Source: Psammoneis japonica
Lineage: Eukaryota
Length of the DNA: 64,000 nt
Reading direction: 5' to 3'
Assembly (NCBI GenBank): GCA_008632985.1
Contig: QPGO01000095.1
Coordinates: forward strand, 245,681 to 309,680
In this document: in pieces, positions 1-64,000 of the stretch
Position numbering within the stretch: the stretch's first letter is position 1
How the letters are laid out: every line of letters begins with the position of its first letter
Position numbers and translations under genes: made by a program
The notes under the pieces: generated by a model
Database searches by the model: none
Told to the model about the DNA's origin: nothing
The model's input: only the letters and a program-made list of their open reading frames with translations

Positions 1-628
1 GGCGCGACTGCGTCAGATTACGGAACTTCTGCTCTTGGACAGAGAGACGGCACATCGGGAAAGAAGAGGCCGTCGAGAAGAAAAGAAACAAGTCATATTT
101 GTGTTGGCAAATTACTTTGTCCTATTCTTGTCACTTATTGCAATTTCCGCCGAGATCCAGGCTCGTGCTCCCAGCTGGATGGAGTACCTCGAGAATCAAA
201 TGGCGAGTGTACAGAAGTGCGCTACAGATCGAGACTCTCTCTTTGAATGTGTATCGAACGGAGACTTTTCCGGTCTTATTGCCTCTTTTGTTCTTTGGAT
301 AACGCGATCGGCAGCTACTAAACGGATCTTCTTGTTTGGTTTTGAATCGCCGAAGCGATTATGGACCGTTGTCTACGAGGCTCTCGTGACAGCGTTTTGT
401 TGGGGTACAAGCTACACGTTCATTCGCCGTGGTATGAACCCAGATACGCGAAGAAACTTTCTACAGAAATACTGGAAGGATGCAGTATACGGTAGTCTGG
501 CGGGTTTCAATGCTTCGTTCATGAAGGCGGTACTCAAGAATCTAATTCCCCAAGAAGCTTTCGAGAACGCATTGGATGACAGAGAATTGCGACTGAAGAT
601 CTTCAGTTTTCTGCCGAGCTTTCATTGA
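1..628 (+). CDS. 3' part of an uncharacterised multi-pass membrane protein (start lies upstream of the window)
   Basis: Open frame to TGA at 626-628, with hydrophobic segments (VIFVLANYFVLFLSLIAIS, GLIASFVLWI). No ATG near the window edge. Confidence 0.65.
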   Translation, partial: ARLRQITELLLLDRETAHRERRGRREEKKQVIFVLANYFVLFLSLIAISAEIQARAPSWMEYLENQMASVQKCATDRDSLFECVSNGDFSGLIASFVLWITRSAATKRIFLFGFESPKRLWTVVYEALVTAFCWGTSYTFIRRGMNPDTRRNFLQKYWKDAVYGSLAGFNASFMKAVLKNLIPQEAFENALDDRELRLKIFSFLPSFH

Positions 629-973
629 CGATGGCAAGCCAGCAAAAGGATACCTACCCACACAATAGAATATAGAAAATAAGAGGTATGAGAAGCTGAA
701 GGTATTGATCCTACAGCGTTCATTAACTGATCTTGCACTCTCTAGCTAGCTAGAGGTCAACAAAGCACCGCAGCGACGACGACTCCTCACTCCTCCACCC
801 ATCAAGCTGAGTCGAATGAGTCATCCGCAGTTGCTCAGTCGTGATTGCATGCACGTTTCAAAGTTGACACCTCCGTTATGGCATGCGGATGGAGTGGCAC
901 ATCAGAAACTGTGTGAACGAGTATTCTACCAGGTCACCCCTGAACATCGCTCTTTTGTGTTCGTAGTGCGCTT

Positions 974-2023
974 TTGTGTGGAAACGCGCTTCGCTGGGTG
1001 TTTGGCGGCGAGGATCCAATTGGATGCGTGAAGCATCCTGACGAGTATTCCACGTCACCGTTCTTTGAAGAAAAACAAGATTTGTTTTTCACGCCCTGTC
1101 ACGAAATCGAAATTCCCGTCGTCCCAAACGGATATTCCTCATATGACGCTGAATTGTGCGGGACCTTGACAAACGACGTGACTAACAAGTCGCGCGACCT
1201 TTGGTGTTATTACGATGTGGTCGAGAAGCAGTTCTGTGGTGCATTGACGGACAACAAAGACACGACAGTTCACATAGAAGAAGAGTCCTTCGATTGCTGG
1301 AATGAACTGGATCGTCCTTATACGGTTTCTGACCAAGAGAACTCGCAAGTGGTCCTTAAGGCCGGGCCATGCTCTGAAGGAAGCGTTCGCACGCCTGATA
1401 TATTTGAGGGAATGACAGACAAGGCATTGAACACTTACAATGAGCGGCTAAACAGTGCTTTTGAATGCCCTTTTCAATCTTTGGTTCCGGCGAAAGCGAA
1501 AGATAGCCGTATAACCAGGGTGGGATTCCGGTCTTGCTCGGATAATCTTTGCTTTCCGTGGTCAACATTCATGGAATTCAATTTGACTGGTGGTCGCGTC
1601 GAAAGTTCGGCTTTTCTTTCTCAGCGTAAAGGGAACCAGGTGTGCTTTTCTTATTCTGTAGATGAAATCTATGGATTCTTCAAGAAGTACAACACTACGT
1701 GTGCATCGTGCTGCGTTGACGAAGGAAAAGAAATCGAGATGTATCGAGGTAGCATGCACTTGGATGATGATACCATTGTCACGAAAATGACCTTCAAAGT
1801 TTTTGCTGAGTCATCAAATAATCGGCTGGTGGGTCGTTTTCGTCCAGTGACTCTCGAGCTTGCTTCCGAGCAACAGATCGCCGTTAACAGCAGCAAGCAA
1901 GATTCGTTTTCCTTCCGAACTTCTGCTGCGACCGCTTCTGTTGCTTTTGTGTTGCTGGTGCTGTTCCTTATGCACCGTAAAGACCAGGCTCGCCGACGGG
2001 ACTATGAGTCCATTGGCAACTAA
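974..2023 (+). CDS. Uncharacterised Cys-containing membrane-anchored protein with a C-terminal TM helix and YESI tail
   Basis: 349-aa ORF with C-terminal TM (ASVAFVLLVLFLM), basic stop-transfer residues and a YxxI-type motif. The true start is probably upstream (ATG 816) through a 1-nt indel near 965. Confidence 0.65.
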   Translation: MCGNALRWVFGGEDPIGCVKHPDEYSTSPFFEEKQDLFFTPCHEIEIPVVPNGYSSYDAELCGTLTNDVTNKSRDLWCYYDVVEKQFCGALTDNKDTTVHIEEESFDCWNELDRPYTVSDQENSQVVLKAGPCSEGSVRTPDIFEGMTDKALNTYNERLNSAFECPFQSLVPAKAKDSRITRVGFRSCSDNLCFPWSTFMEFNLTGGRVESSAFLSQRKGNQVCFSYSVDEIYGFFKKYNTTCASCCVDEGKEIEMYRGSMHLDDDTIVTKMTFKVFAESSNNRLVGRFRPVTLELASEQQIAVNSSKQDSFSFRTSAATASVAFVLLVLFLMHRKDQARRRDYESIGN

Positions 2024-2591
2024 TCAAGCGGCGAGTCCTCGTACATGTAGCAGGCCAGAGAGTCTGTGGGTTTCTGCTATTTCCACATTGAGTATCTTCA
2101 CTTATAAAGCCTAGCACAGCCTCTGCCCCAGAGTTTCTTCACACGGCAAAGAGACTGAATGAATTGCCTTATGGACCCATGCATCTTTGTAACAATTGTA
2201 ACAACGTGTACATAATCCCTGTGCTCTAGACTATGGTTTCTTCGTTATAGATATCTGCTTTCATCCTTTCTTCAACAGATTCTGTACTGCAAAAGTTGCT
2301 GCTTCTTGTCCCGTTACCGTAATAGCGCCTTCTCGGAGGAGACTTCCCATCAATTTGAAATTTCCGAGAACTAAAGATAAACTAATATGTGCAGGGCGAG
2401 TTGAGGCGCCAACGCACAGAAGTCATAGTATGGTTCTTGTTCAAGAGTTTTTTGTTCAAAGTAATTGCTATATTCTCTTGCCTGCTATCTGCGTTTTCTC
2501 TTGCTTTCAGTCAATTTTGGTGCGGTATTGTAGACACCATACTAGTACCTATGATGTGCCAACGTTATCGGCCAGCGAAAGTTACTTCTCT

Positions 2592-3716
2592 TCACCTTCT
2601 CCGACAATGGTAGCATCTGACCTTCTGGTGACGATTCTTCTGAATGACGATGATAACCTTTTTCAAGTACACCGCAAAGATCGGTGTATCAACAATTGAT
2701 TCGAGATTCACTTTGATCTCTCGTAGTTCTTCGGCTCTCTCACATGGACTACCGGCACGCATCTTTTTCACAATCTTATTCACTTCTCTCGCCTCTGTCA
2801 CAACCGAAATGACACTCAATGTACCTAGAGTGAGAGGCTTCAACCCGTTCATGGTGGCACGAGCCCAGTGCAGGGATGATCCCTTTTTCGAACCATGGTC
2901 ACTGGACTCCTTTGCGTTTCCCAAGTCCATCGCAGCGGGCACGAGTGCTATAGCGGATAAGATAGAATGCAGTGTTATGATTTTGTTGGCCATTTGATTT
3001 GGTTCACAACGGTAATTGACCGCTTCACTCCCCGCGGCAGCCGCCGTGGCACCGCTCCCAAAGAGTATCGACGCGAGCAAAAGGGGAGGCCCAACGGGCG
3101 TCCAAATGGTGGCGGCGGCCGCAACACCGACCACTCCTGCCATGACACCCGTGGCACTGCTCCCAAGGCCAATTTTGTTGTTTCGTTTTGTATTTCGCTC
3201 CAAGGCTTGAGCCACTTCGTCAATGTACTGATCGGAATACCTGAGAATCAAAAGAGCTCGATCATAAACTTCTAGTAAGTAGTTCAGAAATGTGTGGCCG
3301 TCGTCGGACACGACAGTCTTCGCAATAACGTCCGGGGCAAATAGATGGGAGCACTTGTGACAGATAGTAATGTGCTGTTTGTTAAATTCTTTGCAGGAGT
3401 GATGGTAGCACATTGGCGAGCCGCACGAAAGACAGGGAGTTCCTTTCTTCTTTCGTTTATTACTACCGCCGTCCTGACGCATTTCATGAAGACACGATAC
3501 GCAATGCTCGGTATCAACACACTCGCCGAACTCGACTTGAAGATTGAGCTTTCTCATGACTTCCAAGGATTCATACGCTACGTTGAGGTCCATTGAATAT
3601 TGTGTTCTCTTTCCGTCCGTAGCGTCTTTTTCAATCGAAGTATCGGGAGTGATGGTGACGGATCCTCCATTTTCATTGCTCTCGGCAGGAGTACTGTGAT
3701 TATCTTCCATTGACAT
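2592..3716 (-). CDS. Zn-finger (FYVE-like Cys pattern) protein with a Gly/Ala-rich hydrophobic hairpin
   Basis: CxxC...CxxCxxxxCxxHxC...CxxC cluster, followed by GLGSSATGVMAGVVGVAAAATIWTPVGPPLLLASILFG. Likely start is ATG 3716 (MSMEDNH). The extreme C-terminus may be frameshifted (alternative stop at 2582-2584). Confidence 0.7.
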   Translation of the reverse strand: MSMEDNHSTPAESNENGGSVTITPDTSIEKDATDGKRTQYSMDLNVAYESLEVMRKLNLQVEFGECVDTEHCVSCLHEMRQDGGSNKRKKKGTPCLSCGSPMCYHHSCKEFNKQHITICHKCSHLFAPDVIAKTVVSDDGHTFLNYLLEVYDRALLILRYSDQYIDEVAQALERNTKRNNKIGLGSSATGVMAGVVGVAAAATIWTPVGPPLLLASILFGSGATAAAAGSEAVNYRCEPNQMANKIITLHSILSAIALVPAAMDLGNAKESSDHGSKKGSSLHWARATMNGLKPLTLGTLSVISVVTEAREVNKIVKKMRAGSPCERAEELREIKVNLESIVDTPIFAVYLKKVIIVIQKNRHQKVRCYHCRRR

Positions 3717-3988
3717 CTGGCCACTTGGTTTACGTAAAGCTTGCTGGGATGCTTTTTGATGAGTTATGACAAACGCGATGTGGTAATGTTTGTTGAGAGA
3801 GAAATGACAACAAGAAAAATATGACTGTGATTGACGAGATTGAAAATTTAGTGTTCGGTGCGGGAGAACTCTGAAATGTTCATATATGTTCATAAATAAT
3901 CAAATGTATGAGTCGGGCACAACTTCAACATCAGAGAGCTTGAGCTCGATAAAAAGACCACACAACATCTTTTTCACTCTCTCTTCGT

Positions 3989-4086
3989 GTTTTGGAACGA
4001 GGTGGTAAATCAATTTTCGTTTAACAGACCATCAAAGCAGTCCAGAGTTTTGGAACGAGGCGGTAAATCAATTTTCGTTTTAACAG
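3989..4086. repeat. Two near-identical ~38-bp direct repeats, period 58 bp, in an intergenic region
   Basis: gttttggaacgaggYggtaaatcaattttcgttt(t)aacag at ~3989-4027 and ~4047-4086. Confidence 0.85.
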
Positions 4087-4826
4087 CCCAACAAAGTAGT
4101 GACGACGTCGTTTTGTTTTGCCTTTTCAATACCGCGACCACTGATTCGCGTTCGTGAACCAAACACGACTGCTGCTGTACAACGGCGAGAGTCGTCAATC
4201 GGGATTGGCAACTGACAGCAAGCATCATGCCCTATGCTGCGCCAATGTTCTACTGGAAGCGTTGGGGAACATTCCCGTGATGAGATCTACTGTGAGGAGT
4301 CCAGCGCTAAGTCGTCTGTGTGCTGTCTCACCGGCGCTCAGAGTGTGCGTTGTGGTGCTGTATGTAGTGGGGCCTGGAGGGCCGGCAAAAGCAGGTGGAA
4401 TCCCATGACACAGCTGAATATCGATCGGGCACATAGCATCGATTTCAACTGCCTAGAGTGTTACCTATAATCCTTTCTGATGAGTCCAACACACCCAAAG
4501 AGCATCTAACGACAGCTTGTACAGAATACCTGAAAGCGCGAATGGATGTCACAGTGTCAGTCATGCACAAAATTTCGAAATTCTCGTGAATCCACGAATC
4601 AGAAACGCGTTCTCTAATCTTGCCCGCCTTCACTTTGAAAATTTGATTCCCTCATAATCTCTTTCAAACCAAATAAATTACAGGTAAGAAGTGATATGGA
4701 TTCATCCGGACCCATTCTCTACATTTCGTATCTGTTGCTTACATCGCATTCCGTTTTCATCTCTTCCACAGAATACCAACCACAAACTCTGCACGGCAGA
4801 TCACAACCAATCACAGACCACACACT

Positions 4827-6373
4827 ATGAAAATAAAGACACTCGCGAAGTCTTCTGCCTTATTGTTGCCTCAAGCGCTTTTGATTTCGCCGTTCGTTAC
4901 GGCCAAACTTGGTAGCAGCAGCAAACAGACCCCCAAGAAAAGGGCACTAGCACATTTTCAGCCGCCCAGGCCAGGCGCATTCCTGATATCCACACCAAGG
5001 TGGCTCCAAAGGTGGTGCAAGACCCAGAAGGGGAGGACCCCACGCTAAAGATCGTGGGAGGGACTGAAGTTCCGAATCCTGATGTATATCCGTTCTTTGT
5101 GAGCTGGGGTGACTTTTGCGGCGGAAGTCTAATCCGCTCTGACATTGTGCTTACTGCTGCGCATTGCATCGAGGTATTGGGAATCACTGAAACTGTCACG
5201 GTCAATGCATTTGCTCTCGGTAGCAGCAGCACCGAGGGTGCAGAGACTCGATCGATCGCTGCCTTTTCAATTCACCCCGAGTACAGCTCCGCGACATTGT
5301 CCAATGATTTTCTTCTTCTCAAACTAAACAATGGTGTTGATACTATCGAGCCTATTGAGTTAAATGAAGATTTATCCGTCCCGGCGGTAGAGCAAGACTT
5401 GACGGCTATTGGTCTAGGCCTCCTACAAGAGGAAGGCTTCCAAGCAGACACGCTCCAGCAAGTCACGGTCAAGACTGTCTCCGACTCAGAATGCAATACC
5501 AAATACGAAGGAAACATCGATCCAGATGTAATGCTATGTGCGGGTTTTGAACTTGGAGGTAAAGATTCTTGTCAAGGAGACTCGGGTGGGCCGCTCTTTT
5601 CCATGACATCCTCTGGGAAAGTACACAAGCAGGTAGGAGTCGTTTCCTGGGGTGAAGGTTGTGCCCGACCCGGTCTCCCTGGTGTCTACGCAGAAGTAAG
5701 CTCTGCTCAAGATTGGATTCACTCCGAAATATGCAAGCTTTCGGACGACAAGCCCGACAACTGCCCCGAAAGACCACCCTCAGATGATACAGTATTGACG
5801 CTTGAAATCCTGACAGACAGCTTTCCATTCGAAATCGGGTGGCATCTTTTGGATGACACAGGGGTTGAGATAGCCGGGGTCGCTGCTGGCGATTTGACCC
5901 TCGGCTTTCAACCAGTCTCAACAACGATTACTCTTGAGAAAGGAAAAGAGTACACTTTCAACATGACCGACTCAGCTGGAGACGGGCTTTTTAGCCCAGC
6001 TTTTTATGAGGTGAAACTCGGTGATCAGACCGTCGCAAGTGGCGCACAGTTCGAGTATTCCGATCTTACAAGATTTCAAGTCCCGGGTACATCCGAGTCA
6101 ATGCCGCCTCCAACCGAGCCACCAACTCCACCACCAACTGAGCCACAAACACCAAGTCCGACAGACCCTCCTTCCACGCCACCCCCATCTCCACCTGCCG
6201 ATGGAGGACCATGCACCGACAATGACGGGACGTTCTTTGTTGATAGTCAGGCAGGCGACCAAACTTGTGAATGGCTAAAGGTGAACGAGGGTCGGTATTC
6301 GTATTTGTGCCAGTTTGTGGATGTAGCAATGGTTTGCCCCGACACTTGCAACTACTGCGAAGTTTTCGGCTAG
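4827..6373 (+). CDS. Secreted trypsin-like serine protease (S1) with C-terminal beta domain, Pro/Thr linker and Cys-rich tail; 1-nt frameshift at ~4980
   Basis: Signal peptide from ATG 4827; IVGG activation site, LTAAHC, NDFLLL, DSCQGDSGGP. The paralog at 9607 reads GCATTTCCTGAT where this copy reads GCATTCCTGAT, so one T is missing. Confidence 0.92.
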
Positions 6374-7111
6374 ACAATGTCAGACATAAACCCTTAAATG
6401 GATAGACAAACAATAGAATTCTTACATTTTCTTTTCAAAAGAATCTGAGGAGGGTTTACCACATTCTGTACTATAGAGTAGGGACCCAACATCTAGAGAG
6501 TATAATATGCTGCAGTTCGATGTACAAATTATCATATTAGCCTAGCTACGGCACTTGCCTGAGTGTCTCGCGCTTTGCATACGCTTAACAACAGTATCAT
6601 CACCGACAACTACACAGCTTCCGAAGCTACAACCTTCTGCATTTGCTCGTGTCGAGAACTGGGAGTCTATTACTGTTGTAGACGCCTGACAAAATTATGG
6701 AGCGCCGTCTCTGAGCGGCAGTGCCAGGAACACTATAAGGAACTTGAGCACAGAAATGATGAACTAGGATTATTTCACTGTAATCGAAGAAGACGAGCAA
6801 CCTGCAAAAGCGTTTGGTTTGCGTGGTCGGATTTCGAATGAGTGAGGTAGCGCTGACTAGGTCGACACGGTTGAAGTGTTTCAAGGCTATGACCGCATTT
6901 CTGGTGCTCGTCAATCGATACAGCTGCTTTCAAATCGCGGGGCTAAAATTGCTAGCACTTGTAAGAGTCTCTCAGCGATAGCTCCAATGTTCGATATTCA
7001 ATTCAATGGTTAAACGAAAATTACATACCAGGTAGGGCATATCTATCTCCAATAAAACGTCGAAGAAACAACCTTCATTGAGCATCAGATAACCCTGGCG
7101 GTGCGGCACAA

Positions 7112-8919
7112 CTAGTTGAGGACGGGGCATGTGTTCTTATCGCACATTACACCAGCTCCTTTAAAGTTGCCACCCTTGTTGACGCACTTGGACCTCTTGA
7201 ACATTTTGCATTTACGGTTTCTCCGACAGCAAGCCCCGGGCGCGTCAGGGGGGCACCGCTTACTCCTACACACGGTTCCCAGGCCCGCAAAAGTTCCACC
7301 TTTCCTACGACAGGTTCTCTTCGTCGAAACGGCACATGAGTCTTCACCCACGCAGCAGGCACCGTAGGCTGCGGGGCAGGTCTTGAAGCGGCACTTGGAG
7401 CGTGCGCCTGCAAAACTACCACCTTGCTTAGCACAAACCTTTTTTGTCAGAATTCTGCACACTCCATCATTCTCAAAGCAGCAAGCACCCGGTTTGGTTT
7501 TGACGGGAGGTCTCGTAGGGGCAGGAGTGAAGTTGGTCATGGGGCAAGTGTTCGTGGGGTTACACTCGACCCCGTGGCCAAGATATTTGCCCTTCTTCCT
7601 GCGACAATTTGCTTGCCAAAGTACCAAGCACCGCTCCTTGGCCAAACAACAAGCCCCCTTTCTTGGGCGCACCGCAGGAGTGGGAGCTAGGGTCGTTTTC
7701 TCGGTACAAATTTTGTCCCTAGTACACTTGGTACCCAAGCCCTGGAAGTCGCCATTCCTGTTCTTACATGTTCTAGGCCAAAGCAAACGGCAGTTTCCAC
7801 TTTTCAAGCAGCATGCGCCACGGCCATCAATCATCGGCGTCTTCGTAGGCGAAGGAGTAGGAGGCAGTGCGTCACAGCATTCGTCGACCCCAGAGTTTAA
7901 CATGTCTTGACAACTCAAGTTATCATTTGGATCATTTCCGGCAAACTCGAGTTCACCACAATCTGCTGGAAACCCATTATAGAGAATTGTACGATTTGGA
8001 TCCGGCACAACCGCTCCTCCCTTAACATCACAAACACGACAAGCACCTGTACTAGCAATGGGGTTTTCGCATCCGCAATAAATGCCAAACGTGCTTTGAT
8101 ACGCACGGCATTCCTCCGCATCAGAGTAGTTTCCACCAAATGCTGCTCCTGCTAGATCTAAACAAGTGAAGATAAAAAACTGTGTTTTGGCCAACGTCTC
8201 AACTTCAATCCCCGTGCCGTCCTCGCACATACCACAAAACGGTTCGTCGGTCGTACAACCGTAATGTTTGAGACCAACATAGTGGGCAGCATCACATTCA
8301 TTTCCTGACAATATCCCGCTTGCAATATCAAGTTGGAATTCTTCACAAGTAAAAGTTCCGAAAAATGGTTGATCTATTAGCGCCACGACGTCATTGAATT
8401 CAGGATCAATCAGTGTGCCGTCCCGGCAAAGGGTGGTACAAATAGCATCGGGCCTTTTCCTAGGAAGATCGCATCCACAAAGAGTGGCAATGTCTTCAAA
8501 AGCATCTCGAGTTTGTTCGCATTCAGCTGAGTCGAGAAGGCTACGTTGTCGTTCCGCTTCACTGCAGGTGTAGACTTCGTCAGGAACAAAGTTCGGAGCC
8601 TTGCCTTTGAGAACCAAATCAGGGAAGACAACTGAACTCCCCGACTCACATAGGCTGCATGACGAATCCACACTTGGGCATCCACAGTAAAATTGGTAGT
8701 CAGCGATTGAGTCACAAACGTCGCGATCGGTTTCAGCCAGCAATTACAACGCTGAACAAGTTGTAGGCTCCTGTCCTGGTCGATAAACTGGGCGATCAGG
8801 GAGAGGGAGATACCCGTTTGCGCCAGCACACATTGGGCAACGCTGTCAACTAGTAAGGCCATCACTGCAATGTTTAACAGCACCCAACGAGTGCGCAGGA
8901 GAAACGTCATCTTTCTCAT
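7112..8919 (-). CDS. Secreted Cys-rich repeat protein (N-terminal C-C...CGC modules, five C-terminal basic GACC repeats); 5' end disrupted, possibly a pseudogene
   Basis: 543-aa ORF 7112-8743. A signal-peptide-like MRKMTFLLRTRWVLLNIAVMALLV lies upstream in another frame. The first module (CPMCAGANG...TTCSAL*) has an in-frame TAA at ~8744-8746. Confidence 0.7.
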
Positions 8920-9606
8920 CTTGAGCTGTTTTCGCAATTAGTCGCGATGCTTTGCGCAGTACTAGTACACAATGATAATCAAAAATGAGGAAGTCTTTGA
9001 TCTTTGAGAAACAAAAAAAATGAAGGCTTCATTCGCTCAATTGAAAATCCAAAAAGAACCCCGCGAGTCATTTTGAAAACATTTATGGTGACGTCGATTG
9101 ACAAATTCGAGTTTTTATCGTCGTTAAGTAATTTAACTACCTCCAATTTGCAAATAACTTTCTGGTTGGTTTGCACGCAATGTGTACTAGTTATATTCAA
9201 CCTTTAAACATGAATAATGCATCTAATAAGTCATTGGCACACTCGAGATCTCTAGCGTATCCACGAATCAGAAAGATGTTGGTCTTCTCTTTGTCTTCTG
9301 CCTTGACAAGCCTTTTAGCACACTTTGAACTCTGGACTTGACACACGACCTCCTACCGTGCACTCTACTTCTCATAAAAAGAAAAAACGCTTCAAATCAG
9401 ATCCCCCCGGTAAGGAAAGATATTTGTAATGCTCCGAAGAGGTATCGGTTTGATTGGATCCGTCCTTGTATTCTGAATTCGTATTTACGAAGTAATGCTC
9501 ACATTGTCTTCCGTTTCTCGTGGATTTTCCGTGACTGCAACCAAAAACTCGCACGGCTGATAACTGCCAATCACAGACCACGTTCAATCAGCACCGAACC
9601 CACAGT

Positions 9607-11892
9607 ATGAAAATAAAGACATTCGCAACGCTTTCGGTTTCGCTGTTGCTTCATGCTCTTTTGATGTCGCCGTTGATTTCAGCTAAACTTGGGAACCACA
9701 AGCTCGCCCCTCAGAAACGGTCGTTGGCAAACTGGAAACCACCTAGGCCAGGAGCATTTCCTGATGTCAATACCAAGACGAAGAAAAATCCAAATGGACG
9801 AAATCCTTTGCTACGGATCGTGGGAGGGACGGACGTTCCTAGTCCTGATGTTTATCCGTTTTTTGTCAGCTTGGGTGACTATTGCGGTGGAAGTTTAATC
9901 CACTCTGACATTGTGCTTACTGCTGCCCATTGCATCGAGATCTTGCCAGACTTTGACACTGTCACGGTGAATGCGTTTAAGCTTGGCAATAGCAGCACAG
10001 AAGGGGCAGAGACTCGATACATCGCTGATTTTTCAATTCACCCAGGGTACAGTACAGAGACCGACTCCAATGATTTTATGCTTCTCAAACTAAACGAGAC
10101 AGTTGATACCGTCGATCCAATCAAGCTAAATGATAACGCATCCTTCCCCGTCGCAGATCAAGACTTGACTGTAATTGGTTTAGGCCTACTTATAGAGTAT
10201 GGAATCAGACCACCAGACACGCTCCAGCATGTCACCATCAAGAGTATTTCCGACACAGAATGCAGCAGCAACTATCAAGAAAAATTTGATCCCGACATAA
10301 TGCTATGTGCGGGTGTTGAAGGAGGAGGCAAAGATGCTTGTCATGGAGATTCAGGAGGCCCATTGTTTGCTTTGACATCCTCTGGGAAAGTTGACAAGCA
10401 AGTTGGAGTCGTTTCCTGGGGTGAAGGTTGTGCCCAACCCGGTCTCCCTGGTGTCTACGCAGAAGTAAGCTCTGCGCATGATTGGATTCTCGCCGAGATT
10501 TGCGAGCTTTCTGACGATAAGCCCGACAACTGCCCGGAAACACCACCACCAGATGATTCAGTATTTACGCTTGAAATTCTCACAGACTTTTATCCGTATG
10601 AAACCGGGTGGCATCTTTTGGATGACGCAGGGGCTGAGGTAGCCGGGGTCGATGCAGGCGAGTTGACCCTCGCCTACCAACCATTCGTCACAACGATTGT
10701 CCTCGAGAAAGGAGAGAAAGGAAAGGAGTATACTTTCAACATCACTGATTCATCTGGGGACGGTATGTTCTTCCCAGCTTATTATGAGGTAAAACTGGGG
10801 GATCAGATAGTCGCAAGTGGCGGACACTTCGAGTATTTCGAAGCTACAAAATTTGAAGTTCCCGGCACATCTGAGTGTGGGATAACAGTAAGTTTGACCT
10901 AACTATTTTTATTCCCGTCTGCACCAAAGATAACATGCAGCCTTTGGTGTTTCTGGTTTCGCAAAGGTGAACATTGATTGCACAAGCGCCAAAGACAAGT
11001 CGGTTCGGTGTGATGATATTCCGAAGCCTCAGGAAGTGTGTTCGGACGGGGAGTCCTTTACTTCACTTGTGTTCGTGTACAAACCACGAAACTGCGACCA
11101 AAGCGTAAATGCGCAGGGAAGTGACTTCTATTGCGAGGATACGCCTTGTCCTCCCCTCAACAGCAGAGTGAAACTTCGTTGCGCGTCTAGCAACGGTATG
11201 ACGGAGTACTTTGACGAGATAGTGAGGCCGGGTGACGTTGTTACCATTTCTCCACCACCAGGCGGTGTCGTGTACGACAGCCTCAACTGCACTGTTTCCG
11301 ACATGAATCGTAAACCCTTTCAAAAGGTAATGATGGAAGCATCTGGAGATTCCCCCCTACATCTTAACAACATTTTCGGTAGCTTGGTCTCAAGGCATGC
11401 AAAGATCAAAGCTCTGATAATAACTGTCTTGTTGATACAGAGTACGACATCACCATAACAAACCTTGGCCTTTCAGACGTAAACATCACACAGGTGCACC
11501 AAACGGTAAACGGGAGGAACCCAGAAGACATTGCGGATCATGTCCCTGATAGGGAGCTTGCCTCAACCGAGAGCACCGAATTCAGTACCCGTGACACACT
11601 TGACGTTTGTGTCGATACGCCGTACAAGACCGAGGTGGTTATCCAAGCTCTTTCTGTTCCTGAAGACGATGCTTGTACTGGGAGAGGCCAGATCGTTTTA
11701 CGCCCATCTAAACCAGGAGATCGAGTTTCGTGCACCGATAATGAAGGCACATTCTTTGTTGATAGTAGGGCAGGTAATCAAACATGCGAGTGGTTAAAGG
11801 TGAACGAGCGGCGCTATTCATACTTGTGTCAGTTTGTTGACGTCGCCATAGTTTGCCCCGACACGTGCAACTACTGCGAAGTTTTCGGTTAG
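9607..11892 (+). CDS. Secreted trypsin-like serine protease, paralog of 4827-6373, with an extra inserted domain; intron 10888-10966 and a 1-nt frameshift at ~11388
   Basis: IVGG, LTAAHC, DACHGDSGGP. A GTAAGT...AAG phase-0 intron joins ECGIT|VNIDC. Same CTDNEGTFFVDS...CPDTCNYCEVFG tail as the first copy. Confidence 0.9.
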
Positions 11893-11984
11893 ATGCTGCA
11901 GACAAAAAATAGATATCCTGAAAAGAGGACTTCTGGCTTTTTCTTGATGAATCTGAGGATGGGTTCACCGTGGTTTGCAAACTA

Positions 11985-12250
11985 TCTCTCTCTCTTAGAC
12001 GCAGCTGCTAAAACTCTACCAGGTAGCTATTTAGAGCTCTATTCTACTGCTGCTGCTACTAGCTAGCTAGTAGCTGCTCGACTCCACTCCACTCCCTCTA
12101 GAGAGTAGCTACTCTCTACTAGCTAGCGACTGCTCTAGCTCTAATCTCTCTAGAATAGAGAGCTACTATGTAGTAGAGAGTAGACTATTCTAGAGAGTAC
12201 TACTCTAGCTACCGTACAGTAGAGAGTAGAGAAGAGAGTAGTGCTACTGC
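11985..12250. repeat. Low-complexity CTA/TAG/AGAG-rich tract with perfect 20-bp palindromes
   Basis: gctactagctagctagtagc (12055-12074) and tagagagtagctactctcta (12099-12118) are each self-complementary. Confidence 0.8.
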
Positions 12251-12343
12251 AGCAGAAAAGAACAACAATCTCTGCGCTCATAACCCAGACAGTACCAAAA
12301 CCGCACGTTTTCAGTTTTTCGGTTTTTTTTTCAAAAACGATTG

Positions 12344-13616
12344 ATGACCATGATGCCTTCTCAAACAGCAATGTCACGGCTCCCAACAATATACTCGCTA
12401 CTTTCTTTCCATACAGTTCCTTCTTAGTACACACGGGATAATAGCGTTTCAAGGAATACAAAATTGGAAACAAAGAACACGGTATTCAACCTCGGGTCGC
12501 GATTCGGCACTTTTTTCAGTTCCAGCTGCAAAACAACGAAAGAAGAAACTGAAGTCCTTCCAGAGGTATCTTGAAGTTGAATGCTGGAAACGTCAAGAGC
12601 TCCGATCGTTGGAACCAGTTTTGACGTCCGTCAGTGAAGCTTTCAAACAAATCAACAGAATCGTTCAGCGGGCACAGACCGATGACCTGTACGGGGTGGC
12701 CCTCGGGCCGGATGGGATGCCCCTGGATGGCACCAACATTCAGGGAGAAGTCCAACAGCAGCTAGATGTGCTTTGTAATACAATTATGCTTCGCTCATTT
12801 TGTGGGAGCAGTTCCGCGATTGCCTGCGTCGCGTCTGAAGAAGAGGATGAGACCCGATCTTGCGCCGACGTCATGCATGATTCCTCCTTTGCGGTTGGTG
12901 ATTATGTTGCCGTGTTTGACCCAATCGATGGTTCCAAGAATATTGATGCATCACTTCCGGTAGGCAGTATTTTCGGGATCTATAAAACCCAGCCTGGTGC
13001 CTCAACGAAACCCGACAGCTCCTTTTTGCAGACTGGAGCTGGCCTTGTCGCGGCTGGATATTGTCTCTACTCTGCTACAACTGTCCTTGTCATCACGTTG
13101 GGATCCGGAGTTGACGGCTTCACTCTAGATCCTGATAAAAGCATGTTTCTTCACACACATCCAGACATTAGAATTCCATCAGCAGGTCCCATCTACAGTT
13201 TCAATGAAGCTAACTTTCATGACTTTAACGCACCCATTAAGCGCTATCTGGACGCCCTGAAAGCCGGGTCCAGCTCCGTCGGGGTCCGATCCAATGCGAG
13301 ATATATTGGTGCGCTTGTGGCGGATGTGCACAACGTGTTGATCAATGGTGGAATATACGGCTACCCCGGAACTCAGCCGAACCCCAATGGGAAGCTCCGT
13401 TTGCTATACGAATCATGTCCAATGGCACTCATCATGGAGCAGGCGGGTGGAGCTGGTTCGACTGGCACTGGTCGAATCCTCGATGTGATGCCGCATGAAA
13501 TTCATCAACGTGTCCCGACGTTTCTGGGTAGCATTGAAAACGTGTATGAACTAGACCAGTTTCATACCTACTACGGAGGCGAAGACGAAGACGAGCTAGT
13601 GGAGGAGGAGGAATAG
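12344..13616 (+). CDS. FBP: Fructose-1,6-bisphosphatase class I, probably plastid-targeted; apparent 1-nt insertion at ~12403
   Basis: Motifs QQLDV, SEEED, FDPIDGSKNIDASLPVGSIFGIY, YSFNEAN, RYIGALVADVH, GKLRLLYE. The frame stays open upstream of 12609 to SIQFLLSTHGIIAF (signal peptide plus AF motif). ATGs at 12344/12371 are one base out of frame. Confidence 0.93.
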
Positions 13617-13837
13617 CTTCATAGTAGATTTGATTCTAATGCATTTTTCTGAGGGTTCTCTGGCTATAGACTAGAAGGGTGAACTCTGCTCTGCCGACAT
13701 CACAAATTAGACGGGATACTGAACGACATTCCTCTCGGGTGCCAACCACGCTCCCAGCAACCTTGTACCGTAGCGAAAAAGTTGGCTCGATATGTTGCCA
13801 CTAGTAAACAGTGGAAGGTGACAACGAAGAGTGAATC

Positions 13838-16533
13838 TCAACCAGTGGAGCGATTGTTGTCTGATCGAGACGAACGACGTCCACCCATTGCTCTCCTAAG
13901 GATTCTTCCAAAGGAGCTTCCGCGTCTGAATGAGTTTCTCCGAGACCCAGAAGCGCTTCGCCGTTCAGACCCAGAAGAGCTTCTTCCTCGAGAATTGTGT
14001 GAAGAAGCGTTCCGCGTCTCCGCCATGGTGCCTCGAGAGTGGTCCAAACCTGTCCTGCTGATGCTAGAAACAGGTGCTTCATTGGAGGAAGCGCCACTTC
14101 CAGCAGAAGCATCGTTGGATTCACCGCTGTCTTCGCTGCCGTGCAAGTTTGTTGGCTGGGGGCTCTCTGAATACAGATCCGAAAATATTCCCGAGTCATC
14201 TTCGTCAGAAGTTAGCGGCGGGAGCGAATCAGGCGTTGCTGGCTGAGTGTTCTCGCTCTGCTCGGAACTACCAGTGCGTGAGTTACGAGAGCTATCAACT
14301 GTAGGGGTAGTAATTCCTGTCCCTCCTCCCATCATTGCAAGCCCGAGGCCACCAGCAGGGGGTCCAACGCCTGGCCCAGTCACAATGGCATGAATGTGAA
14401 TGTCAATACCGCCGCCGCCGCCACCACCGCCACCTCGTCCTGTTCCTCCTCCACCGCCGCCACCAGCAGCTCGTCCCAAAATCCTACCAAGTGCACCTCC
14501 AGTCTCTTCACGATTCCCATCTCCATCACTTCCTCCTCCACTGGCAAGATTGCTCAGACTGGCGGCCGCAAGGTATGCGCCAAGCAGTCCTGCTCCGTCG
14601 TCTGAAGACCCGCGTCGAGAACCGCGACTTTCACCACGATGGGTATTCACCATTCCATGAACGAAATCAACATGATCCGGATTCGGGGAAGCAGAGTTCT
14701 GATCTTCCTCTTCAGCTTCTTCCGCGTTCCCTGCATCAGCAAGAAGAGGGGTTGACGCGTCAGCATTATTCGACGATGTGGTGGATCGCCTGTCTCGATG
14801 TACATGTAGTAACGAAAACAACCCGGTTCCACTGGAGCTACTATTCTGCTCCGCCGCGGTTTCATTGTCTGCGGAAGCTTCAGTGGTTTCCGTAGTACGA
14901 TCGAGTGGCAAGTTTTGAGCCAAGTTAGCAACATGGGGTGCAGCATCCGTCAGCGTGCGTCCCAAGCGATCAAGCAACGGGGCAAGAACTTCCAGTTGCT
15001 GTCGAGTAAATTGAGGGCTGCTGCGTCTATTGTTTGTAGGGTTTGGAACGGAAATATAGTCATCTGCTTCCTCGCGCGTTTCTTCTCCTGTCTGAGTCGT
15101 CAGCCAGGGCATGTGTGATGAGGCGTTTGCAGAACTAGATATAGGGTTTTCGCCGCTCGACCCTTCAGTAGCAGTTGATACCGTTTCGGCGAGCAAATCG
15201 TTTACTGAAGTCATGACACGACTGAGCTCGGGAAGCAAGTTCTGCCTATCGACGTCGTCGTCTTCATCGACAATGTGCGTTGCAGGAGCCTCGTGAAAGA
15301 CAGATTGTGGGGAAGGCGATGTATGCGGTGCCTGAAACAGAGAGAACAAAATTAGCTGTTAGAACATGCTTCTCACAACATTAGGGAATGCAAAGCAGCA
15401 CGTGCGAACTTTTCACTTACCGTGTTCGGATGCCTCGTTCTAGTCCGAAACGGTCGGATTCGTTCCGAATCGGAACGAATCCATTCGTCCCATCGATGAG
15501 GCCAGCCATTGTAGTGTACCAATAGTAGCTGAACACCCTTGTTGTTGTGTCGTTCGCGGAAACCCGACAACTCGCCCTCCTCTTCGTCGCTGTCGTCTTC
15601 TTCACAGGGCTCGAGAAGCAGCAGTCTCCTACCCTCAAAGTCATTGGCAGTGACAGCCGGGTCAGTCGGTGCCCGAGTTGTAGAACGGGGACGTGGTTGC
15701 GCTCTGTTATTCCGACCTCCTGCTCTTGGAGGCAAAACATCGTCGGCCCGAACAATGTCAACAATCGTGGCTTCAAGCCACTGGTTCACAGTATCAAGGC
15801 AATCAATCCACTGTCCTCTGTACCACTTACGGTCAGCATCCAAAGGAGATAATGGGCTATCTGTATCGTTCGCTTGAGAGTTTGCCAATTCGGACGCAGG
15901 TAGCATTGTGTGCAAGGTCATCAGGCCCTGTCTTACAGGCTCCAGAGGCCCAGGATCAGGAGCGACAAGATCAGACTCGGTAAGCCTGTAATTCGCGGCT
16001 CGTCGACCCCGACTCCCTCGCGTGGTGCGCAACCGTTCTCGTTGCCCTCTCCGCCGGGCCGATGGTGATTCTTCTGTCGGGTCATCGTCATCATCTGCCG
16101 AGAGACCCAACAACGCAGCCAGCAACGAGGCGGTGCCGGTTCCAGAGATAGTAGTTCCGCCATTGGTCGATTCTTCTGTGGAATTCTCAGACGCAGTCTC
16201 GCCCTGTGGAGTCGTCGTCGGCGTCGAAGGCTCGGAAGAGCGTTTTGGAACCAAGTGTATTGTTTGTCCGTCGCACAGTCCAGTGACATCTCCAATCTTT
16301 CTGCTACTATTCTGATCTGAAGAATCCTCGTTACTGTTTGCAGCAGCTCCTCCGAGCAATCGGCCTCGGTAAATCAGACGCTGTTGTGATGCCTTCAATC
16401 CAGTCACGCCTTCAATCTTATCATGCAGACTCGTCATGTCATCGTCTGGAGAAACAGTCACTGTGAAGTCCTTGTCTTTTCCTTCAGCTTCAAGACCTCC
16501 AACTGTCTTTATGGATATCGACCACGGTGTCAT
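13838..16533 (-). CDS. Ubiquitin-like domain protein with an MBT/Tudor-like (royal-family) barrel and a long disordered C-terminus; intron 15332-15420
   Basis: N-terminal UBL (ISIKTV...QQRLIYRGRLL); split barrel GQWIDCLDTVNQWLEATIV...VHYNGWPHRWDEWI; GTAAGT...TTTCAG phase-0 intron joins PNT|APH. Confidence 0.85.
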
Positions 16534-17572
16534 GTTGTTATTATTAGTTTTCCAAAGAGCGGATCGTTATCATTCGCATAAATGCGTTCTCAGTCGTCTT
16601 TGTTGTATCGTGCTATGCTGTTGTTGTGTCAACAGCCTGCTTCTCTATCTTGCTTTCTGATTCGCTCTTGATGACAGCACCAGAAAGAACTCGAAAACAC
16701 TCCAACACTGCTGAATACGAAAAATAAAAATTGAATATATAATTACAAGCATTTAGATAAGAAAATAATATTCAGAGGGTCGAAACAAGTTCATTCACGA
16801 AACAAGAATGACTTGCGCACAAGAAGCCGGCGCAATCGCAACGACGAACCCATGAACAGCCTTCTTTTTGAAGCTGCATCACACAATAAAAATGACACGC
16901 TAGCGGTATAGATGTTGTGGCATTGCTCACCTCTCACTACTTGACCGTTTGCCTTGCTTGTTTTCAGAGTTGTTTTGAGCTGAATGCTCGTTCTGTTTTG
17001 TGCCGCCCAGCATACGTCAGCAATGCTGCAATTCTACGTAGAATCCACGTAGCATGCCGGCTCGTTTGACTGACTCGACTCGACATAAACGAAGTTTGAA
17101 TATCGAAGACGTTTTTTCCGGGCAGGTCTCCTCTTGGGAAGCTAGAGAGAAGATATTGTCGCATAGTCTATTTAGATGCCTCCCAGTTTCCATACGTTAG
17201 ACACAAGGCGAAGCCTATTCGTCTCTCAACGGCTGGCCGAGCTGCATTCGACCGAGTGGAGAATGACGCAGTCGAGAAGTCAAGAGAAAATTTTTGAGCA
17301 AACAAGAAGTCCAAAGACTAGGTACCATATGGCATTGGACTGCATAGAAAAATTGTGAACGAGCAAGCAAAATTGCACGTGGCTTGGAGATCTATTTCGA
17401 CTAGCAAAGCAATCTCTGTTTCGTTTTCTTTCGTCCATTGCTGCGGGTCGACGGTGTTGGATGCTGCTATTTGTTTTCAGAACATCGACCGGCTTCTTTC
17501 CCGTTTTCGGCATCCTAATCCGCATTGGTAAGCCAGTGTTCGGCGAGTCGTGATAAACAAGGGCACTAAAAA

Positions 17573-18579
17573 TCATAAAGGTTGTAATACGTTGGCAGCC
17601 TCGGTCAAGATTACTCGGAACCAATACAGCTGCAACACACCAAGCGGTAGATTCATTGCCAAGAATGTGTACAAGACATAACTCTTTCCCGGTCTCAGCT
17701 GTTCTGAAGCACCCGTCGAAATCACGTGGTTGGCGTCACTCCAAAGCAAATAGCTTACTTTCCACCACTCTTTCACTCTGTACCAGAAAAAGGCAGCCGC
17801 AAAAGCTGGCCGACAGATTATCGTGATTATGAAATCAAACCATGATCCAGGATTTGGTGGGAAGTACATGGCGAGATCGACAAGGACCAGAAACATGCTG
17901 CTGAACTCTGTGACTCCCAAGAAGAACACTGTGAAGCACTCAGAAAGAAAAAAAGAAATGAGAACGAACTCATGCTAAATGAACAAACTTTTCAATCATA
18001 GTACATACCAGAATAATAGTGTAGCACTTGATGTTTAATACACAGATAGCTCACAACCGCCGACATGACGTGGTGAGCTAAAAAGAGCAAAGTCGTGTGC
18101 TCTGGAATCATTAATGACACAAAAAAGTCCCACACTTGAAACGAGAAAAACACTGCCGCCAACATTTCGCTCTCTTCCAAATACCCATAGAGTCTCCCTT
18201 CGGGTGTCGAGGGCAGGGCCAAGTGAGCTCGTTTTGTCACATGCCATGTCAAAAATCCTTGACACCACAGTAGGCTATTGCAATGCCAGAACCAATCTGA
18301 AACGCAAACAAATCGGGACGTGCACACGGTTCCGTAGCGGATGGACAGTATTCGCTTGCGGCGGGTAAATACGTGTGCTTTTCAAAGAGAACAAAATTGC
18401 GGTGAGCGCAGCAGATTCTTGACGAAGAACAAATATCACGGAATATCCTATCTCACCGAATCTTTCAATGCAAAATACAATACCGTGTAAACCGCTGTCA
18501 GAAAAACCATCAAGGCAACAATGAATGTGCCTCTTCGTTCAAAACCAGAAGAAAGAGTAGGAGCTATTTGCGAATTCAT
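17573..18579 (-). CDS. TLC (TRAM-LAG1-CLN8) domain membrane protein, 3 exons; 1-nt frameshift at ~18259
   Basis: FQVWDF, LAHHVMS, FFLGVTEFSSMFL, FFWYRV, LQLYWF motifs. Introns at ~18380-18456 (GTGAG..AAG) and 17929-18008 (GTATGT..CAG). Confidence 0.85.
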
Positions 18580-18894
18580 TGCCGATGTATATTCAACATA
18601 TCTGTGTTCGACGATGCAAAAGAAGTTGTGTCGCATTGCGTCGCTCGTTGTTGGCGCAATTCCATGCACCGAAATTCGCGCGCGTTCAGTTTCCGCGCTG
18701 CACTTCTCTCCATACAGTAACCATGATCTCTGGCAATGAGTTTGCGCCGTAATTCTCGACGATTCCGACAGCCTCTTGAACAAAGCGTTCTTTTTCATCA
18801 CTGCGGGGCTCTCGTTTGTAAGAAACGTTGAGACACCACAAGCTGCAAATCCTGCATAATTTCTTGGGGATTCCATCAAACAGGCTCTGATCTC

Positions 18895-19388
18895 ATGGGT
18901 TCGCATTTTTTTTTTCAAAAGATGCCACCCTTTTATCGCTGTTGGGCAGCCATCTTGATCGCCCTCGGATTGCTCGCATGGATTGGCCAATCGATTGTGT
19001 TTCTCTTTCCAAAATTTGCAACTGACATTGGGCTCAGTGAGGACGAGTCGCAGGTAAATCCCGGTCTCTGGGCAGATGTAATTGGTGAATCCTTTTGCGA
19101 CATGTGGCTGGATTGGACACTCGTCGCAGCTGGAATTCTCTTGTGGTGTCAACACTTTCCTGGCCTTATTTTGGACTGACTGGAGGTGGGATTTATCTGT
19201 ACTTTGGTGTTCGAGGTATCTGTCAACGAGTCTCAGTCATGAAACGAGGAATAGCATATGGAGGCACAGATTACATTGTTTTTGCAATAGTCTTGTGCGC
19301 CATATGGGCAGTGGCTGCGTTGATTACAATTGTTCTGGCTGTTCGAAGACTCGAGCATATTCGAGGACAGTACGAACCAATCCAATAG
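18895..19388 (+). CDS. Small ~4-TM membrane protein (copy A of the triplicated unit); 1-nt deletion at ~19157
   Basis: Two overlapping hydrophobic ORFs join into one protein. The decayed copy at ~44190 (CAA TGC CAT TCC TGG) has the base that is missing here. Confidence 0.7.
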
Positions 19389-19887
19389 CAGTACATACAG
19401 TAGTTTCCTTTAGCACTTCTTCATGACGGCTTCGTCCTCCGGCAAAAAGGTTGGATCGAAGCCCTTATTTGTTTTCATTCCTAAGCAAACACGCGTTCAA
19501 CCTAGAGTAAATACTGTACTGATAAGAAAAGCGTTCTGACGAGGAAACTATTCTGTAGCCAGTAGAGACTGCTTTTATCAAAAAAAGGATTCCTATTCTT
19601 CGAATTTCGCACATCAATTCAAGCAGGTTTCCCGCGCTTTTTGCACGCGAGAGTGCGTTGATGCGCACGGGTTCACAAGGGGTGAAAACGACGACGGGGC
19701 TAACGTATTATTCAACGTGGAACTTTCAATTGCATCGATAGCAAGAAGTGCTTGTTCATAGTACTAAGTAACATTTCGATAACTCGAATAGAAGAGTCTC
19801 TGGCGGTTTCAAAAAGAGCTTAAAGAGATTGAAAGAAATTGACGCGTAGCAAGCAGTGTCGATTCTGTTTTTGTTTCTCCAGAAAAA

Positions 19888-21295
19888 ATGTCACGAACAA
19901 GCAGCAGTTCTCTCAATAGACGTCTCGAGTCTGAATTATACGAGAGCATTCAAAACCAAGATTGGGATTACACCGAAGAATTATTAGTGGAAGCTTCTGA
20001 GCTCCCCGTCGTACGACGAACCGCGGACAATACGCTTCTGCACTGTGCCACCGAACAAGAAGGAGTCCCACCCGACGTGATTCGAAAATTGTCGTCCGTC
20101 TTGCTAAGCTGGCAACGACACGCCACCAACAAGTGGGGTCTAACGCCTCTTCACAATGCCATTTTATTCAACAAAATCTCGACGTGATTTCTGTTTTGCT
20201 GGAAATTCACTTGGTGGCAATCGACATGGCGGACCGGAGCGGGCGGACACCCATGGACAATTTCTTCACGCGCTTGTTGGAACGTGAAGAAGAAGAAGAA
20301 GAGGACGAACATCCAGACGTGCTCAGTGAAGATCTAATTGGCATACTGCGACTTTTGACAAGAGCTTGGATGGAATACTACAAAACAAGTGGCTCGGGCA
20401 GACTATCGACTCCGCTTCATCGAGCACTGCAAGTTGCGTTTTTCACAAGGATTTACCCATGTCGGTGTTGAAGATCTGCTGGAAACAAGCCCGTCCATGG
20501 CACAAGTACAAGATGGCAATGGGTGCACACCACTCCACTTGGCTTCCAGACACGATGATCATAATGCAAATGAGCGGCTGCAGCTCTTGTTAAACGCGAC
20601 TCCAACAGTCGTCTTGGAATGGAGAGATGAAAACGGCCGAACACCCCTTTCCAGTGCTGTTTTTTTGGTTTGCCTCTCTGGAAATTTTTGAGACGCTTGT
20701 AGCTGCAAATCCGGCCAGCGTCTTCATTCCAGACAATGACAACAAGACACCACTCGACCTCGTGAGTGACTTGATTGCGAGAGAAATGGCTGTATCCGAG
20801 TATACCCTGAATGTTGCCGAGACGCTCGTCATGGGCCGCCGCAATTCCGACTCTGTATTGCGCAAGTCCATTCTCCTTGAGAATTGTCCTGTCGAGCTGG
20901 TGCGTGTGTTTCTCCGGGCTTTTCCACAACAAGCTCTGTGGAAGGACGAAAAGGGTAACCTTCCTCTCCACCTTGCAGCCACCTTGAAACCCAAACCACC
21001 TGAACTCGTTGCTTTTACGTCTCTGCTGAAAGAACTCGTTCAAGCCTTTCCAGCAGGACCAAAGACAACCAATGACGCTGGTCTCTTGCCACTGGCGTCC
21101 TTTATTTGTGCCGAGCGCAAGTGGAACGAAGGACTCGGGACAATCTTTCAAGCTCATCCAGCAGCCGTCATGGATCAGGGCTTGCCTCCATGTGCCGTGA
21201 CGCAGCTACTGTCCAAATTGGGCAAATGCTCAGACAACCCAACCGTTCTCTATCAATTGCTACAAGACGCTCCGTCTCTGGTCAGTCGAGTGTAG
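19888..21295 (+). CDS. Ankyrin-repeat protein, copy A, broken by several small indels (pseudogene or consensus errors)
   Basis: Collinear with the intact 35647-37071 copy (TLLH, TPLH, GNLPLHLAA), but split over four ORFs. Confidence 0.8.
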
Positions 21296-21376
21296 AATAA
21301 ACAGCATTATTTAGAGAGTAGAATCAAAAGCTGGCTACAACAGTTTTCAACACACATGTAGATTCCACATTCTTTT

Positions 21377-21630
21377 TATTTCTTGACTTCATTCTTCATG
21401 GCAAAGCTTTGCTTAAATTCTCTTGCACGCTTGAGTGCTTGGCTTCATTGTTTTTCCAAACCTCTGCCATGGCACAATCCATTGGATCATCAGGATTGGG
21501 CGCACTCAGCAGGGCTTGAATCGACAGAGCAACACGGTTCAAATCTGCAAGGCCAGTCTGCACTTGTCCATGAGAACATCCAAACAAAATCATCCAACTT
21601 GGATCACGTGGACACTCACAAACCACACCT
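21377..21630 (-). pseudogene. Decayed 3' fragment of UBC13, copy A
   Basis: [15 protein letters not shown]...AEVWKNNEA matches the gene at 54431-55035, with TA->CA and CG->CA/TG changes. Confidence 0.85.
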
Positions 21631-21894
21631 GCAACCAGCGTGTGGCCGCACATCCCATGTTCAGCCACACACCCCATGTCAAATCCTGCATCAGCAGTGC
21701 TTGTGGTGCCACTGCACACTCAGCAGCAACTGCAACAAACCCTGAAAGGCCACTCCAGTGACTTGTGCACCCTCATTGACAGCAGGGAAAGACTGGGCTG
21801 GAGCAAAGGGCAACAGCACAAAATGTTGGCATTTGGCATGAAGACACCACAAGTGCTCAAAGCTCAAAGGTTCTGCATGCCAGTGCAAGAGCAT

Positions 21895-22830
21895 CAGAAC
21901 ACAATTGCTGGCAATGAGTTTGCACTGCAGTTCTTGATGACTCAACAGACTCTTGAACAAAAGTTCTCTCTGTTGTTGTGAGGTTCTCATTTGCAAAAAG
22001 AGCTGCGGTGCCATCATGATCTCTGCAAACCCCTCAAAACTTCTTCTTGGGGGAACTCCATGAGAAATTGGCTCCAATGTTGCAGGGCTCACACACATTT
22101 TTCAAACAAATGTGCCATCCTTTTGTTGCTGTCATGCAGCCATTTTGATTGCCCTTGGAGTGCTGGCATGGGTCAGGCAGTCAATTTTTTTTTTCTTTCC
22201 AAAGTTGCAGCTGATGCTGGGTGAGCCAAGCAGCAAAGATGAGTCACAGGCAAAATCAGCCTCTGGGCAGACACAAGTGCTGGGGAGCCCTTTTCCAACA
22301 TGTGACTGGATTGGACATCACCAGCAGCTGGAATTCTCTTGCAGCATCAGCGCTGTCTGCCTGTTGGACTGTGGCACCACTTGGTGCTTTGAGCATCTCC
22401 AACAACCCAGTAAAACAAGAGCCGGCCTTGTTTTGGACTGTCTGCACTTTTGCACTTCGAGACATCTGTCAAGAGCCTCGCTGATGCAACGAGAGGCAGG
22501 AAAACAGCACATGGAGGCACAAGAATTGTGCTGCTGCTTTTGCAACAGTCTCACATGCAATTTGGGCAGTGGTTGTTGGCTGCAATTTCCCTGGCTTTTC
22601 GAAGACTCCAGCACATTCAAGACAGCACGAGCCAGCCCAGCTGACTGTGACAGCCAGCTTTGACATTTTTGCTTCCATGCTGACGGCTGGTGCAATCTCC
22701 TGCAAAAGGTTGGATCGAAACCCTTGTTTGTTTTGTTCCTGGCAAGCACGCGTTCAACCTCCAGCGAATGGCAAGAAGCGTTCTGACAAGGAAACTGTTC
22801 TGCATGCTCTGGCAGCCAGCAGGGCAAAAA
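21895..22830 (+). pseudogene. Hypermutated copy B of the small membrane-protein gene and its flanks
   Basis: Aligns to ~18720-19580 (AAILIALGVLAWVRQSIFFFFPK); TpA and CpG almost eliminated. Confidence 0.85.
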
Positions 22831-22857
22831 TTCCATGCTGCTGGAGTGTGCACTTGA

Positions 22858-25800
22858 TCAGCGCGAAGTGTGGAAGAAGAGGAAAACAGCGAGGGAAAAG
22901 AGAGAGAAGGGAACGAAAGAGAAAAGAAGAAGACAAGGAAAGAAATGAGGACATGACCTGAAACAGAGTTTGTGTGCTGTTTCATCTTGGCCTTTGTTGC
23001 ACACACCATGAGCATGTGGAGCCGTGCACCGGGGGTCGTGGCATTTCAGACACACCATTTTTGATCGTTTCTTGGTGGGAAAAAAGTCAGGCGGGAGAAA
23101 TCTCGGCAGTTGTTGGTGGTGAGGACACATGACAGGAAATGGGCATTGTTGACATTGGAATGGAATGAGTTGTGCCATGGGCAATGGTGCTGTCAAAAGT
23201 GTGGCGGAAGTTCTGGAAGCACACGCTCGTGCTGCAGCTTCTGCCTCGGGAGCCTCTGCCGCAGTTGCCGCCGCAGGAGCCTCTGCTGGCATGTCAACTG
23301 TAACTTGAGCTTCACCATCATTTGGATCTAGAGAGAATGATTCATCCTCTGGTTCTGGTGTTTTTTGCCTGTGCAGAGGTTCCGCTTGAAATGGCTTGGG
23401 AGCTCGAATGCCCTCGTTGCACTTCAACGCCTGCAGAGCTTCATCCTTTGCTGCTTCTCTAATTGCTGCAGATTTCTTAACATTGACTCGCCACTTTTTA
23501 TGGCAAGCAATCAAGTGACCAACATGCTTTGGAAATGTGGTGACTTCTTGACCCTTTTCCAACTGAGACGGGACCTTCACGAAGTCTCGACTCCAAATCT
23601 CACACATGATTTGAAATGTTTCTCGTGCATTGAGGGAGTGTCCATCTCAAATCAATCTTTCAAGCAGTGTCTTGAACAGCAGCCGCTCATTCTTGCAGGC
23701 AACTGGCGTGTGCGGCAGGTCTGAGTCCATCAAGCATGCCACAAATCGCCACGACGGCTTGAGCTCTTTGCACGGCTTGCCGTGCCGGTTGCCAGTTTCG
23801 ACGTGCGGCACCACGCCAAAAGGTGACCGTGTTGTTGCCACTCCTTCATCATGCGCTGCCCAACCAGTGCATTTGGGGCTTCCATGGATTCGTCGATGCA
23901 GCTCATTTTTTGTGTCTGCCAAAGAAGTGTCACAATGATGCATCTTCGGGAACCCGGGTCGGTGGTTCTCGGACGCACGCCAACTTTGCTGATGATGGTG
24001 ATTCAAAAGAACCGACACCGAGCATGTGGGTCCCGCACGGACTTGACCAAATGACCTCGTGCACTGCGAATGCCCCGACTCCGCTGCCCCAGCACCTCGG
24101 AAACAACGCCACAGCTGCAATCCATCTTTGTCGGTCTTTGGCTCACCACTCGCATCTAGAATGGGAGCATAGAAAGACACACCTTGAGGATCAGATGGCT
24201 CACCACGTGACAAAGCTTCAAGCACTCGATCAGCTTCAGCTCTAGCCTGCAAGTTGAACAGCGGCTTCTGAGTCTTTGAGTCCACCTTGTCTTGAAAATG
24301 CTCAAACACAACTTTAACTCGACTGCATGGGACATTTGAACGTGGCATGATTCTTCGGACTCGTTCAGCAACGTGGCCAAAGCTGTGGTTGACGGCTTGC
24401 TCCCATGTTTTCCCTTTCCTCGACAGCACTGCAGTCACTTCCTTTTTATCGTCGCAGTCATAGATGAACATTGCGTCTCGAAGAGCAGAAAAAAAGGCAG
24501 CTTTCCAATCATGATGAACAGGTGCCCTCACTCGTCTCATGAAATGGAAAGCATCACCCAGCACTCTTGATAAAATGTCTGCTTCATCGACTGCATCAGC
24601 AAGATTTACGGTGTCACTAACGTTTGATTGAGCTGCAAGCTCGTCGGCGGCATCAAGCAAAGATCGAACGACCCCGCCAATCGCGATTCGGTTTGTGTCC
24701 TGGATTGGTGTTAGGCTCTCTTCATCATCGACAGGAAACCGTTCCAGAATGGGAGGCATCTCCTCAGGGCTACAATCAATTTCCTCCTCATCAAGAATTA
24801 GATCCAAGCGTTCCAAAGATTTCTCATCAATGTCGATGGTAGACTCCCGGTCATTGTTGTCAGGCTTGTCGTCTGGCATCTCATTATTTTCAGGGCGAAA
24901 GGATTCTTCACCTTCGCCACACTCACAGTCAAACTGTTCGTTCAACGTTCTTTCTTCTCCTTGATTCGATTTTTCTCCATCATTTCCTCCTTGTCCACCA
25001 TCCGGCTCATTCCCGCCTCCTTCTTGTACACCAACACAATGCCGAAGACGTTTGTATTCTTCAACTATGACAACTGTCCCATCCGCAACCTTGGCAGCAT
25101 CTCGGAACGTTCGAAGATCACACGACCTTTGGTGCCGAATCTTGTGCTGAAGACCATTGCATTTACAACGCCTGTTCCCGACCTGTGTGAAGAGCAAGCA
25201 CGAGTCCGGCTTAAACACTTCTGTAACCTCCAGCAGAACTCTTGCGTCAGTGAGCTCTATTCCTGCTACCGTTCGGCCTGAAACCTGAATGATCCTACCC
25301 CGTGCAATCGGTTCCACACATGTCTTCCGGCATGGAAGAATCTCCACATCCAATCCCACTGCAAGCTCAGCTTTCATTAGACTAATAGAAAGATCTGGTA
25401 AATTTTTCAGAATCTCATATACTTGCGCACCTGCTTCGCAATCTCTAGAGCAATAGTGCAGAGCATCATCCGCTAGCTCCCCTGGTTTGTCCCAAATATC
25501 AGAAGTATGAAGAGCGGGCTTCGGCAGGAACCGCTTCAATAGAAGTGCCGAAAGTGCATCAAGCCCATACTGTCCCTTTGCATGTTGAACGAGTCCTCGG
25601 TACACCGCCATCAATCCGAGATTTCTCGAGTTCTTCATCACAAAACCAGCATGAGGGAAGTCCTTCTTCAGGGTAGTGAGATCATTCCTGATGTTGCTCC
25701 CAACAAAAATGATATCGTCACGTGACAAGAGACTTTGCAAGCGTGAAATAATCTCTTGCTTGTTTCGAATCTTCGCCAAATGAATCACGAGAACGTTGGG

Positions 25801-27557
25801 ATGTGCAATAGACCCAAGCGTGATAACCGAAGTGGTGTTCCTCGTGCCGTCCTGAAAGACACTATACTCAATGTCAAGAGAAATAGCACTGGTGGCATTG
25901 CTTTTCTGCACTTCATTTTCAAGGATATTTATTGCAGCAATGGCATTCTCACTCGAATCAAGGTACTCCGGCTTGCCTCGAAGTTCTATAATTGGAAGCT
26001 TGCCATTTTCAGCAGCAATCAAAGACTGCGTTGTACCAGATGCCCCCCGGCGTAGTGATTCTGAAGCTTCCTCGAGCATCCTTCGGTCTCGTGCTGGTGC
26101 ATCAGCAAAGGTGAAATCTGGATTGAAGCCTTGCGACACAAGCTGTGAAAATGCCGACTGAACCTCAACGTGATTGTCGGTAAGAGCAAAAAAGGCCATC
26201 ATGGATTCAAAGCACTCATTCTTTCCAGCAATCAAAGTCTCATACATCCGCTGCCCCTTCCAATTTGCTAGCCACTTTGGTACCTTATATGATGCATCGA
26301 GCGCCATAATCTTACTTGTACGCAACCGTCGAGCGTGCATGGAATCGATCCGGTCGCGGTTGTCCGTCGTGATCTTACAGTACATTTCGATCAATAACTT
26401 TTCACTTGGAACACGGCCACAAATATCATTTGAGTCATATTCCGGGAAAGGCTTGAGGTCCTGTACCAATGCCTTCCAGTTTGCATGGCCATCGGTGGGA
26501 AGAGGCTGATTGAGACGGTTCACCAAGAATTCGTCAAACAGCACCTCGCGACAATTGTGACAGTGCCATTGAATTATTTCTATGACCCCTGGAACAGCCG
26601 AAGGGCCCATTCCCTTATCAGCGCATTCAAGTGTCCATTCCATTAACATTTTGTCGACTCCGCTTCTCCAACCAAGGTAGCAAGGGAACAAATAGAACTC
26701 CCCAGGGAAATTCGCTTCCAATTGCGAGAGCACTGCCGGATGATGGGAGCTGAACGTGTACTGCCGCCTCTGGTCTTTTGGAGCGCCATTAGCTGCCTCG
26801 TTCCCATTTATCTTTTTACATTCGTGGCAGATCCATTGGATTGGCGAATTCAAAATGTAGTTCTTGGGCACACCATACACAAACCTGGGGTCGCGATCGT
26901 GGACGTTGATGCCAATGCAGCCCATGCCATTGCACCCCGATATGCATTTTGGTTTCCACCCAGGAATCATAATATCCGGTCGCCAATTAAAGACATCATA
27001 CTCGTAAAATAGCTTCCACGCGTCTCCAACAGTGTCAGGCGTTACGTCTCGTTGAGGAATGAAATCTTTTCCTTTTGACCATAGGAAGCCTCTCCTGACA
27101 TTTTTTGCAGCTTGATTCTGGTCAATATTTTCCATACATTCTCGAAGGATGCCAGAAAACTTGAAGTTATTCTCGTCGTTTTGCTCTGATGGATCCGTCG
27201 TCATGTTGTGCAGCATCCACCATGGCTGTGATTCTTGAGGAGCCTCAAATTCTGACGATTGACTTGCTTCGTCGTCGTTGTTGCTGTCATTCTGGATATC
27301 CCTACCCGCATCATCGACATTATTTTGAGCCGCTGAAGTAGTTGCCCCAACGTTCGCGTGCTCCTCTGGTGCTGCAGCATCGCATCGTCCATGCTGTCGT
27401 CGTCGTCGTCCGCGTTGTCGTTGTTGTTGTCGTTGTTGACGGGAACGAAATAGTTCGTTAAAACGTTGGAGCTAGACACTGGCGCCTTGCGGCGAGCAGC
27501 CATTACAGGAGCTCCAGCTCCAGCTCCAGCTCGTTTTCCGCCCCAACCGCCTGCCAT
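22858..27557 (-). pseudogene. Dada-type transposase with an embedded DEDDy 3'-5' exonuclease and terminal Zn fingers; frameshift ~27380, in-frame TGA at 23647-23649
   Basis: ALDASYK (D1), FADAP (D2), exonuclease (SLDIEY..GSNIRNDL..YGLDAL..HYCSRD), VLGDAFHFMRR (DxxH), RG...ESGH (E). N-terminal CxxC/CxxC and C-terminal CLKC...C. Start MAGGWGGKRAGAG at 27557. Confidence 0.75.
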
Positions 27558-27671
27558 TTTGATGACAACGAGTGGCCAAGAGAGAGGAATCTTTATCTCC
27601 CTCATTGGCAGAAAAGGGTTGCTCGCCTGATGGAGAGTAACGGTGGGAGAGACGACTCTATGGTAAAAAGA

Positions 27672-27896
27672 TGTCAACACAGTACGAACTCATGCGCGAT
27701 ACGCGCGCGCTACACTTGCGCATGCGATTTCCCGCCATCGGTCTTTTTCAACTTTTCTCACAATTACAACATCTAGTGTAACAAGACATTAGCAGCTTTA
27801 CCGATTATACTGTTATCGTTGGCCCTCTTCGCTAGCGATACATCTACTATTCGACTTCAGTCGACTTCTCCTAACTCTCAGACGAGAGTTGTCGCA
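27672..27896 (+). repeat. 5' LTR of the Copia element
   Basis: tgtcaacac...gagttgtcgca; ungapped match to 35027-35251 with 18 differences. Confidence 0.97.
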
Positions 27897-28009
27897 GGTT
27901 GGGAGCCCAAGTGTCGCGCTTGATCACTCCTGCGCTCATCTCTTTCTCTCCGGTGGACGAGAATTGAGCTCCGTACATTTCTACGTACAATTCTACGTGA
28001 GTGTTGCAC

Positions 28010-28385
28010 ATGTCCGAAAGGAACTCTGCGACACTTGACGACCTTGTTGAACAACTACAAGCCCTGCAACTGCAAGAAGTGGAGCTTGTTCGTCGCATTG
28101 CCGCAGAAAGAGAAAACGGCAGAATCGCCTCACTGCGCCAACGCGAGCCGGAACCGCTCGCACTTCTGCTTCAACCACACGAGAACCAACCATCGCGGAT
28201 TTTCGTGTGGGCGACCGAGCAGTTGTCATGAACGAAATTCGTAATTTTCGATGCTCCGTTGCCATCCAAGACCGTCAAGCAACTGTCACTCGCATTGCAG
28301 AACAACGAGTGCACATCCGCACGGATGACGGTAATTCAACGAACCGTCATCCAAAGAACCTGCGTTTTCTCGCGCAATTCGCATG
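28010..28385 (+). pseudogene. Small accessory ORF upstream of gag (coiled coil plus KOW/SH3-like barrel), frameshifted ~28200
   Basis: MSERNSATLDDLVEQLQALQLQEVELVRRIAAERE, then in a second frame FRVGDRAVVMNE...ATVTRIAEQRVHIRTDDGNSTNRHPKNL. Confidence 0.5.
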
Positions 28386-29867
28386 CCAAGCAAAGCAGCA
28401 AGCATTCCACTCCCTCCTTCTCCGCCAGCCAGCATGTCCGAGGTTGCCATCAACGGACGGAAGGTGAAAGTCCGCGCAACGCCGAAAGCGTCGCAAGACA
28501 CTCTTGCTGCTCTCTGCACTGGGGCGCAGAGGAACAGGTTGGATCCTGACAAGCTCAACGACCTCTTTCTGAAGGCGACTTCGAAACAGCAGACAAAATT
28601 TGACCTCCTCAATGTCAACATCAACGATCCTGACAAGCTCGAGGATGCTTGTGACCTCGCGATGTCAATCTCAACCATGCGTTCGAACCATGTTAAGTGC
28701 GACATGGATGACGTCTTCACCATCATCGACCCGGACAAATTCACGACGCGTGATCTTTACAAGGAACACTCCACGATCACTGCAGCAGAGGTTGCCGCAA
28801 GCAACAAATGGCATTCCACCATGCTCGAGGACCCCGATGGGACTTGGGCGAGCCAAAACCTTCGTCTTGCTCACGACTGCTTCGAGCGGAACGCGTCCGT
28901 CGCACTGCAGAAGAAAGTCAACGAGACGCACCTCAAATGTGACCAGGAGGAGCAGGGCAGACCTCTTTTCTTTGTTCTCATGATGAAACTCCTTCAGAGC
29001 AACTCCGAAGAGGCTGCTCGTTGTTTGGTTTCCAACACAACCAACCTCAAGATCACCGACTTCGATGGAGAAGACGTCAGTAAAGTCGTGTCTCTCATTC
29101 GCGGTGGCTGTTCTCGACTCGCCAATCTCCAGGATCAGAAAGGACAGTCTGTCATTCCCACTGATTTTCTGGAGAATCTTGCCAAAGTCTTTCAAATGTC
29201 GAGTGTCCCCGAGTTTAATTCTCTCTTTGAGCACCTCACCAAGGACTCCAAGACTTCCAAACTCAAGCAATCGGGCTCGATGACCGCTGCAATGACCACT
29301 GCGGTGGACGACATCCTGTCCTTCACCGAAGGCGAGCATCTCGCTCTTGTCTCCTCCAACAAGTGGTCCGGCGTGACTGCTGAGACACAGGCAACTTCGT
29401 TTGTTGCGGGTGTCGTCACTTGTTTTAACTGTGGCGGCCCTCATCCTTTGTGCGACTGCAAGAAACCGGTCGACAATGCTCGTGTTCGTGCCAACAAGAA
29501 GCCATTCTTCGATGCGAAACGGGCTCAGTGCAAGAACAACTCTTCAGGATCCTCCTCTTCCGGTCCCTCCACTAAGACCATTCCCAAGAAATGGCAGCCA
29601 CCGACTGAAGCAGAAAAGAACAATGACAATCGCCGCAACATCGATGGTGAGGATCATTGCTGCCATTGCAAAACCAAGCGCTGGTGCCCGGTGACTGAGA
29701 CGGGGAACGTTGCCTCCACTCCTGCCACTGCACCTTCTCCCGCTCCGGCCGCCACGCCTGCCCCGGCACCGGCCTCCGCTCCTGTCACGGATCGAGACCT
29801 CGCCATTGCCAACGCCAAGAAGGAGATGGTCGAAACCATGTCCGGCCTCTTCACCTCCTTCACCTGA
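28383..29867 (+). CDS. gag: Copia Gag (hypermutated)
   Basis: Zinc knuckle CFNCGGPHPLCDC; LKITDFDGEDVSKVVSLIRG; only one Tyr in 494 aa. Confidence 0.85.
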   Translation: MPSKAASIPLPPSPPASMSEVAINGRKVKVRATPKASQDTLAALCTGAQRNRLDPDKLNDLFLKATSKQQTKFDLLNVNINDPDKLEDACDLAMSISTMRSNHVKCDMDDVFTIIDPDKFTTRDLYKEHSTITAAEVAASNKWHSTMLEDPDGTWASQNLRLAHDCFERNASVALQKKVNETHLKCDQEEQGRPLFFVLMMKLLQSNSEEAARCLVSNTTNLKITDFDGEDVSKVVSLIRGGCSRLANLQDQKGQSVIPTDFLENLAKVFQMSSVPEFNSLFEHLTKDSKTSKLKQSGSMTAAMTTAVDDILSFTEGEHLALVSSNKWSGVTAETQATSFVAGVVTCFNCGGPHPLCDCKKPVDNARVRANKKPFFDAKRAQCKNNSSGSSSSGPSTKTIPKKWQPPTEAEKNNDNRRNIDGEDHCCHCKTKRWCPVTETGNVASTPATAPSPAPAATPAPAPASAPVTDRDLAIANAKKEMVETMSGLFTSFT

Positions 29868-29897
29868 AGCTTCGGGCGCGCCTCCTCTCCTGAGCGT

Positions 29898-32800
29898 GTG
29901 GCCCTCTCTTCTTGCTTTTTCAACCAACCGTCCAATCCTGGAAGGGACATCCAGGCTCATTTGTCGGTCGGCCACTTTTTGCTCCTATGGTTCACTCTCC
30001 AGATTCTTGGAGAGGGAGGGACCGAAGCAGTTTCGTCACTTTTTCAGTTGCTGTTTGTTTTGGCAGGTGGATGTTTGTTCTGCTTGCTTCTCTTTTCCAA
30101 GAATCCTTTGCTTTCATGCGACGATCCACCCGACTTTGTTGTTGTTCCTTCTACCGAACCGACCTCATTTCGTCGTCCTCCTGATCGAACTCGGATGACA
30201 CATCATTCTCAGGTACGCCGCTTGGATCGGCGCCCAGTTCGAATCCCACATAGAGACCCCTTGTGGTCCTTCCTTCATCCAACGACTTGGCGTAAACAGC
30301 GCCGAACACCTGTCCCGGACAGTGCAGCGATTGCTGATCCGGATCGCTCCTGTCGAAAATCCAAGTCGTGGAAACTTTCAAGATCGAGACGTCGATCCAA
30401 ACCCAGGAAACCGAAGCCACCTAGATTTGCCCACGTTGATCCTCAACAAGAGGCCGCAGAAGCCTGCGCTCAAATCAAGCACCGCCCATTGCATCTACCT
30501 TCCGAGATGTACGAATTTCCTCATGGTGCGACTCCAACTGATTTCATTGCTTTGCTTGATCCTCTCGGTGACTGCCTGAGGACCAAACCTCGCAGCTCCG
30601 CAACACGAACGGAGCCCTCACCTTTTGCACCTCCAGACGACCCTGAAGCTTCCGAACTAGAAGAGTTCTTCCGCATCAAACACCAACTGCTACACCAAAC
30701 ATGGATCATGTGCGACATGCAGTGCGGTTGTTCGTTAGACGAATTCGTTCAAGGCATCGATCCTTCAGAACAATTCCATTTGATCAAGACACTTGCCTCT
30801 TCCAAAATGTTGCGAGCTTGTGGTCAAGCACCGACACTCTCTTGCGTCACAACCAACTTGTCATGCACGACAACAGCAACCTTTACGAGTGGCTTTGGTG
30901 GAGCAGCTGTGTTCTCTCACCAGACCATGACAGGTCCATCTCACGTTGTTGCATCCGAGCCGGATCCACCATGGCTAACTGAAGATCCAACGCAGTGTGT
31001 CAAGTCCTTCAATGATGCAAGAGATCTCGAAGGCCACCAATGTCAAGCATTGACATCGTGCTCACCCATCGACGCACCTGTTGTTCTCGACACAGGAGCA
31101 TCTTCGTCACTCACACCTCACTCAAGTGACTTTGCAGGACCGCTGGAACCCGTTGATGCCACTGCCATCAACGGATTGTCTTCAAGCACCCGAGCAGTTG
31201 GTCAAGGTTTCATGGAATGGGACGCAATTGATTGTTGGAATGTCATCCGGACCATTCGAACGTGAGCCTGCTGTGTTCCTGATGCTTCCATTCGACTCTT
31301 CAGCCCTCAAGCACATTTTCAAGAGAATGGAAACCAAGGTGAATGTCTCGTACGAGGAAACAAAGCAACCCTCACTCTTCCGAAAGGGGATGCGCTCGAG
31401 TTCCCATGTGACAAGGAAAACAACTTGCCTTTCATGATGATGTCCGAACCAATCTCAGCCGGAGTCACCCAATGCAATTTGGCTCCCATCAGTGCCGAAG
31501 CACGCCTCACTTCGTTTCTTTCTGTCACTTCTCAGACCAATCAGAATCTAACACCCGGCCAGAAGGAGCTTCTTTTGCTCCATCAGAAACTTGGCCATGC
31601 CGGCTTCCAGCACATTCAATGCTTGTGTGCAATGCCACGGGATCCCACTAAATCCCACATTGTCAAGCCTTCAACCCAAGCCGTCTCCAGTTGCACCGCA
31701 CCTTCATGTGCTGCCTGTCAACTCGCAAAGCAGAAACAATGAACACCTGACCGTTGCGGCACCTCCAATCATCCGCCGTTGACTTTGCGACAGGGAGATT
31801 TGGCTCCTGGTCAACGCGTCTCCGTTGATCAGTGCATCAGCCGTGTCCCTGGCCGTCTTCCGACGTCCAAGGGACGCGAACCCAAGAAAGACAAGTGTTG
31901 TGGAGGCACGATTTTTGTTGATCATGCTTCTGCCTGCGTCCATCTGACCCATCAAGTTGGTCTCACCGCAGGTGAAACTGTTCGTGCCAAGCAATCCTTC
32001 GAGCAGCTTAGTGACCAATTTGGGGTCCGCATCAAGTCCCACCTTGCTGACAACGTCCCGTTTGGCACCAAGGCTTTCATGGATGACCTGGAAGAAAACA
32101 ACCAGACTGTTGATTTCTCTGGTGTTGGCACTCATCATCAGAACGGCACAGCCGAGCGCTCCATCCAAACAATCACCTCATGGGCACAAGCCATGCTCCT
32201 GCACGCCATTCTCATGTGGCCTGATGCCGCCAACCTGGAGTTGTGGCCTTTTGCCATGACCCATGCGACCCACTTGTGGAACCACATCCCAAAGTCTGAC
32301 ACTCGCACCGTGCCAGTCGAGATCTTCTCCAAGCAACGCTTTGACACCTGTGCACATCTACAGTGCTTACAAGTGTGGGGTTGCCCCACACATGTTCTTG
32401 ATCCTAAGTTACAAGATGGCAAGAAACTGCCTGAGTGGGACCCCAGGAGTCACCGTGGCCAACATCTCGGCATCTCACCGGATCATTCAACTAACATCGG
32501 CCTCATTCTGAATCTCTCGACAGGCCATGTTAGCCCTCAGCATCACGTGGTCTACGACAACCACTTTGCAACGGCACCCAACAGCGACTCTGGCAGTTTC
32601 TTCCAGGATGTTCCCTTCACTGCCGACCTTTGGGAATCCCTCCTCACCGCCGACTCGCTGGTGCACCATGCTCCGCCTGAGCCTTCCGCCACCGCCAATG
32701 ACCCTCACTGTCGCTTGCCGGCTTTGCACGATGATTGGTTAACACCCGCAGAGCGCCACCATTGCGCTAATCATCGACATGACCGCCGTCAACGTCATCT

Positions 32801-35006
32801 CCAAAACTCCAAAACGGCCCCTCCCACCGTCCTTCCTTCAACCTCTTCCGTCACAGCTCCAGAGGGAGAGCTTCCTACATTGCCCGAATCATCCACTGAC
32901 AATCTAGAATCTGCAACTTCAGAGGCTCCAGAGGGAGTCGAGATCGATGAGTTCAGCGACAACAGCGACAACGAATTGTCGCTTGTTGATCATCACGACT
33001 TGCCTGAAGACCTCGACCTGGGTCCTGCTGAAGCTGAGCCACCTCAACCGGCTCCGAATGCCACCACAACACCTGCTCGGACTCAAAGCGGTTGTTCCGT
33101 CAAGAAGCCGGAACGCTTGATTGAAGCTGTGCATGCCGACATCCGCATTCCGCCCAACGAGTTGCCGAATGCCTGCAAAAATCCCAAACGTGCCATCAAG
33201 TCGGAAACACTGAACAAACAGTTCTTGATGGCCCTGCGTTGGGATGGCGTCATGAATGCACTCCGGTCCAAAGATTTGCATGCAATGCTTGACCTTTTCA
33301 ACAAAAACACCAATCAAGTTCACGGAACACTCGAAGAAATGCACCCTCTTGCCCTCGCAGCGAATGCAAATTCTGCTGATAATCCAACTTGGGAAGAAGC
33401 AATGAATGGCCCTGATCGAGCAGCTTGTCTGAAAGCTTGCGACGTCAAAATCGATTCTCCAGTCAAAGGCAAGGACGCCTGGGAAGAAGTAGACCGCCAA
33501 GATTGGATGAACGTCTTACCATCCACTTGGGCCTTCAAGTGCAAACGACACCCCGATGGGTCGATCCACAAACACAAAGCCCGCTTTTGCGTCCGTGGAG
33601 ACAAGCAATTGGAAGGCATCGACCACTTTGACACCTTTGCTCCAGTTGTCAATTGGACGACCGTGTGGCTTGTGCTCACACTTTCTCAAATTTTGGAACT
33701 TTCGACAAAACAAGTTGATCATGTCACCGCTTTCGTCCATGCTCCAATTGACAAGGATCCCAAATGGGATGCCATGACACCCGAAGAGCGAGAACGCTCT
33801 GGCATCTTCGCACAAATGCCTCGCAGATGCACCAAGCCCGGCAAAGCACTGAAACTCAAACGGACCGTGTGTGGTCTCAAGCAAGGACCTCGCAACTTTT
33901 TCCTGCACCTCAAGTCAAAACTCAAAGACGCTGGATTTCAATCGCAAGACGATGTCGATCCGTGTCTGTTTGCATCCGACAAAGTCATCTGCCTCGTGTG
34001 TGTTGATGATGCACTGTTCTTCTCTCCGAAACAAGATTGTGTCGACGAAGTGATCGAGAAACTCAAAATTGATGGCGGTCTGGCCATCGAAGTTGAAGAT
34101 TCCGTCGCAGGTTTTTTGGGGGTCCACATCGAACGCGACACCGACAATGGTGCTGTCAAGCTCACTCAGAGCGGTCCATCCAAACGTGTCGTCGAAGCCC
34201 TCAACATGGGCCATCCACCAAAGGCCCGAACGCCCACACTGGCCACTCCGTTGGCCAAGGACACCAATGGAGACCCACCAAATGGAGCCTGTAATTGTGC
34301 CAGTGTGGTTGGCATGCTCCAACATCTCCAAGGCCATTCTGGGCCAGACATTGCCTGCGCCGTTAGCTCAGCAGCCAGATTTGTTCATGGCCCTTGTCGC
34401 TCACATGAACTGGCCCTTGAATGGATGGGTCGACACCTGAAGGGCACTCTGGATGAAGGCCCAATCCTCAAGCCATCTGGGGACTTCAACATTGACGTGT
34501 TTGTTGACTCAGATTTTGCTGGACTGTGGCCGCACGAAGACAAGCATGACCCGGCTTGTGTCAAAAGCCGAACAGGATTTGTCGTTTGCATTTCCAACTG
34601 TCCTGTCATTTGGTCCAGTGAGCTTGCACCTGAGATTGCTCTCTCAACAATGGAAGCAGAGCACAGTGCTCTTTCCACTTGCATGAAAACTGTCCTTCCC
34701 TTTCCACGCACTGCACAAGCCATCTCTCAAGGCGCTGGAGTTGGTCCAGGAACTGCCAAGACCACACACACTGCTGTGTGGGAGGACAATGTTGGGGCTT
34801 TGACTCTGGCTGACATGGAACCTGGCCGAGTTACGCCCAGGTCCAAGCACTGCGCAATCAAGTGTCATTGGCTCCGTTCACAGCTCAAACCAAATCGAGT
34901 TGCTGTGTCCAAGATCGCAGCAGACTTGCAACGCGCTGATGTTCTGACCAAAGGTCTTATCACGGTTAAATTCAAGGCCACTCGAAAGTTGCTTTGCGGT
35001 TGGCAG
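29898..35006 (+). pseudogene. pol: Copia Pol (protease, integrase, RT, RNase H), inactivated
   Basis: VVLDTGAS protease; HQKLGH...CAAC; QNGTAER integrase; CLVCVDD RT; DSDFAG/QRADVLTK RNase H. In-frame TGA at 31263 and 31740. The expected terminal stop after LCGW reads CAG (35004-35006). Confidence 0.93.
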
Positions 35007-35026
35007 CTTCTTCGTTCGAGAGGGAG

Positions 35027-35251
35027 TGTCAACACAGCACGAACTCATGCGCCATGCGTGTGCGCTGCACTTGCACACGCGATTTCCCGCCATCGGTCTT
35101 TTTCAACTTTTCTCACAATTGCAACATCCAGTGTAACAAGACATCAGCAGCTTTGCCGATCATGCTGTCATCGTTGGCCCTCTTCGCTAGCGATGCATCT
35201 ACTGTTCGACTTCAGTCGACTTCTCCTAACTCTCAGACGAGAGTTATCGCA
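35027..35251 (+). repeat. 3' LTR of the Copia element
   Basis: Follows the PPT; ends tatcgCA, followed by TSD AAAGA. Confidence 0.97.
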
Positions 35252-35646
35252 AAAGACAGCCAAATAGAAAGCACTGCGACGTCAGCTATAACATAGAGTG
35301 TGCTAATTAAAACGCACTGCGCGCAATCCCTCTCCATCAGCATAGCATGTTGACCGCCAGCCTGGCGCACAAATGCGAGACTACCTACCGGCGGATGCGC
35401 GCCCGCGCGTGCGTTGATGCGGTCGTGCCAACGAAAAACATCCACAAAACGACAACGGGCAAGGTGGGTGTATTATTCAACGTGTCACTTTCAATTGCAT
35501 ATCGATAGCAAGAAGTGCTTGTTCATAGTACTAAACAACACTTCGATAGCTCGAATAGAAGTTGAGTCTCTGGTGGTTTCCACAAAAGCTGAAAGATTGA
35601 AAGAAATTGTAGCAAGCAGTTTTGATTCTTCTTTAGGTTTTCAAAA

Positions 35647-37071
35647 ATGTCACGAACAAGCAGTTCTCTGAATAGACGTCTCGAGTCTGAATTGTACGAG
35701 AGCATCCAAAACCATGATTGGGATTACGCCGAAGAATTATTAGTGGAAGCTTCGGAGCTCCCCGTCGTTCGACGAACCGGCGACAATACTCTTTTGCACT
35801 TTGCCACCGAACAAGAAGGAGTCCCACCCGACGTGATTCGAAATTTGTCGTCCGTCTTGAGCTGGCAACAGCAATATGCGACTAACAAGTGGGGTAAGAC
35901 GCCCCTTCACAATGCTATTTTATTCAAACAGAATTTCGAGGTGATTTCTGTTTTGCTGGAAATTCACTTGGTTGCAATCGACATGGCGGACTGTAGGGGG
36001 CTTAAAAGGGGGTGGACACCCGTGGATTACTTTTTTACGCGGTTGTTGGAACGTGAAGAAGAGGATGACGAACAGCCAGACGTGCTCACGGAAGATCTAG
36101 CTGCCATGCTGCGACTTTTGACAAGAGCTTGGATGGAATACTACAAAACAAGTGGCTTGGAAAGACTTTCGACTCCGCTTCATCGAGCAGTCCAATTTGC
36201 GTCTTCATACGAGGATTTGCCATTGTCGGTTTTGAAGATTCTGCTGGAAACATGCCCGTCCATGGTACAAGTACAAGACAGCAATGGTTGTACACCACTC
36301 CACTTGGCTTCCAGACGCGATGGTGCAAATGCAAATGAGCGACTGAAGCTCTTGCTGAACGTGACTCCCGCAGCCGTTTTGGAATCCCGGGATAAAAACG
36401 GCCGAACACCCCTTTCCAGCGCTCTCTTTTGGGTTGCCTCTCTGGAAATCTTCGAGACACTGGTTGCTGCAAATTCGGCCAGCATTTTCATTCCAGACAA
36501 GAGCAACAAGACACCGCTCGACCGTGTGAGTGGCCGGATTGCAAACGACGAGAGTGCTGTAGTATCCGACTATTACCTGAATGTTGCCAAGACGCTCGTC
36601 ATGGGCCGCCGCTGCAATTCCGACTCTGTTTTATTGCGCAAGTCCATTCTCCTTGAGAAATGTCCTGTCGAGTTGGTACGTGTGTTTCTCCGGGTTTTTC
36701 CACAACAAGCTCTGTGGAAGGACGAAAAGGGTAACCTTCCTCTCCACCTTGCAGCCACCGTGAAACCCAAACCACCTGAACTCGTTGCTTTTACGTCTCT
36801 GCTGAAAGAACTCATTCAAGCCTTTCCAGCAGGACCAAAGACAACCAATGACGCTGGTCTCTTGCCACTGGCATCCTTTATTTGTGCCGAGCGCAAGTGG
36901 AATGAAGGACTTGAGACAATCTTGCAAGCTCATCCAGCAGCCGTCATGGATCAACACTTGCCTCCATGTGCCGTGACGCAGCTACTGTCCAAATTGGGCA
37001 AACGCTCAGAAAATCCAACCGTTCTTTATCAATTGCTACAAGAGGCTCCGTCTCTTGTCAGTCGAGTGTAG
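35647..37071 (+). CDS. Ankyrin-repeat protein, copy B (intact, 474 aa)
   Basis: Uninterrupted ORF with GDNTLLHFA, GKTPLHNAI, GCTPLHLAS, GRTPLSSAL, GNLPLHLAA; normal Tyr/TpA content. Confidence 0.9.
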   Translation: MSRTSSSLNRRLESELYESIQNHDWDYAEELLVEASELPVVRRTGDNTLLHFATEQEGVPPDVIRNLSSVLSWQQQYATNKWGKTPLHNAILFKQNFEVISVLLEIHLVAIDMADCRGLKRGWTPVDYFFTRLLEREEEDDEQPDVLTEDLAAMLRLLTRAWMEYYKTSGLERLSTPLHRAVQFASSYEDLPLSVLKILLETCPSMVQVQDSNGCTPLHLASRRDGANANERLKLLLNVTPAAVLESRDKNGRTPLSSALFWVASLEIFETLVAANSASIFIPDKSNKTPLDRVSGRIANDESAVVSDYYLNVAKTLVMGRRCNSDSVLLRKSILLEKCPVELVRVFLRVFPQQALWKDEKGNLPLHLAATVKPKPPELVAFTSLLKELIQAFPAGPKTTNDAGLLPLASFICAERKWNEGLETILQAHPAAVMDQHLPPCAVTQLLSKLGKRSENPTVLYQLLQEAPSLVSRV

Positions 37072-37146
37072 AATAAGCATAATTTAGATTAGAATGAAGC
37101 TGGCTACAACAGTTTTCAACATGTTGTAGATTCCACATTTTTCTTT

Positions 37147-37338
37147 TTATTTCTAGACTTCATTCTTCATGGCAAAGCTTTGTATAAATTCTCTTGCACA
37201 CTTGAGAGCTTCAGTTTCATTGTTTCTCAACCTCCACCGTGGCATTGTCCAGTGGATGATTGGGATTGGGTGCACTCAGCAGGGCTTGAACAAACAGCAG
37301 CATGGTTCGCTGCAAAGCTGGACTCCACTTGTCCTTGA
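37147..37338 (-). pseudogene. Decayed 3' fragment of UBC13, copy B, truncated by a LINE
   Basis: Aligns to 54431-54625; homology ends at ccacttgtccttga (~37338). Confidence 0.8.
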
Positions 37339-37339
37339 T

Positions 37340-40300
37340 TGAGCAGCACAGAGCGGGTGGTGCAGACACATGTTGGGGGGAGAAGAGGCAATCAAAGGGT
37401 GATGGAAAAGAAAGGATTCATGGGCAGAAAGATGGTTGGAGAGAGCCAGTTCAATGTTGAGGCTAAGGAGTTGAGCAGCCTAGATTGGCAGGTGGAGCAG
37501 AAGCAAGATGGTTGAGGGACAGTTGGTGTTTCCAGGCAGCATCATCATGGAGAAGCAGGTTGCTGAAGGCAAGGAGTGAGGGTTGGAAAGCAGAGCAGGA
37601 CACTTGGGAGTCAGAAAAATTAGCAGGAGAAGTCCAAGGTGGTTTGGGTGGAAGGGGTGGGAGGGAAGCAGAAGCAGTGTGGGAGTGGCCACAAAGGAAA
37701 GCATGGAGGCAGCACCCAATGCCACACAGGTGGTCAAGGGTGAGTGGAGGGAGGAAAACACCAGCTTGGTTGATGGAGGAGTCAACAGAAGAGCCACATG
37801 AGGAGGGAGTGTCATGACCAAGGAGCTTGTCTTGAATGCTGCTGAGGCAAGCCTTGGACAAGAGGTTGGCAGAGGGGCAGGCAAACCAGGTGCATGCTGC
37901 TGAGGGGGGGCTGGGGGCTCAGGTGCTGCAATGTTGACAGTGACAAAGTTGTGCACAGACACCAGGGAGGGGCAGAGCCAGTGGCAAGATGGGCACCAAC
38001 ATCAGCGGGCTGCTTCAATGGGAAATCAGGGAGGAGGCCAACGGGCTTGAGGAAGATGTGCTGTGCAGAGCAGCAGAGGCCTGACAGGGCATCAAGGGTT
38101 TGACAATGGCACAAATGGTGTCACACATGTGATTGGAAAGAGGACCTTTGTGCATCTTGGAGCAGGCAAGGGCATGACTGCCACAGGGGTCAAGGGTGCA
38201 GCAACCACATGTGGGCGGGGCAGTTGGCAAAGATTGGGAGGGACAACAGGGAGGCAGAGGTTTTGGAGAAGGAGGAGGAGAGGAGGTGGAGGAGGAGGAG
38301 TGCACTGTGCTTGAAGAACAAGCACAAAGGAAAGTGGAACAAATCACAAAAAGTGGAAATCATGAGATTGCATTTTACACTGTGATTTTGGGATTCTCTG
38401 AAGGAGTTCTCAATGGCCTGAAGCTGTTGCACTGCTCCCACAGAGCAAAGGCCTTTTGGAGAATCTAATCATGACAACAGATTGTCTGGATGCAATCAGC
38501 ATTGACATCTCATGTGTCAACATTGTCTGTTGATTGCATTTGCAACCTCAGACTTCCGATCAATTCTGTGTGATCAACCTGAAAATTGCACACATCCAAG
38601 CACAATTTCATCTGCTTGACAATGTGTGCTGCATCCACCTCCCTGTTTTCTGGGTTGTCTGATGCACTGAAAGCCTTTGGCACAACACAGCAATCTGTTG
38701 AGAGTTGACTGACATGCAAAGTCATTTGTCAAATGGAGTTGTTTGATGGACGGACATTGACAGTGTCAATGACATTGCCACGTTTGATCTGTGCTGTGCC
38801 ACTGGCATGCACAGTTGTTGTGATGCAAGGCCCAACACAGGGCTGTTCTAATTTTTGAAAATCTTTCTCCCAGAGAGCAGGATCTTCTCTCCCACTCTGC
38901 ATGTGTGTGGAGTGCATTGTGCATTCTCTCTGGCATCATTTTCATTTGTTGCATCTTGTTTGAATTTCTGGACAAACTTTCAGTCAGCAATGTGTTGGAT
39001 GCTGAAGATCATTTCTCTGCCAAAGACCAATTGTCCTGGCACAGCTTGCACAGCAGCATGACAAGTCAAACGTGCAGTGCTGCAAAGGCTGTTGCTGATG
39101 GCATTCCCTCAAACAGATTCTGAGCATCCAGAGGTGCATGTTGCAAATCAAATGTGCACAGCATGTTGCCCAGCACTTGATGCACCCGCTCAGTTGTGGC
39201 ATTTGATGACAGATTTCATGCAGTTGTGGGGGCTTGCATTTAATGCCACAATTGTCTTGGACCATTGTTCCAAATTGATGTCCAATGAGCTCACTTCCAT
39301 GATCACAAGTGATCAACAATGGCCAAGGACATCTGCTTGATCATGTTCTTTCCAGCCATCCACCAGTGACGGTTGTGGATTCCTCATTTGGAATTTCCAT
39401 TGCTTCAAACCATCCTGTTGCTGGACCTGCCATTGTTGGACATGGGGGTTTCTTTTTGCTCTTCTGATGCATTTTGCATGCTCCAATGAGATCCACACAC
39501 AGTCTTTCCTGTGGCACCGCTTTGCACAATTGGGAGGTAAATGTCCACACTTCTTCTTTTGTTTCTTCTTGAACTTTTGGCATGTCTCACATTTTGACAC
39601 GCATTTTTGTGTGTCATCATGCAAGGTGGGCCACCACAAGTGTTGTGAGGCTGTTTCTTCAGCTCTGTTTGTGCCAGGGTGCAACAAGTGCGTGTGATGC
39701 CAATTGGTCACAGACTTTTGCAATGTCTTTGTTGCAACAATTTTGTCCTTGTGACATGTGAGCAACCGGTCTTGCTCACCTCCACAAAAAGTCTTTGCAT
39801 GACATGTTGCATCTGACAATTTAGAGAGAATGTCTTTGTCCCATTTTTGTTCAGTGTCAAGAACTTTGTGTGTCAACAGAAAGACATTGTTGCAAGATTT
39901 GGGTGCAACCTCATCAGCCAGTTCATCGTTGCTGAGGTTTTCAAATGGCTCAATTTTCTTCATGGCAAGTCAGCTGATTGTGTCTGCAATGACATGTTTG
40001 CCTTGCCCTTGAGGCACGTCATTTTGGAATGATGTTCTTCTGTCACAAGTGACCAATGCATGACTCTGTTGGTTGTGAAGTTCTTGTGGGCAAGATTCTT
40101 GTGATCCGTGCATTTGTCAATCTGTTGGCCAAACAGCACATTCTAGAATTCCTCAAGTGTTTCCGCCATGGACAGAAGTTCTTTTTCCATTGCAGTGCAG
40201 CATGTCTGTGCTCCATTTAACTTGCACTGTGAAAAGCAACAGGTCTGCTGTTCTGCATCATGACCACTCCCAGTTGAGAATTGCTCATGCCGGCATGTGT

Positions 40301-43300
40301 CTCAAAGGGAACATTGAAAGTTGGGTGCAATGGTGACATGTCTTTCAACACAATCTGCTTCACATTTTTGAAGTCTTTTTGTTCCATGCCTGTCCATTGC
40401 CACTTGGCCTCAGATAAGGTGAGTTTGGCCAAAGGAGCAAGTGCATGAGATTGTTGAGGCCACATGTCTCGACAACAGTTGATCGTGCCAATGAAGCATT
40501 GCAATTCCTTGTTGCAAGTTGTTGGCATTGCAATTGCTTGAATGGCCTCCATTTTCTTGGGTGTTGGTCTGATGGTGCCAGTTCACGCAATGTGAAAGCC
40601 TGCTCAGTCTGCTTCTGGCTGTCTTGGCAAAAAATGACTTTTTGGCATTGACCTTCAACCCAGCTTGTTTGAGCCATGCAAATGTTGTCTTTTGAGCTTT
40701 CTGAGATGGTCTTTGAAGTCACTTTTTGTTGGGCACAGTGTGTCATCAACACAAGTTCTGACAAACTCTAAACCTGCCACAAGCTCACCAGTGTGTTCCT
40801 GAAAAATGTCAGGAGCTCCACAGATTCCTGTGGAAAGTCTGCAGCACTTGCATCACCCCACAGCATCACAATCATGCACAAACTGTGTGCATGTGGTGTC
40901 AATTCAATGTGGTGGTGTCCCATGTTCAAATCCAATGAGGTTGCACACATGAAGCCCTCCAGCTTCTGTGGCACATCCTGAATTTTTGGCAAAGGATGCA
41001 GAGCACGTGTCAACCATGACATTCAGTCTGATGAAGACCTTCTTGCCGATCTCGAGAAATTTGGTGCACTTCAGAATGCCCTGCTTGTTGTGGCACTGAA
41101 TGTTGATCATGCAGGTGCAGCTCTTCTCATCTCCAGGGACGAAAACACTGCTCCATCTTCATGTGCTGGCTTGGTTGCTTTGAGAGTCTTTGGCTCAGAA
41201 ATCGACTCCAGCAGTTGAGGTGCAATCTTGTCCTGTTTGACGATGGACTTGCTGTTGGTTGCATGAGATGAAAGCTTCATCTTCATGTTTTTGCCCTCTG
41301 TGGTGCGTGTGCACAATGCACTGTGCTCAAAGAATGAGCACAAACAAAAGCAGAACAAATCACAAAATGTGGAAATTTTGAGATTAGATTTTACACTGCA
41401 ATTTTGGGACTCTCCAAAGGAGTTCTCAATGGCTCAAAGCTGTTGTTCTGCTCCTGCAGAGCAAAGGCTTTTCAGAGAATCTAATTGTGACAACAGATTG
41501 TCTGGATGGGATCAACATTGACATCTCATGTGTCAACATTGTCTGTCAATCGCATTTGCAATTTTAGACTTCCAATCAATTCTTTGTGATCAACCTGACT
41601 GTTGCACGCATCCACGATTGTTGTGTGATTGACATGTGCAAGATGATGACATGTGGTTGTGAACATGCACAATTTTGTCTGCTTGACAATGCATGCTGCA
41701 GGAGGAGGAGGGCGAAGTGAGCAGAAGACAGGTGGTCAGATGGGCTCAAGTGGGAGAGGGAGTGCAGGCAAAGACTTGCAAGGGGGGCAGAGAAGGGAGG
41801 GGAAGGGAGGACATGACAAAAGTCCAGTTGACTCAAGAGGAACAAGAGAGTCTCATGTTGGTGGCAGTGTGGGAGGCAGGTGGGCTGGGAGAGGCCATGG
41901 AGGTCATGGTCACATGCAGCAGAGGAGAGAGAGCTGCAGGCAGCAGAAAAGTCCAGGGAGAAAAGGGTGGGGGCAAAACAACATGAGATGGTGCAGAGAC
42001 ACAGGTGGAGCATGGGCCAAACCACAAGGAGAGAGCAGCAGAGTGGCTGGATGGGATGCAAAAGCGTGCTGGTCTCCGACAAGAGAATTGCCATGTTTTG
42101 CAAAGTGGAGGGAGCATGCATGAGAGGAAAGGAAGGAAGGGACAGCAGAAGCAGGTGTGTCACAGCAACCTGTGCCACCAAGAGAAGGGAGATGGGGAGG
42201 GAGGTGATGAAGAGGGTGGCAGTCAGGAGCAGGAGAGGGGTGGCTGCAAGACAGGAGAGGAAACAGGGAGAATGGCCAATGATGGCATTGGCAAATGGAG
42301 ATGCCCATTGGAGGAAGAGATCTGGGGATTCAGAAGGGTTGGAGGGGTGGAAGTTGCAACGTGCATTGGCTGCAAGTGGGTGGGTGACAGAAGGGATGGC
42401 ACAGTGGTGGAAGAGAGTGCTTTTGGGTTTTGCTTGTCTTTGAGACAAGTGGCAAGTCATGGTGGAGGGCTTTGGCAAATGGCGGGGCCTTGGATTGGAG
42501 GAAGTTGGAGGCAAAGAGGATGAGGACTCAATGGGTTGTGCCCAAGGAAACAAATGCTGGTGGCAACCTCAGGCTGCATGGAAGGGTTGTTGTCAGGGTT
42601 GATGAAGTTGAAGGTGTTGGAGAGAGTGGTGGCATCAGAGGTGGTTAAAGAGGGGGGAGAGCCAGAGGCAGATGTCAGCATTTTGGTTTTGGCTTGGTTG
42701 AGAATGACGCCAATGGGGGGGGGGGGGGGCAGTGAAGACAGCTGGTCTGGGAACCAAGAGATTGCAGAGCATGGGAGAAAAGCATGGGTGCCATTTGGGC
42801 AAGAAGAGGTGGCCAACTTGGAGTGAAAAGGGAGGTGCTGATGGAGCTCTTGCTTGAGGAGCATGCAGATGTGGGCAAGGACAAGGCTGGAAAAGGCAGG
42901 GCCAAATGGGCAACCTTGGACAAAGCCTGTTGAAAAAAGGAGGGCCATTGGAGGCAGTGGTCCAGGCATCAGCATTGATTGGGATGTTGACAAATGAGGT
43001 TGAAGAAAGGTGGCAAGGGTTGACAAGGGGAGGAAGCAGACAGAGCATGGTGGCAGGCATCACATGATGATGCCTCATTGAAAAAGTTGCCAAGGTCCAG
43101 GATCACCGCCATTGCTTTGAGAGGAGTGGCATCAGGGGAGAGGCAGCCTTTGATGTTTGCACAAACACAGTGGATCAGAAAATCCATGCCACCATGGACA
43201 TCAATGCCAAACTGGCCTGAGGTGAGAAAATCTCAGCAACAAAGATGGAGGCAAAGAGGAACATGATGAGTGTGCCAGCAATGCAATGGATGGAGGTGCC

Positions 43301-43700
43301 AACCCCAACAGGTCAGAGCTTGGAAGGGTCAGACTGGTTTTTGTGAAGGGCAAGGAAGCAGCTGGTCGCAAAGTGAGGCTGGACAGAAGGAGGAAAATTT
43401 TCAAAAAAGGATGAGATCAAGGGGGCATTTGAAAGGGACAAGACATGGGGTGGAGGTGGCCACAGGGGTGGAGTGGCAACAAAGAGCACCAAAAGACTTG
43501 AGTGGGTCAGTTGAGTCAGCAAAAGGGAGGAAGAGTTGGGGTCATGGTCAGTGGAGATGGTCTCATGTGCCAAAGAGCTCAATTTGTCAGTGTGAGAGTG
43601 CACACAGCATTGCACCCAAGAGGCAAAAGTGATGATGGCATGGCATTTGAGTTGCTCATTGTGGAAATCTTGTGTGCAAAATGCCTTGTCGACAGCACTT
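37340..43700 (-). mobile_element. Heavily decayed non-LTR retrotransposon (RT plus C-terminal Cys/His region; CRE/Ambal-like), split by a Gypsy insertion
   Basis: RT remnants AVILDLGNFFNE, TGFVQGCPFGPAF, IGVILNQAKTKML (42.5-43.2 kb); CGC..LDPCGSHALAC (~38.15 kb). Confidence 0.65.
38301..41700 (-). mobile_element. Decayed, internally deleted Ty3/Gypsy LTR retrotransposon
   Basis: Direct repeats 38301-38633 and 41317-41700 (tgcactgtgc...tgctgca), flanked by GGAG on both sides. PPT at 38634-38645. RT (ATSLDLNMGHHHIEL), RNase H (RPVAFHS) and integrase (HTHLLHPG...CETCQ) in Gypsy order. Confidence 0.85.
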
Positions 43701-43709
43701 GTGATGTGC

Positions 43710-44600
43710 GCATTGGCTCCTCACCGCACTTTTGCGCAACCATGACTGTGGGCAATGAGCTTGCGCTGCAGGCCCCAACTCTCCATCATGACTCCAACAG
43801 CCTCTTGAACAAAGAGTTTTTCTGTCATTGCAAGGTTCTTGTTTGCAACAAGTGTTGAGACAACATGAGCTGTGCAAACCCTGCACATTTTCTTTCAGGA
43901 TTCTGCCAAACTCTCATTAGATTCTGACCTCATTGGGCTTGCATCTTTTGTATTTTTTTTCTTTTTCAAAACATGCCACCCTTTTGTTGCTGATGGGCAG
44001 TGATCTTGATCACCCTGGGTGAGATTGCTTGCATGGGTTGGCCAATTGGTTGTTTTTCCCTTTCCAAAATTTGGATCTGACACCCGGCTTGGCAAAGTGG
44101 GCCCCGGTCTTTGGGCAGATGCAATTGGTGAATCCTTTTGCCACATGTTGCTGGAATGAACACCTGTTGCAGCTGGATTTCTCTTGTGGTGTCAATGCCA
44201 TTCCTGGCCTTGTTTTGGGCCAATGGGAGGTGGGCTTCATCTGCAATTGGGTGTTTGAGGTGCATCTGTCAATGAGTCTTGGTCATGAAACAAGGAGTGG
44301 CCCATGGAGGCACAAACTGCACTGTTTTTGCAACAGTCTTGTGCACCACATGGGCAGTTGCTGCATTGACTGCAATTGCTCTGGCCGTTCAAAAACTGGA
44401 GCGTGTTCTGGGACAGTGCAAACCAGCCCAACAGGAGCACAGCAGCTTGCTTTGGCACTTCTCCTTGGCGGCCGCAACCTCCAGTGCCCTGCAGAAAGGT
44501 TGGATCAAAGCCCTTGTTTGTTTTTGTTCCCAAGCAAGCACGCGCTCAACCTCTGGCAAATGGCAAGAAGTGCTCTCATGAAGAAAGTGTTCCACAGTGC
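43710..44600 (+). pseudogene. Hypermutated copy C of the small membrane-protein gene and its flanks
   Basis: Aligns to ~18680-19550 (GVAHGGTNCTVFATVLCTTWAVAAL vs GIAYGGTDYIVFAIVLCAIWAVAAL). Confidence 0.85.
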
Positions 44601-45553
44601 AGTGGCCACCAGAGCAGAGACATTTTCAAAGAGTTCCAAATCTTTGAATTTTGCACTGGCGGCGCACAAGCAACTGACTGTTTGCCACACTTTTTGCAGC
44701 ACAAGTGACAAAACCTGGCATTGCGCAGGTGCATTGGTTCCTCCTTCATGGCAGGAACTCTGGACACAAAGTGAGGAGGTGAGGAACCCGGGATGATTTG
44801 GGCTGACATGCACACAAATGTTTTTTTAAAAATTTGCACCTTTGGGCAATGAGTTTGCAGTCAATTGAGGCAGTGTTTCATGTTCACATTCAATTGTGAA
44901 GTTCCAAAATCAAGACACAACATTGCTTTTCACAAAACCACAAAAATGGCACTGTCCACTGCCAAGAATTTGCCCATTTGTGCAATGCATCTGTCACAAG
45001 AAAGAAGGCAAAAGTGCTGAGACAGATCAATGAGACTGCACTCCACATGATGGCATGGTTGTGTTTTTGATTTTGTCCATTTGTTGTGTCTTGTCAACGG
45101 ACTTTTGACTCCTGATGTCATTGATGCCTCTTTGTCTCTTCCTCTGATTGTGATGCAGGATTCTTTGCAACACTCAACTCTGTCAACTTGATGCTGAATA
45201 AAAACAATTGTGTGTGCCTTCATGACCCATTGGTGTGTGTTGTGCAATGCATTCAATGCAATTTAGAAGTCATTGTGGACCACGCTTTTTGGGTCACGTG
45301 AGAACTTCAAATCTTGTTGCCAACAAAAGAATGATGCTGCACTCAGTTTTGAGGGTGTGCGGCAATTAAGAAGCTTGGATGCAAGTGCAACAACAGTTCC
45401 ATCATTGTTTAGTGGAACAATGGCATCAGCATTGCAGCCATTTTGCTTTGTTCCAAGGCCCAAGATGCGGGCAAAATGTGCCCTGTTGGGCAGATTGGTG
45501 AAGACGCTGCAGCAGGAAGGTGCCATGGCACCAAGATTGCACACCATTGCCTG

Positions 45554-46207
45554 ACACAAGACAAGGCCTTTGCTTCCCAACCATTGTCATTGTTGTGACC
45601 TCTTCAACCCAATGGAGTCATCCAAGGCCATCCCAAGGCAACTGAGCACTTGCACTGTCACACTGATGGTTTTCTTGTTTCAGCAGGTGGGGTGGCTGGG
45701 CCAAACCCAGTCATGTCAGAGAGACAAAGGGCTGCATCAACACAAGACAAGGCTTTTGCTTCCCAACCATTGTTGTTGTCGTTGTTGTGTCCTCTGGGAC
45801 CCAATGGAGTCATCCAAGGCCATCCCAAGACAACTGAGCACTTGCACTGTCACACAGATGGGTCTTGTCACTGCAGGTGGGGTGGCTGGACCAAACCCAG
45901 TCATGTCAGAGGGACAAAGGGTTGTGTCAACACAAGACAAGGCCTTTGCTTCCCAACCATTGTTGTTGTTGCATCTCTGGGACCCAATGGAGTCATCCAA
46001 CGCCACCTCAAGACAACAGAGCACTTGCACTGTCGCACAGATGGCTCCCTTGTCTCTGCTGGTTGGCTGGCTGGGGGCCAAGGCCAGCAACATCGGAGAG
46101 ACAAGCTGCTGCATTGACACAAGACAAGACCTTTGCTTCCCAACCATTGTCATTGTTGCATCCTCTGGGACCCAATGGAGTCATCCAAGGCCATCCCAAG
46201 ACAACTG
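45554..46207. repeat. Tandem repeat, ~187-bp unit, ~3.5 copies
   Basis: acacaagacaag...tttgcttcccaaccattg...ccaatggagtcatccaa recurs at 45554, 45740, 45930 and 46117 (periods 186/190/187). Confidence 0.92.
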
Positions 46208-46525
46208 TTCATCCTTGCATTCTAGCAGCTTGTAAAGATCATCACTTCGACACTGGCCAGCCAGCTGCAGCTTGACATGAATCATTTGAGGAAGCAGCTA
46301 TCGTCCAGGTAGCGCAGCACGGCAGATGTACACGTCGACCCCGAAACGTGTGTGGTGTTTGCCTCCGGCAGTCGACTCACATGCAACCCAGTGGATAGGG
46401 TCCCCTTGGCGCAACGCTACTTTCTCTGTTAGGTCGAGACATGCCTCTAAAACTTAGATGAACTAATGCGAACGTTATCGTAAGCTCTGATAGGTATAAT
46501 TGATACTCAATGACAATCCCACCCA

Positions 46526-47794
46526 TCAACAAGAGTATGCCGTCTTTTCGACATGAAAGAATTTGGCCCCATCGACATTGACAATGGACACCAAGAGAGG
46601 TGCCGACTTGAAGGCTTCCACCGTCAACTGCAAGAGTTTGGGCAGCCGTTGAGGAGCCATAAAGTCCATTGCGTACTTGTGGTCATTTCCCATGACATAG
46701 AGCATGGGAATATCGCTGTAGCCATCCAAAACGTCAAAGACATGGTCCAAAGAGCCACTCGTCTCCAAGTTTGCATGCCCCATGATGATAATGGCATCGG
46801 GTGTCGAGCCGAGACCAGAAAGCTGTGACTGAATAAAATTAGCATTGAGCAGATTGTAATCGTTATCCCCCGCTGGTTCTGTAATTCCAAAAAAGGCCAA
46901 GTTCAAAGCCGCATAGTACATGAAGAAGTTCTCCGGATAATCCGTCTGTCGAAGAAAGGAAGGACTTCCCCATCGAGGAGACAACTTGTCGAGACCCACA
47001 AAGTCTCCAGTGGTAAAGTAATTACGCCAACGTGTCTGAATTTCGTCACTGTCGTTGACTTGGGCAGTCCATCCCGTGCATTCTGAGCTAAACTCATTGT
47101 CACCAGCAAGCAACAAAAAGTCCAAATCGGGTTCGACCGCCGAAAAAAGATTGGATCTGGAGGTAAAGACCCCATCGTCACAAAAGTTGGCATAATCTTC
47201 TTGTCCCTTTTTGATATCTCCCACATGCACTATCCAATCAACAATGTCGTTGACCGAAAGGCTCTGGACTCCGGGCAGAATCACGTCCCGCAGGCACTCA
47301 TAATCCGTTCCTTCGAACGGATAAAGAAAATTTTCATCATAGGGCGTGTCTCCAAAGGCGAGGAATTTCATGTCGGTGTTGTCCGCAGACGCAACAGGAC
47401 CATTCCGATTGCCTTGGGATCCCGTATAGAGAGAACAAAAGGCGAATTTGTTTCTGCCATTGCCAAAGCTAAGACAGGTAAAGCCAGGACAACAAGTATT
47501 CCCTCCCTGACAGGACTCTCCCTCGGCAGAGCATAGGGTAGGCGGAGACGTCACTGGACTTGGTGTAGAAGTAGGAGGATCGCCTCCTCCACCACAGCTC
47601 GTACAAACGTAGCTATCTGCGGGGCAGTTCTTGGCCACACAGTCCCAACGGCATCGAGTATCATCGCACGAAGGTTTGGCAAGTTCCCGGAGATGCTGCT
47701 GCTGCTGCTCGTGCGGATCCGCCGCGGCGACAAACACGAACAAGCACAAAAAGGAAATCGGACCAATCATCATCATCATCATGATTCGGCTCAT
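46526..47794 (-). CDS. Secreted calcineurin-like metallophosphoesterase with an N-terminal Cys-rich region
   Basis: Signal peptide; motifs FGDTPY, VHVGDIK, AGDNEF, MGHA, GNDHKY; intact 422-aa ORF with normal Tyr content. Confidence 0.88.
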   Translation of the reverse strand: MSRIMMMMMIGPISFLCLFVFVAAADPHEQQQQHLRELAKPSCDDTRCRWDCVAKNCPADSYVCTSCGGGGDPPTSTPSPVTSPPTLCSAEGESCQGGNTCCPGFTCLSFGNGRNKFAFCSLYTGSQGNRNGPVASADNTDMKFLAFGDTPYDENFLYPFEGTDYECLRDVILPGVQSLSVNDIVDWIVHVGDIKKGQEDYANFCDDGVFTSRSNLFSAVEPDLDFLLLAGDNEFSSECTGWTAQVNDSDEIQTRWRNYFTTGDFVGLDKLSPRWGSPSFLRQTDYPENFFMYYAALNLAFFGITEPAGDNDYNLLNANFIQSQLSGLGSTPDAIIIMGHANLETSGSLDHVFDVLDGYSDIPMLYVMGNDHKYAMDFMAPQRLPKLLQLTVEAFKSAPLLVSIVNVDGAKFFHVEKTAYSC

Positions 47795-48019
47795 GGGTCT
47801 AGTCTAATGCAGGGATTTGCGTGAACCCGCGTCCAAAAAAAATTGAAATTTTTGTCAGCAGTCAGCTTTGAAACAGACCTGAAAAACTTCAATGTTCCAT
47901 TTTCCCGCCCTTTTGACGCGCGCAAATGAAAGATCTGATTGCGCTGGCCAGGAAAAAATTTATACGACTCCGAAATTCCACGTCCTTGTCATTTTATGTC
48001 CTTCGAAAAATATTTCGTC

Positions 48020-49150
48020 ATGACTGAGGATAGTATTGACGTCGCACATGAAGGCAATTCTTTTTTCTCACGTAGAAACAACCGTGACTTCTACGTAGGA
48101 TACCACCAAGATTTGGCGCCTCATTTCTCTTTCAAAGATCGACCATGGCGCCACCTTTTGAAGCCCCCCAAAACGCAGGAAGATGCAAAGAAGGCAAAGC
48201 TTTCTTTTATGACTGACTTCTTCTCAAAAAACAAATGTCATGGCCATCCAAAGAAGAAGAAAGCGAAGTTTGCAAAGGATGCTGCCAGCAGTGCTGCCAG
48301 AACATCATCGACGAGGCACTTTCTTCGTGCGGTCTGCCAAGAAGACTGCTGCAGCTGAGAATGACAAAGACAAAAAGCGCAAGGCATCAATGGATGGTGG
48401 CAAGAGTGATGGGTCCATTGCAGTGAAGAAACCAAGGACGAATTGGTCCAAGGAGCCTCAGCTGCAAATTGTCAACCATGACGGACGCAGTGAACGAGTG
48501 GCTTGGTTGAGAAGGAATGGCATCATGACAGCAATGGAGAAGCTCATTCAATGCAAGCATTGGCTGGTTTGGTTAAAAGTGTTTGGTGTTGTCAAAAATG
48601 TTTTTATCCTTCATTTGTTGCAGTGCGCCTGCGTGACTTGCCCGCTCTGAGAAGATTTTTGGACAAAACAGAAATCCACAACTCTCAATGACACACAATG
48701 GGACCAACCTGGCAGGATGCATTGTGCAATTGCTCCCAACATTGAAAAAGAAATGGGGAAATTGGTGCAAGCACCATTGAGACATCACGCCGTAAAGTGG
48801 GACATCAGCCGCACGCACTGTGTTGCACTGCTGCAGTTTGTTGCGTGCACGCAACTTGGAAACACATGATGCACAACAGATGATGCAAGTTATGAACTTG
48901 TTCATTTTTGGCATAAACACCATGCTGCAAAGAGAACTGGTGTCCGTTCATCAGCATTTGTGCCACATTCAAGAGGCAAGAAAAGCACTGTTCTCAATGG
49001 AAGTTCAAGGAAGGGCAAAAGTGCACCGAACATGATGCAGCAACTCACAAAACTTTAATGGAGCTTGCAGCTTGTGAGGGGCCAATGCAAAGTGTGCCTC
49101 AATTTGCACTGTGCCTTAAATTGCATTGGACTCCAGTGAAAAATTCAGTG
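48020..49150 (+). pseudogene. Decayed N-terminus of a probable DNA-transposon protein (AT-hook remnant)
   Basis: MTEDS...FFSKNKCHGHPKKKK (consistent with KRRGRPKKKK after CpG decay) and KKPRTNWSKEP; progressively loses TA/CG downstream. Confidence 0.4.
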
Positions 49151-49269
49151 GACTTTTTTTAGGATGAAGCCACAGACCCCATGACCCAAGCATGTGTCGG
49201 TGGAAAGGTGGCACAGAGCTCTTCAAGACACATTTAGAGTCTCATGTTGAATGGAGACAACTGGGGAAG

Positions 49270-52200
49270 CTTCATGCATTCCTCCTGACCAGGTGAGGCA
49301 TGGACAGACTTTGTGGAGATTTTGCTGTGATCACACGTGTGTGACGCACTGCAGACTTCTGTCTTTCTCAATCTGCTTCACCTCGCCTCGCAAAAACAGC
49401 GCTTGTCATGCTCAAGGCATTTTCCCTTGCACCAGCAACAAGATCACAGCAATCAACAAATGAAAACACTGTGCTGTCCAGCTGTTTGTTGTTGAGTCAA
49501 GTGTTGTTGATCCAGAGTTGTTTGTTGCTCACAATGTCAGCTGCTGCAGACCTGACAGAAATTGAAGACAACTGGGTGGAAGAAAACAACAACTCCTTGC
49601 TGCTGTCTAAATGGCAGATGAGTCTTCATGCAGAGACCATCACAGGAGCCAAAAGACTGGTGTTGTGATGTCAGCACTGCTGTCATTGAGCCAAACCACA
49701 TCATGCACTGTGCACGCAACTGAGAGCACACACAATTGTGTGCGACAAACTCAAATCTCATTCAAATCCTGTCACTCCCCAGTTTGCTTGAGGAGTCCAC
49801 AGCAATGGATTCAAGGTCAGATTGGTTGAAAGCCTTGGGATCAAAGTTCCAAAACATTAGAGGACAAAGGATGTTCCAGACCTGGGAGCAGCCCCAGTGC
49901 TTGCTGAGAATGTCAGCTGGGTTGCAGGAACCTTGGGAAACTGGAGGCAATCACCTCGCACACATGGTGGAACAAGAGGGCAGTGTGTCGCTTGTGTAAC
50001 TTGGAGTGTGGGATGGCAGCACTGTCCACAACCAACTTGTTGTCCCCAAACATGTGACATGTTTCACGAATGGGGATGCCAAGGCAACGCAAAGTGATGT
50101 GCAGACCATCAATGAGTGCATCTGTGAGGCGTCCATCAGCAACAAGTTGTGCCTTGTGCCACCCGTCATGTTTGACGTTGCAGACTAGATGCACCCTGAT
50201 CTTCTTGTGTGGAGTCCTTGCAGTGTCCACAGTCATAGAAAACCTTGTGCTCACCCCAGCTGAGTCATCTCAAGGTCTGTTGCATCCCCAACTTGTGGTT
50301 GCCATTGCACTTGTCAAGGGCCAAGGTGTGCCTGCAATCTTGTGGCACTTCATGCCTGTGCTTGTGTTGTGGTGCAGTGCAAAATGAGCACAGCTTGGCT
50401 TGGTTGGTCATGTGGAATGGCTTCTTCTGGTGCAGAGCCACAGTTTGGAAGAGTTTCCAGCTTTTGGTTTCAAGCAGGCTGTGTTTGCCTGTGCAGATGA
50501 CACAGGTGATGGGATTGTCCTTGGCAATGATGGCAAGGGGCTCCAATGCAATCTCCCCATTCTCCCATTCAAGCATGACATTGTGGCTTGGGCTGGATGG
50601 TCCTTTGTGCAAAATGATGTCGGAACTTCCAAAGAGTGGAGTCCTTGTCTTCTTGCTTGATGTGGTGCATGATGTCATTGCAGGCAAGGATTTTTTCACA
50701 TTCATCATTGTCAACAGAGCAAACAAATTTGACCAGTTCCAGGTTGTTGCCAATTTTCCAGTCATGGTCTTCAACCTTCAATGGCCTTGAAGATGCGGGC
50801 TCTGCAACATTGTCTGTCCTCAACCTCAGAGTCAAAGGCCTTGAAGATGTGGGCTCTGTGACGTTGTCAGTCCTCAACCTTGGGGTCAAAGACTGGCATT
50901 TTGAGCATCCTGATTGCCTCCCCATCTGGTGGATCTGGTGAATCCTTGAAGTTGTGTGGGGGTTTGATGACGGGTTTGGCAGATTTCTTGTCAGGATGAG
51001 GGTCAAGATGCAGGTTGGAAGTGGACGGATCATGGGCACATTCAGCATTGGTGTGCGGGCATGTGGCAATGTGTAGAAGGCCACCTTTGATGTCGGCAGG
51101 GATGACACATCCATTGATGGTGGTGATGCACTGCAGACCATTGGGAACCTTGATCAACCGATCATTGATGCAGTGTTTGTGCCATGCAAGTTGGCCACAC
51201 GAGTGCATGGTGATGCCACCATTTGCACTGTGATCCATGAGAGCACCCTTGCAAGTCGAGTTGTGTGTCAAGGTGGAGCAGACAACATTGTGACTGTTGG
51301 CATGATGACAAGTGTGGCCATTGATCTCAATGTTGGCAGCAGCAGCATGGGAGGATGTAGATCTGGGGGGTTCTCACCAGAGTGGGCCGATGGTGGCCTT
51401 TTGGGCTTTCAGGTGCAAGGAGGCATTGCAAGTCACCAGGTGGCAAAGGCTTGCACCTGGTGAGGTGTGCCAGGATGGGGTTGGCATTGGCTGCATCTGC
51501 TGTGGCATCGGGTGGTTTTGGGGCTGATGCAAGATTGTGAGCATTGGCAGACAAGTTGACACCTGGCAGTTGCCGGCACAGACAGTGTGCAAGCCAAGGA
51601 TGATGGCCTTGGTAGACTGAGGCAAGGCATCCTAGATGTGTTGGTGATCCAGCAAGATGCAGCACCATTGTTCCCTGGTGAGGGAGGTGCCACGAGTCTG
51701 TGCAGCGCAGGCTTGGATGATGTCAACATCACTGTCGATGTTGAACAACACATCATCTTCAGGGTTGTTGGGGGCCAGGTCATGTTTGCAGATGGCACAG
51801 CACGGAGTGCATGAGGCTGTCTTGGGGTGAACGTGCTGTTGCACTGTGCTGCCATAGAGAGGAGGAGCCCACAGCACTGTTTGAGTGAAACGCCCATGCC
51901 ATTCTGTGTGCAGAACTGATTGGCTTGGTTCTTTGCTGAACGGAGTTTTTCAACAGGGTGAATGGCATTCTCAAGCATGATGTGTTTCTGGCCAGCAAGA
52001 AGCTGTCCGCATTTGGGATGAGAGCTTCACACTTGCAAAGTCAGTCCTGCCAGTGAAGCATGAAGGCATGAGCAGAGCCTTTCCAGGTGCCATCACCAAG
52101 GCCAAGGCGAGCGGTGGTGAGGTGCGTGAGAAGGGTTGAGGACTCCAGAGATGCGCAAGCATGTGCAAGGGTGCACTTGGACAGTTCACAACACACTGCT

Positions 52201-52950
52201 TGAGCATCAGAGGAGCCAACATGTTCACAAACAAGTGCCTTGCCTTTGTCACTTTGCAAGATGCACTCAAATGTGGCGAACATGTGCTTCTGTTGTTTGG
52301 TGAGCAGGGCCTTGTCCTCAGCTGCAGAGGGCTTGCATGTTGGATCAAGAATGCGGTCGATGTTCTGGGAGCGGGCCTGTGCGACAACAGAGGTGCGCCA
52401 TGTGTGCCAATGTTTGTTGGGCTTGAGAGTTGCAAAGGCAAGTGGGTCACGTTTGCTGCCTCATTTAAAGTCATGCACGGGGTCACATGGTTTTGGGGGC
52501 AATGAGCCAGGTGCAGGAGCAGATGGCACTGTGCCCGCTGTGGAAAGGGACGCTGCACACTCAGGGCTAAGACGACAGTCAGCAAACCCCTCATGCACAA
52601 ACAAGGCAGGGTTGTTGCTGACATTGGCATCTCTGTGCACTTTTGCCATGCATGGGCCAATCAACGCAGCCATCTGTGCTTTGCAGCTGCGTGGCAAGGG
52701 CATTTGATTGGTGCCATCATTGCAAACCAGGGCATCGAGTTGCGTCAGAGTAAAAGTGAAGAGATCCTGGCAGGAGTCAGTGCCATCAATGCTGAAGGTG
52801 AAGAAAAGTGGACTGTCTGTGACTTGATTGGGAACAGGCAGTGCCTAAAATGTGCTCAAAGCCATTGTTTTGTTGCTGCTTAAAATGACTTGAAACTGGA
52901 CTTGAAGTCTTGAACTGTCTGCAAATCAGAAGCCACTGGGCTGTGATGTC
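49270..52950 (-). mobile_element. Second, older and internally deleted Copia (different CoDi lineage); ends approximate
   Basis: RNase H NPADILSKHWGCSQVW and MFGDNKLVVDS...KLHKRH; RT start KKIRVHLVCNVKHDG; EWENGEIALEPL; gag ILQSDKGKALV...DAQ; PPT GGGGAG at ~49775-49780. Confidence 0.82.
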
Positions 52951-53154
52951 CCATTCACAGTTGTGTGCCAAGCTTCCACCCGGTCCACAGAGTTGTGCCA
53001 GCATGTCCAAACCCCCAGCTGGCAACACTTTGGGTTGCCTGAGAGCAGAGTGATGGGTTTAAAACCCCTGCTGACAAGCCAGACAACTCCTTGTTTTCAC
53101 TTTTGCAGGGCAACAACATCCTGTGCCTTTTTAGAATCAGACGCAGTGCCGGCT

Positions 53155-54343
53155 TGGTGCAGCAATGACAGCATGTGACCAACGGGTGGGGTCTGATGCC
53201 TCTTCACCATGCCATTTTGTTCAAACAGAATCTTGAGGTGATTTCTGATTTGCTGGACATTCACTTGAATCCACATGGTGGTGGACCGTGGCGGGCGCCG
53301 GACACCCATGGATTGCATGGCTTTTTTCGGCACTTTTTGGAACGTGAAGGAGAGGATGACAAACAGCCAGATGATGTGCTCAGTGCAGATCTAGCTGACA
53401 TGCTGCAACTTTTGACAAGAGCTTGGATGGAATGCCACAAAGCAAGTGGCTCAGAAAGACTTTCGACTCCGCTTCATCGAGCAGTCGAAGTTGCGTTTTC
53501 CCACAAAAGGATTTGTCATTCACATTGGCGGTTTTGAAGATTCTGCTGGAAACAAGCCTGTTCACAGTACAAGCACAAGACAGCAATGGGTGTACACCAC
53601 TCCACTTGACTTCCAGACACGATGATGCAAATGAGCGACTGAAGCTCTTGCTGAATGTGACACCCGCAGCTGTCTCTTGGAATCCCGGGATAAAAACGGC
53701 CAAACACCCCTTTCCAGCGCTGTCTTTTGGTTTGCCTCTCTGAAAATTTTTGAGACGCTTGTAGCTGCCGAAAGACAAGAGCAACAAGACACCGCTCGGC
53801 TGATTGCAAGCGACGAGGGCACTGTGGCATCCGAGTGTTACCTGAACCTGAATGTTGCCAAGATGCTCGCCATGGGCCGCCGCTGCAATTCCGACTCTGT
53901 GTTATTGCGCAAGTCCATTCTCCTTGAGAAATGCCCTGTCGAGTTGGTACGTGCGTTTCTCCGGGCTTTTCCAGAACAAGCTCTGTGCAAGGACGAAAAG
54001 GGTAACCTTCCTCTCCACCTTGCAGCCACCATGACACCCAAACCATGTGAACGCGAGGCTTTTACGTCGTTACTCGAGAAACTCATTCAAGCTTTTCCAG
54101 CAGGACCAAAGACAACCAACGACGCTGGTCTGTTGCCACTGGCGTCCTTTGTTTGTGCCAAGCGCAAGTGGAACGAAGGACTCGAGACACTCTTGCAAGC
54201 TCATCCAGCAGCCGTCATGGATCAACATTTGCCTCCCTGTGCCGTGACGCAAGCTACTGTCCAAATTGGGCAAACGCTCAGACAACCCAACCGTGCTCTA
54301 TCAATTGCTACGAGACGCTCCGTCTCTGGTCAGTCGAGTGTAG
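53155..54343 (+). pseudogene. Ankyrin-repeat gene copy C: 5'-truncated, 5' part hypermutated, frameshifted
   Basis: Aligns to ~35860-37071; WMEYYKT reads WMECHKA at ~53430. Confidence 0.88.
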
Positions 54344-54430
54344 AATACGCATAGTTTAGAGTAGAATCATCATCATCAAGCTGGCTACAACAGTTTTCAA
54401 TGTATATGTAGATTCCACATTTTTCTTTTT

Positions 54431-55035
54431 TTATTTCTTGACTTCATTCTTCATGGCAAAGCTTTGCGTAAATTCTCTGCACGCTGAGTGCTTCGGCTTC
54501 ATTGTTTTTCCAAACCTCCGCCACGGTATTGTCCAGCGGATCATCGGGATTGGGCGCACTCAGCAGGGCTTGAATCGACAGCAACACGGTTCGAATCTGC
54601 AGGGCCGGACTCCACTTGTCCTTGAGAATATCCAAACAGATTCGTCCCAACTTGTCCACGTTGGGGTGATAAATTTTGGTTAAAAACCGGACTTTGGGTG
54701 GTGCCATGGGATAATCGGCGGGCAAAAATAATTCCAATTGAAAGACACCGCCCTCGTAGGGAGAATCGGTGGGGCCTTCAATGGCCACGGCAAAGTAGCG
54801 TAAATTGTCCGCGTATGGAGTGGCACTAATGCCAACGACAGGTTCTGCAATCAAACGTTGCGTTTCCTATGAAAAATGAAAACGAGAAAAAAGCAAACGA
54901 GTTAAGAGGCGCAGCCATAATGTACATAGAGTGGGAAGAGTGAGTGAAAACTCCATCTATGCGCGAGTAACAACAACACTGCTTGAACTTTTACCTTAGA
55001 ATTCGACGCGGAAGACCCCCGTTGTTGGATGACAT
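54431..55035 (-). CDS. UBC13: Ubiquitin-conjugating enzyme E2 N (Ubc13); intron 54867-54994; apparent single-A deletions at ~54996, ~54484 and ~54477
   Basis: [13 protein letters not shown](K)|ETQRL...[60 protein letters not shown]. The copy A fragment supplies the in-frame C-terminus [18 protein letters not shown]. Confidence 0.93.
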
Positions 55036-55676
55036 TTTTAATTCTTCTTCTGCAAACGCTTGTAAGAAATACACAAAAACAATGCAATACTAGCGGCGAT
55101 ACAACTACTACAACAGCGCCGCCACCGCCGCTTCCCCAGCAAGAGCAATGAGACAAAGACCGCGTGTGTTGGCTTTTTTCGAGGCGGATGGAACGAAATA
55201 ATTCTCAAATTGAAAGGACATTCTAATACATTTATACTAATTATGAATTCTCCATTATTTTCTTTTTTAAATATGCTATTGGTTTAGGCCTTTCATTATC
55301 TAATATGCCATTTGATAGAGCCTTTCAGCCTCGCAAATAGATTGTCCTTGTCAACCATAGTCGCACGAAATTTTTCCGTTCCGGTATTGACCTACGTGAA
55401 ATCTATGCATGTAGCATTATTATTGATTTTCACATGCATGTTTTCTGGTACAAAATTTGTGTAACATTCCAACCGCTGACACAGCGAAACGTAGGATGTA
55501 GTACTGAATCTACGCAGCGATTCAATTTTTTGCACAGTTTGCAACAAAAACAACGGTGAAACAAATAAAAAATACTGTTGTTGTTGTGTCATGTAAGACA
55601 ACTCTCCTCAGCATATCCATCCTACCGATTCTTCATTTTGACAGCAGAGAGACAGTTGATTGCAATTGAAAAAGCC

Positions 55677-58040
55677 ATGGTGGGCACGCAAGAACGATCG
55701 TCGCCTCTTGCTGCAGGCAACAACTCTCCGGTTGTGCCTCCACCGGTTCAGGAATTCTTAACGGGTGAAACCGAATTGAGGCGATCGGTCGAGCAAGCTA
55801 TTGCTCATACTCATCGTTTAGTCGATGACGACGTTCGACGTAGTAATAGTCCTCTCGTAGAGACATTTAGGATTGCACAAGAAGAAGAAGAAGAAGAGCG
55901 CAACGAGGATACCAACAACAACGGCGACGTTATGCAACCTCCGGCCCGAGAATTTCTAACGGGCCCAGGTGCACTACGACAGTCTGTCTTGGATGCCATT
56001 GCTCAAGTTCAACAGGTGGAATCACCATCAAGGGTAGAGAATCACGATCATGATGATGCTCCACTAGAAGAAGAAGAAGATGCTCCGCCAGAGGAGGCTG
56101 CTCCTGATTTTGAGGTGGCCCGAGACGCCATTCAGCGCTCGGTTCGAGAAGCCAGACGTTCCATTCAAGAGGCTGTTGATCACATGCAGGCTGCCTCGAG
56201 GCGTATGGATGAGATTATGAATCGGGCAGTCAATGACAATGATGTTCGACGTCAAGATGATAATGACGACGACGACGATTCAATGCCGCCGCTGTTGGGC
56301 CGTAACAACGAATTATTTCATGTGCGTGCTCCAAATAATAACAATGGTTTGGAGCTCTATGATAGTGACAATGATGACACTGTGCCGAGCGTGAGACCTC
56401 GTTTTGCTGCCCCTGCGCGCCGCGGCGTGAGGCGCCCCTACGAGTCGGATAGCGATGAAGACAGCTTGGATGATGATGACTCTATGCCACGCCTGAGACC
56501 TCGCTATGGACCTCCGCCGCGCCTCCGACGCTTTTCGGGCCTTGATGATTATGACGACTCGGATGACGACGCTATACCTGCCTTGCGTCCACGACGTACG
56601 GCTTTGGATGATTCATCGTCGGAGGAGGATGATGATGATAGCATGCCGGGTTTGGTGGCTCCGCCATCTGGTCGTTTTGCTCGGTGGCAACTTGGATTTA
56701 CCGAGTTTCCTCAAGTCCAAGAACTCAGTGACGATTTGGTGACGCACATTTTGTCCTTTGTGTCGGAGATTCCCTTTGAAAAGCCTGTCGCCCGACACAA
56801 TCCCACCCAAATCAAGTCGACTCTGTCCGATGATTTGCCTGTTGTTTGCAAGCGCTTTCATCGGCTCTGTGTCGATTCGGCCACTTATTATTGGCGGATT
56901 GGATTGGAGCGTCTCGTGACACGCGAACCGTCTCTGTGGAGAAAGGGATTGCTTAGCATCATGGGCAATCACGAAGAAGAAGACACGGACGATGAAGAGG
57001 AGGAAAGTGCGGCAGAGCTTGTGGAACGGGCTTTTGCGACTGTAAATGCCGAAAGTTACAAGGCTCTCTTTCAACAAGTCCACCGGGACTACCTTTGCTC
57101 GACAAAACCTGTCTTTACCATGCCCGGCTTTGTTCGGTTGGGTCGACAGTTTGGAATTCACTTTTTTGAACCCCGTTACCGACGAATGATTGCCGACGTG
57201 TTGGAACTCTTTCCCGAGTCTGCCCGCATTGGTGATGACATTCTTCCTAATGAAAACGGCGACGTTCCTACCTTTATCTATGCCACGTCGACTCCGTTGC
57301 GCGTTGGGTCGACCGCGTGTGTGGTGCAAGTGCAGCATTGCATTGTCCACGAGGACGGCACGGCGGACGCTTCACTCATTCCCCTCTATCATGTGCGGCT
57401 GCAAAGCGTTGACGAAATTCCCGACTCGGGTCGGTTGCATGTAGCGTCGTGTATTCGTTTGGGCAGTGCCGAGTCGCAACGATTGAACCGAGCGACGCCC
57501 TTTGGAGATTTGGGACTGGATGGGGCAGAGATCAATGTCGGGCGTGCCATTGATCATTTCCTTCAGTACTTGGCAGCTGGGATTCCTGGACATGGGCGTT
57601 TTGCGTTTCGTGATCCAGATGATGATGAAGACGAGGATGATGATGACTCTGTGGATGGAGAGGAGGATGAAGACGATGGTAGCGAGGATGACGAAGGCGT
57701 GCTCCGTGGATTTTTTGGAGTTCGGAGAGGTGCCGGGAGAATTGTTGCCAGGGCGGCAATACTCAACCGTGGCAATGATGATGATGAAGAAAGCGACGAT
57801 GATGACGAGACGGATGACGACATGCCACCGCTGATTGGCCGCGAGGAGATGGAAGAGGAGCTACCCCCGCTCGTCAGGAGCCGAAGTGACGTGCGGGACC
57901 CGGGTCACATGCCGAATGACCAGCAAGGTCGTCGAGCCGACGAACTGGGTCAACCAGAAGGCGATGATGACGATTCGCATGGGGAGTTGCGCGCAGCAGC
58001 TCTATTCGGTGTACGTCGAGCTGGGGCCCGAGATGAATGA
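55677..58040 (+). CDS. F-box protein with a LON N-terminal (substrate-binding)-like domain and long acidic disordered regions
   Basis: F-box-like LSDDLVTHILSFV...LPVVCKRFHRL; LON-like PVFTM...GIHFFEPRYRRMIADV; first ATG at 55677. Confidence 0.8.
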   Translation: MVGTQERSSPLAAGNNSPVVPPPVQEFLTGETELRRSVEQAIAHTHRLVDDDVRRSNSPLVETFRIAQEEEEEERNEDTNNNGDVMQPPAREFLTGPGALRQSVLDAIAQVQQVESPSRVENHDHDDAPLEEEEDAPPEEAAPDFEVARDAIQRSVREARRSIQEAVDHMQAASRRMDEIMNRAVNDNDVRRQDDNDDDDDSMPPLLGRNNELFHVRAPNNNNGLELYDSDNDDTVPSVRPRFAAPARRGVRRPYESDSDEDSLDDDDSMPRLRPRYGPPPRLRRFSGLDDYDDSDDDAIPALRPRRTALDDSSSEEDDDDSMPGLVAPPSGRFARWQLGFTEFPQVQELSDDLVTHILSFVSEIPFEKPVARHNPTQIKSTLSDDLPVVCKRFHRLCVDSATYYWRIGLERLVTREPSLWRKGLLSIMGNHEEEDTDDEEEESAAELVERAFATVNAESYKALFQQVHRDYLCSTKPVFTMPGFVRLGRQFGIHFFEPRYRRMIADVLELFPESARIGDDILPNENGDVPTFIYATSTPLRVGSTACVVQVQHCIVHEDGTADASLIPLYHVRLQSVDEIPDSGRLHVASCIRLGSAESQRLNRATPFGDLGLDGAEINVGRAIDHFLQYLAAGIPGHGRFAFRDPDDDEDEDDDDSVDGEEDEDDGSEDDEGVLRGFFGVRRGAGRIVARAAILNRGNDDDEESDDDDETDDDMPPLIGREEMEEELPPLVRSRSDVRDPGHMPNDQQGRRADELGQPEGDDDDSHGELRAAALFGVRRAGARDE

Positions 58041-58282
58041 ATCTTTGGACTGAGGCTTTGTTGAATTTGGTCTGGTTATGACTACGGCACGAGTATCCGG
58101 CAGACTTTCATTGTGAGATGACATACGTTGCTGCTGCACTGTTGTTAAAGAAGTGTGCTCGTATGTTTATTGTTATTCCATTTAAAGAACTTTGTTAAGA
58201 AAATTCCCACCCTGCAATTCTAATAGAAGTACAAGCGTTGATGGCTTGCTACGGCGTTCCAAGGTGATTTCGAACTGAAAAA

Positions 58283-58638
58283 TCATTCCTCATCATCGAA
58301 GTCATCCTCATCATCCGGCAAAACCATTTGTCCCGATTGCATCGCTCTCCAGTATTCATAAGAATCATTCTTGTTGTTTGCATAGACGTATAGACCGGTT
58401 CAAAACAACGCGAGCGACAGTGGAAAGGCGAGTCGTCTTGCACCCGGTCTAGGCGGTGGCGGTGGGGTGATTTGTAAATGGGTGGTGGTACCGAGTAATC
58501 CACGGGTGGAATTCCGTGCGCATGTTGCTTTACTTGGGTTTGTACCGCTCGACGTTGTCGACGTGCTTTTGTTGCAAACTGTCGTCCGCACCACCGTCGT
58601 TGACATTTCAAGCATGATTGTCTCAAGAGGCTGTGCAT
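58283..58638 (-). CDS. Small probable mitochondrial single-TM protein (frame broken in this sequence)
   Basis: Arg-rich presequence MHSLLRQSCLKCQRRWCGRQFAT; the second frame gives PPPPRPGARRLAFPLSLALF*TGLYVYANNKNDSYEYWRAMQSG...DEE*. Confidence 0.6.
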
Positions 58639-58899
58639 TTTTTTTTCAAACACAAAAAAGGTGCAAAAAAATGGCAAGGATGCGAAAGAGAATGGGAGGG
58701 CGAGTGTCAATAACACTACGCCCTTCCCAGGAGTCCGTTGTAAGAGTTCCAAAGTGGTTATTCTAGCATTGTGAGGTGGTGCGGGGTGTCGTGGAATAAT
58801 CGGGTGAAACGGTGAGACGCTGATGAAGGACAGAAATTGCGCGCGCGGTTCGTCACGTGCGCGAGCCAATCACGCACTCAAACACAGCACGGCTGCGCT

Positions 58900-61422
58900 C
58901 TGAGCTCAAGGGTGGAGACAGTCCATCACATGCATGACTTTAACAGCTGGAGAAAGACTCATTGGTGTTACCACGATGAAAACAGTCACGAGCACCACTC
59001 AGCTGAAGCAGCCTTCAAGATGTTTCAACTCCTGATTCAACTGGTGTGTGGCACACCATGATCACTCCGTTTCGCGGTTGCGGGAACTGTGCTGGTCCCC
59101 AGAATCCCCAAGGAAGTGGAGCTTGTCATTGTCAAAATCAAAATGGCACCCAAGCCAATGGTGAATCCCAAGGCTGTGAAAATCCCACTGGAGCAGCTCC
59201 TCCTGGTGGTGGCTGGGCACATGTGAGTCCTGCCATTTTGATCAAGGAGGGTCTCGTGAGACATGAGGTGGAAATGGATGCAATCAAGGTGGTCATGCAA
59301 TGAAGTTGGCACAATTGACAAGGGACTGAAGTGCCTGAGTCAGAGCGTGTTGCCAAATCTTTTTGTGTTTCGTGTGGTTGTGAAAATTGTTTGTGCTTTG
59401 ATGTTGACGAGAGTGTGGGAGACCTGATGGAATCCCACACTGTGAATGAAAAGAGTTGGGTGGCGCTTTGCAGTGGCCTGCCACCAACCTAAAAACTGCA
59501 ACTCCCAAACCATTGAATGCGTGGTGCCTGCAATGTTGATGGCATCCTATGCAATTCAAAGCCAAGAGAGCAAGTGAGTGTTGAGTGTGCTTCTAGATTC
59601 TGGAGGTGCTGACACCCTTGTGCATTCTCGAGTTTTGCCTGAGGGAGCAAATCTAACAAGCTGGATGGTGCAAATCATCCCAACACATGGTGGATGGCAT
59701 TGCTGCGCAAGTGTTTGATTCCCTTCTGTGCAAGTGCAACATGATGTCGGGTCAAGATTTTCTTTCCAAGGAGGCTGGAATGGTGCTTGATTTCTGATTT
59801 GGAGTCACCAAGTGGTTGGATGTGTTGATCCCAATGAAGCAGTCCAATCATTGGAGTGTGGTGGTGCAGAATTGGCCAGACATGCTGGACAACCATGAAG
59901 ATGGCAATGAATTTGAAGAAGAACTGTTGGGCAAGAGCTGCGCATCGGACGCCAAATGTGAAAAGGTCTCCACTGAGAAGGTGGCTCAAGCTCAAACCCA
60001 TTTGACATCCAAACAGCACAACAAGCTACAAGCCGCACTTGAAAAGCATGAAACTCTTTTTGATGGTGCCCCTGGCAAATATCCATGTGAAACAGTTCAC
60101 TTGGAAGTTGATCCCAGCACCACTCCCTTCCATTCTAAAGCCTGTGAAGTGTCAAAGAACAACTAAGAAGCATTTAAAAAGGAGTTGCAACACCTTTGTG
60201 ATGTTGGCATGCTAGAGCCAGTTGGTCCAACCCAGTGGGCAGCTGGAGCCTTTGTTGCACCCAAAAAGGAGGATGGACACATGCAATGGGCACCCAACTT
60301 TTGAGAGCTTGACAAGGTCCTCAAATGCAAAATTTATCCTCTGCCAATCATTCAAGACATGACTCATCAATGATCGGGATGCAAGTGTTTGACCAAGTTG
60401 GATCTTGCTGTGTTCCATTGTCATGTTGAGCTTGATGAAGAGTCCAAGGACCCATGCACTGTTGTCACTCTGTTTGGAAAATTTGCCACTGTTGTCTTGC
60501 AATGGGATTGGAAACTTCGCCAGACATTGCTCAAGCCATCATTGAAAAAGTGGCAAATGGTCTCAATGTCGAGGCTTGTGTTGATGACATTGCCCAATTT
60601 GATGATTCATTTGATGCTCACATGTGTCATCTTGATGAGCTGTCATCCAAGCTGGAGGAGAATTGTCACAAGGTCAATCCACTCAAATGCAAGTGGTGTG
60701 TCCAATGGACTGATTTTCTGGGCCATTGGCTCACACCAACAGGAGTCCAACTGCAGAAGAAAAAAGCAGACATGGTGCTGCGAATGCAGCATCCATGCAT
60801 TGCAACACAACTGCGTTCTTTCATTGGTCCAGCAACCCATTGTTGCAACATGTGGCCATGCCATTCTCATCATGCACTCAATCCTCTTAAAAGCTCACAG
60901 GCAAGAGCAAATTGGAGTGGATGCCACAATGTCAACAAGCCTTCAAGGATGTGAAGACTTTCATGCTGGACAATGCTCTGTGGGCCTGTCCCAATCATGA
61001 AAAGCCTCTCCACATTTGCACTGATTCCTCAGACTGCCAGATGGGCAAAATGATCATGCAAGAAGGAAAACCGGTTGTGTGCTCCTGGTCCTGGAAGCTC
61101 AGCTCAGCACAGCAGAACCACTCTGCCATCAAAAAGGAACCACTTGCAGTGGTGATGTGCTTCACGGAGTTTTGCACAATGCTCCTTGGAGGCAACTACA
61201 CTGTTTTCATTGGTCATGAGAATCTCATCTTTCACAGCCTCAATTCTCAACGCACGTGTGCAGGTGGCAACTCTTCTTAAAAAAGACTTCACACCTGTGT
61301 TTGAGCACATTGACGGACAAGGACAATGTGTTGGCTGGTTGTTTTTCTTGATTGCCTTGCACAGATCCTCCCACGGAAGGGAAGTGTGCTCCTGATGAGG
61401 GCCAAATGACAGACTTCAAGGC
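58900..61422 (+). mobile_element. Decayed Ty3/Gypsy element (RT, RNase H)
   Basis: TKLDLAVFHCHVELDEESK, EACVDDI (~60577), KVNPLKCKW, FLGHWLT, HICTDSSDCQMG. Confidence 0.85.
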
Positions 61423-61423
61423 N

Positions 61424-62865
61424 AGCAACCCAATTCACAATCCGCAGTGTAGATTGGGTCATGTGGTCATCTGCTGAATCCAGCAGCACCTCTCTGTCTT
61501 TGGCCAAATGATCCTGTCTTTTGTTGTAAACAGCTGTGAGCTTGGCTTCTGCCTGATGTTGTAAAGATGATTTCCTTGAATCCGCGTCATGACCATGAAC
61601 CTTCTGATTGTGTTCTTCCCACAGTTCCCACCAGGACTTCCAAGTGCAGGTTCCCATGTGCACTCCCCACACCGGAGGAGGTCGATTCTCTTTCCTGTGT
61701 TTCTCCAACAGACCCGTCTCACAAAGATGCATCTCCTGAAACACATTCCAAAGGGTGGAGTGCCATCCGTTAAAAACTTGTCGCCATCCTGTTTCTGACT
61801 GGGCTTTCCACAGCGTTCGCAGCATTGGGGCAATGTCTGATTCATGCTGCATCTCACCTCTCAGCCATGTCTCAAGGGAAGTCAGCAGTGGATCGCGCAG
61901 AGGTGGCATTGTGTCAATTTTGTTGCAGTGTTTTTGTGAGCCCTGCAGGAATTTGTGACGCCAGGCCTTGTTGGCGGGGCATCTTAAAATGTGGTCACAA
62001 TCCTCCACAGGGTGTTTGCATGTGAGGCAATGATGTGGCCGCACAGGATTGCACCAATGAGTGATCTTGTTTGTTGGAAGGAGGTCGTGGATGAGTTTAA
62101 CCATGGACACATGTTTCTTGGAGTGCCTGCGCACCAATGTTGCATGGACCTTCCAGTCGATCTTTTCTGTGACAGATTCATCCCAATCATTTCTTTCCCG
62201 AACACATGCCAAGAGAGCAGGAGCCACAGCGGCACATCTGACCATGGATTTCATTCCTGCAGTGACCGTTCCATCGGCGAGGCAAAGGTGTGATTGACAA
62301 TGGGAAAGGAAGCACCTCCGGCCGTTGTGTCTGCGTCACATTGTCCTTGGCATCTTCCTGCCAACCCATCTGCATGTGCGTTGACTTGTGCATTCAGTGG
62401 GAGGGTCTCCACAGGAGCTTGTCTGTCCTGGTGTCCTTTCACCCAAGCTGTGGACAGTGCCTGCCCAGGGGAAGAAGGATTTGGAGCCTGAGGAATGGCT
62501 TCAAGCATCAAGTGTGTTTCATTGATGACATCCCAGTTGGATGAAAGAACATTGGCATCATGTTGTCGCAGACAAAAGTCTCTGTCGGAATGCTCTTGTG
62601 GTGACGGGTTGGTGGATGGGCGGCTGGAAGACAATCTGGAAAGGACATGGACCAAGGCCTTGTTGTCACACCAGTTGTCAACACCTTCATGCATTGACAT
62701 CTTGCAAAACTCCATCAGACAATGGATGGGCCGAGTCAGGGAGAGAAAACCGCAAGCCTCAGCCCAATGGGATGATGGCGAATGACCAAACACCGGACCA
62801 GCACAATCCACCAAGGGTCTGCCATTGAACGCAATCGTCCATCCGAAGGTTGCATCGTGATGAAG
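61424..62865 (-). mobile_element. Decayed 3' fragment of an RNase H-bearing non-LTR retrotransposon
   Basis: SSHWAEACG, WCDNKALV, WVKGHQD, QVNAHADGLA (RNase H); CLTC...EDCDHILRC zinc knuckle; QSETGW. Confidence 0.75.
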
Positions 62866-64000
62866 TCCTTGGAGGCAACTGCACTGTTTTCACTGATCAT
62901 GAGAATCTCACCTTTCACACCCTCAATTCTCAATGCATGTGTGCTCAGGTGGCAACTCTTCTTAGAAGACTTTGCACCTGCATTTGAGCACATTGACAGA
63001 CAAGGACAATGCGTTGGCTGATTGTTTTGCTTGATTGCCTCACATGGATCCTTCCATGGAAGAGAAGTGTGCTCCTGATGAGGGCAAGTTGACAGACTTC
63101 AAGGCAATCAACATTGCTGTGTCACCTCATGAAGAGGATGAAGAAACTGACAAGCATGTGCCAGTGTGCCATTTTGCTTGTCAATGTGAAGAACCTTCTC
63201 ATTTTTGTTCTTTTTTGTGGATGATCCTGAGTTGTTTCAATCTTTGCTGAACCATCCATCCCTTGACGAGATGCAGAATCCTGCCACCACCCAATGGATC
63301 CAGGAACACCAGTTTGTTGACGTGGAGTTGAGTGACATGCACCAACAGCACCCAAGTTGTTTTGTTGTGGAACATGTGAGTCATTGTCCCATGATCTGTT
63401 CCTGTTCTCAGCCGAGTGATCACCCGACAACTGTCCCACGATTTGTTGCCCTTCTCAGCCAAATGATCCCCTGACTCCATGGAAAATTTGCACTCTCTTC
63501 AGCTCTGTGTTGAAAAGTGTTTGCCAAGAACAAGACCCCATCATCCAGTTGTGACTCTGTCCTCCACAGCTGGCAGAGAGTTCTCAAGAAACATTTTTTC
63601 TCCCTGGCACTGGAGAGCTGGCATGATTTTGAACCCAGCTCTCTGAATTGCAGAAGGGCCAGCTGCTGTTTTGGGCATGAACTGTCTGAAAACATTTGCT
63701 TGGCACAGTGCCCAATTGATCATGTCACACTGCCAGATCCAGGCGCAAAGTGAAGACAGCTCAGCTGTGCTCTGTGTCACCAAAAATCCATGTGAAGTGC
63801 TCTTGGATTGAGGTCATTTGTCAATCTGCTTTGTGTTCTTGCACCCTTGGCCTTGGCTCCATCTTGACCCTGTGGTCAACCAATCATTCCAAAAAAATGT
63901 TGCGTGGCAGAGAAACATGCCATTTGTTTGCTGCACCCCACATGTCTTGTTGACAAGGTGCCCAGCCACAAAAATTGCTGAGAGCATTTGCACAGCTTCC
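62866..64000 (+). mobile_element. Decayed Gypsy RNase H-integrase region, continuing past the window end
   Basis: 62866-63105 repeats 61184-61422; the sequence that follows has a WQEV..DLIGPW-like integrase remnant (~63700). Confidence 0.7.

Follow-up and report, generated by a model that had tools for sequence, protein, structure and literature searches.

The closest described counterpart to the pattern reported here comes from Bigelowiella natans, where integrated viral DNA hypermutates de novo, as measured in mutation-accumulation lines sequenced by Illumina (Mettrop et al., bioRxiv 10.64898/2026.01.13.699255). Of the 231 single-nucleotide mutations in that preprint, 230 were A>G or T>C changes, without exception at TpA. 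The targets were giant-virus and virophage DNA, and rates in foreign and mobile DNA were ~1000-fold over those in the rest of the genome. Furthermore, reverse transcriptase and DDE domains were over-represented among coding sequences poor in TpA, and a deaminase was proposed as the enzyme. Amphioxus ADAT2, the only eukaryotic ADAT2 reported to have been tested on DNA, can deaminate both adenine and cytosine there, preferring GAA for the former and TCG for the latter (PMC10354150).

Here we describe a related pattern in the diatom Psammoneis japonica; the host genes in the stretch likewise assign it to a diatom. The window, the whole 64,000-nucleotide stretch of DNA that was analysed, has a TpA observed/expected ratio (O/E) of 0.34. 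In 1-kb windows the ratio is 0.00-0.11 within distinct blocks and 0.45-0.87 in gene-like DNA, with TG and CA O/E in the blocks reaching 1.3-2.4, and TpA counts in 250-nt bins place sharp borders around the blocks (Table 1). Five blocks were counted (21500-24100, 28050-35130, 37300-46200, 48260-53500, and 59000-64000; 28,825 nt), with 1-20000, 46300-48200, and 54300-58900 as gene-like comparison DNA (26,502 nt). The blocks hold 124 TA (per kb: TA 4.3, CG 24.9, TG 106.8, CA 102.8), and the comparison DNA holds 1045 (per kb: TA 39.4, CG 57.3, TG 69.6, CA 72.9). The depletion is real and well outside chance. Besides a Copia element, the blocks include Gypsy-type integrase and RNase H remains (39316-40582, minus strand) and a Gypsy-type reverse transcriptase with RNase H (60439-61277, plus strand).

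Table 1. Features of the Psammoneis japonica window that bear on TpA depletion.
Feature	Position	Strand	Remarks
Unmutated repeat copy U	18700..19570		'Before' state for M1 and M2, which lie inside blocks
Tail of ankyrin gene copy A	21415..21573	+	Inside block; homologous copy B tail at 37186-37338
TpA-free block	21415..24157		Contains repeat copy M1 (21890-22830)
Target-site duplication AAAGA	27667..27671		Second copy 35252-35256; read from sequence
5' LTR of Copia	27672..27896	+	TG...CA ends; essentially unmutated; 16 TpA
Leader past 5' LTR	27897..28056	+	TpA kept at 27974, 27982, 27986, 27994, 28056
Single gag-pol reading frame	28335..35264	+	2310 codons; TpA O/E ~0.12
TGT (Cys) codon at Tyr of reverse-transcriptase YVDD	33999..34001	+	Tyr in 40/40 relatives
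Polypurine tract GAGAGGGAG	35018..35026	+	Immediately 5' of 3' LTR; read from sequence
3' LTR of Copia	35027..35251	+	12/17 ancestral TpA sites now TG (7) or CA (5)
Block without TpA and CpG	37186..46222		Holds repeat copy M2 (43720-44630)
Block without TpA and CpG	48209..53567		Extends into left part of ankyrin gene copy C (53149-53560)
Block without TpA and CpG	58970..64000		Truncated by window end

The consequences for coding capacity are clearest in the Copia element. Its gag-pol frame is interrupted by only three internal stops, all TGA (29865, 31263, 31740), and each of the three stop-to-stop frames has one Tyr. Eleven further long frames within blocks have 0-1 Tyr each; gene-like ORFs have 0.6-4.3% Tyr. 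The Pol frame (31743-35267, with an RVT_2 domain at residues 579-833) was compared with its relatives at 21 conserved Tyr columns, where Tyr is present in 70% or more of the 40 top-scoring relatives. Pol has Tyr at 1 of these, Cys at 11, His at 8, and Phe at 1, whereas other conserved columns retain their residue in 464 of 557 cases (Fisher vs Tyr columns p=2.7e-14). With 20 of 21 conserved Tyr replaced and YVDD turned into CVDD, the protein is wrecked. Relative to the same proteins, A>G changes at codon position 1 are preceded by T in 14 of 19 cases, and T>C changes at position 2 are followed by A in 7 of 9. Changes of TA to TG or CA cannot create stop codons, and the elements are killed by missense: Tyr to Cys or His, Ile to Val or Thr, Leu to Pro, Val to Ala, and Thr to Ala.

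The original prediction, made from the letters of the sequence, had anticipated much of this. It had described TpA-specific A:T>G:C change that yields TG and CA, strikes unrelated mobile elements, and spares genes, and the analysis bears this out. Its single Tyr in Pol and in Gag, the Cys or His at consensus Tyr positions (19 of the 21 columns in Pol), and the normal Tyr content of host genes were all recovered; the Pol length given there, 1162 aa, becomes 1174 aa from stop to stop. Five of the motifs it listed were searched for, and all five were located, at 33990 (CLVCVDD, with its TGT codon at 33999), 60571 (EACVDD), 61014 (ICTDSSDCQMG), and, on the minus strand, 49902 (KHWGCSQ) and 62775 (SSHWAEACG).

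Related elements elsewhere have a different composition. Pol has a TpA O/E of 0.11, whereas the 35 near-full-length loci among 80 metagenome relatives have a median of 0.59 (sd 0.08) and go no lower than 0.45. Per kb, from relatives to the Copia Pol, TA goes from 39 to 6, TG from 69 to 84, and CA from 73 to 98, with CG at 50-51 throughout. This young element has therefore lost ~84% of its TpA with CpG not reduced, and its TpA loss is much faster than ordinary divergence or CpG decay. In all 80 metagenome relatives every 1-kb stretch has a TpA O/E of at least 0.28, and Tyr is <0.5% in only 1 of 383 retrieved Pol relatives, which argues that the process is not general among diatom-like Copia elements. 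P0296 is a Copia Pol (34% identity) from another public assembly. Its 2061 aa include a single Tyr, and 25 conserved Tyr columns hold C 10, H 4, and F 5 but not one Y.

Both LTRs of one element are identical at insertion. Here, 18 differences were found over the 225 aligned nt, 12 of them with TA in the 5' LTR and TG (7) or CA (5) in the 3' LTR; the remainder are one TA change in the opposite sense, four at CpG, and one transversion. Of 17 ancestral TpA sites, 1 is mutated in the 5' LTR and 12 in the 3' LTR (p=2.3e-4), a contrast which indicates that the change came after insertion and was governed by position, not sequence. Depletion begins downstream of the leader, and mutations in the 3' LTR extend as far as 35204. 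A depleted span of 27672..35251, as originally proposed, is thus upheld downstream but not for the 5' LTR (27672-27896) and ~160 nt beyond it. In this single element, an affected zone from ~160 nt past the 5' LTR to inside the 3' LTR fits a transcription unit minus its first part; alternatively, the same limits may have arisen by gene conversion or chimeric assembly where the 5' LTR meets the internal region.

Repeats and host-gene paralogs within the window point the same way. The unmutated copy U lies 2-25 kb from its block-located relatives (repeat identity ~70-75%). At 29 U TA sites M1 has CA 12, TG 9, and TA 0, and at 31 such sites M2 has CA 17, TG 12, and TA 0. Twenty sites are mutated in both, with identical outcome at 13 and no single-outcome runs, and in saturated blocks no specific class of repeat difference is larger than TG-vs-CA double mismatches (9, 6, and 4 in three pairs). 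The tails of ankyrin copies A and B lack the CG and TA that copy C retains outside a block (54470-54640), and their outcomes are unlike each other; in copy C itself, TA-class positions are changed at 3 of 11 in-block and 3 of 32 out-of-block sites, both small counts. Host-gene paralog tails thus appear to lose CG and TA only inside a block. Together, the LTR pair, the Tyr columns, and copy U against M1 and M2 show that the direction is TA to TG or CA, opposite to that of fungal RIP, as had been predicted. The change is an A:T>G:C transition that affects the A of TpA on both strands, made on chromosomal DNA following insertion, with copies mutated independently, in place, and site by site. Within mobile-element domains it is near saturation. 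It is limited to these domains and flanks of a few hundred to 2000 bases; at 21415..24157, for example, depletion tapers ~1.5-2 kb into a 1274-aa ORF (23647-27471, minus strand).

Two alternatives can be weighed on these observations. Families might avoid TA through codon usage or a nuclease/restriction-like site, without any mutator; TpA is scarce in most genomes, and host DNA here has an O/E of only 0.45-0.87. The LTR and outgroup comparisons contradict such intrinsic avoidance, the chance of which is close to nil: invariant catalytic Tyr is replaced, the LTRs of a single insertion differ, the same repeat has an unmutated copy 2-25 kb away, TpA is normal in all 35 relatives analysed, and host sequence is altered only adjoining a block. 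Editing before integration, by an ADAR-like enzyme on element RNA or a deaminase on cDNA, would instead insert copies already mutated. Most of the affected sequences are retroelements; however, identical LTRs are then predicted, and here 13 TpA sites separate the two LTRs of a single insertion. The strands are about equally hit (LTR 7 TG/5 CA, Tyr columns 11 Cys/8 His), the effect on host-gene tails and a neighbouring ORF depends on position, and ADARs favour a 3' G, which is disfavoured here. As the preprint notes, ADAR on double-stranded RNA gives A>G with a 5' U preference; the B. natans targets described there are integrated DNA viruses (10.64898/2026.01.13.699255). We consider this route highly improbable.

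Older blocks have also lost CpG. Here CG has become TG or CA (CpG O/E 0.09-0.3; polarity confirmed against copy U and paralog C), in the block at 21415..24157 over 21400-23000, probably by deamination of methylated cytosine. The lost CpG are skewed to TCG, which differs from the usual ranking for spontaneous 5mC deamination. In the young Copia element TpA loss is full and CpG unchanged, so the two processes are separable. This bears on error-prone repair, in which a polymerase-eta-like enzyme would fill repeated repair patches in element chromatin and misinsert G opposite T at WA. Polymerase-eta errors at WA form the A:T phase of antibody hypermutation, and T-A is the hottest context for A>G. 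Old blocks lose CpG and TpA jointly, and methylated or deaminated C lesions could trigger such patches. In the young Copia, however, with ~84% of TpA lost and CpG intact against relatives, a cytosine lesion trigger is not evident. TpA specificity is moreover very high, all LTR differences but one transversion being at TpA or CpG, and ApA is not clearly above CpA in old copies. Error-prone repair is accordingly very unlikely.

The original prediction had itself raised the concern that a modified base at element TpA is misread as G or C, the true sequence being TA, and the runs containing the stretch all come from one sample. In run X1, from this sample, contigs have 0 differences, with even depth and a word depth of ~30 on the flanks; the run contains a fraction of 0.47 of sampled words, and its longest record is 315 kb. 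The X1 contigs carry TA-poor sequence (at least 99% alike in 231 of 924 compared), and sister copies in X1 have TA at sites that are TG or CA in the window copy (30432, 34011, 34941) as well as TG<>CA double changes. X1 is one sample, possibly the assembly's own source, and its platform independence is judged from contig accuracy only. Accurate contigs with TA-poor sequence, together with TA in sister copies at homologous positions of the same read set, make a base-calling artefact unlikely, since noisy long reads would not yield exact contigs, such even depth, or a 315-kb record. Furthermore, TG and CA alternate site by site, where the consensus of a strand-specific miscall would give strand runs; the P0296 signature comes from a separate assembly; and the identical signature arose de novo in the Illumina-sequenced B. 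natans lines, according to the preprint. We regard an artefact as very improbable indeed.

Two features of sequence context are novel in this analysis: a preference of the mutated A for TAY and a bias of survivors to YTAR. At 39 of 50 informative sites (p=9e-5), the mutated A is the one followed by a pyrimidine rather than the one followed by a purine. Among TpA surviving in blocks, 70 of 124 (56%) are YTAR, vs 17% of 1045 host TpA (p=1.5e-20), and 5 of 124 (4%) are RTAY, vs 27% of host TpA. Survival relative to host density is 0.027 for TAT, 0.066 for TAC, 0.14 for TAG, and 0.24 for TAA. The mutated A is therefore preferentially in TAY, with TpA in Y-TA-R surviving. No robust strand bias was found: O/E favours TG on the sense strand, and raw counts favour CA. 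Whether A or T is attacked is indistinguishable from sequence, and T-A-Y is mirrored by R-T-A. A TET/JBP-type dioxygenase or oxidative damage could therefore make 5-hydroxymethyl- or 5-formyl-uracil from the T of TpA in silenced elements, and mispairing of the modified base with G would give T>C and the identical TA>CA/TG outcome. 5hmU pairs mainly with A, so near-saturation would require a strongly mutagenic derivative. Dinoflagellate repeats and mobile elements are marked by 5hmU, but base-resolution mapping in Breviolum, as far as the report's available text goes, gives it no sequence motif (PMC11071213). A thymine route is unlikely.

The best explanation, and in our judgement a probable one, is a genuine TpA-directed A:T>G:C mutational process on inserted chromosomal DNA, one that may serve as a dedicated defence. 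As its agent we prefer, tentatively and at rather less than even confidence, a nuclear deaminase-fold enzyme. While the DNA is transiently single-stranded, such an enzyme would deaminate A to inosine, which would be read as G in the following replication round, and recruitment would be to a silenced or transcribed element domain, not to a sequence. No deaminase-type domain was found among the long ORFs of the window, in line with the original statement that the window has no gene for the enzyme. A requirement for T-A would be explained by the natural substrate of TadA and ADAT2-ADAT3, A34, which invariably comes after U33, and the TadA target U-A-C-G would fit TAC. Both these enzymes and the adenine base editors derived from TadA require a substrate that is single-stranded or in a loop. 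The GAA preference reported for amphioxus ADAT2 on DNA differs from the TA context here (PMC10354150).

Among known systems, RIP in ascomycetes similarly riddles mobile elements with transitions, has sharp borders with slight leakage, and inactivates coding capacity. It converts C:G to T:A, chiefly by changing CpA to TpA, and thereby generates TpA and stops, whereas TpA is destroyed here and stops are impossible. RIP also requires duplicated DNA and a premeiotic stage; by contrast, a ~70-75%-identical repeat copy outside a block is unmutated here, and the B. natans process is active in mitotic lines (10.64898/2026.01.13.699255). Deamination of methylated CpG matches the CG to TG or CA change of old blocks but cannot turn TA into TG or CA. 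ADAR and APOBEC3 are likewise enzymatic hypermutators of viruses and retroelements, ADAR with a reported 5' U preference; their substrate is RNA or minus-strand cDNA, they work ahead of integration, and they hit one strand, whereas here both strands of integrated DNA are hit, the two LTRs are unlike, and host DNA in the flanks is changed as well. We infer that the process is the same as that of B. natans. Both show near-exclusive A>G/T>C at TpA, yielding TpG and CpA on either strand, and confinement to foreign or mobile DNA. The host here is a stramenopile rather than a chlorarachniophyte (rhizarian), LTR retrotransposons and other repeats are hit instead of viral DNA, depletion is near saturation (O/E 0.00-0.12, vs 0.45 in the B. 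natans virus region) and often combined with CpG loss, and the process is deduced from sequence rather than measured in lines. The T-A-Y preference and spared 5' LTR are additional to that account, whose available text gives no trinucleotide context. Literature searches found no diatom report of TpA hypermutation, and the original statement that such a system is undescribed in eukaryotes does not stand in view of the preprint (10.64898/2026.01.13.699255). On this evidence, TpA hypermutation has been reported once before, very recently, in an unrelated alga, and the diatom case is new.

Two kinds of DNA alternate along the window. Gene-like DNA has observed/expected dinucleotide ratios (O/E) of 0.45–0.87 for TpA and about 0.8–1.2 for CpG, and five blocks have a TpA O/E of 0.00–0.11, with TpG and CpA raised to 1.3–2.4 (ratios for 1-kb windows). 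Counts per 250 nt indicate that the block edges are sharp to a few hundred bases. Pfam matches in the gene-like part are to trypsin, fructose-bisphosphatase, ubiquitin, and ankyrin genes. Among named relatives of the fructose-bisphosphatase, the best are diatom proteins (Odontella, Nitzschia, Chaetoceros, and Coscinodiscus; at most 76% identity), and its best unnamed match is 82% identical. The host is accordingly a diatom, one that lacks a near sequenced relative in that collection. Within the blocks, the Copia retrotransposon carries an RVT_2 domain, and two other blocks hold Gypsy-type integrase, RNase H, and reverse transcriptase remains. Copia has a normal CpG content, unlike the four other blocks.

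DNA that is free of TpA can carry only TGA stop codons, which leads to long open frames on both strands. The four other blocks contain 67 frames that reach 110 aa or more, of which only 5 gave a Pfam match (four element-type, one ankyrin). Gene finders would over-call genes in such blocks, where dead elements can look intact and their proteins score poorly against domain models. A separate observation is a tandem array at the right edge of one mutated block, with a unit of ~190 nt in three to four units that are 67–92% alike.

Coordinates and composition of features in the window (positions are relative to its start)
Feature	Position	Details
5′ LTR of Copia	27672-27896	225 nt
3′ LTR of Copia	35027-35251	225 nt
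Target duplication of Copia		5 bp, AAAGA
Polypurine tract of Copia		immediately 5′ of the 3′ LTR
gag-pol frame of Copia	28335-35264	2310 codons in one frame, broken by three stops only, all TGA
Blocks with CpG loss as well as TpA loss (n = 4)	21415-24157, 37186-46222, 48209-53567, 58970-window end
Ankyrin-repeat gene copies	19900-21573, 35659-37338, 53149-54640	15.8 and 17.3 kb apart; 82–86% identical; each adjoins a mutated block
1274-aa ORF	23647-27471	minus strand
Tandem array	45552-46227
All blocks		28,825 nt; 124 TpA; TpA 4.3/kb, TG 106.8/kb, CA 102.8/kb
Gene-like DNA		26,502 nt; 1045 TpA; TpA 39.4/kb, TG 69.6/kb, CA 72.9/kb

The Copia element is a complete LTR retrotransposon, and its proteins are almost devoid of tyrosine. 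Each of its three stop-to-stop frames has one Tyr; in Pol this amounts to 0.09%, compared with a median of 2.8% in 120 relatives (identity of at most 58%), and Cys and His are raised. The tyrosine counts of the original prediction were right, as were all five of its motifs that were checked. Pol was aligned with the best-scoring 40 of the 120 listed relatives, and the comparison was restricted to columns with 30 or more residues and an agreement of 70% or higher. At 21 conserved Tyr columns the window Pol has Cys in 11, His in 8, Phe in 1, and Tyr in 1, while at other conserved columns the residue is retained in 464 of 557 (p = 2.7e-14 for the difference). Changes inferred as A>G at codon position 1 are preceded by T in 14 of 19 cases, and those inferred as T>C at codon position 2 have A next in 7 of 9. 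The same holds at the DNA level: the TpA O/E of Pol is 0.11, against a median of 0.59 (sd 0.08, minimum 0.45) in 35 near-full-length matches among the best 80 of 483 metagenome loci. From relatives to window, TA falls from 39 to 6 per kb, TG rises from 69 to 84 and CA from 73 to 98, and CG is unchanged at 50–51. This young element has thus lost ~84% of its TpA with CpG level with that of its relatives.

The direction of change can be read from the LTRs, since the two LTRs of one insertion are identical when inserted. Today 18 of their 225 positions differ, by 17 transitions and one transversion. Twelve differences are TA in the 5′ LTR and TG (7) or CA (5) in the 3′ LTR, one is in the reverse sense (making 13 at TpA in all), and four are at CpG. 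Most TpA in Copia has been lost with hardly any divergence outside TpA and CpG.

Further polarization comes from an unmutated repeat copy, U (18700-19570), and its copies within blocks, M1 (21890-22830) and M2 (43720-44630). Sites that are TA in U are now TG or CA at 21 of 29 in M1 (12 CA, 9 TG) and at 29 of 31 in M2 (17 CA, 12 TG), and none is TA in either copy. Where U has CG, M1 has CA at 10, TG at 8, and CG at 8 of 34 sites, and M2 has TG at 13, CA at 12, and CG at 5 of 35. In three-way parsimony the inferred ancestor is never TA at TpA; such sites are uninformative there because M1 and M2 are both saturated. The ankyrin gene copies reach into blocks at different ends; sequence within a block carries TG or CA in place of the CG or TA retained by a copy outside, with small counts for TpA. 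GC-biased gene conversion was considered and rejected as a source of these changes, being neither TpA-specific nor saturating. The LTR, outgroup, and paralog comparisons agree on a direction opposite to that of fungal RIP, as had been proposed from the sequence.

An alternative is that modified bases were miscalled. The stretch is present in three sequencing runs from one sample, which are perhaps the assembly's own data. One of them, X1, behaves as an accurate read set: exact contigs cover single-copy flanks at a word depth of ~30, and records extend to 315 kb. This run contains 0.47 of the 31-letter words that were sampled, and 231 of 924 contigs are at least 99% alike. The Copia family is multi-copy in this run (word depth 330–980, against ~30 on the flanks), allowing comparison with sister copies. 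Differences to these are dominated by transitions (A>G 211, G>A 249, C>T 265, T>C 265, against 22–56 for each transversion type). Among the best-supported 40 differences, sister copies have TA where the window Copia has TG or CA at 30432, 34011, and 34941, the opposite resolution between TG and CA at 29180/1, 29753/4, and 34763/4, and CG where the window element has TG or CA at 11 places. Miscalling of modified bases is a poor fit to the occurrence of both states at homologous sites in one read set. An X1 contig of depth ~30 resembles an empty site, joining 27657 to 35251 with six letters between and lacking Copia. Its flank has TG or CA for window TA at 27082, at 27595, and beside the insertion site, and TG for window CG at 27624. 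It could be either the other allele or a paralog, and in both cases the Copia insertion may be polymorphic.

Every TpA presents two candidate adenines, one per strand, and the base 3′ of each biases which of them is mutated. The polarized sites (n = 83) comprise 14 from the LTR alignment, 50 from U versus M1 or M2, and 19 Tyr codons; two of the 14 lie in non-homologous flanks and do not properly belong in the set. At the 50 sites that offer a choice between pyrimidine and purine, the adenine with a 3′ pyrimidine is the mutated one in 39 (p = 9e-5); in contests between 3′ bases, C wins 28 of 39 and G wins 8 of 25. The TpA that survive in blocks have the complementary bias. Y-TA-R accounts for 70 of 124 (56%, against 17% in host DNA, p = 1.5e-20) and R-TA-Y for 5 of 124 (4%, against 27% in host DNA). 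Survival relative to host density is 0.027 for TAT, 0.066 for TAC, 0.14 for TAG, and 0.24 for TAA. The preference for TAY is therefore independently supported by polarized sites and by survivors.

Both strands are affected, as judged by the mixture of TG (7) and CA (5) in the LTR and of Cys (11) and His (8) at Tyr columns. A strand bias relative to transcription was dropped as a candidate property, because the measures point in opposite ways: O/E gives more TG on the sense strand, and raw counts against the 35 relatives give more CA. Sites mutated in both M1 and M2 have the same outcome at 13 of 20 TpA, and runs tests detected no clustering of TG or CA outcomes. The largest specific class of differences between repeat copies in saturated blocks is a double mismatch of TG with CA (9, 6, and 4 in three pairs), which independent resolution of a palindromic step predicts. 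Each copy was mutated independently, site by site.

The mutation follows position and not sequence. For ancestral TpA common to both LTRs, 1 of 17 has changed in the 5′ LTR and 12 of 17 in the 3′ LTR (p = 2.3e-4). TpA is retained up to 27994 and 28056 and is rare beyond; the last change in the 3′ LTR is at 35204, and from 35265 onward the flanking DNA is rich in TA. Ankyrin copies A and B become depleted from equivalent positions (the final TA being at 21414 in one and 37185 in the other), ~115–120 nt past their stop codons, with outcomes that differ between the two copies. A more gradual border is found in the 1274-aa ORF, where TpA declines from ~12 to 0 per 300 nt over ~1.5–2 kb toward the 3′ end and CpG stays level. 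The only domain recognized in this ORF is a 3′-5′ exonuclease (PF01612), and His and Cys are abundant in the C-terminal 175 residues; the ORF might be a gene of the host or a piece of a large mobile element. Furthermore, TpA depletion extends beyond CpG depletion at several block borders. The mutation arises after insertion, is confined to domains, outpaces CpG decay, and spreads a little into neighbouring DNA.

CpG loss is a feature of the old blocks only, where CpG O/E is 0.09–0.3 and CG has become TG or CA as deamination of 5-methylcytosine would give. This decay does not account for the loss of TpA. The CpG that survive in four block ranges (21500-23000, 37300-46200, 48500-53200, and 59000-64000) have a 5′ T at a frequency of 0.21, compared with 0.31 in host DNA, and a 5′ G at 0.31, compared with 0.22 (chi-square p = 4e-6). 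The under-representation of 5′ T among survivors implies that TCG is lost fastest. TG and CA outcomes at former CpG in M2 are clustered into a few long stretches (7 runs where 13.5 are expected), and the CpG loss may be something other than plain spontaneous deamination.

Signs of the same process were sought beyond the window. No 1-kb segment with TpA O/E below 0.28 was found in the best 80 of the 483 metagenome loci, a set that is biased in that one of the two search patterns demanded intact Tyr. Among 383 retrieved Copia-type Pol relatives, one had less than 0.5% Tyr. This protein, P0296, is 34% identical to the window Pol and is encoded on a contig of 8.5 kb in a separate public assembly. 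Of 25 conserved Tyr columns, 10 are Cys, 4 His, and 5 Phe in this protein, and none is Tyr; one or more further Copia lineages and data sets therefore carry the signature. P0343, likewise from a separate public assembly, resembles it as a near Tyr-free Copia polyprotein with Cys or His at conserved Tyr columns; the pair, at 34–37% identity, belong to other lineages. A scan of viral_contigs for a relative of P0296 found none. P0161, a Copia Pol relative from a public Logan assembly, has Phe in 13, Tyr in 7, and His in 2 of 25 conserved Tyr columns. It may be a live element that has shed TpA by conservative Tyr to Phe changes (TAY to TTY), which would resemble escape from a TpA-directed mutator.

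A precedent exists in mutation-accumulation lines of Bigelowiella natans sequenced with Illumina, where integrated giant-virus and virophage regions received 231 of the 302 nuclear single-nucleotide mutations; A>G or T>C made up 230 of these, every one at TpA (bioRxiv 10.64898/2026.01.13.699255). The preprint reports a rate there of ~6e-7 per site per generation, hypermutation in some lines only, and an enrichment of reverse transcriptase, endonuclease-reverse transcriptase, and DDE domains among TpA-poor coding sequences; its authors suggest that an adenine deaminase is responsible, with an ADAT2-like protein as candidate (bioRxiv 10.64898/2026.01.13.699255). The words ‘diatom’ and ‘trinucleotide’ are absent from the text of the preprint, whose supplementary tables may give contexts (bioRxiv 10.64898/2026.01.13.699255). 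The literature search yielded this preprint as its sole match and nothing on TpA hypermutation in diatoms. The original prediction holds for the signature and its effect on transposons, and its view that such a system is undescribed does not. The signature itself is confirmed; its kind was described in 2026, and the instance in diatom retrotransposons is new. Added here are the TAY preference, the polar border, and the coupling with CpG loss, which make enzyme and targeting testable.

We infer that the processes in the window and in B. natans are the same. To our knowledge, no natural defence enzyme has adenine of chromosomal DNA as its editing target. Deamination of adenine to inosine in transiently single-stranded DNA is the favoured chemistry, if at less than even odds. 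An origin in thymine oxidation is improbable, and error-prone synthesis as the source of the changes is very improbable. In Breviolum, 5hmU is enriched on repeats and has no sequence motif (PMC11071213). Targeting may track the transcription unit or silencing domain of an element. In Copia, the 5′ LTR and a leader of ~160 nt are spared and the interior and 3′ LTR are affected, a pattern that matches transcript-linked targeting. The process would then be tied to the transcript from its start in the 5′ LTR to its end in the 3′ LTR, as suggested by one element and a presumed start site, with a lag like that of antibody hypermutation.

A bolder, tentative reading, rather unlikely to hold, is a mitotic genome-defence editor common to diatoms and chlorarachniophytes, the mirror image of RIP. 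It would be a T-A-Y adenine deaminase recruited by the transcription or silencing marks of elements and not by sequence, acting on both strands within the transcription unit from ~150–200 nt past its start, as in antibody hypermutation, and erasing Tyr codons without ever making a stop. If true, this would be an ancient immune module across SAR lineages (stramenopiles, alveolates, and rhizarians) and a natural DNA adenine editor. Confirmation would establish a mutational defence against A:T pairs in TpA in diatoms plus one rhizarian alga, an occurrence which suggests that it may be widespread in major marine phytoplankton and not a curiosity. The diatom case saturates ordinary retrotransposons, and so offers a clean system for an enzyme search. 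Any candidate enzyme or targeting model must reproduce the preference for T-A-Y, the sparing of the 5′ LTR, and the border shared beside active genes.

Fungal RIP changes C:G to T:A and creates TpA, whereas the window has the opposite direction. For the duplication trigger of RIP the observations point both ways: U is ~70–75% identical to M1 and M2 and unmutated, and the two identical LTRs fare differently; the Copia family is multi-copy. RNA hyper-editing of the ADAR type would affect the sense strand only and both LTRs alike, but here TG and CA both occur and the LTRs differ at 13 TpA. ADAR favours a 3′ G; this is absent in the window, where a 3′ pyrimidine is favoured. The natural target of TadA and ADAT is U33-A34, and the TadA motif is UAC, both of which fit the 5′ T of the window sites. 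The one measured eukaryotic enzyme, amphioxus ADAT2, deaminates A and C in DNA and prefers GAA and TCG (PMC10354150). No deaminase domain was found by Pfam in the long ORFs of the window. The closest likeness is to B. natans: the changes are nearly all A>G or T>C (17 of the 18 LTR differences are transitions, 13 of them at TpA), they convert TpA to TpG or CpA on either strand, and they are confined to integrated or mobile DNA at a local rate far over background (4.3 against 39.4 TA per kb). The window case differs in occurring in a new eukaryotic supergroup lineage, on retrotransposons, and at saturation.

Follow-up and report, generated by a model that had tools for sequence, protein, structure and literature searches.

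The 64-kb window, by which we mean the whole stretch of diatom DNA analysed here, contains a Copia element, a divergently oriented gene next to it, and several older transposable element (TE) domains (Table 1). The two LTRs of the Copia element belong to one insertion, as is evident from their TG/CA ends, the identical AAAGA flanks, and the polypurine tract. With these LTRs, the target-site duplication, and an RVT_2 match (Pfam, E = 8.6e-23, residues 579-833 of the ORF 31743-35267), the element is a Ty1/Copia LTR retrotransposon; gag_pre-integrs (22.1 bits) and SH3_retrovirus (22.9 bits) matches lie upstream of RVT_2, both under the Pfam cut-offs. We found 657 homologues of the Copia protein at E ≤ 1e-20, the nearest of which share at most 64% identity and include named diatom Copia polyproteins, for example from Nitzschia inconspicua. 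The element resembles the CoDi lineages, the Ty1/Copia LTR retrotransposons of diatoms as characterized in PMC2806351, in its Copia domain order, RVT_2, short LTRs, and 5-bp duplication. Unlike other diatom Ty1/Copia elements, this copy is dead: its single frame (28335-35267) contains three internal TGA stops at 29865, 31263, and 31740, the catalytic YVDD motif is changed to CVDD, and Tyr accounts for 3 of the 2238 codons of the whole frame, compared to a median of 2.73% in 120 homologues. The summed contig depth is 400-830 over the Copia element versus about 60-100 in the flanks, and the matching contigs are mostly diverged paralogues, with about 1770 differing places in the element. This depth excess and the many diverged contigs indicate a multi-copy family. 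A joint between 27657 and 35251 points to an allele in which the site is empty.

Table 1 Features of the 64-kb window, with positions counted from its first nucleotide
Feature	Position	Strand	Characteristics
Repeat copy U	18719-19560	+	842 bp in TA-normal DNA; 32 TAs, 38 CpGs
TA-depleted domain	21500-25000		CpG depleted only to ~23000-23750; fringe 22750-25000 TA-poor, CpG-normal (250-bp profile)
Repeat copy D1	21897-22825	+	Within depleted domain; 1 TA, 14 CpGs
1274-codon ORF, 3'-5' exonuclease domain	23650-27471	-	Divergent from Copia; 5' part TA-normal
5' target-site duplication AAAGA	27667-27671	+	Identical 5-mer at 35252-35256
5' LTR	27672-27896	+	225 bp, TG...CA; TA-normal, 16 TAs (o/e 1.0), 19 CpGs
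Leader 3' of 5' LTR	27897-28010	+	TAs at 27974, 27982, 27986, 27994; end of spared zone
Copia interior	28011-35026	+	gag zinc knuckle, protease, integrase, RT-RNaseH; TA-depleted
Polypurine tract GAGAGGGAG	35018-35026	+	Directly 5' of 3' LTR, read from sequence
3' LTR	35027-35251	+	5 TAs (o/e 0.36), 16 CpGs; 12/17 TAs gone
3' target-site duplication AAAGA	35252-35256	+	Copy of the 27667-27671 5-mer
Old TE domain	37250-46250		TA o/e 0.02-0.06, CpG 0.09-0.21
298-bp repeat pair	38301/41317		In 37250-46250 domain
Gypsy integrase/RNaseH remnant	39316-40582	-	In 37250-46250 domain
Repeat copy D2	43738-44620	+	Within depleted domain; 2 TAs, 9 CpGs
190-bp tandem array	45554-46207		In 37250-46250 domain
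Old TE domain	48250-54250		TA-poor, CpG-normal fringes 48250-48500 and 53250-54250
Old TE domain	59000-64000		Continues past window end
Gypsy RT/RNaseH remnant	60439-61277	+	In 59000-64000 domain

The dinucleotide TA is depleted in discrete domains, whose edges coincide with TE ends or with the promoters of adjacent genes. The gene-rich background of the window has an observed/expected (o/e) ratio for TA of 0.5-0.7. In the older TE domains, the values per kb are 0.02-0.11 for TA and 0.09-0.39 for CpG. The edges at 21500, 37250, 46250, and 59000 are sharp in a 250-bp profile, and TA-poor fringes reach 0.25-2 kb beyond the CpG-depleted cores into flanking non-TE DNA, in one case (53250-54250) into ankyrin gene copy C. 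For the whole Copia element, we found o/e ratios of 0.16 for TA, 0.87 for CpG, and 1.21 for AA, which bears out the contrast drawn in the initial annotation between a Copia element depleted of TpA but rich in CpG and older remnants low in both. The region 28010-35205 holds 48 TAs versus about 277 expected from relatives, and the GC content of the Copia interior is 0.51-0.55 compared to about 0.47-0.49 nearby. A TA-normal island of 2.7 kb (~25250-28000) comprises the 5' LTR, the leader, and the 5' end of the neighbouring gene; the Copia interior and most of the 3' LTR fall in the mutated domain. The LTR pair records TA loss because one domain edge sits just inside the element.

Comparison of the two LTRs, with MAFFT and directly, revealed 18 mismatches over 225 ungapped bp (identity 92%) and reproduced exactly the earlier counts of 13 differences between TA and TG/CA, 4 between CG and TG/CA, and 1 transversion. 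In 12 of the 13 TA-type mismatches the TA is in the 5' LTR (LTR positions 12, 30, 41, 95, 103, 119, 129, 135, 138, 143, 169, and 178), position 220 being the sole one with TA in the 3' LTR. CG is found in the 5' LTR at positions 33, 35, and 49 and in the 3' LTR at 52, and the transversion (G/C, position 27) lies within a CpG. No transversion occurred among the 13 TA changes, and not one of the 151 positions that belong to neither a TA nor a CG differs. The probability that 13 or more of the 17 transitions fall on TA positions by chance is P = 2.8e-8. The 12:1 asymmetry (p = 0.003) agrees with the initial view that the two ends were hit unequally. With regard to the union of sites in both LTRs, 16 of 17 TAs are kept in the 5' LTR and 5 in the 3' LTR, and 19 and 16, respectively, of 20 CGs; loss in the 3' LTR was 12/17 for TA versus 3/20 for CG (Fisher p = 0.0009). 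The TA hit rate in the LTR is at least about 70%, versus 0/151 elsewhere. TAs were lost from the 3' LTR as far as LTR position 177; those at 201 and 219 persist. Changes private to the 3' LTR are A>G in seven cases and T>C in five, which indicates that both strands were mutated after LTR duplication. The polarity of these differences was taken from the Copia interior and other copies rather than from an LTR outgroup.

Protein-level polarity in RT-RNaseH confirms that the direction of change is TA loss. None of 11 conserved Tyr (TAY) is kept (6 became Cys, 4 His, and 1 Phe), compared to 279 of 338 conserved columns overall, and the 623-aa query contains no Tyr, versus 14-21 in each of 30 aligned homologues. 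Among the 59 replaced conserved residues, 25 are explained by single steps, 16 TA>TG and 9 TA>CA, which again implies that both strands were mutated. The remainder comprises 11 CpG-type changes, 4 other transitions, 12 transversions, and 7 multi-step replacements; according to their sequence contexts, 3 of the 4 other transitions are of AA type.

The neighbouring ORF is a gene without LTRs, yet it shows a gradient of TA loss within one reading frame. From 5' to 3', the number of TAs per 300 nt runs 13, 11, 12, 7, 11, 14, 6, 6, 4, 4, 2, 0. TA-type substitutions amount to 3/157 in codons 1-800 versus 12/91 in codons 801-1274 (p = 0.0005), and the share of conserved Tyr that is kept falls from 8/11 in the first part to 1/8 in the second, where 5 of the 7 lost residues became Cys or His.

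In the window's other repeat pairs, TA-type differences were not in excess (111 of 1353 classified differences), which we assume to reflect saturation; we used TG-versus-CA double differences and the polarity provided by three copies in place of such pair spectra. All 20 aligned TAs of repeat copy U are non-TA in both D1 and D2, and 39 of the 40 cells read TG or CA. The three-copy alignment contains no column with TA in D1 or D2 against TG/CA in U. Of 19 ancestral TAs shared by D1 and D2, 6 ended as TG in one copy and as CA in the other. Among adjacent mismatch pairs, the share of TG-versus-CA double differences was 4/5 to 6/18 across six TE repeat pairs, as opposed to 2/53 for the pair of trypsin genes. 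Both these trypsin genes (76% identity) and the three ankyrin copies (81-86%) are TA-normal, at identities that may be too low to inform.

Taken together, these data show that a process converting TpA to TpG/CpA acts directionally on chromosomal DNA, subsequent to insertion, with hardly any effect on other dinucleotides. A post-integration origin had been proposed from the LTR pair, and this is supported by the two-stranded changes in the 3' LTR, the intact AAAGA duplication, the gradient in the gene, and the differing resolutions in D1 and D2. Since both strands were hit and the domains stop at gene promoters, the changes appear to have happened in the chromosome, in silenced chromatin. TA loss was more complete than CpG loss in every comparison made. 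The proposal that it is the faster process likewise stands, as the 3' LTR, the Copia interior, the CpG-normal fringes, and D1/D2 all agree; the last two copies keep 0/20 TAs, but 8/22 (D1) and 4/22 (D2) CpGs.

The further claim that TpA loss is distinct from 5-methylcytosine (5mC) deamination holds with respect to chemistry, A:T>G:C as opposed to C:G>T:A; it is weakened in that the two processes share their domains and may be coupled. Both also yield TG/CA, target a self-complementary dinucleotide, and affect two strands. In contrast to TA loss, 5mC decay of CpG cannot give A:T>G:C changes and is slower here in four comparisons. CG>TG/CA changes, as expected of 5mC decay, account for a minority, namely 4/18 LTR differences and 11/59 RT-RNaseH replacements. 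The CpG decay in the old domains (o/e 0.09-0.39) would fit 5mC deamination, with methylation suggested by base composition. We infer from CpG depletion, and from work on other diatoms (PMC9998398), that the domains are silenced and methylated.

As the best explanation of the findings as a whole, we propose a mutagenic defence in which a base-specific enzyme erases TpA in silenced TEs, to which we assign a probability of roughly 0.6 on the basis of one window. The specificity for TA argues for an enzyme. It would act on double-stranded DNA in silent chromatin, and it might either deaminate the adenine of 5'-TA-3' to hypoxanthine or modify the thymine into a form that pairs with G. As TpA is its own complement, adenine and thymine are inseparable as targets from sequence. 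The term editing used in the initial annotation presumes an enzyme as the agent. TpA erasure could thus be a mutagenic genome defence analogous to fungal repeat-induced point mutation (RIP), with opposite chemistry. More tentatively, some diatoms might possess a chromatin-guided DNA base modifier, in the simplest case a 5'-TA-3' adenine deaminase that is the mirror image of RIP, an idea that we regard as possible rather than probable.

We favour a base-specific DNA modifier over sloppy repair, which is the strongest competing explanation although an unlikely one. According to this alternative, error-prone patch repair of deaminated 5mC in methylated TEs erodes TA as collateral: a T:G mismatch triggers long-patch synthesis by a polymerase eta-like enzyme, the CpG is restored, and the T in TA is miscopied. 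This predicts that TA erosion runs ahead of CpG erosion and reaches a little past the methylated zone, and indeed TA and CpG loss co-occupy the domains, TA-poor fringes extend 0.25-2 kb past the CpG cores, and the Copia element has largely kept its CpG while its TA is gone. The 3 AA-type changes among the other transitions in RT-RNaseH also correspond to the second WA motif. Pol eta, though, makes errors of many kinds, and within WA it mutates AA about as often as TA. The specificity observed here is far too clean for such an enzyme, with 12 of 17 LTR TAs hit versus none of 151 other positions, no transversions in 13 TA changes, and no depletion of AA in the element. Mutagenesis by Pol eta at WA motifs, which affects A:T at TA as well as AA and often yields transversions, does not match the 25 TA-type versus 3 AA-type changes in RT-RNaseH. 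On the side of the repair alternative, T>C changes accumulate at TA (WA) hotspots with purified AID and Pol eta in PMC9723645, and phase-2 somatic hypermutation (non-canonical mismatch repair) produces T>C and A>G at TA hotspots near deaminated cytosines (PMC9723645). The loss in the window differs from phase-2 hypermutation in its undepleted AA, its transversion-free LTR TA sites, and the 151 clean positions.

Gene conversion could have made the LTR asymmetry alone, either by an unmutated copy overwriting the 5' LTR and leader or by a mutated copy overwriting the 3' LTR, in which case the pair would be no clock for the process. In other genomes, LTR copies frequently undergo conversion, and the family is multi-copy, with a contig depth of 400-830. 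We nevertheless judge this improbable: the TA-normal state is unbroken from the flank through the 5' LTR into 100 bp of leader and continues into the TA-normal 5' part of the gene next to it, which is what a chromatin boundary predicts, and the depletion of the 3' LTR (5/17 kept) is in line with that of the interior. RT-RNaseH, the ORF gradient, and U/D1/D2 require no conversion.

Editing of RNA or cDNA before integration, with LTR differences arising because the 3' LTR strand was single-stranded for longer, is very unlikely. Such editing by ADAR or APOBEC enzymes would resemble the present pattern in its clustered transitions that inactivate retroelement copies. ADAR-type enzymes favour a 5' U/T neighbour, and the sparing of the 5' LTR and leader next to a mutated interior recalls the editing gradients known in APOBEC-edited retroviruses. 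Such editing affects one strand before integration and leaves identical LTRs, whereas here the changes are two-stranded, differ between the LTRs, and extend to non-retroelement sequence. In particular, the 3' LTR bears 7 private A>G and 5 private T>C changes, and the interior both TA>TG (16) and TA>CA (9). The neighbouring gene without LTRs shows the same loss as a gradient, the U/D1/D2 family, which includes a TA-normal copy, also lost TA, and TA-poor fringes occur in flanking non-TE DNA. One-strand changes shared by the LTRs, as ADAR/APOBEC-type editing would leave, are thus contradicted.

We attach equally little weight to a technical artefact, in which a long-read assembly would carry systematic miscalls of modified TE bases, A being called G and C being called T. 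Near-total loss with sharp edges is expected of a modification-dependent miscall, and the platforms of the assembly and of public run X1 are unrecorded. A 933-base contig from this run, with a word depth of 29, shows 0 differences to the TA-depleted segment 37434-38366, although X1 may be the source sample on an unrecorded platform and is therefore not independent proof against a base-calling artefact. Contigs of exact 31-mers at this depth would be unlikely to arise from noisy reads. Two Copia loci from other metagenome assemblies carry the same signature, and D1 and D2 can differ at one ancestral TA, with TG in one copy and CA in its counterpart, which miscalling of one modified base would not readily produce. 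Hardly credible at all is a reverse polarity, in which the 3' LTR would be ancestral and the 5' LTR would have gained TA through RIP-like CpA>TpA changes: no outgroup polarises the LTR differences directly and the 5' LTR (TA o/e 1.0) exceeds the gene-rich background, but the polarised comparisons all show loss (Tyr 0/11 kept; 20 versus 0 columns in U/D1/D2), intergenic 55001-55500 with its 36 TAs has a density similar to that of the 5' LTR, and the 3' LTR resembles the demonstrably depleted interior.

The proposed TpA-erasing defence invites comparison with fungal RIP, in which transposons are mutated in place by transitions at one dinucleotide, on both strands and near saturation, with coding capacity inactivated. 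All of these features recur here, as do sharply bounded compositional domains and unreliable LTR ages. RIP, however, causes C:G>T:A changes, mostly CpA>TpA, with TpA rising and GC falling, whereas in this diatom A:T>G:C changes at TpA erased TpA and raised GC; RT-RNaseH and U/D1/D2 give A:T>G:C and not the C:G>T:A of fungal RIP. A further difference is that duplicated host genes at 76-86% identity were not hit, identities that are possibly too low to inform. With normal TA in these duplicated genes, chromatin state seems a better candidate for the trigger than duplication. RIP itself responds to the duplication of any sequence, requires a RID-type DNMT, and takes place before meiosis. PMC9998398 describes the DNMT4 enzymes of diatoms as relatives of fungal RID whose function is unknown.

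With respect to adenine methylation, a preprint (10.1101/2024.10.28.620566) locates 6mA at ApT, describes it as not TE-enriched and barely mutagenic, and gives 5mC as the only modification found in P. tricornutum. Mutation at 6mA of the AMT1 type, which would concern symmetrically methylated ApT near active gene starts, does not correspond to the target observed in the window, TpA in silent TEs. In a search of openly accessible article texts, we found no account of diatom TEs losing TpA.

The process does not extend to diatom Copia elements at large, and most relatives are without the signature. The median TA o/e of 80 metagenome Copia loci was 0.64, obtained with search patterns that contained Tyr and were thus biased against finding TA-depleted copies. 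Terminal-repeat pairs (97-100% identity) of 14 other metagenome Copia loci showed 1 TA-type versus 10 CpG-type differences, and most of these pairs are probably assembly overlaps. The two loci with the same signature are L066, with o/e ratios of 0.04 for TA and 0.20 for CpG, whose 5 TAs are all in Tyr codons and whose YVDD is changed to CVDD, and L017 (TA o/e 0.21).

Known TE-directed hypermutation proceeds by cytosine deamination, that is, RIP in fungi and APOBEC on retroelements. If our reading is true, the removal of TpA from chromosomal DNA by A:T>G:C changes would be chemically distinct from these, in a group of algae that is ecologically dominant. It would also be the first known case of natural A:T>G:C hypermutation of DNA among eukaryotes and would point to a new DNA-modifying activity of interest for base-editing enzymology. 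It would destroy Tyr codons and TA-containing signals and leave long, stop-poor reading frames. TE annotation is distorted as well, with Tyr-free, Cys/His-rich pseudo-ORFs with few stops liable to be called genes. LTR-based ages are inflated, as had been suggested, and LTR-divergence dating is invalid in such genomes: an apparent divergence of 8% here contains one transversion and no transitions beyond TA and CG sites. The o/e ratios of TA and CpG provide a compositional marker that maps silenced chromatin from sequence alone, and a sequence in which TA loss precedes CpG loss once a TE has inserted can be tested.

Regarding strand bias relative to transcription, CA versus TG counts along the domains had no consistent sign. 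TTAA and CTAA/TTAG are over-represented among the TAs that survive; since the 13 LTR events, the product counts, and a model of neighbouring bases per strand conflict with each other, we claim no extended motif. As a test of spreading, the ankyrin copies gave a weak signal, with TA losses of 10, 2, and 9 versus gains of 4, 2, and 3.

We found that the two Copia LTRs align without gaps and that their similarity ends at both borders (MAFFT). They start with TG and end with CA, are flanked on both outer sides by an identical 5-base duplication (AAAGA), and a polypurine tract lies immediately 5' of the 3' LTR; they therefore represent one insertion. The initial annotation had counted 18 differences in 225 bases, which MAFFT and direct comparison confirmed. 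Thirteen of these are TA versus TG/CA, four are CG versus TG/CA, and one is a G/C transversion within a CpG, while the 151 positions outside TA and CpG sites do not differ. By chance, 13 or more of the 17 transitions would hardly fall on TA sites (p = 2.8e-8). The reported asymmetry also held, since TA stands on the 5' LTR side in 12 of 13 cases and on the 3' side in one (p = 0.003). Considering the union of both LTRs, 16 of 17 TA sites are kept in the 5' LTR and 5 in the 3' LTR, compared to 19 and 16 of 20 CpG sites.

Features of the window (window coordinates)
Feature	Position	Strand	Remarks
Trypsin-family protease genes, tandem pair, intronless	4916-6373, 9535-10902		76% DNA identity
DUF7467 ORF	10934-11458		after second trypsin-family gene
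Fructose-1,6-bisphosphatase ORF, intronless	12354-13616		best matches 56-82%
Repeat copy U	18719-19560		in normal DNA; 32 TAs, 38 CpGs
Ankyrin-repeat gene, three copies	19705-21601, 35470-37338, 53173-54654		81-86% identity
TA-depleted domain 1	~21500-25000
Repeat copy D1	21897-22825		in depleted domain; 1 TA, 14 CpGs
1274-codon ORF with 3'-5' exonuclease domain	23650-27471	-	divergent neighbour of Copia
Copia 5' LTR	27672-27896
Copia reading frame	28335-35267		between LTRs; single long frame, three TGA stops
Copia 3' LTR	35027-35251
TA-depleted domain 2	~37250-46250
Repeat copy D2	43738-44620		in depleted domain; 2 TAs, 9 CpGs
Tandem array, 3.5 x 190-bp unit	45554-46207		84% matches; right edge of 37-46 kb depleted domain
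TA-depleted domain 3	~48250-54250
TA-depleted domain 4	~59000-64000

The direction of change was read from the RT-RNaseH region (33180-35050), which has 657 protein matches at E<=1e-20 (top identity 64%), the named ones being diatom Copia polyproteins. We aligned it with 30 of 120 listed homologues, choosing long ones, and defined conserved columns as those shared by at least 80% of the 30. The window Copia keeps 279 of 338 such columns and none of the 11 conserved tyrosines, which are now Cys (6), His (4) or Phe (1); its catalytic YVDD reads CVDD. Its 623 residues include no Tyr, compared to 14-21 per aligned homologue (Fisher p = 2e-9). Of the conserved residues, 59 are replaced: 16 are explicable by one TA>TG step, 9 by one TA>CA step and 11 by CpG decay, and the remainder comprise 4 other transitions, 12 transversions and 7 multi-step changes. 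The whole frame contains 3 Tyr in 2238 codons, compared to a median of 2.73% in the 120 listed homologues. Tyrosine loss and the replacement spectrum thus show that TA was lost on both strands, inactivating this copy, which excludes selection for low TA in a functional element as an explanation for the window Copia. The frame stops (29865, 31263, 31740) are all TGA, with TAA and TAG absent, which is what erasure of TA would leave. The element is recognisable as a Copia: its translation shows a gag zinc knuckle and a protease motif, RVT_2 is matched clearly (E=8.6e-23) and the integrase region weakly. One of the 120 homologues, P0184 (1430 residues), has 0.77% Tyr against the same median and may be another partly TA-depleted copy, originating in a different data set.

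Four lines of evidence (LTR strands, a gradient in the neighbouring ORF, three repeat copies and TG-versus-CA mismatches) bear out the earlier proposal that the changes arose in the chromosome after integration. If RNA or a single cDNA strand had been edited, one type of change would be expected and, for RNA, its presence in both LTRs. The 3' LTR carries 12 changes of its own, of two types (7 A>G, 5 T>C), which argues against this source. In the exonuclease-domain ORF, which has four homologues (41-43% identity, full-length coverage), TA counts per 300 nt are 13, 11, 12, 7, 11, 14, 6, 6, 4, 4, 2 and 0. Codons 1-800 show 3/157 TA-type substitutions and keep 8 of 11 conserved tyrosines, with Cys or His at none of the three lost; codons 801-1274 show 12/91 (p = 0.0005) and keep 1 of 8, with Cys or His at 5 of the 7 lost. 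Such a gradient within a single ORF indicates a regional chromosomal effect. In a three-way alignment of U, D1 and D2, copies of one repeat family, neither D copy has TA at any of the 20 columns where U does. Both read TG/CA at 19 of these columns, with the same product at 13 and different products at 6, and no column has TA in D1 or D2 opposite TG/CA in U. TG versus CA is the commonest adjacent double mismatch between TE repeat copies (9/17, 4/5, 6/12, 8/23, 7/19 and 6/18 of adjacent mismatch pairs in six TE pairs, compared to 2/53 in the trypsin gene pair); such a trace is expected when the copies each resolve a shared ancestral YpR site on their own.

The exonuclease-domain ORF carries Cys/His-rich motifs at its N-terminus. 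Its only relatives found are four metagenome proteins of 1442-1591 residues without Pfam domains, encoded on 5-9 kb contigs and extending ~200-300 residues past its stop; the ORF may itself be a mobile-element gene. At 26199-26724, within this gene, one contig of the public sequencing run X1 is identical to the window (depth 33), and another (depth 30) differs at 49 of 494 bases, representing either a ~10% diverged second haplotype or a paralogue.

The whole-window values (TA o/e 0.34, CA/TG ~1.4) reflect a mixture of states. Gene-rich DNA has TA o/e of 0.45-0.87 and CpG of ~0.8-1.2, while the four depleted domains, in which Gypsy integrase and RT/RNaseH remnants are located, have TA of 0.00-0.11, with cores at CpG 0.09-0.39 and CA/TG 1.6-2.1. 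A third state is seen in the interior of the Copia (TA 0.05-0.23, CpG 0.61-1.12), in line with the contrast drawn initially between a CpG-rich, TA-poor Copia and more decayed TE remnants that had lost both. Domain edges at 21500, 37250, 46250 and 59000 shift within a single 250-bp bin; elsewhere, TA-poor, CpG-normal fringes separate core and normal DNA (22750-25000, 48250-48500, 53250-54250). As had been claimed, TA loss exceeded CpG loss, and did so in all four comparisons within the window: in the 3' LTR (71%, 12/17, versus 15%, 3/20; p = 0.0009); in the Copia interior, with 48 TAs compared to ~277 expected from 11 TA-normal relatives and a CpG o/e of 0.87 versus ~0.9-1.1 in these; relative to U, with 0/20 TAs kept in D1 and D2 versus 8/22 and 4/22 CpGs; and in the three fringes. 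It follows, as suggested, that LTR-based ages are inflated, the raw divergence being 8% with none at sites outside TA/CG.

The window is gene-dense, and recognised genes have few or no introns. The best matches of the fructose-1,6-bisphosphatase ORF, where named, are diatom proteins (Odontella, Nitzschia, Chaetoceros, Cylindrotheca, Skeletonema and Thalassiosira); both observations indicate a diatom host. Both trypsin-family genes are TA-normal, so duplication by itself may not attract TA loss, though 76% identity could be too low for a clear verdict. Every ankyrin copy adjoins a depleted domain; only the middle one has an intact ORF (481 codons, 35626-37068), and over its leftmost 500 alignment columns the third copy has 3 TAs, compared to 11-13 in the others. 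The tandem array is TA-free. The old TE domain shows strong G-over-C skew at 37500-38500 and 41500-43500 (+0.31 to +0.50 per 500 bp), roughly coincident with the two copies of a 298-bp repeat (38301, 41317). Both strands of TA-depleted DNA also carry numerous long spurious ORFs, which gene callers could take for genes.

The difference between the LTRs coincides with domain edges. The flank, the 5' LTR and the next ~100 bases, which belong to the leader, form one continuous TA-normal stretch (leader TAs at 27974-27994), and TAs are sparse from 28056 onward. Losses in the 3' LTR extend to LTR position 177, TAs at 201 and 219 are kept, and TA density is normal immediately in the 3' flank. A TA-normal island (~25250-28000) thus comprises the spared 5' ends of Copia and of the exonuclease-domain ORF, and the 3' edge of the mutated domain adjoins the start of the intact ankyrin gene. 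We infer that the mutated domain would be a silent-chromatin block bounded by active promoters, of which the Copia LTR promoter itself may be one. Alternatively, though less probably, gene conversion of the 5' LTR may have produced the difference. One X1 contig (depth 29) links 27657 to 35251 with six different letters between. This joint resembles a Copia-free allele, so that heterozygosity or polymorphism of the insertion is conceivable; compared to the window flank, two TA sites differ within the six letters, reading TG and CA.

The TE-directed change is A:T>G:C at a self-complementary dinucleotide, on both strands and confined to domains. Cytosine deamination (RIP, APOBEC, 5mC decay) cannot yield this chemistry and was rejected, which upholds, as far as chemistry goes, the distinction from 5mC deamination made in the initial annotation. 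6mA is an unlikely cause: according to one report, eukaryotic 6mA lies at ApT near active gene starts, is not enriched in TEs and scarcely raises mutation, and in the diatom P. tricornutum 5mC alone is present (10.1101/2024.10.28.620566); the loss here is of TpA in TE domains. Error-prone patch repair following 5mC deamination is attractive, as it would account for the co-localisation of TA and CpG loss and for the fringes, and PMC9723645 describes T>C errors by Pol eta at TA hotspots. However, AA is untouched, the 13 LTR TA sites show no transversions and no other sites are hit, a pattern that does not fit Pol eta, a broadly inaccurate polymerase. Because repair error does not match this specificity (at least ~70% of TAs changed versus 0/151 other LTR positions), we favour a dedicated base-modifying activity. 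It would act on silent-chromatin DNA, either by adenine deamination or by a thymine modification pairing with G, which sequence alone does not separate. PMC9998398 describes CpG methylation of diatom TEs and, in many diatoms, DNMT4 enzymes related to fungal RID with unknown function; we regard this as context and not as evidence of a role.

Surviving TAs in TE domains and the Copia interior are enriched for TTAA and CTAA/TTAG, which make up 43 of 78 in old domains versus 126 of 1176 in background DNA. Copia sites containing ATA/TAT number 4, compared to ~134 expected. No consistent extended target motif emerged across the other data sets compared. Searches of full-text literature other than subscription journals yielded no account of diatom transposons losing TpA, nor of A:T>G:C TE-directed hypermutation. 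The process follows the RIP logic of TE-directed hypermutation but fails RIP's defining chemistry; on the basis of one 64-kb window, we file it as a putative new form of such hypermutation.

X1 contains 0.51 of sampled words from 26001-36000, and its contigs were compared with window positions 20001-40000. A 933-base contig (word depth 29) shows no differences from the depleted stretch 37434-38366. Copia is multi-copy, with summed contig depths of 400-830 versus ~60-100 in the flanks. At the 26 listed Copia places where all contigs differ from the window, contigs have CG in 10 and TA in 7 where the window has TG/CA; the window has TA in 3 and CG in 2, and the remaining 4 are of other kinds. 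Since X1 has no recorded platform and may represent the source sample, an assembler or polishing artefact is excluded better than a base-calling artefact.

Independently of X1, we examined 80 metagenome loci encoding Copia relatives, a search biased against depleted copies because its patterns contained Tyr. Their median TA o/e is 0.64 and the majority are normal, so the process is limited to some genomes or some copies. One locus, L066, has TA of 0.04, CpG of 0.20 and CVDD in place of YVDD; its 5 TAs in 1789 bases are all in its 5 Tyr codons. Another, L017, has TA of 0.21 and Tyr>Cys/His changes. Within L017:1-1693, 12 TAs lie in the pol frame (2-1456) and 10 in the final 190 bases, a sharp boundary near the pol end that resembles the domain edges of the window.

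Follow-up and report, generated by a model that had tools for sequence, protein, structure and literature searches.

Hypermutation of foreign DNA that is confined to TpA and to A:T>G:C changes is known from a single description to date, a 2026 preprint on the chlorarachniophyte Bigelowiella natans (Mettrop et al., bioRxiv 2026, doi 10.64898/2026.01.13.699255). The preprint reports that, in mutation-accumulation lines, two viral inserts gained 231 mutations, of which 230 are A>G or T>C, all of these at TpA; that the changes stay within sharply bounded domains of foreign DNA; that the rate is ∼1000 times the background per generation, in some lines only; and that the long-term trace is a loss of TpA with a gain of CpA + TpG, enriched in reverse-transcriptase and transposase genes. 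Its NCLDV target is reported as single-copy (doi 10.64898/2026.01.13.699255). The authors propose an adenine deaminase and cite ADAT2 DNA editing in amphioxus and deamination of C in DNA by trypanosome ADAT2.

Fungal RIP resembles the process described here: it inactivates repeated or mobile DNA in place through dinucleotide-specific transitions, hits both strands, spills to some extent into flanking DNA and leaves a scar that can be used as an index, but RIP converts CpA to TpA and thus creates the dinucleotide that is destroyed here (TA O/E 0.0–0.1, CA/TG 1.8–2.1). In ascomycetes it requires duplication and a premeiotic stage and depends on a RID/DNMT4-type enzyme. Of 60 diatom species, 31 are reported to have DNMT4, with unknown function (PMC9998398). 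TadA, ADAT2–ADAT3 and the DNA base editors derived from them share with this locus a U or T 5' of the target base; they differ in that here TAT is hit no less than TAC, TAG and TAA are cold, and both chromosomal strands are hit. UAC (U33-A34-C35 of tRNA-Arg) is a natural TadA/ADAT target. Natural ADAT2/3 substrates most often present the A in the anticodon contexts U-A-G and U-A-A, which does not match the hierarchy found here, and to our knowledge natural eukaryotic A34 tRNAs carry G, A or C at position 35, never U. The hypermutation of retroelements and immunoglobulin genes by APOBEC3 and AID is likewise deaminase-driven and hotspot-dependent and is used against mobile or foreign nucleic acid, but the base is C (G:C>A:T), and APOBEC3, working on minus-strand cDNA, changes one strand only. 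In repeat dsRNA, ADAR hyper-editing also gives A>G, favours U 5' of the edited base and targets repeats. It acts at the RNA level, on one strand once fixed, and ADAR tolerates a 5' A, whereas here changes fall on both DNA strands, strictly after a 5' T and preferentially before a pyrimidine.

The window analysed here is a 64-kb stretch of diatom nuclear DNA, which together with one metagenome contig forms our evidence base. It contains five transposon/repeat islands with TpA observed/expected (O/E) ratios of 0.0–0.2, compared with ∼0.55 in host DNA. One island (21451–24950) is depleted in TpA; a second is a TpA-poor domain (∼28000 to ∼35250) within a young Copia element, and three others (37340–45999, 48201–53800 and 58951–64000, the last continuing past the window end) are depleted in both TpA and CpG. 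Pooled, with the Copia island taken as 28001–35000, the five comprise 29,810 bp with 144 TpA, and the host comparison set comprises 28,551 bp with 1109 TpA. These domains are bounded: at each edge, TA O/E falls from ∼0.5 to <0.1 inside one 500-bp bin. They hold Copia and Gypsy domains and repeats, and in these transposon-rich stretches TA has been almost totally lost to TG or CA. Because the stop codons TAA and TAG are absent, TA-free islands contain long spurious ORFs; a scan of the 20 long ORFs of the window detected no deaminase domain.

As in B. natans, the changes are almost only A>G/T>C at TpA, in bounded domains of mobile DNA. In contrast to that chlorarachniophyte (Rhizaria) and its viral inserts, the host here is a diatom (Stramenopiles), the targets are LTR retrotransposons, a satellite and duplicated segments, and the depletion is near complete (TA O/E 0.0–0.1, compared with 0.45 given in the preprint for the NCLDV region). 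We found no report of TpA hypermutation in diatoms in the literature searched, whose coverage leaves out most subscription journals; the available text of a Phaeodactylum mutation-accumulation study describes a GC>AT bias and no TpA process (PMC6604790). A similar and far more complete scar in diatom retrotransposons suggests a widespread, overlooked genome defence in major marine algae.

The best explanation, to which we assign a probability of about 0.55 with its chemistry included, is directed, in-place hypermutation of diatom transposon and repeat DNA, in which TpA becomes TpG or CpA (A:T to G:C) and sites other than TpA are left almost untouched. The counts show that either strand is open to a hit, independently of the other; that the 5' T is obligatory; that the +1 base acts in the order T ≥ C > G > A; and that at +2 a T sensitises and an A protects. 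An enzyme recruited to silenced mobile DNA, with a purpose possibly analogous to that of RIP, would deaminate adenine in DNA to hypoxanthine, which replication would then read as G. The process would be of the same kind as the TpA-only hypermutation of integrated viruses in B. natans. The existence of a process that is directed, acts in place, is specific to TpA and depends on context is very probable; that it is adenine deamination has roughly even odds.

The young Copia LTR retrotransposon (27672–35251, plus strand) has LTRs at 27672–27896 and 35027–35251, a target-site duplication (AAAGA) and a reading frame (28335–35267, plus strand) with only four stops in 6.9 kb. Its 5' LTR is spared, and the TpA-poor domain starts ∼100 bp past it. 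The 225-bp LTR alignment contains 18 differences, i.e. 13 at TpA, 4 at CpG and 1 transversion, so every non-CpG transition (13/13) lies at TpA. Read as A>G, the TpA differences fall at TAC (7), TAA (3), TAT (2) and TAG (1), exactly as the first-pass annotation had counted them. The losses are lopsided, with 12 of the 13 in the 3' LTR and one in the 5' LTR; the 3' LTR has lost 12 of its 17 ancestral TpA, compared with one difference outside TpA and CpG per 225 bp. TpA loss is fast relative to other decay in this element, because its CpG has been kept (CpG O/E still 0.5–1.3) while TpA is nearly gone (TA O/E 0.03–0.24).

The coding region carries the same imprint. Among 20 conserved Tyr columns, 18 are now Cys (11) or His (7) and one further column is Phe; the catalytic YVDD has become CVDD, and Tyr makes up 0.1% of 2311 codons. 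The corresponding A>G changes are absent at Asn, Asp and His codons (0/68 in all: 0/15 for Asn>Ser, 0/35 for Asp>Gly, 0/18 for His>Arg), and Lys>Arg occurred in 2 of 32. Trinucleotide ratios to host agree: TAN ranges from 0.03 to 0.31 (TAT 0.03, TAC 0.21), and AAN (0.65–1.17) has no comparable depletion. The 5' T is thus strictly needed in the young Copia. Tyr-free, Cys/His-rich "proteins" are a simple marker of hypermutated elements. We also considered strand-coordinated runs, as a processive single-strand enzyme might leave, and rejected them: the 18 Tyr>Cys/His outcomes form 9 runs, compared with 9.6 expected.

These counts bear on error-prone repair by a polymerase eta-type enzyme in methylated or heterochromatic DNA, which would misinsert G where the template of a WA motif has T. 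The present pattern, with A:T>G:C changes and a preference for a 5' T, resembles the WA hotspot known from somatic hypermutation. However, the young Copia shows no rise in AA>AG (Asn>Ser 0/15, Lys>Arg 2/32, compared with Tyr>Cys/His 18/20) while TpA is near saturation, and all 13 non-CpG LTR transitions lie at TpA; a polymerase eta-like WA process is disfavoured on these two grounds. Moreover, misinsertion should follow the 5' primer context rather than the +1 and +2 bases that are observed below, and TAA, the classic polymerase eta hotspot, is the coldest context here. Its one supporting trace within the window is AAC>AGC at 6 of 21 sites in old copies, and we regard this mechanism as very unlikely.

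The LTRs also bear on A-to-I editing of transposon RNA by an ADAR/ADAT-like enzyme, fixed by reverse transcription, in which case elements would insert already mutated. The Copia TpA-poor domain (∼28000–35250) roughly coincides with the expected transcript, sparing most of the 5' LTR and covering most of the 3' LTR. This sparing would count against in-place hypermutation, which leaves it unexplained, and it has a parallel in AID, whose domain begins slightly downstream of the promoter, much as the Copia domain starts past the 5' LTR. RNA editing, however, is one-directional, whereas the strands here are hit about equally (TA>CA 13 and TA>TG 10 in the paralogue comparison below; Tyr>Cys 11 and Tyr>His 7), and the LTRs of one insertion, copied from one template, differ at 13 TpA. 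TpA has also been lost from the satellite, from duplicated host-like segments and at the flank of one ankyrin copy, and the 3' G that ADAR prefers is not favoured here. Strand symmetry and LTR divergence largely refute RNA editing, which we consider extremely improbable.

The most decayed island (37340–45999, 8660 bp) retains just 25 TpA and 64 CpG; in 500-bp bins TA O/E is 0.00–0.10, CG O/E is 0.00–0.28 and CA/TG O/E is ∼1.8–2.1. It contains a decayed Gypsy-type remnant, unannotated purine-rich DNA, a decayed copy of a host-like segment (X) and a 190-bp satellite. The Gypsy pol remnants (39565–40396, minus strand) comprise RNase H (∼40044–40396) and an integrase zinc-binding domain (39565–39729), with coordinates converted by hand from residue numbers; six-frame read-through with stops as X gave Pfam matches to PF17917 (1.7e-7), PF17919 (4.3e-5) and PF17921 (3e-11). 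The satellite (period ∼190 bp; 45552–46227, plus strand) lies at the island edge and is mostly without TpA (TA O/E 0.00 at 45501–46000). A 298-bp direct repeat (38301–38598 and 41317–41614, both plus strand, 85% identity) could represent either an LTR pair or a nested fragment. Its 298 columns contain 10 adjacent TG<->CA double differences, which show that the copies decayed independently, from ancestral TA or CG. Old repeat pairs have 10, 4 and 5 such doubles; we dropped them as TpA-specific evidence since ancestral TA and CG are inseparable there.

The few surviving TpA of this island are strongly biased in their flanks. The first-pass annotation had judged by eye that survivors are mostly YTAR, and the five it quoted are present (CCTAGA at 37481, TCTAAT at 38466, TCTAGA at 40144, TCTAAA at 40769 and TTTAGA at 45264). 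Counting bears this out: of 25 TpA left in 37340–45550, 19 are YTAR, 5 mixed and 1 RTAY, with no GTAC, one TAT and two ATA. The YTAR excess is significant relative to both the host baseline (183/1109, 16.5%; binomial p = 8.7e-11) and a transposon baseline of 20.2% (p = 3.1e-9) drawn from 19,731 TpA in 75 intact environmental (metagenomic) Copia loci. Survivorship needs a proxy for the ancestral NTAN composition, and these host DNA and foreign Copia sets serve as such. Across all islands, YTAR makes up 76/144 compared with 183/1109 in host, and RTAY 7/144 compared with 301/1109. YTAR enrichment could be used as a RIP-index-like statistic in genome scans.

The survival of NTAN in transposon relative to host DNA, which had been put forward as a check, is far from uniform. 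Over the ten NTAN classes, survival in the islands relative to host spreads 100-fold (chi2 140, 9 df, p = 9e-26), from TTAA (0.62), CTAA/TTAG (0.46), CTAG (0.20), GTAA/TTAC (0.16) and CTAC/GTAG (0.10) to ATAA/TTAT (0.08), GTAC (0.06), ATAG/CTAT (0.04), ATAT (0.014) and ATAC/GTAT (0.006). A model in which the two strands are hit independently fits well (deviance 11.5, 12 df, p = 0.49), and uniform loss is rejected (likelihood-ratio p = 6.5e-31). Under the independent-strand model, per-strand survival is 0.09 for TAT, 0.23 for TAC, 0.50 for TAG and 0.82 for TAA, and the hazards are 2.33, 1.48, 0.7 and 0.3, respectively. The +2 base has a significant effect in all +1 classes (p = 0.011 to 2e-7), a T raising and an A lowering the chance of a hit, and the base 5' of T on the hit strand brings no model gain (likelihood-ratio p = 0.31). 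YTAR survives and RTAY vanishes because the bases 3' of A set how readily a site is hit, and YTAR reads TAR on both strands; TYTARA is the foremost surviving context. The main text of the B. natans preprint does not state a TAY > TAR hierarchy and does not use the words 'context', 'flanking' or 'trinucleotide'. The flank hierarchy (i.e. 5' T, +1 order, +2 effect and independent strands) provides a quantitative fingerprint for candidate enzymes and already argues against polymerase eta-type repair and RNA editing.

Two other determinants were considered. Z-DNA-like purine–pyrimidine alternation was dropped because the sensitising +2 base is T and not a purine. Shielding of TACG by methyl-CpG is weak and unconvincing (TACG is 15 of 59 surviving TAC, compared with 109 of 614 in host).

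The direction of change can be read from the host-like segment X (18719–19555), which has kept TpA and CpG and serves as the polarising reference for two decayed copies, X' (21908–22802, in the first island) and X'' (43738–44612, plus strand, 74% identity). In the alignment of X with X'' (18719–19503 with 43738–44552), X has 25 TpA, 23 of them aligned gap-free; in X'' these have become CA (13) or TG (10), and none is kept. At polarised sites, YTAY gave TG 13 times and CA 4 times, and RTAR gave TG twice and CA 14 times (Fisher p = 3.6e-4), which agree that the strand reading TAY is the strand hit, in a test free of any baseline. Summed over two paralogue pairs, A>G occurred at 19 of 27 TAC, 16 of 31 TAT, 5 of 14 TAG and 4 of 27 TAA.

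TAC had been named as the favoured target. This is only partly borne out: TAC is hot, and in 5 of 5 direct contests at ATAC/GTAT sites it beats TAT, but the depletion of TAT is no weaker (per-strand survival 0.09 compared with 0.23). The two methods thus conflict on their order (TAC 5:0 head to head, yet TAT survival lower), and the safe statement is that TAY is hit much more than TAR.

Three ankyrin-gene segments (copy 1 at 19705–21601, plus strand; copy 2 at 35470–37338; copy 3 at 53173–54654) are paralogues, and copy 1 served in a three-way polarisation. Private TpA losses number 7 in copy 3 and 4 and 0 in the other two, and none is at YTAR. Copy 3 is entered for ∼600 bp by the island at 48201–53800, and 6 of its 7 private losses lie at 53218–53836, where copies 1 and 2 keep the TpA. 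Other genomic copies, represented by contigs of a public DNA run (X1), have CA where the window copy has TG, in at least five adjacent pairs among the 40 differences listed. Taken together, the LTR inequality, the ankyrin edge and the TG/CA split among copies indicate that the process acts in place and on both strands.

Old decayed copies retain a small residual non-TpA signal, the AAC>AGC changes at 6 of 21 sites mentioned above. We rejected A>G at NAY outside TpA as a separate class, given that after a three-way polarisation 14 of 33 such events now have a 5' T and are two-step changes; the remaining NAY events are no commoner than in the host-like lineage, with the exception of AAC>AGC. In the young Copia, the check proposed in the first-pass annotation (whether AA>AG is raised or flat) gave a flat result.

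A>G on one strand is T>C on the other, and the two look alike in sequence. Of the candidate mechanisms listed at the outset, a deaminase is plausible, modification of T is inseparable from it by sequence, and a polymerase eta-like process is disfavoured. The strict need for a 5' T and the high hazard of TAC make a TadA/ADAT-like adenine deaminase a plausible candidate agent; such a protein would be expected to have a deaminase fold with the HxE...PCxxC motif. With TAT as hot as TAC, and with TAG and TAA cold, the hierarchy departs from a simple tRNA-like pattern. The alternative would be modification of thymine at R-T-A in silenced DNA, i.e. a TET/JBP-type oxidation to 5-hydroxymethyl- or 5-formyluracil that mispairs with G and gives T>C. 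TAY is RTA on the opposite strand, so all context counts fit it equally well; 5-formyluracil does pair with G, and dinoflagellate 5-hydroxymethyluracil occurs preferentially at TpA and TpC. However, the literature matches listed for diatom 5-hydroxymethyluracil all concern dinoflagellates, and an A between two pyrimidines presumably stacks poorly, which would favour flipping of A over T. We consider thymine modification unlikely.

If adenine deamination is the chemistry, the agent would be of interest to base editing. A bolder and tentative proposal, which we hold less probable than its opposite, is that diatoms and chlorarachniophytes share an enzyme that deaminates chromosomal adenine on either strand, at T-A-Y(T), in silent mobile or viral DNA, as an adenine counterpart of RIP/APOBEC that is ancient in SAR; if true, it would offer a ready-made natural scaffold for A-to-G DNA editing.

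Finally, the pattern might involve no mutation, being either base-calling errors at modified TpA or a property of intrinsically TA-avoiding transposons. Systematic miscalls at modified motifs do occur in some long-read assemblies. Against this, the X1 contigs have 0 differences from the island over pieces of 346–933 bp, although X1 is possibly the assembly's own source and thus not fully independent. The catalytic Tyr and 19 of 20 conserved Tyr are lost, which is incompatible with a functional TA-avoiding element, and 75 of 77 related metagenomic Copia loci have TA O/E of 0.43–0.80. An unrelated metagenome contig (L036) bears a like signature. We therefore judge the absence of mutation to be highly improbable.

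Among 120 Copia homologues, 118 have Tyr contents of 1.9–3.8%, and the other two 0.77% and 1.62%. As further cases, P0187 (0.77%) was rejected for a different signature, 13 of its 23 Tyr columns being Phe and not Cys/His, and P0175 was near normal. The metagenomic locus L051 (TA O/E 0.21) was likewise rejected as a second case: it keeps Tyr in 7 of 12 columns and only 5 of its 22 survivors are YTAR, so generality is unsupported by it. L036, one of the 77 metagenomic Copia loci, contains 0 TpA in 3085 bp with its frame intact. Its 13 conserved Tyr columns hold no Tyr (6 Cys, 3 His, 2 Phe, 1 Asp and 1 Val), and its changes at other codons are Asn>Ser 1/8, Asp>Gly 0/24 and His>Arg 0/10.

The left third of the window carries long intron-free open reading frames that encode ordinary cellular proteins (i.e. 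two trypsin-like proteases, a fructose-1,6-bisphosphatase and an ankyrin protein). The best named relatives of the bisphosphatase are from diatoms (Odontella, Nitzschia, Chaetoceros, Coscinodiscus and others), and its top match overall has 82% identity; this, together with the cellular frames, identifies the window as diatom nuclear DNA. Two dinucleotide states are present along it. Host DNA has TA O/E of ~0.4–0.8 and CG O/E of ~1, and five islands have TA O/E of only 0.00–0.24 with CA/TG raised to 1.2–2.1: 21451–24950, about 28000–35250, 37340–45999, 48201–53800 and 58951–64000. The switch from host to island state occurs within one 500-bp bin. CpG is also depleted in four islands (O/E 0.0–0.4), the exception being the second (0.5–1.3), which is formed by Copia, an LTR retrotransposon. 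The islands contain parts of Copia reverse transcriptase and integrase, remnants of Gypsy RNase H and integrase, repeats and a satellite; the third has 25 TpA per 8660 bp.

The first-pass annotation held that TpA sites surviving in the most decayed DNA are mostly YTAR. The five examples it quoted are all where it placed them, and 19 of the 25 TpA in 37340–45550 are YTAR (mixed 5, RTAY 1). YTAR is the rarest class in host DNA (183/1109, 16.5%) and accounts for 20.2% of the 19,731 TpA in 75 intact metagenomic Copia relatives; the excess is highly significant against both baselines (p = 8.7e-11 and 3.1e-9, respectively). With the islands pooled, 76 of 144 TpA are YTAR and seven are RTAY, compared with 183 and 301 of 1109 in host DNA (chi2 = 140, 9 df, p = 9e-26). 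Survival per bp relative to host falls over two orders of magnitude, from TTAA (0.62) through CTAA/TTAG (0.46), CTAG (0.20), GTAA/TTAC (0.16), CTAC/GTAG (0.10), ATAA/TTAT (0.08), GTAC (0.06), ATAG/CTAT (0.04) and ATAT (0.014) to ATAC/GTAT (0.006). TpA loss is clearly not independent of the flanking bases, because the NTAN classes survive unequally.

This hierarchy is described by a model in which the two strands mutate independently and the hazard depends on which base follows the adenine, so that survival of N1-T-A-N4 equals s(N4) × s(complement of N1). With the islands redrawn to take in the whole TpA-poor Copia domain (153 TpA), these four parameters fit all 16 tetramers (deviance 11.5, 12 df, p = 0.49) and outperform uniform loss (p = 6.5e-31). 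Per-strand survival is 0.82 for TAA, 0.50 for TAG, 0.23 for TAC and 0.09 for TAT; when 71 polarised outcomes are added, the corresponding hazards are 0.27, 0.68, 1.48 and 2.33. Adding the base 5′ of the T gains nothing (p = 0.31), and the +2 base is significant in every +1 class (p = 0.011 to 2e-7), with survival of 0.39 for TAAA vs 0.13 for TAAT, 0.15 for TACA vs 0.03 for TACT and 0.35 for TAGA vs 0.08 for TAGT. TYTARA typifies the survivors, at 17 of 153 TpA in the islands vs 17 of 1109 in host DNA.

Polarised comparisons require no baseline. Copia (27672–35251, + strand) is flanked by the target-site duplication AAAGA, and each of its LTRs is 225 bp long. The two LTRs differ at 18 positions, i.e. 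13 TpA, four CpG and one transversion. Of the 13 TpA, 12 were lost from the 3′ LTR; with all 13 scored as A>G, the contexts are TAC 7, TAA 3, TAT 2 and TAG 1, in agreement with the earlier count. X, a host-like segment (18719–19555), has two decayed copies (21908–22802 and 43738–44612). Between 18719–19503 and 43738–44552, 23 of the 25 TpA in X align without gaps, and they have become CA 13 times and TG 10 times. Summed over both pairs of X and a decayed copy, A>G has occurred at 19 of 27 TAC, 16 of 31 TAT, 5 of 14 TAG and 4 of 27 TAA. Where only one strand bears TAY, that strand is the one mutated (YTAY: TG 13, CA 4; RTAR: TG 2, CA 14; Fisher p = 3.6e-4). Overall, the strands are mutated about equally (13:10, 12:8 and 11:7). 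A segment of an ankyrin-repeat gene, present three times (19705–21601, 35470–37338 and 53173–54654), has seven private TpA losses in its third copy, and four and none in the other two; none of these 11 is at YTAR, and at 10 of them one strand or the other reads TAY.

The claim that TAC is the favoured target holds in part: the TAC strand won 5/5 at ATAC/GTAT, but TAT-bearing sites are rarer than TAC-bearing ones in every survivorship comparison. Former Copia Tyr codons, sorted by retained third base, have become TGT at 9 of 12 TAT and TGC at 2 of 6 TAC. We conclude that a 3′ pyrimidine is preferred about four-fold to a purine, with an order of T and C that differs between methods.

Copia also reveals how strictly the changes are confined to TpA. 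It is a single frame of 2311 codons with four stops and 0.1% Tyr; among its 120 homologues, Tyr content is 1.9–3.8% in 118, and 0.77% and 1.62% in the other two. At 20 Tyr columns conserved against 25 homologues, Copia has Cys 11, His 7, Phe 1 and Tyr 1, and its catalytic YVDD reads CVDD. A>G changes outside TpA are absent from Copia at Asn>Ser (0/15), Asp>Gly (0/35), His>Arg (0/18), Glu>Gly (0/26) and Gln>Arg (0/18); Lys>Arg is 2/32, and five of six Ile>Val changes are preceded by T. The AA>AG comparison proposed in the first-pass annotation is thus flat in Copia (Asn>Ser and Lys>Arg). This, with other specific tests, contradicts repair of polymerase eta type. An apparent NAY>NGY excess in old copies mostly dissolves under three-way polarisation; 14 of the 33 events now have a 5′ T, which indicates two-step changes, and AAC>AGC (6/21) is the sole non-TpA context that stands out there. 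In P0187, a database protein related to Copia, 13 of the 23 columns with conserved Tyr hold Phe; this TAY>TTY pattern of A>T transversions represents a bias of another kind, in a separate element.

Satellite and duplicated host-like DNA are also affected, and an island edge extends ~600 bp into the third ankyrin copy at TpA that the other copies retain. Other Copia copies in the same DNA sample have CA where the window copy has TG (five adjacent pairs among the 40 differences listed), and overall 472 of 561 differences are transitions. Taken together with the changes on both strands and the divergence between LTRs, this shows that the process acts in place on chromosomal DNA, copy by copy. Editing of RNA or of cDNA before insertion is contradicted by the same both-strand, LTR and copy-specific evidence. 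The process is also fast relative to other decay: Copia has lost ~12 of 17 LTR TpA and 19 of 20 conserved Tyr, and it keeps its CpG, has no frameshift in 6.9 kb and, TpA and CpG apart, differs between its LTRs at a single position.

The TpA-poor Copia domain does not coincide with the element. Dense TpA persist in the 5′ LTR (16 TpA) and for ~100 bp downstream of it (27672–28000), the single loss in this LTR lies near its 3′ end, and the 3′ LTR (35027–35251) has lost 12 of its 17 ancestral TpA. For this one element, the offset would be expected if the domain tracks the transcript, running from a start in one LTR (5′) to an end in the other (3′), or if it reflects chromatin organised so that the promoter is spared. 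A contig from a public DNA run joins 27657 to 35251 with six other letters between them, skipping the entire Copia; its depth is 29, about half that of neighbouring single-copy contigs (about 57–70). The insertion may be confined to a single haplotype, or the contig may come from a paralogous site that lacks it. If Copia is hemizygous, the element is young and its near-complete TpA loss would be a burst.

A directed, in-place, TpA-specific process very probably exists. The sequence comparisons demonstrate the direction of change, its restriction to one dinucleotide, the flank hierarchy, the independence of the strands, action in place and a pace ahead of CpG decay. For the chemistry, our preferred reading, to which we give a probability of about one half, is enzymatic deamination of adenine in DNA: a deaminase would act at 5′-T-A on either strand, favoured by pyrimidines 3′ of the adenine, and would be recruited to silenced mobile DNA, possibly as a defence. 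Modification of thymine at R-T-A, the mirror image of this reaction, should leave the same sequence pattern, and we consider it unlikely. Specific tests speak against both an artefact and an intrinsic compositional bias. The earlier observation of biased survivors is therefore confirmed, and its interpretation, which listed a TadA-like deaminase, base modification and polymerase eta-like repair, is supported only in part.

A literature search aimed at diatoms and algae found no report of TpA hypermutation in diatoms, and the available portion of a Phaeodactylum mutation-accumulation study reports nothing similar (PMC6604790). The phenomenon belongs to a kind with a single, very recent precedent. 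According to a 2026 preprint on Bigelowiella natans (doi 10.64898/2026.01.13.699255), 230 of 231 new mutations in an integrated giant virus and a virophage were A>G or T>C, all at TpA, in mutation-accumulation lines; the rate was ~6e-7 per site per generation, with activity in some lines only. Genes for reverse transcriptase and transposase are over-represented there in clusters that are TpA-poor and CpA+TpG-rich. Its authors suggest that an adenine deaminase resembling ADAT2 is responsible, and its main text has no flanking-base analysis. Of the four features that define this kind, the diatom signal shares three, the fourth being a per-generation rate. To what was known it contributes another lineage, retrotransposons as targets, depletion that is nearly complete and a flank hierarchy, of which the quantitative flank feature is new. 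Among 77 metagenomic Copia relatives, one (L036) contains 0 TpA in 3085 bp at 57% G+C and CpG O/E 0.92. It has 46% protein identity to the window Copia and an intact frame, its YVDD reads CVDD, and its 13 Tyr columns hold no Tyr (Cys 6, His 3, Phe 2, Asp 1, Val 1). L036 shows that the scar has arisen independently in another organism, and the process is thus not confined to the P. japonica genome. The other 75 loci have TA O/E 0.43–0.80, and a further candidate, L051 (0.21), is unconvincing.

Several minor features accompany the islands. The three ankyrin segments are spaced 16–17 kb apart with 81–86% identity, and each adjoins an island; X, too, has its two decayed copies. Together, these copies suggest either that the duplicated unit is larger or that mobile DNA has captured segments of the host. 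The + strand of 41001–44000, inside an island, is strongly purine-rich (GC skew +0.35, AT skew +0.11 to +0.15) and has no recognisable domain. A 1274-codon open frame on the - strand (23647–27471) has a 3′-5′ exonuclease domain (PF01612, residues 516–690) in normal DNA, and its last ~430 codons lie in TpA-depleted DNA (TA O/E 0.0–0.23) that keeps CpG; either hypermutation has spread into a host gene from its 3′ side, or missing TAA/TAG stops merely prolong the frame. With TAA and TAG lost, all islands, and the stretch of the Copia frame (28335–35267) among them, contain long open frames that are spurious, in more than one strand and phase (e.g. 330, 257 and 348 codons, none with a Pfam match). 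Gene callers would over-predict in such islands, and Tyr-free, Cys/His-rich products offer a cheap flag.

What the first reader, a model, noticed from the sequence alone, without database searches (positions are those of the whole stretch)
53155..54700. Hypermutation spreads from transposon DNA into a host gene and fades over about 0.5-1 kb
Ankyrin copy C versus intact copy B: near the insertion edge caatatgcgactaac->cagcatgtgaccaac, gctattttattc->gccattttgttc, and gaatactacaaa->gaatgccacaaa (YY->CH). From ~53570 onward TAs are increasingly retained (tgtacacc, gataaaaac, ggtaacc), and the adjacent UBC13 is untouched. Mirror gradients occur at 21.3-21.7 kb, 37.1-37.35 kb, ~46.2 kb and 48.0-48.3 kb. 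This is collateral damage to host sequence, comparable to RIP leakage.
Basis: seen in the sequence. Interest (0 to 1): 0.72.

Follow-up and report, generated by a model that had tools for sequence, protein, structure and literature searches.

The report
TA-erasing mutation leaks into gene remnant
A mutation process that rewrites TA and CG steps in repeated DNA of this alga also rewrote the first 700 or so bases of a broken gene copy lying next to such DNA and then fades out, which suggests it is aimed at a stretch of chromosome rather than at the repeats' own sequence.

Summary
Ankyrin copy C (53160-54343) is a 5'-truncated paralogue of A (19693-21601) and intact B (35458-37338). Its 5' end abuts a TA/CG-erased multi-copy block.

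- **Gradient in C.** With ancestral state by majority rule, C lost TA to TG/CA at 3/4, 3/8 and 1/16 sites at 0-400, 400-750 and over 750 bp from the junction. CG loss was 8/18, 5/21 and 1/21. B lost 0/28 TA.
- **Not a background effect.** Other transitions and transversions are flat along C. This argues against age, gene conversion or selection as the cause.
- **Other borders.** The dead E2 fragments ending copies A and B show the same edge effect over about 150 bp, almost all at CG. A 1500-codon exonuclease-like gene shows a 1-kb TA-only gradient.
- **Leak is not universal.** A young Copia's mutated tract stops inside the element. The 46.2-kb border is sharp.

Best reading (0.55): a TpA-specific A-to-G DNA mutator plus CpG decay act on a positional, probably silent-chromatin, domain whose edge is not tied to repeat ends. 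"Host gene damage" is overstated, because C is a pseudogene.

The scan has noted the mutator in other pieces of this genome. The only paper found on it concerns Bigelowiella. The quantified spread is the new part.

The parts
48150..53150 (.). TA/CG-erased block next to copy C. At least its last 750 bp is multi-copy repeat DNA. No recognisable transposon gene.
   Evidence: TA observed/expected 0.00-0.13 and CG 0.14-0.40 per 500 bp over 48501-53000. Summed contig depth 215-2759 over 52400-53151 against 54.7 on 54656-55200, falling to 176 and then 85 just after 53152. None of the ORFs scanned in this block (70 aa or longer, 47.9-53.2 kb) gave a Pfam hit at E<=0.01. No homologue for ORF 51974-52660.
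53140..53160 (.). Junction between the repeat block and the truncated ankyrin copy C.
   Evidence: Homology to A and B begins at 53160-53163 even in purine/pyrimidine coding. A contig spans 53030-53227.
53160..53865 (+). Leak zone: the 5' part of ankyrin pseudogene copy C, carrying the TA-to-TG/CA and CG-to-TG/CA signature with falling intensity.
   Evidence: TA lost 3/4 and then 3/8; CG lost 8/18 and then 5/21. Site list; the last hits are at 53836 (TA) and 53864 (CG). B-C dN/dS is 1.36 in the first third.
53866..54343 (+). Distal part of copy C, without the signature apart from one TA and one CG hit 9 bp apart at 54150 and 54159.
   Evidence: TA 1/16 and CG 1/21 lost beyond 750 bp. Background substitutions are as high as in the proximal zone. 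11 of 12 TAs in erasable contexts are kept.
54344..54443 (.). Spacer between the convergent ankyrin and E2 genes; all TA kept.
   Evidence: 0 of 6 strict TA/CG sites lost in 54344-54470.
54444..54866 (-).
   Evidence: Pfam UQ_con E=4.5e-47. TA observed/expected 0.50-0.60 and CG 0.86-1.02.
35458..37184 (+). Copy B: intact ankyrin gene (ORF 35626-37071, 481 aa) with its promoter; the unmutated reference.
   Evidence: Ank Pfam hits. 0/28 ancestral TA lost. The promoter and 5' coding region share 15 of A's 21 TA, with only 2 TA-to-TG/CA differences.
37185..37338 (+). Dead E2 3' fragment at the end of copy B, abutting the erased block 37.34-46.2 kb: mirror edge effect.
   Evidence: 10/12 TA+CG sites of the live E2 sequence changed to TG/CA, against 8/47 in the interior, p=3e-5. 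Background is flat.
19693..21413 (+). Copy A: frameshifted ankyrin pseudogene with an isolated patch of TA loss at 20501-20901.
   Evidence: Alignment; sites; TA lost 0/4, 3/8, 1/16.
21414..21601 (+). Dead E2 3' fragment at the end of copy A, abutting the erased block from 21.6 kb: mirror edge effect.
   Evidence: 7/12 against 8/47, p=0.007. Opposite-strand outcomes in A and B at 54519, 54545 and 54606 (C coordinates) show independent hits.
22950..27471 (-). Exonuclease-like gene of about 1500 codons (DNA_pol_A_exo1; homologues also carry DUF6729). Its 3' 40% is TA-erased with a 1-kb gradient, and it has a premature TGA at 23647-23649. Whether it is a host or a mobile-element gene is undecided.
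   Evidence: Conserved Tyr became Cys/His at 7/12 positions at nt<=24495 and 0/13 at nt>=25191, p=0.0016. TA per 100 nt is 0 (23500-24100), 0-3 (24100-24999), 1-6 above 25200, with CG normal.
27665..35253 (+). Copia LTR retrotransposon whose TA-only erased tract runs from about 27.9 to 35.19 kb, i.e. stops inside the element.
   Evidence: RVT_2 E=8.6e-23. LTRs are 92% identical in bases and 99.6% in purine/pyrimidine coding. LTR alignment and TA track.

Best explanation
Two DNA-level mutation processes act here: a TpA-specific A-to-G change on either strand (TA to TG or CA), and CpG-to-TpG/CpA decay. Both act on a positional domain that is centred on repeated DNA but whose border is not tied to the repeat's last base. 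Where the neighbour is non-functional DNA, the domain overshoots by about 0.15-1 kb with falling intensity. Examples are the truncated ankyrin copy C, the dead E2 fragments of copies A and B, and the tail of the exonuclease-like gene. Where a live promoter or gene is adjacent, the tract stops at or even inside the repeat.

Shown:
- the signature, its restriction to TA and CG, and its decay with distance
- its independence from background divergence
- that it recurs at several borders
- that duplicated copies as such are not hit.

Inferred:
- the domain is silent chromatin that spreads from the repeat
- the TpA change is adenine deamination in DNA
- the CpG change is deamination of methylated cytosine.
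For: 1. Signature and decay in C: TA lost 3/4, 3/8, 1/16 and CG lost 8/18, 5/21, 1/21 with distance. Trend p=5e-6; an exponential fit gives a length of about 470 bp, and a step at about 700 bp fits equally well.
2. Specificity: proximal TA-context transitions 6/14 against 11/261 (p=5e-5), and CG-context 13/54 against 7/207 (p=9e-6). There is no excess distally.
3. Not age or gene conversion: C's own non-TA/CG transitions are 0.042 and 0.034 per base proximally and 0.033 and 0.033 distally. Transversions are likewise flat. B-C dS is flat at 0.14-0.19.
4. Not selection: synonymous target bases were hit at 5/25 proximally, against 0/29 distally when non-coding bases are included (p=0.017). The distal TAs that were kept sit in erasable contexts, 11/12.
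5. Replication at other borders: A 7/12 and B 10/12 against 8/47 each, with flat background and some opposite-strand outcomes. In the exonuclease-like gene, conserved Tyr became Cys/His at 7/12 against 0/13, with a graded TA density.
6. The edge is not tied to repeat ends. The Copia LTRs show 18 differences, 17 of them TA/CG against TG/CA. The 3' LTR carries the mutated form in 15 and the 5' LTR in 2, and the last ~75 bp of the 3' LTR keeps 4 of 6 TA (my count on the alignment). B's promoter is untouched. One copy of repeat R (18717-19557) is unmutated, while two others lack TA at every aligned TA site of R1, mostly as TG or CA.
7. Duplication is not the trigger: B 0/28 TA lost. The D1/D2 pair has 124 transitions and 151 transversions, with TA against TG/CA split 9:9.
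8. The change happened in DNA after integration, because LTRs are identical at insertion (established knowledge of LTR retrotransposition) yet differ here in this way.
Against: - Numbers are small: 28 TA and 60 CG sites in C.
- Gradient and step cannot be separated.
- Copy A has 3/8 TA lost in mid-copy, 500-900 bp from the nearest erased DNA, while the 14 TA sites nearer that edge are kept. That is not a monotonic spread.
- The mirror effect in A and B rests on 11 CG sites and only 1 TA site, so for those borders it is mostly CpG decay.
- No outgroup was available: the best homologue is 29% identical. Polarity therefore rests on three-copy parsimony. Four sites near the junction where A and C share CA against TA in B were left out as ambiguous.
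- No chromatin, methylation or expression data exist here, so 'silent domain' and 'spreading' are inference.
- The neighbour's transposon nature is unproven.
Confidence: 0.55

Rival explanations
1. There is no spreading. The mutator acts by default on any DNA that is not kept in an active state. The gradient in C then reflects a protective influence reaching out from the live E2 gene (its 3' transcript or open chromatin), not a leak from the repeat.
For: - All leak zones are dead sequence: truncated C, and the E2 fragments in A and B.
- Borders next to live genes or promoters are sharp or lie inside the repeat.
- The mid-copy TA patch in pseudogene A lies away from any edge.
Against: Pseudogene A keeps 14 TA sites in 20956-21414, next to erased DNA, with no live E2 gene beside it. 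It would have to be still transcribed. The two models predict the same pattern in this window.
Confidence: 0.25
2. Mosaic origin: the first 700 bp of C were copied by ectopic gene conversion from an already erased paralogue elsewhere in the genome.
For: - Summed contig depth over the ankyrin 3' half is 230-490 against 54.7 on single-copy DNA, which hints at more family members than the three in the window.
- Branch lengths and A-B dS vary along the gene: 0.27-0.34 in the 5' two thirds against 0.065 in the 3' third. So conversion has occurred in this family.
Against: - B-C dS and C's own background substitutions are flat across the supposed conversion boundary.
- The intensity falls in three steps rather than one.
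- The same edge effect appears independently in A and B.
Confidence: 0.07
3. Selection artefact: the mutator hit all of C evenly, and purifying selection removed hits from a still-functional 3' half.
For: B-C dN/dS falls from 1.36 to 0.48 to 0.33 along the gene. An ORF of 239 codons is open at 53635-54354.
Against: - Synonymous and non-coding target bases are also unhit distally: 0/29 against 5/25, p=0.017.
- C lacks its first ~80 codons and its promoter. Frameshifting indels in 53204-53432 are confirmed by a gap-free contig.
- TA-poor DNA gives long open frames by chance.
Confidence: 0.05
4. Chance or alignment artefact.
For: Few sites; there are indels in the 5' third of the alignment.
Against: The trend survives removal of 26 of 65 sites near gaps (12/19 against 2/20, p=0.0008). 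It recurs at three other borders.
Confidence: 0.03

Closest known systems
TpA hypermutation of integrated giant-virus and virophage DNA in Bigelowiella natans (Mettrop et al., bioRxiv 10.64898/2026.01.13.699255). I read the abstract, all of Results and the Discussion; figures and supplements were not seen.
   Same: A:T-to-G:C transitions occur only at TpA, as TA to TG or CA depending on the strand. They are confined to particular genomic regions, leave TpA depletion with CpA+TpG enrichment, and are also seen on transposon-like coding sequences. The authors propose an adenosine deaminase acting on DNA.
   Different: - A different eukaryotic supergroup; this genome is a diatom according to earlier notes of this scan, which I did not test.
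- Here TpA loss is near total and is often joined by CpG loss.
- The preprint's main text has no occurrence of flank, boundar-, spread, border, adjacent or diatom, and none of trinucleotide or context. It only notes that one hypermutable region was extended by about 21 kb beyond the earlier viral annotation.
- Border behaviour, spread length and the YTAR sparing are not described there.
[quoted passage not shown] I saw passages of PMC4943192, which cite Irelan 1994, Fudal 2009 and Van de Wouw 2010; I did not read those three.
   Same: A repeat-associated mutator also mutates neighbouring non-repeat, often genic, sequence.
   Different: RIP changes C to T and lowers GC. It needs duplicated DNA of about 400 bp at 80% identity, and it acts before meiosis. 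Here the change is A to G at TpA plus CpG decay, and duplicated copies are not targets as such: B 0/28 TA lost, D1/D2 ordinary.
Spreading of DNA methylation and heterochromatin from transposons into flanking DNA, with CpG decay. For diatoms, passages of PMC4504042 say that many Phaeodactylum transposons carry H3K9me2/3 and H3K27me3. Spreading distances in plants and animals are recalled, not checked.
   Same: The CG-to-TG/CA component decays over about 0.3-0.4 kb from the junction, as expected if cytosine methylation reaches slightly beyond the repeat.
   Different: The TpA component has no counterpart in that literature. It can occur without CpG loss (Copia, exonuclease-like gene), and it reaches further than CpG loss at the borders where both can be placed.

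Membership tests
TpA-specific hypermutation (as in Bigelowiella natans) | The excess mutations are A-to-G / T-to-C transitions at TpA, giving TpG or CpA. | tested here: met
   C proximal zone: 6/14 TA-context bases changed, all by transition, against 11/261 other A/T bases. 12 of the 18 Copia LTR differences are TA against TG/CA with the 3' LTR mutated. In repeat R1 against R2/R3, TA pairs with TG/CA in 20 of 31 aligned TA columns in both copies.
TpA-specific hypermutation (as in Bigelowiella natans) | Regional confinement, with TpA depletion and CpA+TpG enrichment. | tested here: met
   Blocks with TA observed/expected 0.00-0.13 and TG/CA 1.5-2.6, beside genes at TA 0.4-0.9.
TpA-specific hypermutation (as in Bigelowiella natans) | A measured, present-day raised mutation rate in the region (mutation-accumulation lines). 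| not testable with these tools
   Only one assembly and contigs of one sample were available.
TpA-specific hypermutation (as in Bigelowiella natans) | Targets are of foreign (viral or transposon) origin. | tested here: inconclusive
   Copia and a Gypsy-type integrase lie in erased DNA. But host-derived ankyrin and E2 sequence is also hit, one repeat copy escapes, and the block beside C has no recognisable mobile-element gene.
Repeat-induced point mutation (RIP) | C-to-T transitions (CpA to TpA in Neurospora) that lower GC content. | tested here: not met
   The direction is the opposite: TA is destroyed, not made. GC of the erased blocks is 0.45-0.54.
Repeat-induced point mutation (RIP) | Duplicated sequence is the trigger. 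| tested here: not met
   B shares more than 1.4 kb at 83-86% identity with two copies within 35 kb, yet lost 0/28 TA. The most similar 3' halves are the least mutated. D1/D2 are unmutated.
Repeat-induced point mutation (RIP) | Leakage into adjacent unique DNA. | tested here: met
   An analogous outcome only: decay over about 0.4-0.75 kb into copy C.
CpG decay of methylated DNA | CG-to-TG/CA transitions in excess of other C/G transitions. | tested here: met
   13/54 against 7/207 in C's proximal zone. In the E2 fragments, CG was lost at 9 of 11 sites in B and 6 of 11 in A. Methylation itself was not measured.

The most novel reading that the evidence does not exclude
The TpA mutator of this alga is guided by a chromatin domain, not by recognising repeated or foreign sequence. 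It has three measurable properties: a spread length of roughly half a kilobase into unprotected flanks; a reach greater than that of CpG methylation decay; and a tetranucleotide preference (RTAY erased most, YTAR largely spared). On this reading it erodes whatever gene remnants, and perhaps gene ends, lie beside repeats, and so shapes how duplicated genes die in these genomes.
Probability: 0.4. Interest if true: 0.8.

Novelty: new variant of a known kind. Interest (0 to 1): 0.62.

Why it matters
The paper searches here turned up a single preprint on TpA hypermutation, in an unrelated alga, and it does not address how targets are chosen at their edges. Three paralogous copies in one window give before/after sequence across borders. 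They show the following:
- The signature crosses from repeat DNA into host-derived DNA and fades.
- Being duplicated is not enough to be hit.
- Tract ends can also fall inside a transposon.

Together these point to positional (chromatin or transcription-state) targeting and away from homology sensing of the RIP kind. They also give a length scale that a chromatin map or mutation-accumulation experiment could test directly. For annotation, gene ends and pseudogenes beside repeats in such genomes will carry Tyr-to-Cys/His and similar changes, and long spurious open frames.

Tried and rejected
- Outgroup for polarity: the best homologue of ankyrin B is 29% identical, which is useless for site-wise ancestral states.
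- Transposon identity of 47.9-53.2 kb: none of the ORFs scanned there (70 aa or longer) gave a Pfam hit at E<=0.01. ORF 51974-52660 has no homologue. There is no internal direct or inverted repeat even in purine/pyrimidine coding, and no look-alike in earlier scan windows.
- Expression: no RNA holder is listed for 53000-56000.
- Polymorphism from reads: contigs of paralogues co-map at 90% likeness, so the other letters seen on copy C cannot be read as alleles.
- Step against exponential decay: the likelihoods are within about 1-2 units of each other, so this is undecided.
- Hidden homology of C upstream of 53160 to the 5' part of A or B: none.
- Strand bias of hits in C: TG 4, CA 3 at strict sites, so none is visible.
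- Sites where A and C share CA against TA in B (53172, 53180, 53213, 53504): not counted as hits. A and C also share transversions against B there, so shared descent or change in B is as likely as parallel hits.
- Literature: searches found no description of TpA erasure in diatoms or of its spread. This covers only the held library.
Full report
**1. Setting.**
The window is eukaryotic. Earlier notes of this scan call the genome a diatom, which I did not test.

A 500-bp dinucleotide profile shows gene-like DNA with TA observed/expected (o/e) of 0.4-0.9 and CG about 0.8-1.3. It alternates with blocks in which TA is 0.00-0.13, CG is 0.0-0.4 and TG/CA are 1.5-2.6. These blocks lie at 21.5-23 kb, 37.4-46.2 kb, 48.5-53.1 kb and 59-64 kb.

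A second state, with TA erased but CG kept, covers 23-24.1 kb and 28-35.2 kb. So two processes are at work, both converging on TG/CA: TA to TG/CA, and CG to TG/CA.

The scan has noted this TpA erasure in other pieces of the same genome. The only paper I found on such a process is a 2026 preprint on Bigelowiella natans.

**2. The three copies.**
- BLAST and a MAFFT alignment give copy A at 19693-21601, copy B at 35458-37338 and copy C at 53160-54654.
- B holds an intact 481-codon ankyrin ORF (35626-37071; Ank families).
- A has frameshifts.
- C lacks the promoter and roughly the first 80 codons. It has frameshifting indels, and those in 53204-53432 are confirmed by a gap-free 229-nt contig.
- Downstream of C lies a live ubiquitin-conjugating enzyme gene on the minus strand (UQ_con E=4.5e-47).
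- A and B each carry only the last 180-210 bp of that gene as a dead fragment. The C locus is therefore the original arrangement, and A and B are segmental copies.
- In purine/pyrimidine coding, which is blind to transitions, C's homology still begins at 53160-53163. The junction is therefore a true breakpoint and not homology hidden by hypermutation.
- A read-derived contig bridges 53030-53227.

**3. The observation.**
The counts below are for copy C.

| Site set | TA lost to TG/CA | CG lost to TG/CA |
|---|---|---|
| Strict (A=B), before 53900 / after | 6/7 / 1/14 (p=0.0009) | 13/29 / 1/16 (p=0.008) |
| Majority rule, 0-400 / 400-750 / over 750 bp | 3/4, 3/8, 1/16 | 8/18, 5/21, 1/21 |

- On the same majority-rule sites, A lost TA at 0/4, 3/8, 1/16 and CG at 0/18, 2/21, 1/21. 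B lost TA at 0/28 and CG at 2/18, 1/22, 3/21.
- The logistic trend for both dinucleotides has likelihood-ratio p=5e-6. The half-loss distance is about 660 bp for TA and about 340 bp for CG (strict sites). An exponential of length about 470 bp and a step at about 700 bp fit equally well.
- Dropping 26 of 65 sites that lie within 8-10 columns of a gap or in poorly matching columns leaves 12/19 against 2/20, p=0.0008.

**4. Why it is the hypermutation signature and not something else.**
- *Specificity.* In C's proximal zone, transitions hit 6/14 TA-context bases against 11/261 other A/T bases. They hit 13/54 CG-context bases against 7/207 other C/G bases. In the distal zone the figures are 1/21 against 7/211 and 1/32 against 6/184 (Fisher tests).
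- *Age and gene conversion.* C's own background transitions and transversions are the same in both zones, and B-C dS is flat at 0.14, 0.19 and 0.18. Neither a younger or converted 3' half nor a faster clock explains the contrast.
- *Selection.* Synonymous target bases were hit 5/25 proximally. Distally, with non-coding bases included, the figure is 0/29 (p=0.017).
- *Sequence context.* The single TA kept in the first 400 bp is a CTAG, and YTAR contexts are largely spared in this window's erased blocks. Beyond 750 bp, 11 of 12 TAs in erasable contexts are kept.

**5. Other borders.**
- *Copies A and B.* Measured against the live gene beside C, the dead E2 fragments changed to TG/CA at 7/12 (A) and 10/12 (B) TA+CG sites in the last ~150 bp. 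In the interior the figure is 8/47 for each (p=0.007 and 3e-5), with flat background.
  - Eleven of those twelve sites are CG, so this is mainly the CpG component.
  - Opposite-strand outcomes in A and B at three sites show independent hits.
- *Exonuclease-like gene.* The ORF 23650-27471(-) has eight homologues of 879-1591 residues at 33-42% identity.
  - Homology runs on past a TGA at 23647-23649 to about nt 23000, including a C-terminal Cys-rich motif.
  - Of 13 conserved tyrosines at nt>=25191, 9 are Tyr and none is Cys/His. Of 12 at nt<=24495, 2 are Tyr and 7 are Cys/His (p=0.0016).
  - TA per 100 nt rises from 0 (23500-24100) through 0-3 (24100-24999) to 1-6 (above 25200), while CG is normal. 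This is a 1-kb, TA-only gradient inside one coding unit.
  - Whether this gene is host or mobile is open. Its family (DNA_pol_A_exo1 with DUF6729) is patchily spread in eukaryotes, which is a lead only.
- *Sharp border at 46.2 kb.* A 190-bp tandem array ends at 46207 and TAs resume at 46222.
- *Border at 48.15-48.5 kb.* TA stops about 350 bp further out than CG. This rests on composition only.

**6. Tract ends inside a transposon.**
The Copia element at 27665-35253 has RVT_2. Its LTRs are 92% identical in bases and 99.6% identical in purine/pyrimidine coding.

The LTRs show 18 differences (my count on the alignment):
- 17 are TA or CG in one LTR against TG/CA in the other.
- The 3' LTR holds the mutated form in 15 and the 5' LTR in 2.
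- The last ~75 bp of the 3' LTR keeps 4 of 6 TAs.

LTRs are identical at integration (established knowledge), so the changes arose in DNA afterwards.

The tract runs from about 27.9 to 35.19 kb and stops short of both ends. Each end lies within 200-400 bp of a gene start: the exonuclease-like ORF at 27471, and ankyrin B at about 35650. B's promoter and first 80 codons, 205-610 bp from the element, share 15 of A's 21 TAs and have only 2 TA-to-TG/CA differences.

**7. Duplication is not the trigger.**
- B lost no TA, although it shares more than 1.4 kb with two nearby copies.
- The most similar parts of the copies are the least mutated.
- A second duplicate pair, 4777-6098 and 9538-10876, shows ordinary divergence: 124 transitions, 151 transversions, and TA against TG/CA split 9:9.
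- Repeat R has one unmutated copy (18717-19557). Two others (21900-22804, 43736-44621) have no TA left at any aligned TA site of R1, mostly as TG or CA, and in 7 columns the two copies took opposite directions.

**8. The neighbour of C.**
No transposon protein, LTR or inverted repeat was found in 48-53.15 kb.

Contigs of run X1 pile up on 52400-53151 at a summed depth of 215-2759, against 54.7 on the single-copy E2 gene. The pile ends between 53151 and 53245. The tool warns that summed depth is not a copy number. I use it only to say that this DNA is repeated and that the repeat ends at the junction.

**9. Interpretation.**
The data fit a positional domain centred on repeats. Its edge overshoots into unprotected DNA and recedes from live promoters. 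That the domain is silent chromatin is inference.

The TpA chemistry is most simply adenine deamination in DNA, as the preprint proposes. The CpG part is most simply deamination of methylated cytosine.

TpA loss reaches further than CpG loss at C, at the exonuclease-like gene and at 48.2 kb, and it occurs alone in the Copia. So the two processes are separable.

The main rival is default exposure of all inactive DNA, with protection spreading from active genes. It predicts the same pattern here. The mid-copy TA patch in pseudogene A favours that rival slightly.

**10. Comparison with the known.**
- The signature matches the Bigelowiella process. That preprint's main text does not treat flanks, borders, spreading or sequence context.
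- RIP leakage is alike in outcome only.
- Searches found no diatom report.
- Within this scan, note e1-7550447 left leakage into promoters unsettled, and note e1-7619531 reported part of a host gene rewritten. The paralogues here allow the first site-by-site measurement.

**Verdict.** This is a new variant of a barely described kind; interest 0.62.

Noticed in passing
window 21650-23000, 37350-46200, 48500-53150, 59000-64000, compared with gene regions: The TAs that survive in erased blocks depend on their neighbours. As a fraction of normal density, YTAR contexts are largely spared: TTAA 0.65, TTAG 0.49, CTAA 0.38, CTAG 0.13. RTAY contexts are almost gone (0.00-0.02) and mixed contexts are at 0.02-0.14. 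This suggests a preferred target of R-T-A-Y. It is not mentioned in the preprint's main text.
   Followed up: partly
window 27665-27898 and 35020-35253: The Copia LTR pair is asymmetric. The 3' LTR carries 15 of the 17 TA/CG-to-TG/CA differences and the 5' LTR only 2. The erased tract therefore starts at the inner end of the 5' LTR and stops about 60-75 bp before the end of the element.
   Followed up: partly
window 22950-27471, minus strand: An exonuclease-like gene of about 1500 codons (DNA_pol_A_exo1; homologues also carry DUF6729). It has a premature TGA at 23647-23649 and a TA-only erased 3' 40%. Conserved Tyr became Cys/His at 7 of 12 positions there. Whether it is a host gene or a mobile-element gene is undecided.
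   Followed up: partly
window 18717-19557, 21900-22804, 43736-44621: A three-copy repeat, R. The copy upstream of ankyrin A is unmutated. The other two have no TA left at any aligned TA site of R1, mostly as TG or CA, in opposite directions at 7 sites. Copies R1 and R2 flank ankyrin copy A in direct orientation.
   Followed up: partly
window 20501-20901: Pseudogene copy A lost 4 TAs in a 400-bp patch in mid-copy, while the 14 TA sites between that patch and the erased block are kept. An edge-spreading model does not explain this.
   Followed up: no
window 54150-54160: The only TA hit and the only CG hit in the distal half of copy C lie 9 bp apart. Most other contigs of the family read TA and CG there. 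This hints that the two processes can strike the same small patch.
   Followed up: no
window 54995-54999: The first exon of the E2 gene (ATG at 55035) is out of phase with the main exon in the window sequence. A read-derived contig has one extra base after 54997 that would restore the frame (my reading), so the assembly probably has a 1-base deletion there. Single frameshifts in this assembly should therefore be read with care.
   Followed up: partly
window 38299-38598 and 41315-41614: A direct repeat pair that is 84.9% identical in bases but 97% in purine/pyrimidine coding. It flanks an integrase-like ORF (Integrase_H2C2, 39316-39969) and is probably the LTR pair of an erased Gypsy-type element.
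   Followed up: no
window 4777-6098 and 9538-10876: Two paralogous gene segments, 76% identical, with ordinary divergence and no TA erasure.
   Followed up: partly
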